A stretch of DNA of 32,000 nucleotides from Erysipelotrichaceae bacterium (GTDB lineage: Bacteria > Bacillota_I > Bacilli_A > Erysipelotrichales > Erysipelotrichaceae): contig JAUVVC010000011.1 of assembly GCA_030604855.1 (NCBI GenBank), forward strand, positions 19,331-51,330, given 5' to 3'. The notes beneath the pieces are model-generated. The model ran no database searches and was not told where the DNA came from. It was given only the letters and a program-made list of their open reading frames with translations. Below are positions 1-32,000 of the stretch, piece by piece; the stretch's first letter is position 1; every line of letters begins with the position of its first letter. Made by a program: the position numbers and the translations under genes.

Positions 1-8
1 GAATGCCT

Positions 9-39
9 AAAAGAAAAGAGTTCAGATTGCTCTGAACTC
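9..39 (-). terminator. Intrinsic terminator after eno
   Basis: Perfect 9-bp inverted repeat GAGTTCAGA (18-26) / TCTGAACTC (31-39) with a 4-nt loop. On the minus strand it is followed by TTTTCTTTT (17-9). It begins 6 nt after the eno stop codon. Confidence 0.8.
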
Positions 40-45
40 AAGGTC

Positions 46-2102
<2,057 letters not shown>

Positions 2103-3299
2103 TTATTTCTCTTGAATGACCGCAATACCCGGTAATTCTTTTCCTTCCATGAATTCCAAGGATGCACCACCACCTGTCGAGATGTGGCTGAAATCATCTT
2201 GGAAACCATTTTCAATTGCTGCACGAGCAGAATCCCCACCACCAATTACTGTGTAAGCACCTGGTAATGAAGAAATCGCCTTACAAACTTCAATGGTTCC
2301 AGTCGCATAGGTCTTCATTTCAAAGACACCCATCGGACCATTCCAAACAACCGTCTTAGCACCTTCAAGTGCTTTGGCAAACAATTCAACGGATTTAGGA
2401 CCGATATCCAATCCCATGTAATCACTTGGGATTGCGGAATCATCGGCCAAATAATTATCTGCTTCTTCACTGAACGCTGCCGCAACTCTGAAATCCACTG
2501 GCAACACAAGCTTATCGCCCGCCTTCGCCATGATTTCTTTTGCCAAATCAAGCTTATCATCTTCACATAGTGAAGTACCGATTTCCTTGCCTTGAGCTTT
2601 CAAGAAGGTATACGCCATCCCACCACCAATGATGACACGGTCAGCTGTTGTTAATAGATTTTCAATGACATTGATCTTATCGGAAACTTTAGCACCACCC
2701 AAGATCGCCACGAATGGACGTTCTGGATTGTGAACAGCCTTACCCAATGCCACAACTTCTTTTTCAACCAAGAAGCCCAAGGCGCTTGGAAGAATTTCCG
2801 CAACACCCACAGTACTGGAGTGTGCACGGTGAACGGAACCAAAGGCATCCGTTACAAACAAATCCGCCAAACTTGCCCAATACTTGGAAAGTTCAGGATC
2901 ATTCTTGCTTTCGCCTTTTTCATAACGTGTATTCTGAACCAATAAGATTTCTTTTTCTTGGAGCGCTTCTACAGCCGCTTCCAACGCTTCACCACGTGTC
3001 ACATCGCAAAATTTGACTGGCACATTGACCAACTCACCCAAACGAAGCGCAACCGGAGCCATATTATTTTTCTTCTTATCAGAAACTGTCTTCTCAGGAT
3101 CTTTATGATCGACTTTACCTAAATGCGATAAAAGGATCAATTTAGCGCCCTGCTCAACCAAATAATTGATGGTCGGCAATGCTTGAACGATACGGTTATC
3201 ATCCTTAATGACACCGTCTTTAATTGGCACATTGAAATCAACGCGAACGATGACTTTCTTACCACTGACATTCAAATCTTTGACTGTCTTTTTTGCCAT
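2103..3299 (-). CDS. pgk: Phosphoglycerate kinase, 398 aa
   Basis: [44 protein letters not shown] and GGGDS motifs. GGAGG RBS at 3308-3312 (minus strand). Confidence 0.98.
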
Positions 3300-3325
3300 A
3301 CTATTTCCTCCTTGAGTACCTTTGT

Positions 3326-3354
3326 ATTATAGCATTGACACCTCTTTCATTCAA
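3326..3354 (-). promoter_or_regulatory. Sigma-A-type promoter of pgk-tpiA-eno
   Basis: Read on the minus strand: TTGAAT (3354-3349), 17-nt spacer, TGcTATAAT (extended -10, TATAAT = 3331-3326). It lies about 27 nt upstream of the pgk ATG. Confidence 0.7.
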
Positions 3355-3370
3355 TGATTACACCAACGGA

Positions 3371-3386
3371 TGTGAGCGTTTTCACA
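3371..3386. promoter_or_regulatory. cre-like / LacI-family operator palindrome upstream of the pgk promoter
   Basis: TGTGAGCGTTTTCACA has TGTGA/TCACA arms. With the flanking A it has one mismatch to the cre consensus WTGNAANCGNWNNCW. Its near edge is 16 nt upstream of the -35 hexamer. Confidence 0.45.
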
Positions 3387-3411
3387 AAAAGAAAAGAGGA
3401 AAATCCTCTTT
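3386..3411 (-). terminator. Intrinsic terminator after glgA
   Basis: AAAGAGGA (3393-3400) pairs with TCCTCTTT (3404-3411) around a short A-rich loop. On the minus strand it is followed by TCTTTTTG. The stem overlaps the glgA stop codon. Confidence 0.65.
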
Positions 3412-4843
3412 ATTTTAAACGAAAATCAATCAGCTCCGCATACTCATGCGCAGACTTCTGCCAAGACACATCTTTAGCCATCGCCTGTTTACGCAAGGTC
3501 TTGAAATCTTCCTTACGATCCGTGTAAGTTTCCAAAGCCAACCACAAGACATGTTTGAAATCATTCACGTTCATTGGGATGAAACTAAAGCCTGTTCCTT
3601 CCTTGGTAAATTGATTGTACGGTTGAACCGTATCCTTCAAACCACCTGTCTCACGAACGACTGGAAGGGTTCCATAACGCATCGCGATCAACTGTGAAAT
3701 ACCACAAGGTTCGAACGCACTTGGCATCAACAACACATCGGCTCCCGCATAAATACGGTGCGCCAACGATTCATTGTATCCACAATAGAAGACTGCACGA
3801 CGAGGATAACGGAACTCAATGGCTTTGAGTTCATTCTCAGCCCATGAATCGCCCGTACCCAACACTACAACCTGAATATCCCAACCCATGATGTCATGCA
3901 TCGCTTGGGTCAAAAGACTGACACCTTTTTGATCGGTCAAGCGTGAAACCATCGCTACCAACATCACATCCGGATCTTCACGTAAACCCAATTCCTTTTG
4001 GATGGCAAGCTTGTTCGCTTTCTTACCACGTGTTACGGTCTTTGCGCTGAATTTCTCAGCCAGATGATCATCGCTTGCGGGATCCCAAAGATCCACATCA
4101 ATACCGTTCACGATGCCAAAGAGATCCGCTTGTCTGAGCTGTAAGACATATTCCATGTTTTCACCAAACTCAGGCGTCAAGATTTCATGAGCATAGGTCT
4201 TGGATACAGTCGTAACCAAATCTGAATATAAAATACCCGCCTTCATCGTACTGATGCCATCTTTGAATCGCAAACGTCCATCAAAGTAGTAATCATTCGA
4301 TAATCCAAAACAACTTTCTAAAATATCGTAAGGGAAATACCCTTGGAACAATAAATTATGAATCGTAAACAAGGTCAAAGGCGTTTTGATGCGCTTCGCA
4401 TACACCGTCTTTGCCAACAATGGAATCATTCCTGCATGCCAATCATGCGCATGCAAGACATCCGGTTCCACGATTTTCTCTTCAATCATTCTTAAAACCG
4501 CATGACTGAAGAAAGCAAAACGCTCGCCATCATCACCATAACCATAATAGCCATCCCGTTCAAAATACGGAGCGTGTTCCACCAGATAGAAGGTCACATC
4601 ATCGATCACTTTCGAATAGATGGTTGCGATCGTATGAATGACACCGACATCCACCTTGAATGTCTTTACCTTGGTTAAACTGCTGTGCATCGTTTTCGCT
4701 GTCTTTAAATACAAAGGCATGACCACCGATACTTCAAAGCCTTCACCCTTCATTGCCTGAGGCAATGAACCAATGACATCCGCCAAACCACCCGTTTTAA
4801 CAAAAGGTAGCCCTTCCGATGCCACAAACAGCAATTTCTTCAT
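3410..4843 (-). CDS. glgA: Glycogen (starch) synthase, ADP-glucose type, 477 aa
   Basis: N-terminal LFVASEGLPFVKTGGLADV (KTGGL motif), HAHDWHAG, and C-terminal LMPSAFEPCGISQL / GGLKDTV signatures. Confidence 0.95.
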   Translation of the reverse strand: MKKLLFVASEGLPFVKTGGLADVIGSLPQAMKGEGFEVSVVMPLYLKTAKTMHSSLTKVKTFKVDVGVIHTIATIYSKVIDDVTFYLVEHAPYFERDGYYGYGDDGERFAFFSHAVLRMIEEKIVEPDVLHAHDWHAGMIPLLAKTVYAKRIKTPLTLFTIHNLLFQGYFPYDILESCFGLSNDYYFDGRLRFKDGISTMKAGILYSDLVTTVSKTYAHEILTPEFGENMEYVLQLRQADLFGIVNGIDVDLWDPASDDHLAEKFSAKTVTRGKKANKLAIQKELGLREDPDVMLVAMVSRLTDQKGVSLLTQAMHDIMGWDIQVVVLGTGDSWAENELKAIEFRYPRRAVFYCGYNESLAHRIYAGADVLLMPSAFEPCGISQLIAMRYGTLPVVRETGGLKDTVQPYNQFTKEGTGFSFIPMNVNDFKHVLWLALETYTDRKEDFKTLRKQAMAKDVSWQKSAHEYAELIDFRLK

Positions 4844-4845
4844 TC

Positions 4846-5961
4846 CTATACCCGGTCTTGCCGCTTCACATAGAGAACACTGTTCTCTTCTGCGACAAGC
4901 TCTTTAACCTTTGAAACCTGTGCCGATTTATCCACAACGACACGTTTGACATGCACATTCTCACCAATCACCGAACCTTCCAATACAATGGAATCCTCAA
5001 TAACGGCACCTTGTTTCACAATGACACCACGACCCAATACGGAATTGATGATCGTTCCTTCAATATAACAACCATTCGCGATCACCGATTTCTTGACTCT
5101 TGCGTCTGGTGTGTACTGCGTTGGACAGGAATCGCTGGTGCGTGTATGAATCGGCCAGTCTGGATTGAACAGTTGTTTCCCAATCTCATAGTCCGTCAAT
5201 TCCATATTCACACGATAATACTCATCCAAGGAGTTGATACAAGCCACATAGCCTTTGACTGGATAGCCCACCATATTGAGGAGGGGAGCTTGTTCCTGGA
5301 GGACATCACGCAATGTGTAGAAGGAAGAAATATTATCCGCTAAATGAATCAAATGGATAAAAAGTTCCTTACTCATCATATACGCCGCTAAAGACACATG
5401 CCGATTCTTATACTTCCCACGGTTGACTTCAATTTCCTCAACCTGTTTCTTATCACTCAACTTCAAAGTATCGACACCAATGAAAGACTCATGTGCATTG
5501 TTCACTGTCTTATACAAGACTGTCACATCCACTTTACTTTCTAGATGTTGCTGGTAGACTTCTTCCAAGTTCACGGTATAGATCATATGACTTGGCATGA
5601 TCATGACGTATTCCTGCTTCGCATCTTCGATGAAACGCATGTTCTGCAAGAACGCCGTAATATCATGGTTGTATGCTTCGGATTGGGTTGCTTCTTCACC
5701 GGTCAAGATGCGAAGCTTCCCTTGTTTTGAATTGATGTTGTATTGACGACCACTGCCCAAATGTTCAATGACCGATCGTGGCTTATGTTTGACATAGACC
5801 TGTATGTGTCGGATTCCAGAATTCGTCATGTTTGAAATCGCAAAATCAATCAAACGATAACGCGCCAAGAATGAAAGCGAAGGTATCGGACGGTAATTAT
5901 CCAGACCCTGTACTTTTACCGAGGCATCATCATAATTGATAAGTCCAAGTATGTTGTTCAT
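4846..5961 (-). CDS. glgD: Glucose-1-phosphate adenylyltransferase regulatory subunit GlgD, 371 aa
   Basis: GlgC paralogue lacking the GGxGxRL loop (LGLINYDD...LSFLARYRLIDFAISNMTNSGI). It has a left-handed beta-helix C-terminus and the Firmicutes-typical position between glgC and glgA. RBS GGGGGA. Confidence 0.9.
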   Translation of the reverse strand: MNNILGLINYDDASVKVQGLDNYRPIPSLSFLARYRLIDFAISNMTNSGIRHIQVYVKHKPRSVIEHLGSGRQYNINSKQGKLRILTGEEATQSEAYNHDITAFLQNMRFIEDAKQEYVMIMPSHMIYTVNLEEVYQQHLESKVDVTVLYKTVNNAHESFIGVDTLKLSDKKQVEEIEVNRGKYKNRHVSLAAYMMSKELFIHLIHLADNISSFYTLRDVLQEQAPLLNMVGYPVKGYVACINSLDEYYRVNMELTDYEIGKQLFNPDWPIHTRTSDSCPTQYTPDARVKKSVIANGCYIEGTIINSVLGRGVIVKQGAVIEDSIVLEGSVIGENVHVKRVVVDKSAQVSKVKELVAEENSVLYVKRQDRV

Positions 5962-5973
5962 CGTTCTGTCCCC

Positions 5974-7095
5974 CTATGCATTCTGTGAAATCAATTCGAT
6001 TTCACCACTCTCTGATCCCACGGTCACATCTTCAGAAATGCATACTTCATCCGCAACAATCACGCGTTGGACGACCGCACCTTTCTTCACATGCGAGAAT
6101 GGCATCAAGACACTATCCTTCACGACCGCTCCTGCTTCAACCTTTACACCCGTAAAGAGCACTGAATTGACGACACGGCCTTCGATTTCACAACCTTGAT
6201 TGATGTACGCATTTTCAATGGATGCTTCCGGTCCAATGTATTGTGGTGGAACCGTGATGTCTTCTGTATAGATCTTCCAAGCGGGATCCGCCAAGTTGAT
6301 TTCATCACGATGATAAATCAAATCCATATTGGCTTCCCATAAACTATCGATCGTACCGACATCCTTCCAATAACCCTTGAAGCGATAAGCAAACAAACGT
6401 TTCTTTTCACTCAAGAACGTAGGAATGATATTCTTGCCAAAATCATGTTCAGAATCTTCAATCAAGACATCATCTTGAAGCGCCTTCTTCAATTGAGGCC
6501 AACTGAAGATGTAGATCCCCATCGAAGCCAAATTTGATTTTGGATTCTTTGGTTTTTCTTCAAACTCATAAATCTGTCCATCCGGATGTGCATTCATGAT
6601 GCCAAAACGCGACGCATCCTTCAAAGGAACTTCCAAGACCGCAACGGTCAAATCTGCCTTATTCTTTTTATGATCTTCCAACATGGCATCATAATCCATC
6701 TTATAGATATGATCCCCAGAAAGAATCAATACATAATCTGGATCATATTGATCCACGAAGTCAATATTCTGCGTAATCGCATCCGCTGTACCGCGATACA
6801 AACCAAAACCTTCGCTCTTTTCACGTGGAGGCAAGACATAGATGCCACTATCCTTGGCATCCAAGCCCCAACGTTGGTCTTGTGCAACGTATGAATTCAA
6901 CAAGACCGATTCATACTGCGTCAAAACACCAATGACCTGAATATTCGAATTCGCACAATTACTGAGGGGAAAGTCGATGATGCGGTATTTCCCCCCGAAA
7001 TATACCGCAGGTTTAGCAACTTTATTGGTAAGGTCAAAAAGACGTGATCCACGTCCGCCTGCCAATATCATTGCGATCATATTATGTTTTCGCAT
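5974..7095 (-). CDS. glgC: Glucose-1-phosphate adenylyltransferase, 373 aa
   Basis: [30 protein letters not shown] and [13 protein letters not shown] motifs. I chose the start at 7095 (MRKHNM...) because AGGAGG lies 6 nt upstream of it; the track start at 7125 has no RBS. Confidence 0.95.
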
Positions 7096-7125
7096 GCGTA
7101 CCCTCCTAGAGTCGGCTATACGCAT

Positions 7126-7131
7126 ATTATA
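7126..7131 (-). promoter_or_regulatory. Candidate -10 box for the glgCDA operon
   Basis: TATAAT on the minus strand about 30 nt upstream of the glgC ATG. The -35 at 17-nt spacing is poor (TAGAGT). Confidence 0.35.
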
Positions 7132-7158
7132 CCTTTTTTTGTTAATGAACTCTACACG

Positions 7159-7971
7159 CTAAACTGTGAACTTGTCACGAAACATTGGCAGGATACCCTT
7201 AAGCAGAACCAAACCAATCATCGTGTTGACGACAATCATCACAACCGCTTTGATCAATCGGACCGAGACACTTACAATGAAGGGAATGCCGTACATGACA
7301 TCCAACCATAAGGGCGTAAGCATCAATTGCACGATCATTTCCACAAGAATCAAAGCCAATATCCACAAGAAAGCATAGCGGTTCTTCTGATGTTTGAGAA
7401 TGATGTTCAAACTGATCAATAAACCACTCATCAAGACGATCACCAGCGCGGAAAGAACAAACTTGATTTCCAAGCCAACCGCAATCATGTTTTCATCCAC
7501 TTTGATCTGATTCGTTGAGAAAACATAAAACATCGCAAGCATCGAAATCAACACGATCGCAATCGTTGGCCACATGCGAGTATAACGATCATCATTCTTA
7601 ACAAGTTTCACCACCAGACCTGGGATGAAGCCTACCAATACCTTATTCAAAGTGAAGCCAAAGAACGGGAAAGCGATCGTCCCCGTCAGAAGCTCCAAGA
7701 CATCTGCCAACAAACCGCCTACGAACCCCCAAAACGGTCCAAACACAAAACCAATGAACATCAAAGGAATCTGTGAGAAACCAATCTTAAGCGATGGGAA
7801 GCCGAAAAGTGGAATCATCCAGGACAGTAGGGCCAAAACCACACTGATGCCAACCAATAAACTAACCATGACCAAGGTCTTGAGTTCAATTCTTGGTTGA
7901 CTGATTTTAAAGCTGATGAATGCGATTAAGACGATGGCAAGCACACTTGCGATTTGACTGAATAGAATCAT
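7159..7971 (-). CDS. Polytopic membrane protein, ECF-transporter S-component-like (folate/FolT-like), 270 aa
   Basis: Highly hydrophobic. GFSQIPLMFIGFVFGPFWGFVGGLLADVLELLTG...FPFFGFTLNKVLVGFIPG resembles the folate-family S-component core as I remember it. Its ATG overlaps the folC stop (ATGA at 7971-7968). Confidence 0.55.
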   Translation of the reverse strand: MILFSQIASVLAIVLIAFISFKISQPRIELKTLVMVSLLVGISVVLALLSWMIPLFGFPSLKIGFSQIPLMFIGFVFGPFWGFVGGLLADVLELLTGTIAFPFFGFTLNKVLVGFIPGLVVKLVKNDDRYTRMWPTIAIVLISMLAMFYVFSTNQIKVDENMIAVGLEIKFVLSALVIVLMSGLLISLNIILKHQKNRYAFLWILALILVEMIVQLMLTPLWLDVMYGIPFIVSVSVRLIKAVVMIVVNTMIGLVLLKGILPMFRDKFTV

Positions 7972-9209
7972 GGTTTCACTCCTAGGATCTTAGGTAAGAT
8001 CAATTGTCGAACTTGTGAGATGAAATACAATGAACCGGTGATCAGACAGGTTCCATTTTGACTGAGATCAATTCCTTTTTGAATCGCCTCATGATTATTT
8101 TGAATCGCCAAGACATTGCCATGACTGAGTTTATCTAAACTCGCAGCTCGATAGAAATCAAACTCGGTTACGATCACCTCATCCGCAATGCTTAATAAAT
8201 CATCCAACATGACATCGGTTTCTTTATCTCGCAAGGCAGAGAACACGATTACCAAAGGTTTCGGTAAATATTGAGCACTTTCAATCAAGGCTGAAATACC
8301 ATGCGTATTGTGTGCACCATCGATGATGATATGTGGATTTGTGGAGACCAACTCAAAGCGACCCTTCCATTGTGTGTCTTTTAGACCATTGATGATATCG
8401 TCATCATTGATCTCAAAATAGTTTGAAAGATAGCGAGCTCCTTCAATGGCTAAACTGGCATTCTTGACTTGATAAAGCGCCGATGTATTCAAATGAATCG
8501 ATAAGTTATCATAATTAAACCTTATTCCATACTTAAGTTCGATGTTTCGAGCTTCTTTAATGGTATTGAACTTCGCATTGCGTTCAGTACAGATCTGTTT
8601 GAAAACATCTAAACACTCCGGCTTATCTTCTGATGTATAAAGGGGAACGCCCTCTTTCACAATCCCAGCTTTTTCCATACTGATCAGTGCAAGTGTATCG
8701 CCTAAGATATCCATATGATCAAAACCAATCGTTGTGATCAAACTAATCATTGGAATAATGACATTCGTCGCATCCAAACGTCCACCTAAACCCACTTCAA
8801 ACAATGCGATATCCACATCTTGGTCCAAGAAGAAATGAATCGCAATGAGCGTATCAATCTCAAACATGGAAAGATTGTTTTCTTCAATCAATTTCGCAAA
8901 ACGATTACCATAGTACAAAAGCTGTTCATCTGAAATGTAAACATCGTTGATACGAATACGATCGTTATGTACTTCCAAATGAGGCGAAGTAAAGGTTCCC
9001 ACCCTTAAGCCAGAGGCTTGCAAGATGGCTCTAAGGTAATTGGTCGTACTTCCTTTGCCATTGGTTCCAGCAATATGTACGGTTTTGAGTCGGTATTGCG
9101 GATTGCCTAAGCTTTCCAACAACGCCTTAAAATGATCGAGACTAAAGCGACCTTTGTTCATACGATTCGTTGTGTAATCAATGAAGGATTGGATGTCGTT
9201 GAATTTCAT
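7968..9209 (-). CDS. folC: Folylpolyglutamate synthase / dihydrofolate synthase, about 413 aa
   Basis: Mur-ligase P-loop HIAGTNGKGST, FEVGLGGRLDATN and DGAHN motifs. The ATG at 9209 overlaps the ung stop (ATGA). A GTG at 9218 is the alternative track start. Confidence 0.93.
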   Translation of the reverse strand: MKFNDIQSFIDYTTNRMNKGRFSLDHFKALLESLGNPQYRLKTVHIAGTNGKGSTTNYLRAILQASGLRVGTFTSPHLEVHNDRIRINDVYISDEQLLYYGNRFAKLIEENNLSMFEIDTLIAIHFFLDQDVDIALFEVGLGGRLDATNVIIPMISLITTIGFDHMDILGDTLALISMEKAGIVKEGVPLYTSEDKPECLDVFKQICTERNAKFNTIKEARNIELKYGIRFNYDNLSIHLNTSALYQVKNASLAIEGARYLSNYFEINDDDIINGLKDTQWKGRFELVSTNPHIIIDGAHNTHGISALIESAQYLPKPLVIVFSALRDKETDVMLDDLLSIADEVIVTEFDFYRAASLDKLSHGNVLAIQNNHEAIQKGIDLSQNGTCLITGSLYFISQVRQLILPKILGVKP

Positions 9210-9856
9210 AAACACCACACAATGGGATCCATCCCATTTTGAGTTAAAAATACATTTGCTTTGGAAAATGGTTTTGAGCCAAAGAAGCCTTGGTACGAAG
9301 ACAAAGGTGAAGGATGCGGTGCTCTTAACACCAGATGCTTAGGATTGTTTAGAAAAGCTGCTTTTTGTTGAGCTTTGTTTCCCCAGAGAATAAAGACAAT
9401 GGCTTGGTCCTGCGCATTCAGCACTTGAAGCACATGATCTGTAAATACATCCCAACCTATTTTTGAATGGGATAAGGGTTTACTCTCTTCCACACTCAAA
9501 TACGTATTAAGTAGAAATACACCTTGTGTAGCCCAGTTCACTAAACTTCCACTCTTTGGCAATTCGCAACCCATATCATCCACCAATTCCTTAAAGATAT
9601 TGTTTAAGCTGGGCGGAAAAGGAATGCCGGGATTCACTGAGAAACACAAGCCATGAGCTTGATTCACTTGATGATAAGGATCTTGACCCAGAATCACAAC
9701 TTTGACTTGATCCAGTGGTGTATACGCAAACGCATTGAAGATATCCTTTTTTGGTGGATAAATTGTTTTCGTCGCATAAGCTTCTTTCAACTGTTCTGAA
9801 AGTTTTACGAAATAATCTTGTTTGAATTCAGCTGTTAAAAATTCTTCCCAACGCAT
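9206..9856 (-). CDS. ung: Uracil-DNA glycosylase (family 1), 216 aa
   Basis: VVILGQDPYH, GVFLLNT and APHPSPLS motifs. The start lies 1 nt after the MFS stop. Confidence 0.95.
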   Translation of the reverse strand: MRWEEFLTAEFKQDYFVKLSEQLKEAYATKTIYPPKKDIFNAFAYTPLDQVKVVILGQDPYHQVNQAHGLCFSVNPGIPFPPSLNNIFKELVDDMGCELPKSGSLVNWATQGVFLLNTYLSVEESKPLSHSKIGWDVFTDHVLQVLNAQDQAIVFILWGNKAQQKAAFLNNPKHLVLRAPHPSPLSSYQGFFGSKPFSKANVFLTQNGMDPIVWCL

Positions 9857-9857
9857 A

Positions 9858-11066
9858 TCAAACCTGTTTCAAAGCATCTCGCTTGGTGTGGTAATTTCTA
9901 GCATAGACAACTAAGACGACAATCGCGACGGAACAAAACGTTACTGCCGCGATCAAAGAATACGGTTCTGGAAGGATGAATGACAAGGCAATCGTCATCG
10001 CCATACCCAATAAACGTCCCCCATTCAAGGCAAACTCTTTCGCAATGACCCGTCCGGTGATGTTTTCATGTTCGGTGTAATCTTGCATCGCATTCATCAT
10101 GATGATATTGAAGGTGTTGGATACAAAAGGAATCGCCAAAGCATTGACCAGACCAAAATAGACCGCCCCAATCAGATTGGGCACCAAGACCAACATCATC
10201 GTACTTGTAAACAACAACAGCGCGCCATAGAAATAGATTTGGATACGATTGTTACGTTGTATGACACGACTTGCGATGGTATTGGCGATCAAGTTCAAGA
10301 CCGCAAAGCCCGTCAATAAGTCACCGTATAAACTTCCCTTACCGCCCGTCGCATTATAAATCAAGATTCCGGTCATCACGATGAGCATGCTGTCACGCAA
10401 GCCAAAAATGAAATGACTGGTCATGACATAACGCCACTGGCTATCTTCTTTTAGGCTTAACTTATCCCAAACCGTATACGTCTTTGTCTCGAAGAAGTTC
10501 TCGACACGTGTTGAGACAAAAGCCGCCAACATCTGTAAGACGATGACGATCCAGAAGATGCGAATATAACCTTCTGTATCCGTGGTGGACAAACGTACGA
10601 TCATCGTTGCCACAAAAGGTGCTACGATCGTCGATGCCGCATTGAAGATACCCATGGTTGAAATGAATTTAGCACGTGTCTCACGGGTTGAAACCTTAAG
10701 GTTCAATTTAACAATCGAGAACCAATACAACCCTTCACCCGAACCAATGATCAAACCAACCACATAGATTAACAGTATGCTATCCGCAAACAAATGATTA
10801 AACATCAACAAGTACCCCAAAGCACTGATGATGATGATCAAACCTGTCGTTAGAATCGTGGATAAAGACCATTTACGTGAAATGATTCCCGCAATATAAA
10901 AACCCAAAGGAATCATGGTGAACCGAACCATCGCATAAGCTGTCATTGAATAGATGGATCCCGTAAACGCATAGAGATAAACATTAACAAAAACAGCGGA
11001 CATTGTGGCCGCTATAAAATAGATCGCATTGATTAATACCAATAATTTTTCATTCCGATTTAACAT
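9858..11066 (-). CDS. MFS-type secondary transporter, about 402 aa, substrate unknown
   Basis: About 12 hydrophobic segments arranged as two 6-TM halves. I chose the start at 11066 (MLNRNEK...) because GAGGG lies 8 nt upstream. This start overlaps the upstream gene's end by 17 nt. Confidence 0.7.
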   Translation of the reverse strand: MLNRNEKLLVLINAIYFIAATMSAVFVNVYLYAFTGSIYSMTAYAMVRFTMIPLGFYIAGIISRKWSLSTILTTGLIIIISALGYLLMFNHLFADSILLIYVVGLIIGSGEGLYWFSIVKLNLKVSTRETRAKFISTMGIFNAASTIVAPFVATMIVRLSTTDTEGYIRIFWIVIVLQMLAAFVSTRVENFFETKTYTVWDKLSLKEDSQWRYVMTSHFIFGLRDSMLIVMTGILIYNATGGKGSLYGDLLTGFAVLNLIANTIASRVIQRNNRIQIYFYGALLLFTSTMMLVLVPNLIGAVYFGLVNALAIPFVSNTFNIIMMNAMQDYTEHENITGRVIAKEFALNGGRLLGMAMTIALSFILPEPYSLIAAVTFCSVAIVVLVVYARNYHTKRDALKQV

Positions 11067-12405
11067 CGATTTTACCCTCGAACAATTTTGAATGTGCATT
11101 GACCCATTGGTCAGATAAGATTGCGAATTCAATTTGCGCTTCTCGTGGCGTCAGTTCCTTATTCCATAAACGACGAACGACTTCCATCACATCTATATCA
11201 TAATACAAAGCAAAAGCCAAATGTTGCGGATAGTCTTGAATGGCAATCAAAGGCTCACTGATCGATGCTTGATAGGCATACGCAAATTGCTTGCTTCGTT
11301 CATCTTTAAATTCAATCGTACTGAGTACATCTAAATTAGCAAGAGGAATATCCGTATGGGTATCCACATAAACTTGTAAGGCATCCGCTTTGCTTAAAAA
11401 AGACATGACTTCGTGCGCTAAACTTGGATATTGAACATCCTTACTCAAAACATAGCCTCTAATATCATGAAGCAGAGGTCGCAAAGGTTCCGTACTTGAT
11501 TCCTCTGCCTTTGGAAACACCGACACAACCCATTCACTCGCATGCTTACCATCCCATTCATTGAGATACATGAAGTTGGATGCTTGGCTAAAGACGAATT
11601 GATCATTTGCCATGACCAAGGGATAATCCCAAACATAATCTTCTGCTAAATTGGCATCGCTTTGTTCCCAATTCACCGTGGATAAACGTTCAATAAACGT
11701 CAATGCATTGAGAAATTCTTCTTTCTCAATGCCAGGTTCAAAGGATGAGTAGTCTTCAAATAAGTGCCAACCGTAGGCTGTTAAATAAGGATAGAACGAA
11801 AAACGATCATTCAAAGCTAAAACCAAACTATTGGGACTTTGAGATAAGGTTTCACTTTGCGCAAGTATCTTCTCAAACGATTCAAATTCATCATGCAGAT
11901 AGTTATTATTCGCATCCACCCAAGGATAGCCCAATTCTTCCAACTTAGTTTTATTCGTCAAAAAGACGAAACCTTCACCGGTATAAGCTAAAAAGCGTTT
12001 CCCTTCGACATTCAATTCAGAACTGATTTGATCCGGTCGATTGAACTCGAATCCACTCAATGCATAGAGTTGATCATACTGTAAAGCAGCCTCATGAACG
12101 CCAACATATTGAATATCCTTAGAACCTTCTTCTTCTATCAATAACGTTTTAAGACGATCCGGATGGTCAGGATAAGTTGTATTCCATAGCGTCTCTAAAG
12201 CTAGTCCATATTCCGCATTATCCACTTCCACGACTAAACTTGCGCCTTCTTCAAATTCATAGCGATTCAGCTCATCGTTATAACAAACCAGATCCTCTTC
12301 TAGATCACATTTACGTAATGCTTGTGTACCTAAAAATAAGCCCAACATGAGTGTAGAACTTATGAGAATCGCAAGTAAAATCAGGATCGATTTTTTCATC
12401 TTCAT
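11050..12405 (-). CDS. Membrane-anchored extracytoplasmic protein with MalE-like (type-2 periplasmic-binding-protein) organisation, 451 aa
   Basis: N-terminal signal/anchor MKMKKSILILLAILISSTLMLGLFLG with no lipobox. By-eye colinearity with E. coli MalE blocks: FYPYLTAYGWHLFED vs FTWPLIAADGGYAFKY; VSVFPKAEESSTEPLRPLL vs VTVLPTFKGQPSKPFVGVL; C-terminal PQHLAFALYYDIDVMEVVRRL vs PQMSAFWYAVRTAVINA. Confidence 0.5.
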   Translation of the reverse strand: MKMKKSILILLAILISSTLMLGLFLGTQALRKCDLEEDLVCYNDELNRYEFEEGASLVVEVDNAEYGLALETLWNTTYPDHPDRLKTLLIEEEGSKDIQYVGVHEAALQYDQLYALSGFEFNRPDQISSELNVEGKRFLAYTGEGFVFLTNKTKLEELGYPWVDANNNYLHDEFESFEKILAQSETLSQSPNSLVLALNDRFSFYPYLTAYGWHLFEDYSSFEPGIEKEEFLNALTFIERLSTVNWEQSDANLAEDYVWDYPLVMANDQFVFSQASNFMYLNEWDGKHASEWVVSVFPKAEESSTEPLRPLLHDIRGYVLSKDVQYPSLAHEVMSFLSKADALQVYVDTHTDIPLANLDVLSTIEFKDERSKQFAYAYQASISEPLIAIQDYPQHLAFALYYDIDVMEVVRRLWNKELTPREAQIEFAILSDQWVNAHSKLFEGKIDVKSE

Positions 12406-12473
12406 TAGTTTACCAAAACGCTTTCATAAGTTCAAACACTATCGTATCCATCCATATGTCAATTAACCCTTTA

Positions 12474-12487
12474 AGTAATCGATTACA
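12474..12487. promoter_or_regulatory. LacI/CcpA-type operator in the divergent control region
   Basis: AGTAATCGATTACA contains the perfect 12-bp palindrome GTAATCGATTAC (12475-12486). On the minus strand it reads TGTAATCGATTACT, which fits the cre core. It matches the site at 19426-19439 at 12 of 14 positions. Confidence 0.55.
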
Positions 12488-12508
12488 CCCTAATCTCTGG
12501 CTTTATCA

Positions 12509-12538
12509 TTAACAACGTTTTAAGCTTTATGCTAGAAT
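12509..12538 (+). promoter_or_regulatory. Sigma-A-type promoter of the 695-aa GH13 gene
   Basis: TTAACA (12509-12514), 18-nt spacer, TGcTAGAAT (extended -10, 12533-12538). GGAGGG RBS at 12545-12550 and ATG at 12556. Confidence 0.6.
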
Positions 12539-12555
12539 GAAACTGGAGGGAAACT

Positions 12556-14643
12556 ATGAGTACCAACTTAAACAAAATCAGAGAAGCACTCGCGAAACAG
12601 ACGCAGAAGAACCATGAAATCTTCAACTATGCCATTCCAGACACCTGGTTGGCTTTTGATTATAAAGGTTCTAAGATCAAGGTCAATGATGGCAATGTGC
12701 TTGTCAATCCGTATCACTTCTATCAAAGTTTGATTGAGGATGTTTTTCTAAAACAAACATCCAATGAATTACGCAGTTATTATTTGGATCATCCTGTGGA
12801 CAAGGGTTTCGATAATGGCAACTGGATCCGCAAGAGCAGTGCTTATTCCATGATGGTTCGTACATCTGGAAGCTATGATCATGATCGTACAGGTAAGCTT
12901 GAAGACCAGAATCTATATCATCTTAAAGACACCGGCACTTTCCTAAAGACATTGGCGTATCTTCCTTTATTGAAACGCATGGGCATTGATGTCTTATATC
13001 TACTCCCTATCGCAAAGTATTCACTTAAAGATAAGAAAGGTGAACTGGGTTCTCCTTATGGTGTATCCAACTTCTTTGCTTTAGATGAAGGTTTAAAAGA
13101 TCCGATGACAGGCGATGCCACAACAGTGAATGATGAATTCAAAGCCTTTGTGGAAGCTGCACATGCCTTGGACATGAAGGTTATCATCGACATCATCCCG
13201 AGAACAAATTCCGTCAACTCCGATTTGATCATCGATCATCCGGATTGGTTCTATTGGATCGATCATAAGGATTTGGAAGATTATCGTCCACCGATGGTCG
13301 AAGGTTTGAAATCGACCCTACCTGCTAAGAAAGAGTATTTCAAAGAACTCTTCAGTTCCCCAAGTGTAGAGGAACATCTCCATAAGTTCCGTAAGAATCC
13401 ACGTGATTTGAACCCCGAACAATGGAAGAAGATGGTTAAGGCGTATAAGTCAAAAAAGAACACCAAAGAAATCTTGGATTTGGTTCAAGAATACTTCGAT
13501 ATGACAGTTGCCCCAGCGTTCTCGGATCACATCAATGATCCTCAACCCGCATGGAGTGATGTGACTTTCTTTAGAATGTATAATGATCATCCGATCAACT
13601 CACAACCTTTCCTAGATGAATTGGGTGAATTCAATCCTTATATCTTATTTGATGTGGCGAAATGTAGTTTGAATCCAGGCAGTCAACCCAACATGCCGCT
13701 GTGGGAACTCTTGAGTGATATCATTCCATACTATCAAACCGAATTTGGGATTGATGGGGCTCGTATCGACATGGGTCATGCCTTACCGGTTGAACTCATT
13801 GACATGATCATTTCAAAGGCTAAGAAGATTGATTCTAACTTCTGCTTCATCGCAGAGGAACTGGATATCGAGAATGCTCAAGCTTCCATTGATAAAGGCT
13901 ACAACATGATCATTGGTGATGGCTTCATCCGTGAACCACGTGTGTATGAAGGCATGTTCAATGCCTTTGCCTACAGTGCCATGAATCTACCTTCACCAGT
14001 CTTTGCTTGTGGAGAAACGCATGATACGCCACGTTTGGCCGCCCGTAATGGTGAAGAAGTCTTAGCGAAGATGTTAAGTGTCTTCAATCTCTTTGTGCCA
14101 AATGCAGTCCCATTCTTGAATTCGGGTCAAGAGTTCTTCGAACGTCAACCAATGAATACCGGCTTGGATTGTAAACCAAATGAAGCCGAAGCGTTGGATA
14201 AGAACGATCCGTATTATGGCAAGCTTGCCTTATTCGATCGTTACCAATTGCACTATCTTCACCCACGTCGTTGGGAAATGGTTGAAACCATGGAGAAAGC
14301 CGCTAAGATTCGTCAGTCGATCATGAGTTCACTCGTTAAGATGGATAAGGTTTATCCACTTGGCTTCAGTGCTCCTTGGGATACCGCTGCTGGTTTCGGT
14401 TATGAAGGACGCAATAAAATGACTTTGGTCATTGCGAATACGGACTATGGTCACGACAAGGAACATTGGGTGCGTTTGGATTCGCTCCCTGACGCCTATA
14501 ACAACGAAGGCACCATCCTAAAGCAAATCTTCTCTTCTGAAAATGCAGAGAATGAAACAGACGTGTTCATTGAAAGTACACGGAATGTGCGGATCTGGTT
14601 CAAAAAAGGCGAAGTCAAAATCTTCGAAATCAAAGCTAAGTAG
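12556..14643 (+). CDS. GH13 (alpha-amylase superfamily) enzyme, cytoplasmic, 695 aa, atypical conserved region I
   Basis: Region II GIDGARIDMGHALP, region III FCFIAEELD, region IV CGETHDTPR. Region I reads KVIIDIIPRT instead of DxxxNH. No signal peptide. Confidence 0.85.
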   Translation: MSTNLNKIREALAKQTQKNHEIFNYAIPDTWLAFDYKGSKIKVNDGNVLVNPYHFYQSLIEDVFLKQTSNELRSYYLDHPVDKGFDNGNWIRKSSAYSMMVRTSGSYDHDRTGKLEDQNLYHLKDTGTFLKTLAYLPLLKRMGIDVLYLLPIAKYSLKDKKGELGSPYGVSNFFALDEGLKDPMTGDATTVNDEFKAFVEAAHALDMKVIIDIIPRTNSVNSDLIIDHPDWFYWIDHKDLEDYRPPMVEGLKSTLPAKKEYFKELFSSPSVEEHLHKFRKNPRDLNPEQWKKMVKAYKSKKNTKEILDLVQEYFDMTVAPAFSDHINDPQPAWSDVTFFRMYNDHPINSQPFLDELGEFNPYILFDVAKCSLNPGSQPNMPLWELLSDIIPYYQTEFGIDGARIDMGHALPVELIDMIISKAKKIDSNFCFIAEELDIENAQASIDKGYNMIIGDGFIREPRVYEGMFNAFAYSAMNLPSPVFACGETHDTPRLAARNGEEVLAKMLSVFNLFVPNAVPFLNSGQEFFERQPMNTGLDCKPNEAEALDKNDPYYGKLALFDRYQLHYLHPRRWEMVETMEKAAKIRQSIMSSLVKMDKVYPLGFSAPWDTAAGFGYEGRNKMTLVIANTDYGHDKEHWVRLDSLPDAYNNEGTILKQIFSSENAENETDVFIESTRNVRIWFKKGEVKIFEIKAK

Positions 14644-14647
14644 AAAC

Positions 14648-14678
14648 AAAGAGCGGAATCATTGATTTCGCTCTTTTT
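14648..14678. terminator. Bidirectional intrinsic terminator between convergent GH13 genes
   Basis: AAAGAGCGGAAT (14648-14659) pairs with ATTTCGCTCTTT (14665-14676), including one G-U pair. It is flanked by a T-run on the plus strand (14674-14678) and by TTTGTTTC on the minus strand. Confidence 0.8.
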
Positions 14679-14686
14679 GAATTCAT

Positions 14687-15961
14687 TTAAACTTTGAAGA
14701 TAATTGGATAGTCACCCAACATCACTTGTCCATGTCGGATATCCACATCTTCGCCTGTGATCAGATGTTTATACACACCCTCCTCACAATCGATGCGAAC
14801 CATACCTTTAGAACGCGAGATGTTACAGAGAATAACGAGACGTTCTTCTTTGTTTTGATATTCAATGTGAATGACATCTTTAGGATGATCAATCAACTTA
14901 TACCCTGCATTCTGTGCAAAGATCTTTTGTTTCTTGAGTTTCGCAAGCTTCGTAATCCAATCCACGAACTCTGGATCGATCTTCGACCAATCCACGGGAT
15001 CTTTCTCAAAGAGGTACGAGAGATGATCGCTCACGGTCTCTACACCGAAATGCAAGAATGCGATGCCCTTGGCCATAAAGACATAAGCCAACCAATTCAA
15101 GGTCTTATATCTATCTTGTGTATACGCTTGGATACGATGATTGTCGTGGTTCTCCACGTTGCGTGCTTTGACATAATCGACAGGATACATGCGTTCCTGA
15201 CGACGATGCGCCATGATGAAATCCTTTAAAGGTAGTTCGTTGTGAAGATAGCCCAAGAACTGCGATTGATTGTCATAATCGTAGAGAATATGGAAATATG
15301 CATACAGCTCCGCATCACTCAGACAGGTATGTCCATGGTAACGCAGGTAGTCCACGAAGTTTTGATCAACACTTTCTGCTAAGAAAATCAAATCTGGATT
15401 CAATTTCAATACCGCCGGGAAAGCACTTTGATAGAAGTGATGCGGAATCATCGATGCCACATCGAATCTAAATCCATCCAAACCTTTTTCAATCCAGAAA
15501 CGCAAGACATCGGTCAAGTTCTCGATGAGTCTTGGATTATCCTCAAACTCAAAATCTGCGATATCCGACCAATCCCCAACTTTATTCGAGAGTTTACCAT
15601 TCTTCCAATGATAGAATTCAGGATGTTCAACGGTCCATGGATGATCGGGTGCCGTATGGTGGAAAACCATATCCAGCATCAACTTCATGCCCAAGGCATG
15701 GGTCTGATCGACCAGTTCCTTAAAATCATCCCAATTCCCAAGATCAGGACTGAGTGCGCAATAATCCTTGATGGCATACGGGCTACCGAATGTTCCCTTA
15801 CGATTCAATTCCCCAATCGGTTGGATTGGCAATAAGTAAAGGATATCCGTACCCAACGCTTGGATGCGCTTAAGGTCTGAGGTTAAAGCTTTGAAGGTTC
15901 CTTGCGCGGAATAATTCCGCACAAAGACCTGATAAATCATTTGATTACGTAGAACTTGCAT
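14687..15961 (-). CDS. GH13 alpha-amylase-family enzyme, cytoplasmic, 424 aa
   Basis: IYQVFVRNYS, region I LMLDMVFHHT, region II GLDGFRFDVASMIP, region III IFLAESVD, region IV NVENHDNHR. I chose the start at 15961 (MQVLRNQ...), 1 nt after the msmX stop; the track extension to 16039 overlaps msmX. Confidence 0.85.
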   Translation of the reverse strand: MQVLRNQMIYQVFVRNYSAQGTFKALTSDLKRIQALGTDILYLLPIQPIGELNRKGTFGSPYAIKDYCALSPDLGNWDDFKELVDQTHALGMKLMLDMVFHHTAPDHPWTVEHPEFYHWKNGKLSNKVGDWSDIADFEFEDNPRLIENLTDVLRFWIEKGLDGFRFDVASMIPHHFYQSAFPAVLKLNPDLIFLAESVDQNFVDYLRYHGHTCLSDAELYAYFHILYDYDNQSQFLGYLHNELPLKDFIMAHRRQERMYPVDYVKARNVENHDNHRIQAYTQDRYKTLNWLAYVFMAKGIAFLHFGVETVSDHLSYLFEKDPVDWSKIDPEFVDWITKLAKLKKQKIFAQNAGYKLIDHPKDVIHIEYQNKEERLVILCNISRSKGMVRIDCEEGVYKHLITGEDVDIRHGQVMLGDYPIIFKV

Positions 15962-15962
15962 G

Positions 15963-17054
15963 CTAGAAAATCGCTTTAGTCGTTTCCTTATCAAAGAAGT
16001 GAAGTTTGGACACATCCATCGCCAACTTAATGGTGTCATGCGCCTTCACATCAACACGGGAAGCGACTTTCGCCAACATCTTTTGACCCCCGAATTGACC
16101 ATGAAGAATGAATTCATGACCCAAGAGTTCAGAAACTTCGATATTGAAATCAAACGGTGTATCCGGGAACGTTTCCGCAACGATGCCTTCGTAATGAATA
16201 TCTTCTGGACGAATGCCCAACACCAATTCTTTACCATCGTAGTTCTTCAATTGATCATGGAACATTTTAGGAACCATGAAACTTTGGCCATCCACTTCAA
16301 AACGACCTTTTACATATTTTCCATTGATAAAATTCATCGCAGGGGCTCCAACGAAGTTCGCTACGAACATGTTGGCAGGTGTGTTATAGACTTGTTTCGG
16401 TGTACCGATTTGTTGGATATAGCCATCTTTCATGACGACAATACGCGTAGCCATGGTCATGGCTTCCGTTTGGTCATGGGTGACATAGACGGTTGTCGCA
16501 TTGAGACGTTCATGAAGTTTGATGATTTCAGAGCGCATTTGAACACGAAGCTTCGCATCCAAGTTACTCAAAGGTTCATCCATCAAGAAGACTTGCGCAT
16601 TACGAACGATTGCACGTCCCAAGGCCACACGTTGACGTTGACCACCGGATAGCGCTTTTGGTTTACGATCCAAGTATTGCTCGATTTCAAGGATCTTCGC
16701 ACTTTCGTGAACGCGACGATCGATTTCATCTTTAGGCAGTTTCTTTAAACGTAGACCAAAAGCCATGTTTTCATAGACAGACATGTGTGGATACAATGCA
16801 TAGGATTGGAACACCATCGCGATGTCACGATCCTTAGGTGCTTTATCATTGGCCAATTGTTCATTGATCCAAAGTTCACCGGAACTGATGTCTTCCAAAC
16901 CTGCGATCATACGCAATGTCGTGGATTTCCCACAACCGGAAGGTCCGACCAAGACGATGAATTCTTTATCTGAGATTTCCAAGTTGAAATCAAAGACCGC
17001 TTGGACGTTGTTGTCATAAATCTTATTAATGTTTTTTAGTTGTAATGTTGCCAT
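15963..17054 (-). CDS. msmX: Sugar ABC-transporter ATP-binding protein, MsmX/MalK type, 363 aa
   Basis: Walker [10 protein letters not shown], signature [14 protein letters not shown], Walker [13 protein letters not shown], and a C-terminal MalK-like regulatory domain. The start at 17054 ([11 protein letters not shown]) has a GAGG RBS. Confidence 0.92.
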
Positions 17055-17073
17055 ATTAACCTCGCTTGATTTG

Positions 17074-17082
17074 AGTATACCA
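17074..17082 (-). promoter_or_regulatory. Candidate extended -10 promoter for msmX
   Basis: TGgTATACT on the minus strand, about 20 nt upstream of the msmX ATG and immediately downstream of the hairpin at 17091-17128. The -35 is weak (ATTCAA). Confidence 0.4.
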
Positions 17083-17090
17083 CTGAATAA

Positions 17091-17128
17091 AAAAGATTGA
17101 ATGTGCACTGTGCACAAATCAATCTTTT
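17091..17128 (-). terminator. Long hairpin / intrinsic terminator after the PucR-like gene
   Basis: Outer 10-bp stem AAAAGATTGA (17091-17100) / TCAATCTTTT (17119-17128). Inner 7-1-7 perfect palindrome TGTGCAC-T-GTGCACA (17102-17116). On the minus strand the 3' arm runs into TTTTTTATT. The hairpin includes the stop codon of the upstream gene. Confidence 0.6.
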
Positions 17129-17682
17129 AGACGTTCATTCATCACGAAATAGAGTTGTAAGAGTCGACTGAGTTGGATGTCCCGCACATCGATCTTGGTC
17201 TCTTCATGGAATTTATCCAAACGATAGTTGAATGTATTCCGGTGAAGATAGAGATACTCTGCTGCTAAGACCGCATTGTTTGAACAGCTTAGATACATGG
17301 AAACCGTATCAATCAAATCATTGTGTAGTAGCCTTAATTTGTTTCTTAGTGCCTCTAACAATCTGAAGTCTTTCTGTTCGACACTCAACCACAAGCAGTC
17401 TGCCAATTCCATCAACTTTCCACTCGCCGTATGTTCCGCAATCTCAATGGCCAAACGCATGATCGCATCATCTTCAAAGCCTACAACCCCAACCAATTGC
17501 GTCCCAAAGTCATCTTGAAGCTGATGAAACAAAAGCTTAAGTTGCACACATTCACGTTGGCTTAGCGTCAGTCGGAAACCCTGACCATTCAAAGCTTCAT
17601 GTACATAGCCTGAGCTTTCACAAAAGTGTTCGAAGGCTCTTTGATCCGCATGGGCTACATTCACATAGACAAGCGTTTGCAT
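17119..17682 (-). CDS. Small PucR/CdaR-type helix-turn-helix regulator, 187 aa
   Basis: C-terminal [29 protein letters not shown] matches the PucR C-terminal HTH signature (HxNTxxYRL). The ATG at 17682 directly abuts the malL stop (17683-17685). Confidence 0.7.
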
Positions 17683-19365
17683 CTATTCCTCGAACACGAT
17701 GGCTTCATAAGGTCTAAGTTCAGTGACGTTCAATTTTGTATCCAAGTAGTTCGATAGACATAAAGCTTTGGCTTGGTGCTCAAACTTAATCGTTGTTGGT
17801 CTGAAGTTCGCAATCACCGTGATTTTCTTTTGACTTGAAGTTCGTGTGTATGCATAGACATCTGGGTTCTTAGGATCCAATAAAGCAAAGTCCCCAAACA
17901 CCAAGGTCTCTAGATATTCTGGATTCTTTCTTAAATGAATCAATCTTCGATAATGATTGAGAATCGATTGTTCATCCTTTTCTTGCGCTTCCACATTCAG
18001 CCATGAACGATTGCGGTTAATCTTTTGAATGGGTTCAACCGTACTGAAACCTGCATAGACTTCATCAGTCCACTGCATGGGTGTCCGTGCGTTATCACGC
18101 GATGTTCTTCTTAAGTGTCTTAATACCAATTCCAATGGATATTTCTTTAACAATGCTGGGGCATTATTCTTAACCCAGACATCCTTGAAATCATCAATGC
18201 TTTCGTAATCCACATTGGTCATCCCAATTTCTTCACCATTGTAAATAAAAGGTGTTCCAGGGAGGGTCAAAAGAATGGTTCCCAACATCATTCCAGACAA
18301 ACGATGGTGGTGTTCAGGATCTCCATATTGTGAGATGACGCGTGGATGATCATGGTTCAACCAATAATGAGGCAACCATCCCTTATCCTTCATGCCATTG
18401 ATCCAATAGGCCATATTCTCCTTAAGTTGAACGACATCAACGATCATCTTATCGTCATCATTCAAGATATCCATTCCACCTTTTGACCAACAATGATCAA
18501 AATTGAAAACCATATTGAAAGCTTGCGCATCATAACCGGCATAGCGAACACCGGCTTCAATCTTCGCACCACCGCCCACTTCACCGACACTCATGCAATC
18601 ATAGTGACTCAAAACTTTTTCATTGAACTCATGAATATAGTCGAAGAGTTCTTCACGATTGGAGAATTTACCCCAATCTGGCGCAACCCCATGATCATTC
18701 AAAGGAAGTTCACTGTCTGTAAAACTTAGATCTCTTGCTAAATGTGCGATCGCATCCACACGGAAGCCATCCACACCTTGGTCCAGCCACCAACGCGCAA
18801 CCTTAAACATCTCTTCACGCAGTTCTGGATTGGCCCAATTCAAGTCCGGCATTTTGTTGGAGAAGATCTTCATATAGAATTCCTCGGTTTTCGCATCGTA
18901 GTTCCATGCGGAGCCTTCGAAGAAACTACCCCAATTGGTCGGCGGAAGAAGCTTACCCTCCACTTCTTTACCCTTTTGCCAAATGTAATAATCTCGTTTT
19001 GGATTATCCACACTGGAACGTGCTTCCATGAACCATGGATGTTCATCACTGGTGTGATTCAACACAAGATCCAAGATGATACGAATCCCCTTCGCATGGG
19101 CTTTTTCAATCAATTCCTTCGCATCGTCCAAAGACCCAAACATCGGATCCACATCATAGAAATCACTGACATCATAGCCATTGTCATCCATGGGTGAACG
19201 ATAAAAAGGTCCGATCCAGATCAGATCGATACCGAGTTCATTCAAGTAGTCTAGTTTAGTAATAATGCCTCTTAAATCACCGACACCATCTTGATTTGTG
19301 TCATAAAAAGTTCTTGGATAGATCTGATATCCAACTGCCTGCATCCACCACTTCTTTTCTATCAT
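17683..19365 (-). CDS. malL: Oligo-1,6-glucosidase / alpha-glucosidase (GH13_31-like), 560 aa
   Basis: WWMQAVGYQIYPRTFYDTNQDGVGDLRGI, DLVLNHTSDEHPWF, GVDGFRVDAI, VGEV and WLNHDHPR motifs. GAGGA RBS. Confidence 0.9.
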   Translation of the reverse strand: MIEKKWWMQAVGYQIYPRTFYDTNQDGVGDLRGIITKLDYLNELGIDLIWIGPFYRSPMDDNGYDVSDFYDVDPMFGSLDDAKELIEKAHAKGIRIILDLVLNHTSDEHPWFMEARSSVDNPKRDYYIWQKGKEVEGKLLPPTNWGSFFEGSAWNYDAKTEEFYMKIFSNKMPDLNWANPELREEMFKVARWWLDQGVDGFRVDAIAHLARDLSFTDSELPLNDHGVAPDWGKFSNREELFDYIHEFNEKVLSHYDCMSVGEVGGGAKIEAGVRYAGYDAQAFNMVFNFDHCWSKGGMDILNDDDKMIVDVVQLKENMAYWINGMKDKGWLPHYWLNHDHPRVISQYGDPEHHHRLSGMMLGTILLTLPGTPFIYNGEEIGMTNVDYESIDDFKDVWVKNNAPALLKKYPLELVLRHLRRTSRDNARTPMQWTDEVYAGFSTVEPIQKINRNRSWLNVEAQEKDEQSILNHYRRLIHLRKNPEYLETLVFGDFALLDPKNPDVYAYTRTSSQKKITVIANFRPTTIKFEHQAKALCLSNYLDTKLNVTELRPYEAIVFEE

Positions 19366-19386
19366 AGTTTAAGTCCTCGCAAATCC

Positions 19387-19392
19387 ATTATA
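19387..19392 (-). promoter_or_regulatory. Candidate -10 box for malL
   Basis: TATAAT on the minus strand, 21 nt upstream of the malL ATG. No convincing -35 at 17-18 nt spacing (CAGCAC / ACAGCA). Confidence 0.4.
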
Positions 19393-19425
19393 GCGAAGAC
19401 TTGTGCAATGTGCTGTACAGAGTGT

Positions 19426-19439
19426 TGAAATCGATTACA
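19426..19439. promoter_or_regulatory. cre / LacI-family operator upstream of malL
   Basis: TGAAATCGATTACA (minus strand: TGTAATCGATTTCA). With flanking bases it fits WTGNAANCGNWNNCW perfectly on both strands. It overlaps the stop codon of the EAL-HDOD gene. Confidence 0.6.
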
Positions 19440-20640
19440 ATTCCATTTGTTTGATCCAACGTAAAGCTTCGATATAAAGACCATTAAAGCTTTCCAAATC
19501 AATCTTCCCAAGCGGGAAATCAAATGTTTCTGGATTGATGTCCATGGCTTCATAACGCTTCACAAAATCCAGGACAAGTCTGAGATCATTCTCTTCCCCC
19601 AACAATGCAGCTTTGACAGCGTCAACCAAAGGCATTCCCATAAGGACTTCTTCCATTGGTTTAGAAAGCAAAACATCAATGGATGAAAACATACCTGTTA
19701 ACAGGTAATCAAGGCTTTGTTCTTTAGCCCCACAATACTGCGCCAAATTTTCCATCAGATGCGCACGCACCAAGGATTGTTTGATGAGCTCATGGTTCTC
19801 GACTTGTTGTAAGTCCTTTAATAAGAGCACATTGAACCAACGTCTCAACTCAAGGATGCCGATGCGAACCAAGGCTTGGCGAACAGAGCGGATTGAATAA
19901 CGTGCTCCATAAGAGATGGTGTTCGAAAGTCGGATGACTTTATAGGATAATCCCACATCCAATTCCACAGCTTGTGCGATTCGATTATAATCGGGATCCA
20001 GCGTACGTAATTGATGAATGATGTTCAGAATACTTGTATTCAAGACTCCAATATCGTTCTGTTTATAGATTACCGGTTTACTAAAGAAGAAACCTTGAAA
20101 GTAATCATAACCCATCTGAAGAGCCATATTGAACTCCTCACGCGTTTCAAGACGTTCCGCTAAGAACCGTATCTTATGCTTATGTTTCTTAATCAAGTTC
20201 CGTTGTGTTTCTAGAGATACATTGGGAAATTCGATCTTGATGATATCAACAAGTTCTAGTAAAGGCTCAAAGGATGGATTTAAAACGAAATCATCGAGAG
20301 CCAGAATGTAACCCTTCTCTTTCAAACTTTTACAGGCTTGAATCAAATCTTGATCAACGATGCTGTTCTCTAGGATTTCGATGACCAATTGTTCTTTTGG
20401 CAAGATTTCAGGAACCAAATCACGAACCATGGTATCGGTGAAATTGATGAAGCCTACTTTACCTTCTGTTAGATCATCAATCTGCATCGCAAAAAAGGCA
20501 TTGTAGATAAGATCCCGTGTTGCTTGGTTTCCATCAACGCCTTCATAAAAGTTATTCATGCTTCTTCGATACAAGAGCTCATACCCAAACACATTGCTGT
20601 GTCGATCAAAGATGGGTTGTCTGCCTACATAGACTTCCAT
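19435..20640 (-). CDS. EAL + HDOD domain protein (putative c-di-GMP phosphodiesterase), 401 aa
   Basis: EAL-domain residues: QPIFD...FGYELLYR, FINFT, VIEILE, ALDDF, IIKIE, LAERLET, YFQGFFFSKP. The C-terminal half carries HDOD-type LSYKVIRLSNTISYG...SVRQALVRIGILELRRW. GGGGGAA RBS, 27 nt after fliS. Confidence 0.85.
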   Translation of the reverse strand: MEVYVGRQPIFDRHSNVFGYELLYRRSMNNFYEGVDGNQATRDLIYNAFFAMQIDDLTEGKVGFINFTDTMVRDLVPEILPKEQLVIEILENSIVDQDLIQACKSLKEKGYILALDDFVLNPSFEPLLELVDIIKIEFPNVSLETQRNLIKKHKHKIRFLAERLETREEFNMALQMGYDYFQGFFFSKPVIYKQNDIGVLNTSILNIIHQLRTLDPDYNRIAQAVELDVGLSYKVIRLSNTISYGARYSIRSVRQALVRIGILELRRWFNVLLLKDLQQVENHELIKQSLVRAHLMENLAQYCGAKEQSLDYLLTGMFSSIDVLLSKPMEEVLMGMPLVDAVKAALLGEENDLRLVLDFVKRYEAMDINPETFDFPLGKIDLESFNGLYIEALRWIKQMEL

Positions 20641-20667
20641 TACACATTCCCCCGTAATAACCCTAAA

Positions 20668-21039
20668 CTAGCGAGTCCGGCTCATGCGATCGGCTTGATT
20701 GAAGACATCGCGGAGTTGGATGATCAAAGGTAAGATTTCTTCCAGTATCTTCTTATCTTTTTTAAGATTTGCTAAGATGAGTTGATCTTGGAAAAAGGTA
20801 TAGTATGGCGCAATTGATTGACTGACCGGTATTTCCATATTCAAGGTCTGATGTAGATACGCGATGATGTCTTGTGCTTTGATCAAGGCTTGATGTGAAC
20901 CTGCAATGGATTGCTCATCGATGTGGATGATGGCAAAATTGATTTGCTTGATTAAGCCTTCGAAAAGGGCGTTGATCATTTCACCCGCTGTCATTGTTTG
21001 AATGGCTTGGGCTTGGTAACTTGCATACGGATTGCTCAT
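20668..21039 (-). CDS. fliS: Flagellar export chaperone FliS, 123 aa
   Basis: MSNPYASYQAQAIQTMTAGEMI... is a typical FliS N-terminus with a four-helix pattern. The start at 21039 lies 2 nt after the fliD stop; the track extension overlaps fliD. Confidence 0.9.
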   Translation of the reverse strand: MSNPYASYQAQAIQTMTAGEMINALFEGLIKQINFAIIHIDEQSIAGSHQALIKAQDIIAYLHQTLNMEIPVSQSIAPYYTFFQDQLILANLKKDKKILEEILPLIIQLRDVFNQADRMSRTR

Positions 21040-21041
21040 AT

Positions 21042-23396
21042 CTATTGTCCTAATTGTTGGCTCAACCAACTGCTCTGTGAATTCATTTGACTGATGGCTT
21101 TTTCTAAACTCGTGAATTGTTTCCAATAACGCTCACGTTGTGTTTCATATAAGGCTTGAAGACGTTTCACCGTCGCATCGATGCTGGTAATGCGATCGTT
21201 AAGATTGTTTTTAGTTGCAGAGACCGTATTGGCTAAGCCCGCTAAAGAGACCAATCGACCTGGGTTACTGAAGGTGGATCGAACATAGCCATCAAGACGT
21301 TTGTTAAAACGTTCAATCAAGCCATCTTCAGAGGTCATCAAGTGTTGAACCTCGTCTGTACGCGTGTTTAAGACATTTCTCAACTTCGTCTCATCGATGG
21401 TGAGTTTCCCACGATCGGCGTAGTTTGAACTCGTGATACCCAGATCCAATAGGCTTAACTTCGATCCAGCAACGGGCGTCGAGAGCGCAGTTCTCAATTC
21501 ACTGATCAAACTGCTTAGAACCGTATCGTTGCGAACCAAGCCTTCTTTGGCTTTGATTTCCCATTGTTCGACTTCTTTTTCACTCATCGCTTCTTTTTGT
21601 TTATCCGTCAAAGGTGGATAATCACGATACTCCGCTTTGGCTTGAACCAATGCGTTTACTTTATCAATGATCGCATTGTAGGCACTCACAAACTTCTGAA
21701 GTGAATCCACTACCGCATCCACATTGTTTTCTGAATGGATCGTGGTTTGATTGTTCGTAGTCGAGCTGAGTTGAATCGCATAACCATTGAGGTTGAAGTT
21801 GTTGGTATTGCGTTCATAGACAGTCCCATCGATACTAAAGCGTGCGTTCTTCCCGTCTTCAACGATGCTCGTGTTTGTGTTCGCATTGAAGCTAATACTT
21901 TCAGAACCAAATAGCGCATTCATTGTATTCACATCCCCAGTAATAACGAGAGATACATCACTGCTAAAATTTAGTGTTCCAGCATCAATGGATATGTTTA
22001 ATCCTTGAAGTGAGAGTTGATCACTCAAATCTTGAAATGTAGTCAAGGTGGATAAATCGATATTGCTTCCATTGATCGTGATACTTCCTGTTAAGCCAGC
22101 ATCTACTAATTTACTGTCCAAGTGAATGGCTGTGGATTGTGTGGTAAAGCCCATCAAGGCGTTCAAACCTTCTGTGCTTGTGAAGGATACAGCTCGATCG
22201 GTTTCAAAAACATATTGAAGTCCGTCATGTGAGACCTTGATTGAATCCACACCAAATTTATCAGTGAGTTGTTGGTTCAACGTACTTAGTGCGGAGGCTT
22301 GATCATAGGTCCCTTCCGCAAGCGTGATGACTTCTTCTTTACCATTGATCATCAACTTGAAATCACCACCCGTAAAGCCATCTAATGAACTTCCAACTGA
22401 AGTTAAACGATTCAGGTGAAGTGATGTGTTGCCGAAGGAACTTAAGTTATCTTTCCCAAACAAAGATCCCATCAGATTGCCCACTACATCTTCGAAGTTG
22501 AGTGCGACACCTGAGCCTAAAATCTTACTGGTCAGATGAAAACGATCATCCAGGTTGGAATAACGTAATTGAACACCGGCTTCACTTTGGTTGATGCGTG
22601 CGATGACTTCATTCATCGTCGCATTCGCGTCATAGCTGAAATCAATACCATTGATTTTAAATGAAAAAGTATTTCCGATAAGGTGTTTAGAAAGATTCAA
22701 ATCGGACAATTTCTTTGATAGATCGAGCGTATTGGATACACTTTGACTCAAACCAAGCATGGCTAGTGCATCACTTGTGCCACTGATTTTCAACTCACGT
22801 TGATTGAGGGTAGTAATAGAGCCATCGCTTGCGACTACAATACCTGAACCAAATGTTTGATTCAGATCAATTTGGAGATTGGATAGGACTTCTGCCTCAC
22901 TTGCACCACGTAGAGCAATCGATTTAGTGATGCCATCAAGATTGAAATCCACTTTAAGCGTCTCTAATACTTTGCTTAAATCGACATTCACTTGAATATC
23001 TTTACTTAAACTTTCACCAGAACGAACGACTTTACCTGTGGCTAATTGTGAAATCGATTCGATGGTCAAAGGTGGATTGTTTGGGATCAAGGACGAAGCT
23101 TTCAATGCCGTTCCACTGACATGAACGGTTTGATTAACGTAGAGACTGGATGATCTTAGGTTGGAACTCGGGTTTAAGGTATTTAAGAAATTGCGTTGCA
23201 TCGTCAAGAGCTCGCTCGTCACATCACGGTAGATATTCTGTTTCCAGAGAATCTGTTGGCGGATGGCTTTTTGCTTGTCAATCTTGTTTTGCATCGCAGC
23301 CATCATGTTATCAATGACACTTTCACTGTCGATACCTGAAGCTAAGCCAAGTGTTCCGGATCTTCCATAACTGTTTGTGTTGTTTATGCTGGCCAT
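21042..23396 (-). CDS. fliD: Flagellar filament cap protein FliD (HAP2), 784 aa
   Basis: N-terminal GLASGIDSESVIDNMMAAMQNKIDKQK and C-terminal LETQRERYWKQFTSLEKAISQMNSQSSWLSQQL heptad regions typical of FliD. Long Ser/Thr/Asn-rich central part. AAAGGAG RBS. Confidence 0.9.
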   Translation of the reverse strand: MASINNTNSYGRSGTLGLASGIDSESVIDNMMAAMQNKIDKQKAIRQQILWKQNIYRDVTSELLTMQRNFLNTLNPSSNLRSSSLYVNQTVHVSGTALKASSLIPNNPPLTIESISQLATGKVVRSGESLSKDIQVNVDLSKVLETLKVDFNLDGITKSIALRGASEAEVLSNLQIDLNQTFGSGIVVASDGSITTLNQRELKISGTSDALAMLGLSQSVSNTLDLSKKLSDLNLSKHLIGNTFSFKINGIDFSYDANATMNEVIARINQSEAGVQLRYSNLDDRFHLTSKILGSGVALNFEDVVGNLMGSLFGKDNLSSFGNTSLHLNRLTSVGSSLDGFTGGDFKLMINGKEEVITLAEGTYDQASALSTLNQQLTDKFGVDSIKVSHDGLQYVFETDRAVSFTSTEGLNALMGFTTQSTAIHLDSKLVDAGLTGSITINGSNIDLSTLTTFQDLSDQLSLQGLNISIDAGTLNFSSDVSLVITGDVNTMNALFGSESISFNANTNTSIVEDGKNARFSIDGTVYERNTNNFNLNGYAIQLSSTTNNQTTIHSENNVDAVVDSLQKFVSAYNAIIDKVNALVQAKAEYRDYPPLTDKQKEAMSEKEVEQWEIKAKEGLVRNDTVLSSLISELRTALSTPVAGSKLSLLDLGITSSNYADRGKLTIDETKLRNVLNTRTDEVQHLMTSEDGLIERFNKRLDGYVRSTFSNPGRLVSLAGLANTVSATKNNLNDRITSIDATVKRLQALYETQRERYWKQFTSLEKAISQMNSQSSWLSQQLGQ

Positions 23397-23408
23397 GGTG
23401 CTCCTTTC

Positions 23409-23741
23409 TCAACCCTTGCGTTCAATATCAATATTTTCGCTAGGCATGAAGTAATTAGAAATCTGCTTTAAACGTTTGCTGGTCTCAAGGGCTTCTTGAG
23501 CGGCTAAACGCCATTGTTCCATCTGTTGAAGAATCAATTCATCGATGACTTGAATGCGTTCGATGAGGTGTTTAAGGTCATCATCCAATTCACAATCAAG
23601 CTCATCGGTCCTTTGCTTTATTTGTTCGCGTTCATTAAGAATGACAAGTAATTCTTCTGGTTCAACGTTCAAAGCACGTAAACTCAAATGTTCATACTGT
23701 TCAAACAAAGAACGCTTAAGCTCAAGCTTACTTTGACTCAT
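23409..23741 (-). CDS. Acidic all-helical 110-aa protein, possible FliT/FlgN-like export chaperone
   Basis: Same-strand ORF that fills the csrA-fliD gap. Coiled-coil-like sequence (NEREQIKQRTDELD..., IERIQVIDELILQQMEQW) loosely reminiscent of Bacillus FliT. The ATG is embedded in the last csrA codons and has no SD. Confidence 0.35.
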   Translation of the reverse strand: MSQSKLELKRSLFEQYEHLSLRALNVEPEELLVILNEREQIKQRTDELDCELDDDLKHLIERIQVIDELILQQMEQWRLAAQEALETSKRLKQISNYFMPSENIDIERKG

Positions 23742-23970
23742 TATTCTTGCGTTGTCTTAGTAGCGCTTTAAGTGCGATTGGATCGGCTTGAATCTGAGCA
23801 CTGCGATTCTCATCTTTGACATTCTCCAATAATTCTTTACGTAGAATCTTCACATCATTGGGTGCGACGATTGCGATACGGACGTTATCTTTGCCAATTT
23901 CTTGGATGATGATTTCAATGCCATCCCCAATTAGGATGGATTCTTTTTCTTTACGTGATAGAACCAACAT
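23728..23970 (-). CDS. csrA: Carbon storage regulator / translational repressor CsrA, 80 aa
   Basis: MLVLSRKEKESILIGDGIEIII...VRIAIVAP..VKILRKEL is the canonical CsrA core. It lies 1 nt after the fliW stop. Confidence 0.95.
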   Translation of the reverse strand: MLVLSRKEKESILIGDGIEIIIQEIGKDNVRIAIVAPNDVKILRKELLENVKDENRSAQIQADPIALKALLRQRKNNESK

Positions 23971-23971
23971 A

Positions 23972-24391
23972 CTAAGCTAACTTCGCTTTCAAAGGAAGAT
24001 CTTGGTCTAAGATACTTTGCATGCCCAAGTTATGCTCAGGACTAAATAACAAAGGACTCTTAAGATTGACGGTGGAATCAGTGAACTGTTCACCTAAGCT
24101 TACGATGCATAAAACATCGATGTCCTTGGTATCTTGAACTTTCAACAATTCTGTTTCTGTGGCTTTAAGTTGAAAGGACACTTCAGGAAAAAGTGCTGTT
24201 GGATTCGCCACCATGAAACAGACTTCAGGTTGATCTATGCCCTGTAACCACATCAAGTCGGACCCAAGATCTTCATCCGCTAACAAGGTATATCGATGGC
24301 AATCTTCGAAGCCATAAATGGGTTGAATGAATTCAATGATGGTTTCGGCTTGAATCTCAAGTGTTCCGAAGTATTTGGTTTGGATGTTCAT
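23972..24391 (-). CDS. fliW: Flagellar assembly factor FliW (CsrA antagonist), 139 aa
   Basis: MNIQTKYFGTLEIQAETIIEFIQPIYGFEDCHRYTLL... is typical of FliW, and the gene sits immediately upstream of csrA. The start at 24391 has an AGAGG RBS; the track extension overlaps the upstream gene. Confidence 0.9.
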   Translation of the reverse strand: MNIQTKYFGTLEIQAETIIEFIQPIYGFEDCHRYTLLADEDLGSDLMWLQGIDQPEVCFMVANPTALFPEVSFQLKATETELLKVQDTKDIDVLCIVSLGEQFTDSTVNLKSPLLFSPEHNLGMQSILDQDLPLKAKLA

Positions 24392-24398
24392 AAGACCT

Positions 24399-24836
24399 CT
24401 ATTTTTTAAGTTCAGGATTTGAACTGGCAGGAACGTAAATCGGTTCCCCTTGATAATCAAAACGTATTTCAGGATATTGTTGGACCTCAAATTCGAGTTC
24501 CGATGGATGATAGGTCATAATACGCTCTTTCATGACCTGCTTAGGTTCTAAACGCAACTGTGAACTTTGTGCATCCATGTAAGGCACGACATCGAGTTCA
24601 TTGGATTCCATGCGTTCATTCAAGTGGGATTGAATGTTTTGTTCAACAGGTTTATGCGTCACATTCTGTTGTCCATACACTGGAATTTCTTGGCTTGGTT
24701 TCAGTTTCTGTACCGGAGCACTCTGACGAATACGATTCGCTTTGAGCTTTGGGGCTTGCGTTTCAATATAGTGACCTTTTTCAACCTTGATCGCAATCTT
24801 GATTGGTTTAGTCGTAATTTTTAAGAGATTATTCAT
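24399..24836 (-). CDS. Hypothetical flagellar-locus protein in the YviE position, 145 aa
   Basis: Located between flgL and fliW, like B. subtilis yviE. Strong AAGGAGG RBS. The C-terminal EIRFDYQGEPIYVPASS resembles the YviE/DUF6470 end as I recall it. Confidence 0.45.
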   Translation of the reverse strand: MNNLLKITTKPIKIAIKVEKGHYIETQAPKLKANRIRQSAPVQKLKPSQEIPVYGQQNVTHKPVEQNIQSHLNERMESNELDVVPYMDAQSSQLRLEPKQVMKERIMTYHPSELEFEVQQYPEIRFDYQGEPIYVPASSNPELKK

Positions 24837-24845
24837 TTTTCCTCC

Positions 24846-25805
24846 TTAACGGATGAAATCAAAGATGGACATCGGTAATACTTTAGAGCCCAACTGCAAG
24901 CTTACTTGCCAGGTGAGTTCAAGGCTCTTGTTTTGAATGAGTTCGGACTCAATATCCACTGCTTCCAGTTTATTTTGCATTTCAGTAAGTTGGAGTTGAT
25001 CGATTTCCATACGATTCTTGGTGTTATCTAAGTAAGCGTTACGTGCTCCAAGATCGGTGAGTGAAACCAGGAGTCGATCGTGTGCTGAGCTTACCTTCTT
25101 ACTCAAGGATTCAAAACCACTAAGGTCATTATTTTTTAGACCTTTACTTAGTTCTTGAAAGACGCGAATGAGGTTGTTGGGTGTTCCGTTATCCATACCG
25201 TAACCTAGAATCTCTAATGGGGATGTGTCACTGCGTACGACACTGCTTTCCTTAACGACTCCACCATTGAATTGAAGTCCTAAACCAATATCAATGAATT
25301 GACCTTTGATCTCTGGTGGGACAAGGGAATCCACATTAAAGCTGTGAATCGAAACGGTCCCATCCCCAAGTACGATCGGAGTTTTTCCATCGGTGCCTGC
25401 GAAGACAGGACGATCCACACCTTGGACATTCATCAACTGAACGATGCTTTCACTGAGATAATCGAGTTCTTTGGCAAGAATTGTTCGTTCACTCGGTCCA
25501 TTGGTATCGCTCTTTGCATTAACCAACAAGCTCTGTGCGCGGGCAATGATTTCATTCATCTGCATCAAACTGGTTTCTTGACCATTAAGATCAAGTTGAA
25601 GCTTGTCGATATTGCGAAGGTATTGTTCGGAGCGTTGGAGTTTATCGCGAACGGTTAAAGCACGTTGTGCATCACTGACATTGTCACTGACACGATTGAG
25701 ACGACGCCCACTGCTCATGCGTTCATTGGAGGTCGCGAGTTGTTTCATATTGCGATGAAGATTATTCAGGTAAGCACGTTGGATATTTTTCTGTGTGATG
25801 CGCAT
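24846..25805 (-). CDS. flgL: Flagellar hook-filament junction protein FlgL (HAP3), 319 aa
   Basis: MRITQKNIQRAYLNNLHRNMKQLATSNERMSSGRRLNRVSDN is a flagellin-like N-terminus, and the C-terminus has heptads. The gene follows flgK by 1 nt. Confidence 0.9.
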   Translation of the reverse strand: MRITQKNIQRAYLNNLHRNMKQLATSNERMSSGRRLNRVSDNVSDAQRALTVRDKLQRSEQYLRNIDKLQLDLNGQETSLMQMNEIIARAQSLLVNAKSDTNGPSERTILAKELDYLSESIVQLMNVQGVDRPVFAGTDGKTPIVLGDGTVSIHSFNVDSLVPPEIKGQFIDIGLGLQFNGGVVKESSVVRSDTSPLEILGYGMDNGTPNNLIRVFQELSKGLKNNDLSGFESLSKKVSSAHDRLLVSLTDLGARNAYLDNTKNRMEIDQLQLTEMQNKLEAVDIESELIQNKSLELTWQVSLQLGSKVLPMSIFDFIR

Positions 25806-25806
25806 C

Positions 25807-27207
25807 TTAACGTCCTACCAATCCCATACGGTTTATGATGGTGTCCAATACTTCGTCCATGGCATTCATGACACGTGCACTGGCTTGAAAGGCTTTCTCA
25901 TAAATCAAGAGGTTGGCACCTTCTTCATCCAGTGAGACTGCACTGATGGAATCTCTTTGTTGAGCAAGATCATTCGCAATGCTGGTGCTGGTTTGGAGGC
26001 GTGAAGCGATAAAATTACGATCTTGTCCAAGTGCGATGACGAACTTGGAGACGAATTCACTCATGGAGCTCTGTTCTTCGTTGATGAGCATCTTGCCTTC
26101 TAACTTTTCAATTAAGGCAAGTATTGGACGATTGTCCAAGCTCCCATTTTCTTTCAGGATGTAAGAGGGTTGTTTGAGCCATGCTTCCTCAATGCTTAAG
26201 CTAGAAGCGGAACTACCACTGATCAATGCTTTTGCTTGATCATCTGTGTTCGTAAATGCTTGATTCATGACTGTCGCAAAGGAACTCGCAAGCTCATTTA
26301 ATTGTCCTTGGTAATAAGCAATCCCTTGTGCGAAAGGATTGTTGCCTTCGATACGCTCGATGCTCGCCTTCAAACTTCCTGCTCCCAAGGAAATGGCTTG
26401 TCCTGTGGATTGCCATTCCAATACAAGTGGATCAGTTGGTTTTAAGAGATTCAATTGGTCACGATAGTCCCCATCCAAAATCAATTGATCATGCATGTGG
26501 ATTTGGATCTGACCATCCGTTTGTGCAGTGACTTTGATATTACCAAAAGTTGCGAGGTGATCGACTAAGAGATTACGTTGGTCCATCAGTTCATTGACCG
26601 CATTCTGTTTGCCTTCTAAGAAGGCTTTGGAGATGCTGTCATTCAAGCCTTGGATTTTACTTAGAGTCGTATTCACGTCATTCACATCAACGGATAAATC
26701 GGAGATGCTCTGTGCTTTCAATCCATTCAATTCTTCTGCATATTGGTTGAACATCTGGATGACGCTCTTGGTTTTAGATAGAACAATATTCGCATTCACT
26801 GCTTGGTTCGGATTCATGCTGAAGTCTTGAAGGGATGAGACCAAATCTTGAAGACTTGGCTTGATGCCACCTTCAATTTCATTCAGTACACCTTCCAAAT
26901 CATCCAATATGGTGAGGGTTTGTTCATAATAACTCTGCTCAGCTAACTCACTGCGATAACGACCATCCAATTGTTGGTCACGGATTTGGGAGACATCGGA
27001 AACCAAAACACCTTGACCACTCATGCCTGCTTGGGTTGTGCGATAACGTGCATCGATGTTGCTCGATACACTCACGACATCAATGCGTTGACGTGTGTAG
27101 CCTTCGGTATTGGCATTGGTGATGTTTTGCCCTGTCACATCCAATCCTTTTTGGCTGACGGTCAAACCTTTACGTGCGGTTTCTAAACCTAAAAATGTGG
27201 AACGCAT
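25807..27207 (-). CDS. flgK: Flagellar hook-associated protein FlgK (HAP1), 466 aa
   Basis: MRSTFLGLETARKGLTVSQKGLDVTGQNITNANTEGYTRQR and the C-terminal VSLDEEGANLLIYEKAFQASARVMNAMDEVLDTIINRMG. Confidence 0.93.
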   Translation of the reverse strand: MRSTFLGLETARKGLTVSQKGLDVTGQNITNANTEGYTRQRIDVVSVSSNIDARYRTTQAGMSGQGVLVSDVSQIRDQQLDGRYRSELAEQSYYEQTLTILDDLEGVLNEIEGGIKPSLQDLVSSLQDFSMNPNQAVNANIVLSKTKSVIQMFNQYAEELNGLKAQSISDLSVDVNDVNTTLSKIQGLNDSISKAFLEGKQNAVNELMDQRNLLVDHLATFGNIKVTAQTDGQIQIHMHDQLILDGDYRDQLNLLKPTDPLVLEWQSTGQAISLGAGSLKASIERIEGNNPFAQGIAYYQGQLNELASSFATVMNQAFTNTDDQAKALISGSSASSLSIEEAWLKQPSYILKENGSLDNRPILALIEKLEGKMLINEEQSSMSEFVSKFVIALGQDRNFIASRLQTSTSIANDLAQQRDSISAVSLDEEGANLLIYEKAFQASARVMNAMDEVLDTIINRMGLVGR

Positions 27208-27208
27208 C

Positions 27209-27595
27209 TTAACGCACCTCCGCAGCTTGATAGATGCTGAGGTTCATATGAATGATTTCCATGCTCTTACGATTGTGGTACTTGATCTGACTGATGGCGT
27301 GTTGAAGACGTTCGTAGGTATGTTCTAAGACAACCTTTTGTTCAGTATCACAAAGTGCGATGACTTCACGTAGACTAAGTTCATTAAAGCCATGGGTCTG
27401 AAAGAAGTTCTGTCTTTCGACTTCTATGTTCTCAATCCGTTTCGCATTGCTTTGTTGCTCAAGAAGATTGGCTTGAATGGCTTGCACATCATTGGACATC
27501 AAAACACTCAGTTTCACTTTCTCTAGCTCAACCATTTCTTCAAAGAACGTCGTATAACGCTCCATGAAGTGTTCGATGTTCATCCAATCAGTCAT
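27209..27595 (-). CDS. flgN: FlgN-like flagellar export chaperone, 128 aa
   Basis: Helical protein in the flgM-flgN-flgK position. It shows a FlgN-type pattern (ELEKVKLSVLMSNDVQAIQANLLEQQ...). Its start overlaps the flgM stop by 8 nt. Confidence 0.6.
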   Translation of the reverse strand: MTDWMNIEHFMERYTTFFEEMVELEKVKLSVLMSNDVQAIQANLLEQQSNAKRIENIEVERQNFFQTHGFNELSLREVIALCDTEQKVVLEHTYERLQHAISQIKYHNRKSMEIIHMNLSIYQAAEVR

Positions 27596-27884
27596 TGTTT
27601 TTACCTTGGTAGGCTAGAATCGCTTCGGCTACTTTACGATGATCGACGGAATAGGTTCCATTTTGAATTTGTTGCTTAAGCTCCTGAACACGTTTGGAAG
27701 AGAATTCTTCTTTAAGTGTTTCCACCACCTTAGATTTAAGTTCAGTCACATCCTGTTTAGGTTTGGTTTCATGCAGTTCTATGGTATCCAATTTTAAAGA
27801 CTTATTTGTCTTCTCTACTTTGTTCACAGGCTTTGGGGCTTGTGTTTTTTGTATCTTCGCAATTGGGTTATTTTCGATTTTCAT
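27588..27884 (-). CDS. flgM: Anti-sigma-28 factor FlgM, 98 aa
   Basis: C-terminal RVQELKQQIQNGTYSVDHRKVAEAIL is the FlgM signature. The start at 27884 (MKIENNPI) has GGGAGGA 6 nt upstream; the track start at 27899 has no RBS. Confidence 0.8.
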   Translation of the reverse strand: MKIENNPIAKIQKTQAPKPVNKVEKTNKSLKLDTIELHETKPKQDVTELKSKVVETLKEEFSSKRVQELKQQIQNGTYSVDHRKVAEAILAYQGKNND

Positions 27885-27920
27885 AATGGATCCTCCCATG
27901 AAAAAAGTTCTTCAACGTGT

Positions 27921-27946
27921 TTATCGAACAACTTTTGAAAAACTTA
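27921..27946 (-). promoter_or_regulatory. Sigma-D/sigma-28-type promoter upstream of flgM
   Basis: The minus strand reads TAAGTTTT-N10-TTCGATAA, i.e. TAAG, 14 nt, TTCGATAA. Reference consensus is TAAAGTTT-N11-GCCGATAA (TAAA-N15-GCCGATAT in Bacillus). It lies 36 nt upstream of the flgM ATG. Confidence 0.55.
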
Positions 27947-27948
27947 AG

Positions 27949-28566
27949 TTAAATATCAATGATTTCCTTCTGACGCTTGAATAAGTACTGCACTATCGCA
28001 TTGGCTGTATTATCATCCACTTGATTGAAGCGTACCCCATAGCCATAATAACCATCTTGAGCAGCACGACAACGCACCACCACACCCATGATCATGAATT
28101 CTTTCCCATCAATGGTGAAGTTTAAACGCATCTTGGTGCGTACCGTTAGGATTGCCTTTGATAAAACCATAGCCCCATTCAAACTCAAGTCTTGTAAGAT
28201 GCAGGACATATTTCGGATGGGTCCACCACCTCGAGCTTCAATCCCAGCTGTCGCTTCGAGATTGACGTTCACGCGGAAGAAATTACGTTGTTCACCTTCT
28301 ACCAAAGTACGTGTATCGATGACACGAAAGAACTCCATGGTTGGTATGTATAAGCGTCCTTCAATCACCAAGGGTTCTAAGACATGGTGACTGATGATGA
28401 CTTTGACATTAAATTCATATCGAGTCAAACTGGATGAACCCAAATCATTCGAAATCTCTAGGAAGTCAGGTCCGATCTTAATGATTTTCCCCTTGGTCAA
28501 TAAATCGTTGCCTTGAGTCCTTAGCTCACAACTGGCAAAGCGATATCCTTCATCGATTAGTGCCAT
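27949..28566 (-). CDS. PilZ-domain c-di-GMP receptor, YcgR/MotI-like two-domain protein, 205 aa
   Basis: The c-di-GMP-binding motifs RxxxR (QRNFFRV) and DxSxxG (DLSLNGA) are both present and are preceded by a roughly 90-aa N-terminal domain. GGGGGA RBS. Confidence 0.8.
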   Translation of the reverse strand: MALIDEGYRFASCELRTQGNDLLTKGKIIKIGPDFLEISNDLGSSSLTRYEFNVKVIISHHVLEPLVIEGRLYIPTMEFFRVIDTRTLVEGEQRNFFRVNVNLEATAGIEARGGGPIRNMSCILQDLSLNGAMVLSKAILTVRTKMRLNFTIDGKEFMIMGVVVRCRAAQDGYYGYGVRFNQVDDNTANAIVQYLFKRQKEIIDI

Positions 28567-28574
28567 GCGTCCCC

Positions 28575-28946
28575 CTAGTGTCTTGGATTTTGTTTAACTT
28601 TAATGACAGCGTTGACTAATGCAGAGATGACATCCGCATCATAACGACGAATCTCCAAAGCTTGATCAAGTTCATTACGCACAATGTATTTAGGCGGAAG
28701 ATTATTGACCGCCAAGGCTAAGACATCTTTAACACAATGATCACATTGACAACACTTGAACTTCTCCATAGCCTCTTCAATGCGTTCTTTCACCGCAAGT
28801 TCTGCGACATTGACCAACACCTTGGGTTGTAGGAAGGGTGTGGGTTGTGGAAGGGGTGTACTTTCTTCCACGATTTTGGTTTGGTTTGATGAAGGCATGA
28901 TTTTCTTATACATGGCTTCTTTATCAATTGAGCGATTATTGGACAT
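28575..28946 (-). CDS. ComFB-domain protein with an N-terminal low-complexity extension, 123 aa
   Basis: KFKCCQCDHCVKDVLALAVNNLPPKYI matches the ComFB Cys-cluster/LALxLNxLPPxY signature. The start at 28946 has a GGGGGA RBS and overlaps the parA-like stop by 11 nt. Confidence 0.75.
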   Translation of the reverse strand: MSNNRSIDKEAMYKKIMPSSNQTKIVEESTPLPQPTPFLQPKVLVNVAELAVKERIEEAMEKFKCCQCDHCVKDVLALAVNNLPPKYIVRNELDQALEIRRYDADVISALVNAVIKVKQNPRH

Positions 28947-29706
28947 GCGTTTCCCCCTGTAAAATCTCTTCAACTAAATTTAAGTAATCTTGTGCCACAT
29001 CCCCTTGTTTGATCAGATCAAAGAGGTCTTGTTGGCTGGATTGTGCTTCCGCAACTTTGATGCTGGAGCGGATGCTTGTATCGAACAACTTGAGTTTTAA
29101 ATCATTGAGGACGAGTTCTGCTGTCCCCTTGACTTCTCTATTCAAGTAAACACGATCGTTGTATTTATTGAGAATGACCCCTTCAATTGTACAGTTCGGA
29201 TTCGAGTATTTACGAACTTGTTGAACCGTTTCATGAAGTTGAGTGATGCCTTGTAGACTGAAGATATCCGCTACCATGGGAATCAAGATGCCATTGCAAG
29301 CACTCATGGCATTGATGGTTAGAATACCTAAACCCGGAGGGGTATCGATCAGGATGTAATCATAGTAGGGACGTATGTTTTGTAATGCATTGCGGAGTAG
29401 GAATTCACGACCACTTTGGGTGTATTCCATTTCGATTCCACTGAGCAAGATGTTCGCCGCAACGATATCGATGATCGCTGTGCGTTGAATGGCGTGTTGG
29501 AGCTTGACTTCACCTTTGAGCACTTCGTAAATGGTTGCACTTAAGACCGTTTCTGCGTTTGCACAAAAAGAGAGATTCCCTTGTGGATCCATATCGATGA
29601 TCAACACTTTATAACCTTGATGTTTAAGCGCTGATGCCAGATTGATGGTGGTGGTCGTTTTACCGACTCCCCCTTTTTGATTGGTAATGGTAAGTATCCG
29701 TGTCAT
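28936..29706 (-). CDS. ParA/Soj-family P-loop ATPase (orphan), 256 aa
   Basis: Deviant Walker A ITNQKGGVGKTTTTINLA, IIDMDPQGN and YILIDTPPGLG motifs. The start at 29706 has a GAGGAG RBS. No parB-like gene is adjacent. Confidence 0.9.
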   Translation of the reverse strand: MTRILTITNQKGGVGKTTTTINLASALKHQGYKVLIIDMDPQGNLSFCANAETVLSATIYEVLKGEVKLQHAIQRTAIIDIVAANILLSGIEMEYTQSGREFLLRNALQNIRPYYDYILIDTPPGLGILTINAMSACNGILIPMVADIFSLQGITQLHETVQQVRKYSNPNCTIEGVILNKYNDRVYLNREVKGTAELVLNDLKLKLFDTSIRSSIKVAEAQSSQQDLFDLIKQGDVAQDYLNLVEEILQGETHVQ

Positions 29707-29765
29707 AGTGCTCCTCAAAAAACCGTACAACAAAACTTTACACTATTTAACTGTCTTTGGGTACC

Positions 29766-30047
29766 TTAACCGTTCTTTTCACGTATCTTTTCAGCCCCAA
29801 TCAAGAGCTGTGTATAGATTTCCGCTATAACTTGATACAACTCAACAGGAATGCTTTCACCTAGCTTTAACATCGTCAATAAACCAGCACTGTGTTCATC
29901 TTCATAAACAGGAATTCCAAGCTTCTCACCGAGATGAATGATCTGCTCAGCAATCGGTCCATAACCGGATGCGATGACAATCGGAGCGTTCTGTTTGGCT
30001 TGGTCGTATTTGAGCGCGACCGCTTTCTTGAGCTTAGGCATAGGCAT
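29766..30047 (-). CDS. Free-standing FlhB C-terminal (FlhB_CC / EscU-YscU-type) domain protein, about 93 aa
   Basis: KKAVALKYDQAKQNAPIVIASGYGPIAEQIIHLGEKLGIPVYEDEHSAGLL...IPVELYQVIAEIY is colinear with the post-NPTH part of FlhB. It has no TM region. The start at 30047 or 30041 overlaps the upstream stop. Confidence 0.8.
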   Translation of the reverse strand: MPMPKLKKAVALKYDQAKQNAPIVIASGYGPIAEQIIHLGEKLGIPVYEDEHSAGLLTMLKLGESIPVELYQVIAEIYTQLLIGAEKIREKNG

Positions 30048-31308
30048 CGATTCCGGTCTGAAGTGCTTGTAGGTGTGGGAAGACATCCAGAAGTGTTCGT
30101 GCGTGTATCCAATCCGAAACACTTAAGCGTTCCACACCATAGCCTAATTTTCGAATGGCTTGGCTCATCGCATCGCGTTGGGCTTCAAACACAATTCGAT
30201 ACTCAGAAGGAACATTCAATTGAATGGAAAGGCGCTTATCCAAGGCATGAACCTCGCATTCGACCATTCCCAACTCATTTAAATCCACAAGCATAAGTAC
30301 CTGAGTTGCCTTACTCTCATTCCCTGTATCAATCCAGACTTCCGCATGCACGACTTGTTCATGAAAGCGAAGGGGTAGATAGATATGATGAAGTGGAATG
30401 TAGTTGGAAGGTGCGTTTAAGATGAAGCGCAGGATATCCTGTAGACTTTGCTTATCCAAGTCAGTACTGTTCTGTTCCGCAAGCTTCAAGAGTTCCACAA
30501 ACTTGCCCATGGTTTTTGAGCCTGAGCGTAGATTCTCTGCAATTGCGTTCTGATAAATGGCTTTTTGCTTGAGGTTACTGTCCTCAGTATCTGAGCGCAA
30601 TAAGCGTGAGAGATGAACTTCCAACAAACGGAAGATCGTTTCAGTATTCGAATCCATCAAACCGTTTTGTTCTATTAGACCTAATAACTTCGTAAGTTCC
30701 TCCTGTAAAGCATGCGCATCCATCTGTGAGCTCTTCTCTAAAACCTCTTTAATATTTCCGTGGAAATAACTTTGATTGTATTTATGCATCAAGGCCTCAA
30801 GATGAGATTGAATGCTTTTACGTGCGCGTGCATGTGTGATCGGCAACAACATACTCTGTATCGCATCAATGACCACGTGTTTCTGACCTTCACTTAGCAT
30901 CTTCCTCAGCTCATCAAACACCTGCCCATAAAAGGTCACATTATTCTGGGCTTGGGTCTTCATCTCTTGAACCAATTGCGATGGATCCAGTGCAAATGAA
31001 GCCAAGAGCTTACCCAACGCTTCTTGAAGTCCTGCATTATCAATAGAGAGCATTTGAACGACGGATTCGATATTTTGATAAGCAAAGATATATTGAGTAC
31101 TCAACTCACTTTGTTTAAGGAGTTCACTTAGTACCGCATTCTCTTGATTGAGTAAACTCAGGTTTTGGCCATGTTCCTCTTTGCGTACATTCAAGGTGTT
31201 GATCTTAGATACATCTTGAATCTGAAAAGGCACCTCAGACTGAGGTTCATGACGTGTGATACTGGGCATCTTTACAGGTGCTTGACTTATTTTAAGTTGA
31301 TCAGCCAT
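30034..31308 (-). CDS. FliK-like (hook-length-control C-terminal domain) protein, 424 aa
   Basis: The C-terminal roughly 90 aa (VLMLVDLNELGMVECEVHALDKRLSIQLNVPSEYRIVFEAQRDAMSQAIRKLGYGVERLSV) follow the FliK Flg_hook pattern. The N-terminal roughly 300 aa are helical and Gln/Leu-rich. No SD precedes the ATG. Confidence 0.55.
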   Translation of the reverse strand: MADQLKISQAPVKMPSITRHEPQSEVPFQIQDVSKINTLNVRKEEHGQNLSLLNQENAVLSELLKQSELSTQYIFAYQNIESVVQMLSIDNAGLQEALGKLLASFALDPSQLVQEMKTQAQNNVTFYGQVFDELRKMLSEGQKHVVIDAIQSMLLPITHARARKSIQSHLEALMHKYNQSYFHGNIKEVLEKSSQMDAHALQEELTKLLGLIEQNGLMDSNTETIFRLLEVHLSRLLRSDTEDSNLKQKAIYQNAIAENLRSGSKTMGKFVELLKLAEQNSTDLDKQSLQDILRFILNAPSNYIPLHHIYLPLRFHEQVVHAEVWIDTGNESKATQVLMLVDLNELGMVECEVHALDKRLSIQLNVPSEYRIVFEAQRDAMSQAIRKLGYGVERLSVSDWIHARTLLDVFPHLQALQTGIDAYA

Positions 31309-31321
31309 AGTTTCTACTTGT

Positions 31322-31347
31322 ATATCGATTGCTTTCGATGAATCTTA
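31322..31347 (-). promoter_or_regulatory. Second sigma-D/sigma-28-type promoter candidate, upstream of the FliK-like gene
   Basis: The minus strand reads TAAG-N14-ATCGATAT, with the same architecture and spacing as the flgM promoter. The -10 element ends only 13 nt before the ATG. Confidence 0.4.
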
Positions 31348-31363
31348 AATGTCAGTATTTACC

Positions 31364-31403
31364 AAAAAAAAGAATCCCTAGGCTATTCATAGCTTTGGGA
31401 TTC
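31364..31403 (-). terminator. Intrinsic terminator after the flagellin gene
   Basis: Read on the minus strand: GAATCCC (31403-31397), an inner GCTAT/ATAGC stem, GGGATTC (31378-31372), then eight T (31371-31364). It begins 8 nt after the flagellin stop. Confidence 0.85.
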
Positions 31404-31410
31404 AGACTAA

Positions 31411-32000
31411 TTAACGTAATAATTGTAGAACGGATTGAGGTTGTTGGTTGGCTTGAGCAATCATCGCTTGAGCTGCTTGAGAAAGGATATTGTTCTTCGT
31501 CATTTCCATCATTTCTTTAGCCATATCCACATCGCGGATACGGGATTCGGAAGCAACTAGGTTTTCAGAAGTTGTAGCCAAGTTATTAATAGTGTGTTCT
31601 AGACGGTTTTGTAAAGACCCATAGACTGCGCGTTGGGTATTTACTGTACTAATCAAGTCTTCAACACCAGAAACACCAGTAATCAAGGTTGTACTTGTTA
31701 ATTTTGCTGTTGATAGTTTAGCAACTACATTGGTTGCTCCTGTAATACTTAAACTTGTTGCTGCATCGTGGGAGATTGCGACACCCACTGTAGTGGTGAA
31801 TACATTCTTACCATTGAACTCAGTTTTATCAATAATATTTTTGATTTCATCTCCAAGTGAGTTTATTTCTGCGTTGATGTTTGCTACATCATCTGTATTA
31901 TAAGTACCGTTTGCTTTCTGAACTGCGAGTTCTTTAGCACGTGTAAGCATGCTGGATACTTCTGTCAGTGCACCTTCTGCAGTTTGGATGAATGAGATCC
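31411..32000 (-). CDS. fliC: Flagellin, C-terminal about 195 aa; the N-terminal end lies beyond the window edge
   Basis: C-terminus QNRLEHTINNL...ESRIRDVDMAKEMMEMTKNNILSQAAQAMIAQANQQPQSVLQLLR. The frame stays open upstream of the track's Met to position 32000 and reads ...ISFIQTAEGALTEVSSMLTRAKELAVQ, which is the flagellin N-domain. Confidence 0.95.
   Translation of the reverse strand, partial: ISFIQTAEGALTEVSSMLTRAKELAVQKANGTYNTDDVANINAEINSLGDEIKNIIDKTEFNGKNVFTTTVGVAISHDAATSLSITGATNVVAKLSTAKLTSTTLITGVSGVEDLISTVNTQRAVYGSLQNRLEHTINNLATTSENLVASESRIRDVDMAKEMMEMTKNNILSQAAQAMIAQANQQPQSVLQLLR

Follow-up and report, generated by a model that had tools for sequence, protein, structure and literature searches.

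A conserved parA-comFB gene pair in a late-flagellar locus of an Erysipelotrichaceae bacterium, with a candidate c-di-GMP motility-control layer

Gene content of the locus

The window considered here is the whole 32-kb stretch of DNA that was analysed, from an uncultured, gut-type member of the Erysipelotrichaceae. Its minus strand carries, between positions 19435 and 29706, genes for a ParA/Soj-like ATPase, a ComFB protein and a two-domain PilZ protein, the late-flagellar genes from flgM to fliS, and a gene for an EAL-HDOD protein (Table 1). Pfam matches were judged against curated cut-offs; the ParA-like, ComFB, PilZ and EAL-HDOD proteins all score far above theirs, and lie together in one late-flagellar locus just as the first-pass annotation had placed them. 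That annotation had also remarked on the absence of a GGDEF cyclase, which holds across the whole window: its 32 kb contain no GGDEF gene and no c-di-GMP riboswitch, and no Rfam family reaches threshold there. In the window species itself no GGDEF gene was seen; several GGDEF proteins are encoded by its relatives. The gene arrangement is seen again in independent assemblies of this species and in relatives, and is therefore not the chance product of one contig. The remaining ORFs of the window are glycolysis, glycogen, amylase and transporter genes.

Table 1. Positions of the locus features within the window
Feature	Position	Strand	Remarks
Sigma-28 (SigD/FliA)-type promoter-like motif, TAAG-N15-TCGATA	31323..31347	-	5' of FliK-like gene, directly past flagellin terminator
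FliK-like hook-length control protein, 424 aa	30034..31308	-	Weak Flg_hook match, below cut-off
FlhB C-terminal-domain-only protein, ~91 aa	29766..30041	-	Bac_export_2 1.6e-15; TIGR00789 FlhB-like 9.6e-24, below cut-off
Orphan ParA/Soj-type deviant Walker-A ATPase, 256 aa, NQKGGVGKT	28936..29706	-	Pfam AAA_31 4.9e-53; CbiA 6.8e-27
ComFB-family putative cyclic-dinucleotide receptor, 123 aa	28575..28946	-	Pfam ComFB 8.2e-16
Two-domain PilZ protein, MotI/YcgR architecture, 205 aa	27949..28566	-	Pfam PilZ 1.7e-16
Sigma-28-type promoter-like motif, TAAG-N15-TCGATA	27922..27946	-	Within 49-nt pilZ-flgM gap
FlgM anti-sigma-28 factor	27588..27884	-	Pfam FlgM 1.6e-11; TIGR03824 above cut-off
flgN, flgK, flgL, DUF6470-like orf145, fliW, csrA, orf110, fliD, fliS	20668..27595	-	Late-flagellar genes
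EAL-HDOD protein, 401 aa, PdeH/YuxH-like	19435..20640	-	Pfam EAL 8.5e-15; HDOD 5.2e-13

The FliK-like gene keeps its position in all related loci; the FlhB-C-like gene call is 91 aa in L012, a locus of the window species. A true ATG and RBS can be read ahead of the ParA-like frame, and the comFB ORF is taken from 28946 (the ORF lister extends it to 28973).

On the minus strand only the two sigma-28-type matches of Table 1 were found, both intergenic; the plus strand has three, and mononucleotide shuffles yield 2.5 per window, both strands together. The motif ahead of flgM is kept in 8 related loci (L002, L007, L008, L010, L012, L016, L019 and L021); the flgM promoter of the first reading is real as a motif. 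Motifs of the TAAG-N15-TCGATA type also precede FliK-like genes (L012, L021, L022) and flagellin genes (L002, L019, L021). In the pilZ-flgM gap no terminator was picked up. The motifs support the view that both gene blocks are linked to the flagellar hierarchy through sigma-28-like promoters. Going by these promoter-like motifs and by the spacing of the genes, one unit would comprise the fliK-like, flhB-C-like and parA-like genes, comFB and pilZ; a second would run flgM, flgN, flgK, flgL, fliW, csrA, fliD, fliS and the EAL-HDOD gene.

The parA-comFB pair

The ATPase gene had at first been read as a bystander, yet no other gene is linked to comFB so closely. Of the non-redundant ComFB groups, 51 extend far enough to be judged, and in all 51 a parA orthologue lies directly upstream of comFB on the same strand, the gap being mostly −38 to +8 nt; ParA adjacency played no part in the selection of these loci from the metagenome scan. 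In the window the end of parA and the start of comFB overlap by 11 nt, and 8 nt separate the ComFB stop from the PilZ ATG. Judged by the overlapping frames, parA and comFB are evidently translationally coupled; they are the conserved core of the locus. The ParAs adjoining ComFB make up a single orthologous group, at 43-99% identity (median 55%); identity to them is 25-30% for the other ParA/MinD-like genes of these loci. Among non-redundant loci 5 kb or longer, 26 of 39 have flagellar or cheC/cheD/cheW/fapA genes, and no motility gene is nearby in the other 13. We found no published description linking ComFB to ParA; the two are a previously undescribed gene pair.

The best solved relatives of the ATPase, whose deviant Walker A motif conforms to KGGxGK[ST], are ParA (8ray, 2.3e-44) and Soj (6iub, 8jmj, 1wcv). 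The FlhF/FlhG switch likewise sets a ParA/MinD-superfamily ATPase among flagellar genes, but the window ATPase, with its best matches in ParA/Soj rather than FlhG/MinD, lacks an FlhF partner; no flhF gene occurs in the loci examined. The protein begins MTRILTITNQKGG, with only 3 residues ahead of the first strand, and hence has no FlhG-type N-terminal extension with a DQAxxLR activator helix; the MinD-type C-terminal membrane (amphipathic) helix is absent too, the ParA C-termini being acidic and hydrophobic ('..DY..F..ELL..G'). The lack of both helices and of an flhF neighbour sets it apart from FlhG (YlxH/FleN). Nor does the ATPase fit an array ParA of the ParC/PpfA kind, since its partner is ComFB and no che gene is adjacent in the window; some distant loci have a separate CheW gene 3' of comFB. 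It does not fit a chromosome or plasmid partition ParA either, since no ParB/Spo0J partner is seen: the gene 3' of parA is comFB, in the window as in all 51 groups. In L001, L012 and L014 nothing fills the place after flhA where flhF and flhG usually sit, which makes a substitute spatial regulator conceivable.

In ParA-ParB, McdA-McdB, ParC-ParP, PpfA-TlpT and MinD-MinE, too, the gene of a deviant Walker-A ATPase precedes that of a small partner, and as a general rule the partners of ParA/MinD-family ATPases bind them through an N-terminal peptide (PMC11407121). The window ComFB resembles such partners: a basic, conserved N-terminal peptide (MSNNRSIDKEAMYKKIMPS) is followed by a disordered linker and then by the ComFB domain with its CCxCxxC motif. 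In the AF2 model the domain has pLDDT 81-93 and the N-terminal 40 residues fall below 50 (predicted disordered). The peptide (consensus MAKxKKEIDKExMYKKIMPS-like) occurs in 51 of 54 ComFB groups, with a variant in the other three, and in 118 of the top 150 50%-identity clusters, plus variants; this prevalence in the scanned loci is partly built in, as the N-terminal motif was one of the two search patterns. B. subtilis ComFB, without a ParA beside it, does not have the peptide. The pair differs from the known ParA/MinD systems in its partner fold, which is ComFB rather than a DNA-binding, carboxysome-binding or CheW-like domain; the ATPase is Soj-like, without membrane helix. Translational coupling, together with a peptide of the sort through which ParA/MinD partners bind and stimulate their ATPase, suggests by analogy that ComFB most probably serves the ParA-like ATPase as its nucleotide-sensing partner or adaptor.

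Two putative receptors and a clearing enzyme

ComFB proteins are a c-di-NMP receptor family (PMC12448109, PMC12265714), and the B. subtilis member, together with c-di-GMP, inhibits flagellar function in a MotI-independent manner (PMC12265714); what the first-pass annotation said of these receptors and motility is published. The window protein scores 58.3 bits against a Pfam cut-off of 25, matches 4wai among PDB sequences (1.4e-05), and has as best Foldseek matches 4wai, which is BsComFB (TMt 0.74, rmsd 2.1 Å), and 8hja, c-di-GMP-bound CdgR. Of the dimerisation and ligand residues listed in PMC12448109 (B. subtilis numbering), N4, E7, D33, A36, L37, N40, Y46, V47 and the Cys triad are conserved: window residues N46, E49, D74, N81 and Y87 align to N4, E7, D33, N40 and Y46, and C66/C68/C71 to the Bacillota zinc triad Cys25/27/30. 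The ligand-contacting Arg/Lys41 is replaced by Asn82 in the window (VNNLPPKY); L002, L010 and most other ParA-linked ComFBs keep Lys at this position (LNKLPPKY). No aromatic residue is found in the column aligned to Tyr55 (guanine stacking), in a region past residue 47 where the alignment is unreliable. With Asn at a c-di-GMP-contacting position, it is plausible rather than certain that the window ComFB binds c-di-GMP.

The PilZ protein (60.8 bits; cut-off 22.5) has an RxxxR motif, R94-N-F-F-R98, and a DxSxxG motif, D126-L-S-L-N-G131, both invariant in 15 homologues. Its AF2 model contains two beta-barrel domains (pLDDT 78) and is matched by Foldseek at full length to MotI/DgrA (5vx6, 1.3e-07), MrkH, PlzA (7mie) and YcgR (5y6f); MotI is the best match, and TM is only ~0.43, because domain orientation differs. 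Its earlier assignment to the two-domain YcgR/MotI type is upheld by motifs and model alike. Brakes of the YcgR/FlgZ/PlzA kind likewise have two beta-barrels, with RxxxR in the linker between them and DxSxxG in the C-terminal one, and are likewise encoded in flagellar loci. The window protein departs from them in having no sequence-level PilZN or YcgR_N match (Pfam, E<=0.01), and in belonging to a very narrow family (31 proteins found; 8 GTDB species loci). The N-domain is more conserved than the PilZ domain, and PDB sequences give no match at E<=1.

The EAL-HDOD protein has the architecture of B. subtilis PdeH; its gene starts 27 nt past the fliS stop, with its own RBS. The HDOD domain scores 49.4 bits against a cut-off of 22.9; the EAL profile covers the C-terminal half only, and for the N-terminal motifs the alignment itself was read. 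QPIF, YELLYR, FINF, EILE, DDF, KIE, AERLET and FQGFFFSKP are all kept and are conserved in homologues. The catalytic set is present (E21, R25, N66, E88/E91, D116/D117, K135, E162/E165, Q182), and most of it is kept in homologues of 49-74% identity. With every EAL catalytic motif in place, as befits the degrader first annotated, the protein is predicted to be an active c-di-GMP phosphodiesterase.

Its position is specific to the lineage. Only the window species (L012, L013) and one 74%-identity relative (L081) have the gene after fliS; it is absent from that place in L001/L007, L002, L008 and L010; orthologues in sister lineages (52-56% identity) occupy a different conserved neighbourhood, adjoining GGDEF genes. 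The 'self-contained sense-and-clear circuit' of the first reading is therefore not conserved as a unit.

Comparison with Bacillus subtilis

The same three families serve flagellar function in B. subtilis, as PdeH (YuxH, EAL-HDOD), MotI/DgrA (PilZ) and ComFB; the species has no phosphodiesterase other than PdeH, and cells that lose PdeH become non-motile through DgrA/MotI (PMC5422440). The equivalents there had been described as scattered, which is wrong for comFB: the comF operon lies directly upstream of flgM (PMC12265714). As comFB is upstream of flgM in the window also, the arrangement is an old one. The window differs in holding all three genes inside late-flagellar units of sigma-28 type, in having no comFA or comFC at the locus, in placing pilZ directly after comFB and, in the window clade only, the phosphodiesterase gene directly after fliS; its ComFB is longer by the N-terminal peptide and linker, and its comFB gene is translationally coupled to that of a ParA ATPase, which comFB of B. 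subtilis lacks.

Perspectives on function

We lean, with limited conviction, toward reading the locus as a late sigma-28-class flagellar cluster with a built-in c-di-GMP motility-control layer that includes ParA-ComFB.

A second perspective, which we think rather unlikely, supposes that ParA-ComFB positions chemoreceptor arrays, in the manner of ParC-ParP or PpfA-TlpT, and does not act on the flagellum; the late-flagellar location would then reflect co-regulation with motility genes. A CheW gene lies directly 3' of parA-comFB in L042, L047, L048, L049 and L054; cheC-cheD adjoin the pair in ~10 groups; MCP and FapA genes are also among its neighbours; and in L011 a CheW gene fills the slot ahead of the PilZ gene. 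In the window clade, however, the neighbours are the FliK-like, FlhB-C-like and PilZ genes and flgM, and no che gene adjoins the pair; ComFB lacks any CheW-like domain for array integration; and the B. subtilis ComFB affects flagellar function (PMC12265714).

The clustering might, less probably again, be mere co-expression: the three c-di-GMP proteins would act independently as in B. subtilis, the adjacency of parA and comFB would be operon history, and the peptide would bind an export chaperone, the membrane or something else. Among lineages the EAL-HDOD position and the presence of PilZ do vary, and one third of the ParA-ComFB loci are without motility neighbours. The adjacency nevertheless persists to 26-30% ComFB identity while every other neighbour changes; the two reading frames overlap or nearly abut; and the peptide is missing just where ParA is not adjacent, in B. 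subtilis.

More doubtful still is a window-clade ComFB that has lost c-di-GMP sensing, to bind c-di-AMP or nothing as a structural ParA adaptor and leave PilZ the sole c-di-GMP receptor of the locus: Asn at the Arg/Lys41 position would suit this, as would the c-di-AMP binding of Synechocystis ComFB and the possible loss of binding in some family members (PMC12448109), but the protein keeps the remaining contact and dimer residues as well as the Zn-binding cysteines, and the locus also encodes a PilZ protein and a c-di-GMP phosphodiesterase.

For the favored control layer we propose a sigma-28-driven c-di-GMP motility brake consisting of the MotI-like PilZ protein, the ParA-ComFB module and the PdeH-like clearing enzyme. 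Gene content, sequence motifs, folds, synteny counts and promoter motifs are observed here, while ligand binding, a contact between ParA and ComFB, the target and the regulatory direction are what we infer. Cells in which sigma-28 is on would make both receptors and the phosphodiesterase along with the filament genes; the PdeH-like EAL-HDOD enzyme would hold c-di-GMP low during motility; diguanylate cyclases encoded elsewhere would raise it; the c-di-GMP-loaded PilZ protein, through its RxxxR and DxSxxG motifs, would stall or disengage the motor, as MotI does on MotA; and ComFB would provide a second route, via the ParA-like ATPase. The ParA-ComFB pair would probably control flagella or chemosensory arrays, in their placement, number or activity.

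Organization of the locus

All genes of the locus lie on the minus strand (see the table). The first-pass annotation had placed three c-di-GMP-linked proteins (ComFB, PilZ and EAL-HDOD) and a ParA ATPase among late-flagellar genes, without a GGDEF gene. Pfam and NCBIfam uphold every domain call at these coordinates, and no GGDEF gene occurs in the whole 32-kb window. The ParA stop codon and the ComFB ATG overlap by 11 nt; 8 nt separate the ComFB stop codon from the PilZ ATG; both junctions carry GGGGGA-type ribosome-binding sites. The sigma-28-like motif close to flgM is kept in eight loci, and in related loci the flagellin and FliK-like genes are preceded by the same motif. An Rfam scan of the window gave no match, hence no c-di-GMP riboswitch; a generic scan for sigma-70 promoters and terminators returned counts at shuffle level and is uninformative, so the sigma-28 motifs and the flagellin terminator were identified by direct reading of the sequence.

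Features of the late-flagellar locus and its surroundings (window positions, in order of transcription)
Feature	Position	Strand	Remarks
Flagellin gene		-	Truncated at window end; hairpin and T-run terminator after the gene, read directly
Sigma-28-type motif	31347-31323	-	TAAG-N15-TCGATA, upstream of FliK-like gene
FliK-like gene	31308-30034	-	
FlhB C-terminal-domain-only gene	30041-29766	-	
ParA/Soj-like ATPase	29706-28936	-	True start ATG, preceded by GAGGAG
ComFB	28946-28575	-	Pfam/NCBIfam
PilZ	28566-27949	-	Pfam/NCBIfam
Second sigma-28-type motif	27946-27922	-	Within the 49-nt gap upstream of flgM
flgM, flgN, flgK, flgL, DUF6470-like ORF, fliW, csrA, orf110, fliD, fliS	After second sigma-28-type motif	-	Pfam/NCBIfam
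orf145, the DUF6470-like ORF (between flgL and fliW)	24399-24836		Small conserved ORF, no Pfam match; a DUF6470 protein in related locus L002
orf110 (between csrA and fliD)	23409-23741		Small conserved ORF, no Pfam match
EAL-HDOD	20640-19435	-	27 nt after fliS, own ribosome-binding site
Alpha-glucosidase gene	Downstream of EAL-HDOD	-	
Amylase/alpha-glucosidase, MalK-like ABC ATPase, PucR-type regulator; farther on, glgC-glgD-glgA and pgk-tpi-eno	46-7125 and 12556-19365		Amylase to PucR-type regulator directly downstream of flagellar cluster

By gene order, orf110 stands where flaG does in B. subtilis. The remaining genes of the window concern glycolysis, glycogen, amylase and transport; farther downstream of the flagellar cluster come glgC-glgD-glgA and pgk-tpi-eno. 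Between the EAL-HDOD and alpha-glucosidase genes, no terminator was detected.

The order FliK-like, FlhB-C, ParA, ComFB, PilZ, flgM through fliS is found wherever a related locus is long enough to display it (L001/L007, L002, L005, L008, L009, L010, L012, L013, L015-L023 and L081), and is kept down to 42-47% PilZ identity. The expectation that the arrangement extends beyond this strain thus holds from the FliK-like gene to fliS; it fails for the position of the EAL-HDOD gene, which is confined to the clade of the window.

A conserved ParA-ComFB pair

ComFB (CdgR) belongs to a published, widespread family of c-di-NMP receptors (PMC12448109, PMC12265714), the third widespread c-di-GMP receptor family, recognized only in 2023-2025; the annotation's description of the family as cyclic-dinucleotide receptors tied to motility was sound. 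In B. subtilis, the protein is a receptor for c-di-GMP whose inhibition of flagellar function does not depend on MotI (PMC12265714, PMC12448109); the target of this inhibition is named as the open question by the B. subtilis study (PMC12265714). The window ComFB matches B. subtilis ComFB by sequence, and a Foldseek search with its AlphaFold model places the B. subtilis ComFB structure 4wai first (TM 0.74, rmsd 2.1 Å), followed by c-di-GMP-bound CdgR, 8hja. It retains the Cys triad, the residues for dimerization and most of those for the ligand; the ligand-contacting position Arg/Lys41 (B. subtilis numbering) is Asn here and Lys in most ParA-linked relatives.

Scanning metagenomes with a ComFB alignment added 65 loci, bringing the set to 75 ComFB loci, which fall into 54 groups when a 90% identity level is applied. 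A ParA-like gene lies directly upstream of comFB on the same strand in all 51 groups with upstream room (51/51), adjacency to ParA not having been a selection criterion of the scan; the two genes mostly overlap or stand no more than 8 nt apart. All ParAs so linked belong to a single orthologous group, with 43-99% identity to the window ParA (median 55%); other ParA/MinD-like genes in these loci share only 25-30% with it.

The second conserved element is in ComFB itself. Its N-terminus in all groups is a basic peptide, consensus M-A-K-x-K-K-E-[IF]-D-K-E-x-M-Y-K-K-[IL]-M-P-[ST], followed by a linker of varying length and composition and then the ComFB domain; AlphaFold assigns the first 40 residues pLDDT below 50. 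The strict peptide is present in 51 of the 54 groups and an FNLIMPS variant in the other three, frequencies that are partly built in, the motif being one of the two scan patterns. An exhaustive HMMER search yielded 455 ComFB clusters (50% identity, E<=1e-10); among the best 150, the strict motif is found near residue 13 in 118, and a variant of it in about 15 others. B. subtilis ComFB has no adjacent ParA and begins directly at the ComFB domain. On some other ComFB-domain proteins (P0340, P0348, P0352, P0358 and P0361), the conserved basic N-terminus is instead 'MAKK(S/T)NKTEHVLKLI..'; judging from sequence, this may represent another kind of partner-binding peptide.

Partners of ParA/MinD ATPases are marked by a conserved basic N-terminal peptide, a disordered tether, and a gene just downstream of that for the ATPase (PMC11407121); ComFB shares the basic peptide, the disordered tether and the gene position. 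The pair appears to join two known kinds of system, ParA/MinD positioning systems and cyclic-dinucleotide receptors. No paper linking ComFB with ParA, MinD or FlhG was found, and the ComFB family paper mentions none of the three; a conserved ParA-ComFB pair with a dedicated N-terminal peptide appears to be undescribed. Its known range is Erysipelotrichaceae and metagenome bins of other anaerobic Bacillota, all examples being uncultured.

One way to account for the ATPase would be to assign it to a familiar ParA/MinD subfamily. The window protein carries a deviant Walker A motif; among solved structures, its closest relatives are ParA/Soj. Chromosomal Soj is rejected because the downstream gene is comFB and no ParB was seen, and ParC because the partner is ComFB and the window has no che gene next to the pair; FlhG is rejected for want of an FlhG-type N-terminus, and MinD for want of a MinD-type C-terminal helix. 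In three loci (L001:35-2814, L012:1-2362 and L014:2017-4928), flhA is directly followed by a gene for a sigma-28-like sigma factor. Neither flhF nor flhG lies between the two, this being the one position checked; in the B. subtilis fla/che operon, by contrast, both genes sit there.

The surroundings of the pair vary. Late flagellar genes or cheC, cheD, cheW or fapA are present in 26 of the 39 non-redundant loci of at least 5 kb; the other 13 have no motility gene nearby. One set of loci has the order comFB, CheW, flgM; in another, cheC-cheD adjoin the pair, which is followed by an approximately 1,200-aa protein with a GLUG motif. This protein (1,140-1,340 aa, GLUG its only Pfam match) directly follows parA-comFB in about 10 loci (L055, L057, L059, L061, L065, L066, L069-L071; for example L057:7568-11140), mostly with cheC-cheD upstream on the opposite strand. 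In L025, L026, L036 and L037, a DUF436 gene follows the pair, and mreC and a second, MinD-like ATPase gene are nearby, its product 25-30% identical to the ComFB-linked ParA; by gene content, this context is one of cell shape and division, not motility.

The PilZ protein

The PDB contains no sequence match to the PilZ protein, so a fold search was needed; Pfam likewise finds no PilZN at the sequence level. The AlphaFold model (pLDDT 78) has two beta-barrels, and full-length Foldseek ranks B. subtilis MotI/DgrA first, then MrkH, PlzA, YcgR and PP4397. R94-NFF-R98 and D126-LSLN-G131 are invariant in 15 homologues, among which the N-terminal domain is more conserved than the PilZ domain. Fold and motifs agree with the proposed two-domain protein of YcgR/MotI type; the modeled architecture is MotI/YcgR-like, yet the protein forms its own narrow lineage. 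A word-seeded search found 31 members in 5.8 billion proteins, and a GTDB genome scan with the PilZ alignment found only 8 species loci, all from uncultured Erysipelotrichaceae or other Bacillota MAGs.

In Erysipelotrichaceae loci, the FliK-like and FlhB-C genes (window 29766-31308) always precede parA-comFB-pilZ. They still adjoin the PilZ gene in the distant loci L011, L014 and L068, where ParA-ComFB is elsewhere or absent; the pattern suggests that the PilZ protein and the FliK-like/FlhB-C export-switch pair are linked.

The EAL-HDOD protein

The EAL-HDOD protein has the PdeH/YuxH architecture by its sequence, and the full set of EAL catalytic motifs, also kept in homologues, marks it as a predicted phosphodiesterase; the family is very large (>3,670 matches at E<=1e-10). 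Only in the window species (L012 and L013, from other samples) and in the relative L081 (74% identity) does its gene come after fliS; different genes lie downstream of fliS in L001/L007, L002, L008 and L010. Sister-lineage orthologues (52-56% identity) occupy a conserved NUDIX/acetyltransferase/isochorismatase/AraC neighborhood (L080, L082, L083, L084), flanked by PAS-GGDEF, 7TM-GGDEF and GGDEF-EAL genes, which in the single complete chromosome is about 700 kb from the flagellar locus. In L082 and L083, the gene is tandemly duplicated. The clade therefore has diguanylate cyclases, seen in the sister lineages and not for the window species. As orthologues elsewhere sit beside GGDEF genes, the link of the predicted phosphodiesterase to fliS is derived and specific to this lineage, a rewiring rather than a conserved part of the circuit; the self-contained 'sense and clear' circuit first proposed does not survive as a conserved unit.

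EAL-HDOD genes lie near ParA-ComFB in four lineages, at differing positions. One, convergent with comFB (L053:8536-9801), has N changed to T, ExxE lost, DD changed to ND and the EGVE-type Glu lost; its product, catalytically degenerate, probably serves as a receptor or scaffold rather than as a phosphodiesterase.

Proposed role and significance

Three c-di-GMP proteins near flagellar genes amount, taken alone, to a condensed form of the PdeH/MotI/ComFB scheme known from B. subtilis: the set is the same, more tightly gathered in the window. The B. subtilis equivalents had been called scattered; for comFB this is incorrect, as it lies upstream of flgM there too.

From the gene content, motifs, folds, synteny and promoter motifs observed here, we infer ligand binding, ParA-ComFB contact, a cargo and a sign of regulation that would operate as follows. 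Sigma-28 activity would co-express the filament genes, the two putative c-di-GMP receptors and, in this lineage, the PdeH-like phosphodiesterase, which would keep c-di-GMP low in motile cells; cyclases encoded elsewhere could raise it, a rise that would lead the MotI-like PilZ protein to stall the motor; and ComFB would work by way of the ParA-like ATPase, the likeliest means being altered engagement of the N-terminal peptide with it, and would thereby affect flagella or chemosensory arrays in their placement, number or activity.

The broadest form of this proposal is tentative, and we hold it to be rather improbable as a whole: ParA-ComFB would be a new two-gene positioning system of the ParA/MinD kind, widespread in anaerobic Bacillota, with a partner that is itself a cyclic-dinucleotide receptor. 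There, c-di-GMP on ComFB would gate peptide engagement or stimulation of a nucleoid-bound ATPase; in lineages without FlhF/FlhG at the usual place, this would set how many flagella (or chemosensory arrays) there are, where they lie or how active they are.

In the window lineage, a PdeH-like phosphodiesterase appears to have moved from a GGDEF-rich neighborhood into the fliD-fliS operon, a global signaling enzyme rewired into an organelle-specific regulon. For the family, the conserved ParA gene and dedicated peptide provide a concrete, testable partner candidate for hundreds of ComFB clusters. If the proposal is true, the long-sought class of downstream targets of ComFB receptors would be named, and the pair would connect second-messenger signaling with the ParA/MinD positioning machinery.

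Follow-up and report, generated by a model that had tools for sequence, protein, structure and literature searches.

What does a small ParA-type ATPase do inside a flagellar operon, and with which protein does it work? The question is raised by a 32,000-nt stretch of the genome of a gut Erysipelotrichaceae bacterium (the window, meaning here the whole stretch that was analysed), in which the ATPase gene and a ComFB-family gene lie together within a late flagellar operon. The pair is real, conserved and apparently undescribed; a literature search found no paper linking ComFB to ParA, in keeping with the preliminary description of this DNA, whose author knew of no such system. The preferred reading, given a probability of about 0.5, is that the ParA-type ATPase is a dedicated one with the ComFB protein as its cognate partner, the two forming a two-protein flagellar/chemotaxis module in Clostridia and Erysipelotrichia. 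The two genes and their immediate landmarks are as follows.

28936–29706, minus strand: ParA-type ATPase gene, 256 aa (open reading frame with ribosome-binding site; Pfam AAA_31/CbiA)
29653–29676, minus strand: deviant Walker A motif KGGVGKTT, residues 11–18 of the ATPase (sequence reading)
28575–28946, minus strand: ComFB-family gene, 123 aa (Pfam PF10719; ATG at 28946, stop at 28575)
28936–28946, minus strand: 11-nt overlap of the ParA stop region with the ComFB start, indicating translational coupling (open reading frame coordinates)

The N-terminus of the ATPase reads MTRILTITNQKGGVGKTT, with GAGGAG standing 5 nt 5' of the ATG and NQKGGVGKTT occupying residues 9–18. By its signature lysine and by profile scores well above threshold (AAA_31, E=4e-53, 180 bits against a cut-off of 27; CbiA, E=6e-27, 94.5 bits against 25.4), the protein is a member of the ParA/MinD (deviant Walker A) superfamily, and the Walker A residues K11, G12, G13, G15, K16 and T17 are identical in all 16 diverse members of its clade. 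The closest PDB matches are chromosomal ParA/Soj proteins (8RAY, E=2.5e-44; 6IUB, E=1.9e-38). Over the whole PDB search, E-values lie between 1e-34 and 1e-44 for ParA/Soj, between 1e-9 and 1e-19 for MinD and at about 1e-7 for FleN, and an FlhG/FleN/MinD identity is ruled out by this difference. Only 10 residues precede the Walker A motif, the chain stops with the final helix of the fold (..LVEEILQGETHVQ; ..DELLxRGL in the clade), and sequence comparison finds in it neither a C-terminal amphipathic membrane-targeting helix nor an N-terminal activator peptide.

The clade is Soj-like, yet two arginines are missing from its counterpart of the 'PRNVRLSEAP' segment of Soj; both are basic positions conserved in all four Soj/ParA references used for comparison. 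Numbered on what we take to be the B. subtilis Soj sequence, the equivalents of R215 and R218 (R235 and R238 in Myxococcus xanthus) are N, S or H and A, V or S, respectively. K217 is present at this segment in the window protein only, a shifted arginine (R213) is common among the clade members inspected, and the equivalent of R189 is Arg in 68 of 76 members. M. xanthus ParA-R238E is reportedly defective in DNA binding, and because the R235/R238 equivalents are not conserved in the clade, a nucleoid-based ParA gradient is uncertain here. Of the four M. xanthus ParA residues that surround ParB R13, the clade retains three (Y60 in 76/76, D/E61 in 66/76 and E94 in 74/76 members). As judged from these alignments, Soj, FlhG and MinD all differ from the clade of ComFB-linked ATPases. 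The initial assignment as a 256-aa Soj/ParA-type ATPase with a KGGVGKTT Walker A is upheld by the reading frame, Pfam and the PDB matches; its placement as a classical Soj stands as far as the general likeness and the distance from FlhG and MinD are concerned, but not for the two lost arginines.

The chromosomal best matches, together with the names 'Soj' or 'chromosome partitioning protein' that some databases give to relatives, would suit a housekeeping partition ATPase that lies beside ComFB by chance. This is highly improbable. The score for the NCBIfam ParA_partition equivalog (NF041546) is 106 bits, under the cut-off of 180; the R215/R218 equivalents are lost; and a ParB gene adjoins the ATPase neither in the window nor in more than 100 other loci, ComFB standing downstream instead. 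The adjacency with ComFB is invariant over Bacillota orders, and a fusion of the two proteins exists. Profile searches detect no ParB, FlhF or FlhG encoded anywhere in the 32 kb, so the earlier observation that ParB and FlhF are missing near the ATPase extends to the whole window. The label 'orphan' that had accompanied it is withdrawn, because ComFB always adjoins this ATPase.

The evidence for that constancy comes from one-genome-per-species contigs, scanned at the DNA level with the pattern K[ED]xM[YF]xKIMP, a motif from the N-terminus of the ComFB protein. The scan gave 181 matching stretches, 170 of them coding for a ComFB relative; at a minimum, 170 species of Bacillota have the two-gene unit beside flagellar and chemotaxis genes. 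Wherever a fetched locus includes enough upstream DNA, a ParA gene lies directly upstream of ComFB on the same strand (79 of 79 genome loci and 27 of 27 metagenome loci), and the reverse look-up, from ParA alone, places ComFB directly downstream in 4/4 relatives. The distance between the two genes, measured in 78 pairs, has a median of 2–3 nt and extremes of −23 and +185 nt, and tightly coupled pairs are found in Erysipelotrichales, Oscillospirales, Lachnospirales and Sedimentibacter. Carriers that can be cultured include Eisenbergiella tayi DSM 26961, Sedimentibacter acidaminivorans DSM 24004, Diplocloster, Caproicibacterium and Caproiciproducens. A metagenome scan aimed at ComFB genes without the motif yielded motif-bearing genes only, including new motif variants; the motif-less control for ParA adjacency consists of one paralogue (L014), B. 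subtilis ComFB and published neighbourhoods.

Three proteins of 463–506 aa (P0122, P0123 and P0124) carry a complete ParA fused to the motif, a linker and a ComFB domain, the motif coming straight after the ParA C-terminus. P0122 and P0123 derive from contigs of two different samples, in both cases after cheC-cheD. A search of the fused protein against a representative library recovers just one fused cluster, of the same lineage, and the fusion is therefore rare. Another candidate, P0121, was rejected: its contig abounds in split genes, and the apparent fusion is an artefact of a frameshift. One locus (L088) encodes a second ParA whose own N-terminus carries a motif-like peptide, NKKTLYEMLMPTD. 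The preliminary description had reported the 11-nt overlap, which is exact, and had proposed to look for co-occurrence and fusion of the two genes; the former turns out to be strict, and the latter is seen in two independent samples.

The ComFB protein itself is identical in length and start to a database entry (P0001) and is divided into three parts.

28887–28946, minus strand: conserved N-terminal motif MSNNRSIDKEAMYKKIMPSS, residues 1–20, the proposed ParA-interaction/activation peptide (conservation)
28827–28886, minus strand: variable, disordered Pro/Gln-rich linker, residues 21–40 (AF2 pLDDT about 52–67), holding an 18-nt tandem
28578–28826, minus strand: ComFB domain, residues 41–123, with CCxCxxC (C65, C66, C68, C71) and a C-terminal His123

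By profile (PF10719, 58.4 bits against a cut-off of 25, residues 45–121) and by predicted fold the protein is a member of the ComFB/CdgR family. The AF2 model has a domain pLDDT of about 90, and Foldseek matches it to 4WAI (TM 0.74, rmsd 2.2 Å) and also to 8HJA. C66, C68, C71 and H123 are invariant in the homologue alignment. Window residues N46, E49, D74, A77, L78, N81, Y87 and I88 align with N4, E7, D33, A36, L37, N40, Y46 and V47 of the B. subtilis protein, so that 8 of 9 compared dimerisation or c-di-GMP-contact residues are retained by sequence alignment; the remaining contact, K/R41, is Asn (N82) in the window and variable within the clade, and Y55 of the B. subtilis protein found no aligned counterpart. 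The window protein is a putative cyclic-dinucleotide receptor. In B. subtilis, ComFB is a c-di-GMP-binding inhibitor of flagellar function whose target is unknown (PMC12265714).

The first 20 residues are the best-conserved stretch of the protein, holding 5 of its 9 invariant columns. Over 92 distinct N-termini the consensus is M-A-K-[ST]-K-K-[ED]-[IFL]-D-K-[ED]-x-M-[YF]-x-K-I-M-P-[ST], or in shorter form MAKxKKE[IF]DKExM[YF]xKIMPS, in which lysines fall at −11, −9, −8, −4 and +2 and positions −6, −1, 0, +3 and +4 are hydrophobic; KEAMYKKxMP is unchanged even in a homologue of 26% identity. AF2 predicts a short helix at residues 9–16 (pLDDT 60–65). The homologues share the order of motif, variable disordered linker and Zn-type ComFB fold; their linkers can be as short as about 20 aa or exceed 170 aa. 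An N-terminal extension of about 45 aa, basic in its first part, had been noticed from the start. It is genuine, as the first residues of the B. subtilis protein (PDB 4WAI) align only from window residue 41 on, and its basic part proves to be a conserved basic and hydrophobic peptide on a disordered tether. The Pro-rich tandem of the linker, previously placed at 28824–28859, also exists (two imperfect 18-nt copies at 28823–28858, spacing 18, 83% identical, hence one nucleotide off in register), but the importance attached to it does not hold, the conserved element being the first 20 residues. TRF leaves the tandem unscored, below its threshold, and it is judged to be incidental low-complexity linker sequence of no significance of its own.

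With a conserved, positively charged peptide at its extreme N-terminus, a disordered tether and a gene adjoining that of the ATPase, ComFB has the features of a ParA partner. Partners of ParA/MinD ATPases work through N-termini that are disordered and carry positive charge (PMC10241942), as the preliminary description had noted; the motif of ParB combines aliphatic and basic residues, in a study that also makes use of the ParA-R238E variant of M. xanthus (bioRxiv 10.1101/2025.03.14.642875). On the preferred reading, the partner would be a dimeric ComFB-family receptor for a cyclic dinucleotide, with a basic/hydrophobic helix tethered flexibly to each subunit. The ATP-bound ParA dimer would take up the two helices of one ComFB dimer, which would stimulate ATP hydrolysis after the model of the ParB, McdB, TlpT, PomX and MinE peptides and their ATPases. 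With c-di-GMP (or c-di-AMP) bound at the interface of the ComFB dimer, the presentation of the peptides or of a cargo-binding surface would change. In this way the level of the second messenger would bear on flagella, or on the chemosensory arrays steering them: on where they are placed, how many there are or how active they are. ParA would act on a matrix, the nucleoid or another, and the cargo would presumably be a part of this motility apparatus.

It is unlikely, though conceivable, that the target of the motif is not ParA but, for instance, a component of the flagellar switch, stator or export apparatus, and that ParA is co-functional, touching the ComFB domain or nothing. In an AF2 model of window ParA and ComFB joined head to tail (unpaired alignment, ParA as a monomer without ATP), residues 253–293 have a pLDDT below 50 and the peptide is left undocked. 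B. subtilis ComFB, moreover, affects motility with neither the motif nor a ParA, and the ComFB domain may possess a flagellar target of its own. Both points favour this explanation and speak against the preferred one, although the model is not taken as a negative result. Against such a role for the motif, it co-occurs with ParA without exception, it directly follows the ParA C-terminus in the natural fusion, and in L088 a motif-like peptide is joined to ParA itself. Covariation between the motif and ParA is not clean and is confounded by phylogeny: all 8 members with K(+2) replaced by L have H in place of E/D61 of ParA, as do 5 members that keep K(+2).

The surroundings of the pair point to motility.

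19435–20640, minus strand: EAL-HDOD protein at the end of the cluster (Pfam EAL and HDOD)
23409–27899, minus strand: late flagellar genes flgM, flgN, flgK, flgL, a 145-aa reading frame, fliW, csrA and a 110-aa reading frame (Pfam)
27949–28566, minus strand: canonical PilZ-domain protein, 205 aa (Pfam PilZ, E=1.7e-16), with RxxxR (QRNFFR) and DxSxxG (DLSLNG)
29766–30035, minus strand: protein of 89 aa consisting of the FlhB C-terminal domain only, directly upstream of ParA (Pfam Bac_export_2; TIGR00789 flhB_rel, E=4e-24)
30034–31308, minus strand: FliK-like protein, 424 aa (weak Pfam Flg_hook match)

The PilZ gene starts 8 nt downstream of ComFB, has a homologue in 24 of 81 related loci, and probably encodes a MotI/YcgR-like c-di-GMP brake. 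It shares the operon of the pair with the EAL-HDOD gene, the product of which suggests a link to c-di-GMP turnover or sensing. Synteny of the FliK-like gene with FlhB-C and PilZ extends to many related loci, and the 145-aa frame is syntenic with genes named DUF6470 in homologous loci, from which that name is taken. No minus-strand terminator-like site was found by a terminator scan of 27500–32000, which like a sigma-70 promoter scan is uninformative, and no sigma-D-type promoter (TAAA-N13-17-CCGATA) near the pair. In the related loci, FlgK/FlgL homologues lie inside the fetched flank in 52 of 81 cases. No FlhF-like or FlhG-like P-loop frame occurs in any locus examined, and in all 8 distinct related loci with flhA, the stretch from flhA to the sigma-factor gene (sigD), where flhF and flhG usually sit, contains neither.

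Some neighbourhoods are those of chemotaxis genes. The pair directly follows cheC-cheD in five loci (L003, L070, L082, L086, L087) and precedes cheW-MCP-cheW in three (L085, L090, L091), some loci having cheW-MCP-cheW-flgM. ComFB could be the adaptor between ParA and chemosensory clusters, cytoplasmic or membrane-bound, so that the system would position chemoreceptor arrays as ParC-ParP or PpfA-TlpT do. This is improbable, however, since che genes are neighbours in a minority of loci, late flagellar genes being nearest in most; none is present within the window, and ComFB has no CheW-like or MCP-like domain.

A further alternative, less likely than the preferred reading, is a nucleotide-dependent regulatory switch with no spatial gradient, comparable to FleN-FleQ or Soj-DnaA, in which c-di-GMP-bound ComFB would gate the ATPase cycle and so control late flagellar expression, export-gate specificity or the on/off state of the motor. 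The pair is divergent from flgM-flgN-flgK-flgL in most Clostridia, the export-switch proteins (FlhB-C-only and FliK-like) recur near it in related loci, the loss of two Soj/ParA basic residues in the clade argues against a nucleoid gradient, and known ComFB/CdgR proteins bind the regulators DevH and SyCRP1/2 in a c-di-GMP-dependent manner. On the other side, small ParAs have no specific DNA-binding domain, a transcription factor is never a constant neighbour of the pair, and a tethered N-terminal peptide is typical of ParA/MinD positioning partners. The fullest form of the positioning idea would have a cyclic-di-GMP-gated ParA system replacing FlhF/FlhG in many flagellated Clostridia and Erysipelotrichia, with the ComFB dimer as cargo adaptor, its two N-terminal peptides driving the ParA cycle and the messenger setting where, or how many, flagella or chemosensory arrays are built or kept active; in all these particulars it is speculative and rather unlikely.

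The preferred two-protein module resembles several known systems without coinciding with any. With ParABS it shares a small ATPase of Soj type that has a deviant Walker A, a partner gene immediately downstream and translationally coupled, a partner expected to be dimeric in which a disordered region opens with a conserved basic/aliphatic peptide, and the ParA residues around the ParB R13 site (Y81, E82, E117). It differs in that the partner has a ComFB fold rather than being a ParB/Srx CTPase with HTH, in having no parS and no conserved equivalents of M. xanthus R235/R238, and in its flagellar rather than oriC or plasmid context. FlhG (YlxH/FleN/MinD2) is likewise a ParA/MinD ATPase of flagellar operons, controlling flagellar number or place, and contact with its partner FlhF is made through a short N-terminal peptide. 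The window ParA, in contrast, has no GKGGxGK loop, DQAxxLR-type N-terminal activator or C-terminal membrane helix, and its similarity to FleN is slight (about E=1e-7); the proposed activating peptide is on the partner and not on the ATPase, and ComFB is not an SRP-type GTPase. In Pseudomonas, FleN-FleQ joins a ParA/MinD-type ATPase to a c-di-GMP receptor in control of the flagellar programme, a putative combination here; FleQ, however, is an AAA+ enhancer-binding transcription factor, while ComFB has no DNA-binding or AAA+ domain, and gene organisation and phyla are unlike.

ParC-ParP of Vibrio and PpfA-TlpT of Rhodobacter also place a ParA-like ATPase in motility or chemotaxis loci, as where the present pair abuts che genes, and there the N-terminus of the partner stimulates the ATPase, for which a counterpart is proposed here. 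Their partners carry CheW-like or MCP domains, which ComFB does not, and most ParA-ComFB loci abut late flagellar genes. In McdA-McdB, PomZ-PomX/Y and MinD-MinE an ATPase is again accompanied by an adjacent partner presenting a short, charged N-terminal activating peptide, but the cargos are the carboxysome or divisome, the partner folds are unrelated, and no second-messenger receptor is found among those partners. Finally, B. subtilis ComFB and the cyanobacterial CdgR/ComFB proteins have the same fold (Foldseek 4WAI, 8HJA), and with the former the window protein shares the Zn-type cysteines, most dimerisation and c-di-GMP-contact residues and a genomic link to flgM and motility. These relatives have neither the N-terminal motif nor a ParA neighbour; the cyanobacterial partners are the CRP-family regulators DevH and SyCRP1/2, and that of B. 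subtilis is unknown.

As a new ParA/partner system that responds to a signal and controls motility, ParA-ComFB is a strong candidate, and it would add to the ParA/partner theme a variant in which the partner is a ComFB receptor. If this is true, a second-messenger receptor becomes a new class of partner for ParA/MinD systems; to our knowledge, the partners described so far (ParB, MinE, McdB, ParP/TlpT, PomXY, FlhF) are not ligand sensors of the ComFB kind. The peptide motif, short and sharply defined, is open to direct tests by point mutation and by use of the peptide itself. In motility control, where the target of ComFB in B. subtilis has been explicitly left open (PMC12265714), this receptor family of recent definition would gain a concrete and testable candidate for a downstream partner. 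For the many gut and rumen Clostridia and Erysipelotrichaceae whose fla operons run from flhA to sigD with no flhF or flhG between, the pair provides a candidate for the regulation of flagella.

The gene pair noted in the preliminary description, a small ParA-type ATPase gene followed by a ComFB-domain gene, is confirmed. It lies on the minus strand within a single late flagellar cluster (19.4–32.0 kb of the window), listed below in cluster order, while the remainder of the window carries genes for glycolysis, glycogen and transport.

Genes of the late flagellar cluster (all on the minus strand)
Running off the window end, partial, minus: flagellin gene, first in the cluster order
31308–30034, minus: FliK-like protein
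30035–29766, minus: protein consisting of the FlhB C-terminal domain only
29706–28936, minus: ParA
28946–28575, minus: ComFB
28566–27949, minus: PilZ
After PilZ, minus: FlgM, FlgN, FlgK, FlgL, in this order
24399–24836, minus: 145-aa ORF between flgL and fliW, no Pfam match, syntenic with the DUF6470 genes of relatives
After the 145-aa ORF, minus: FliW
23970–23728, minus: CsrA
23409–23741, minus: 110-aa ORF between csrA and fliD, no Pfam match; like the 145-aa ORF, a conserved flagellar-cluster ORF
After the 110-aa ORF, minus: FliD, FliS
20640–19435, minus: EAL-HDOD protein, closing the cluster

ParA has the proposed length of 256 aa (start MTRILTITNQKGGVGKTT, ribosome-binding site GAGGAG), and the 11-nt overlap also holds, with the ComFB ATG at 28946, 11 nt ahead of the ParA end. 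A scan of 27.5–32.0 kb, which takes in the pair and its neighbours, showed no minus-strand terminator-like site. The whole 32-kb window encodes no ParB or FlhF, as had been stated, and no FlhG. Near-identical loci are present in uncultured Erysipelotrichaceae MAGs, such as UBA4808. Outside the cluster, an ORF of 451 aa (11050–12405) that lacks a Pfam match overlaps by 83 nt the listed upstream end of an MFS transporter ORF (9858–11132).

Co-occurrence of the two genes across genomes, previously suggested as a check, is borne out: ParA lies upstream in all loci with room. In ComFB homologues down to 26% identity the N-terminal peptide (about the first 20 residues) is almost invariant, and a scan for this motif alone (K[ED]xM[YF]xKIMP; one genome per species, 185,579 species) gave 181 matches, 170 of which encode a ComFB relative. 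In the 80 loci fetched, ParA is directly upstream on the same strand wherever the contig reaches, the sole exception starting 328 nt from a contig end, and the median gap between the genes is 2–3 nt (extremes -23 and +185 nt). Carriers include Erysipelotrichales, Oscillospiraceae, Ruminococcaceae, Lachnospiraceae (Eisenbergiella, Robinsoniella, Diplocloster) and Sedimentibacter. An independent scan of metagenome contigs, seeded with the ComFB domain (KF[NKD]CCxC[DE]xC), returned 30 loci, and all 27 that had room for it carry ParA upstream; the metagenome loci added the motif variants FDKDYIFNLIMP, IDRELMYKKILP and TE[HR]LY[DN]LLMP. Starting from ParA alone, all four relatives picked have ComFB 0–3 nt downstream. 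The negative control is thin: a second ComFB paralogue of 97 aa in the genome of locus L014 lacks both motif and ParA. Adjoining this paralogue is a 425-aa ORF (L014:14283–15967) with an N-terminus that is EAL-like by look.

flgK/flgL occur within the fetched flank of 52 of 81 loci with the pair. The commonest layout has the pair divergent from flgM-flgN-flgK-flgL-DUF6470-fliW-csrA; in Erysipelotrichaceae the order is co-directional, as in the window, and in some lineages the pair follows cheC-cheD or precedes cheW-MCP-cheW-flgM. PilZ, FlhB-C-only and FliK-like genes are recurrent neighbours. The FliK-like gene, the stand-alone FlhB C-terminal domain (~90 aa) and a two-part PilZ recur together near the pair (window 29766–31308 and 27949–28566; L003:12712–17269; L018, L030, L063, L068 and others), and a ~690-aa actin-like protein (MreB/FtsA/PilM-type) stands between PilZ and FlhB-C in L003, L070 and L082. 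The usual site of flhF and flhG in Firmicutes is between flhA and the sigma-factor gene. In all eight distinct flhA-containing loci (L001, L003, L060, L063, L068, L070, L080, L082) sigD/fliA directly follows flhA (e.g. L003:2017–4928), with flhF and flhG absent from between them, and no fetched locus contains an FlhF-like or FlhG-like P-loop ORF. Not every pair is in a flagellar cluster, since that of L084 (10001–11260, on a contig of low quality where the two genes read as a single frameshifted ORF) sits amid DAHP synthase, ribosomal-protein genes and mreCD, with no flagellar gene within 10 kb. Overall, the two tightly coupled genes form a real and widespread module within the flagellar/chemotaxis regulon of Bacillota.

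The nearest solved relatives of the window ParA are chromosomal ParA/Soj proteins (M. xanthus 8RAY, E=2.5e-44; H. pylori, 1.9e-38; T. thermophilus, 3.3e-34), with much weaker matches to MinD and FleN, and it falls below the NCBIfam partition-ParA cut-off. In an alignment of 76 ComFB-linked ParA proteins with four references, one of them what we take to be the B. subtilis Soj sequence, the clade is marked by DIFSLQG versus EYYALEG in the references, IRxS...EAQS versus their IPRNVRLSEAPS, and a 3-residue insertion. The clade does not conserve the basic residues matching M. xanthus R235/R238; it does conserve the equivalent of R189 in the presumed B. subtilis Soj, and three of the four M. xanthus ParA residues placed next to ParB R13 are kept (Y81, E82, E117). 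The ATPase has neither an N-terminal extension nor a C-terminal membrane helix.

The window ComFB (123 aa, as in database protein P0001) has its Pfam domain at residues 45–121. The N-terminal extension described earlier is real, because the alignment with B. subtilis ComFB (4WAI), which starts at that protein's first residues, begins at residue 41 of the window protein. Among 92 distinct N-termini the motif reads M-A-K-[ST]-K-K-[ED]-[IFL]-D-K-[ED]-x-M-[YF]-x-K-I-M-P-[ST], and the first 20 residues hold five of the protein's nine invariant columns. The linker that follows spans ~20 to >170 residues and is often repetitive, with QPQVAEQPVA in variable copy number (fused proteins P0122–P0124), PEPxP (L088:2111–2854) and an 18-nt duplication (window 28823–28858). 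The last of these, noted before as a tandem, does exist (2 x 18 nt, 83% identity) but is below the TRF threshold and in the variable linker. This proneness to short tandem repeats suggests that only linker length or flexibility matters. In the AF2 model, built from 30 aligned sequences, residues 9–16 form a short helix (pLDDT ~60–65), followed by a low-confidence tether and a confident ComFB domain (pLDDT ~90). The domain matches 4WAI (TM 0.74, 2.2 A) as well as 8HJA, a structure of CdgR with c-di-GMP. C66, C68, C71 and a C-terminal His are invariant in the homologues; of the dimerisation and c-di-GMP-contact residues in the ComFB family paper (PMC12448109), eight are kept, and K/R41 is Asn in the window protein.

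Natural gene fusions, also suggested earlier as a check, were found with a profile of concatenated pairs, in which fused proteins rank first. P0122, P0123 and P0124 (463–506 aa) comprise a complete ParA, continuing in frame through ..KKSLNREQMYQKIMP.., a Pro/Gln-rich repeat linker of varying copy number, and a ComFB domain; P0122 and P0123 come from contigs of two different samples, each after cheC-cheD. Fusion is rare, since there is a single fused cluster among 1.84 billion representatives. A further candidate, P0121, was rejected as a frameshift artefact. In L088 (335–2854) a ParA gene is followed by a second ParA, whose own N-terminus bears a motif-like peptide (NKKTLYEMLMPTD) plus a linker of ~40 aa, and then by a ComFB that combines the canonical motif with a long linker of PEPxP repeats.

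Neighbourhoods with flagellar, pilus, hfq and GGDEF genes are covered in the ComFB family paper (PMC12448109) and its preprint, neither of which mentions ParA, Soj, MinD or FlhG. In line with the earlier statement that no described ParA-ComFB system is known, no paper combining ComFB with "ParA family" or FlhG was found in the literature searched. In B. subtilis, ComFB is a c-di-GMP-binding protein that inhibits flagellar function via an unidentified target (PMC12265714), and in cyanobacteria the binding of CdgR to DevH or SyCRP1/2 is sensitive to c-di-GMP. The partners of ParA/MinD ATPases reportedly work by way of disordered N-termini that carry positive charge (PMC10241942).

When the window ParA and ComFB were joined head to tail (AF2, unpaired alignment), both domains folded and residues 253–293, including the motif, had pLDDT <50; as the dimer-interface pocket cannot arise in an ATP-free monomer, the model speaks neither for nor against binding. 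The pattern of compensatory changes between motif and ParA is not clean. On the best reading, the pair comprises a dedicated ParA ATPase whose cognate partner is a second-messenger receptor of the ComFB type. For such a system we infer an interaction of the two proteins, ligand binding by ComFB, and a matrix and cargo for ParA; the invariant N-terminal peptide of ComFB would be the ParA-contact element.
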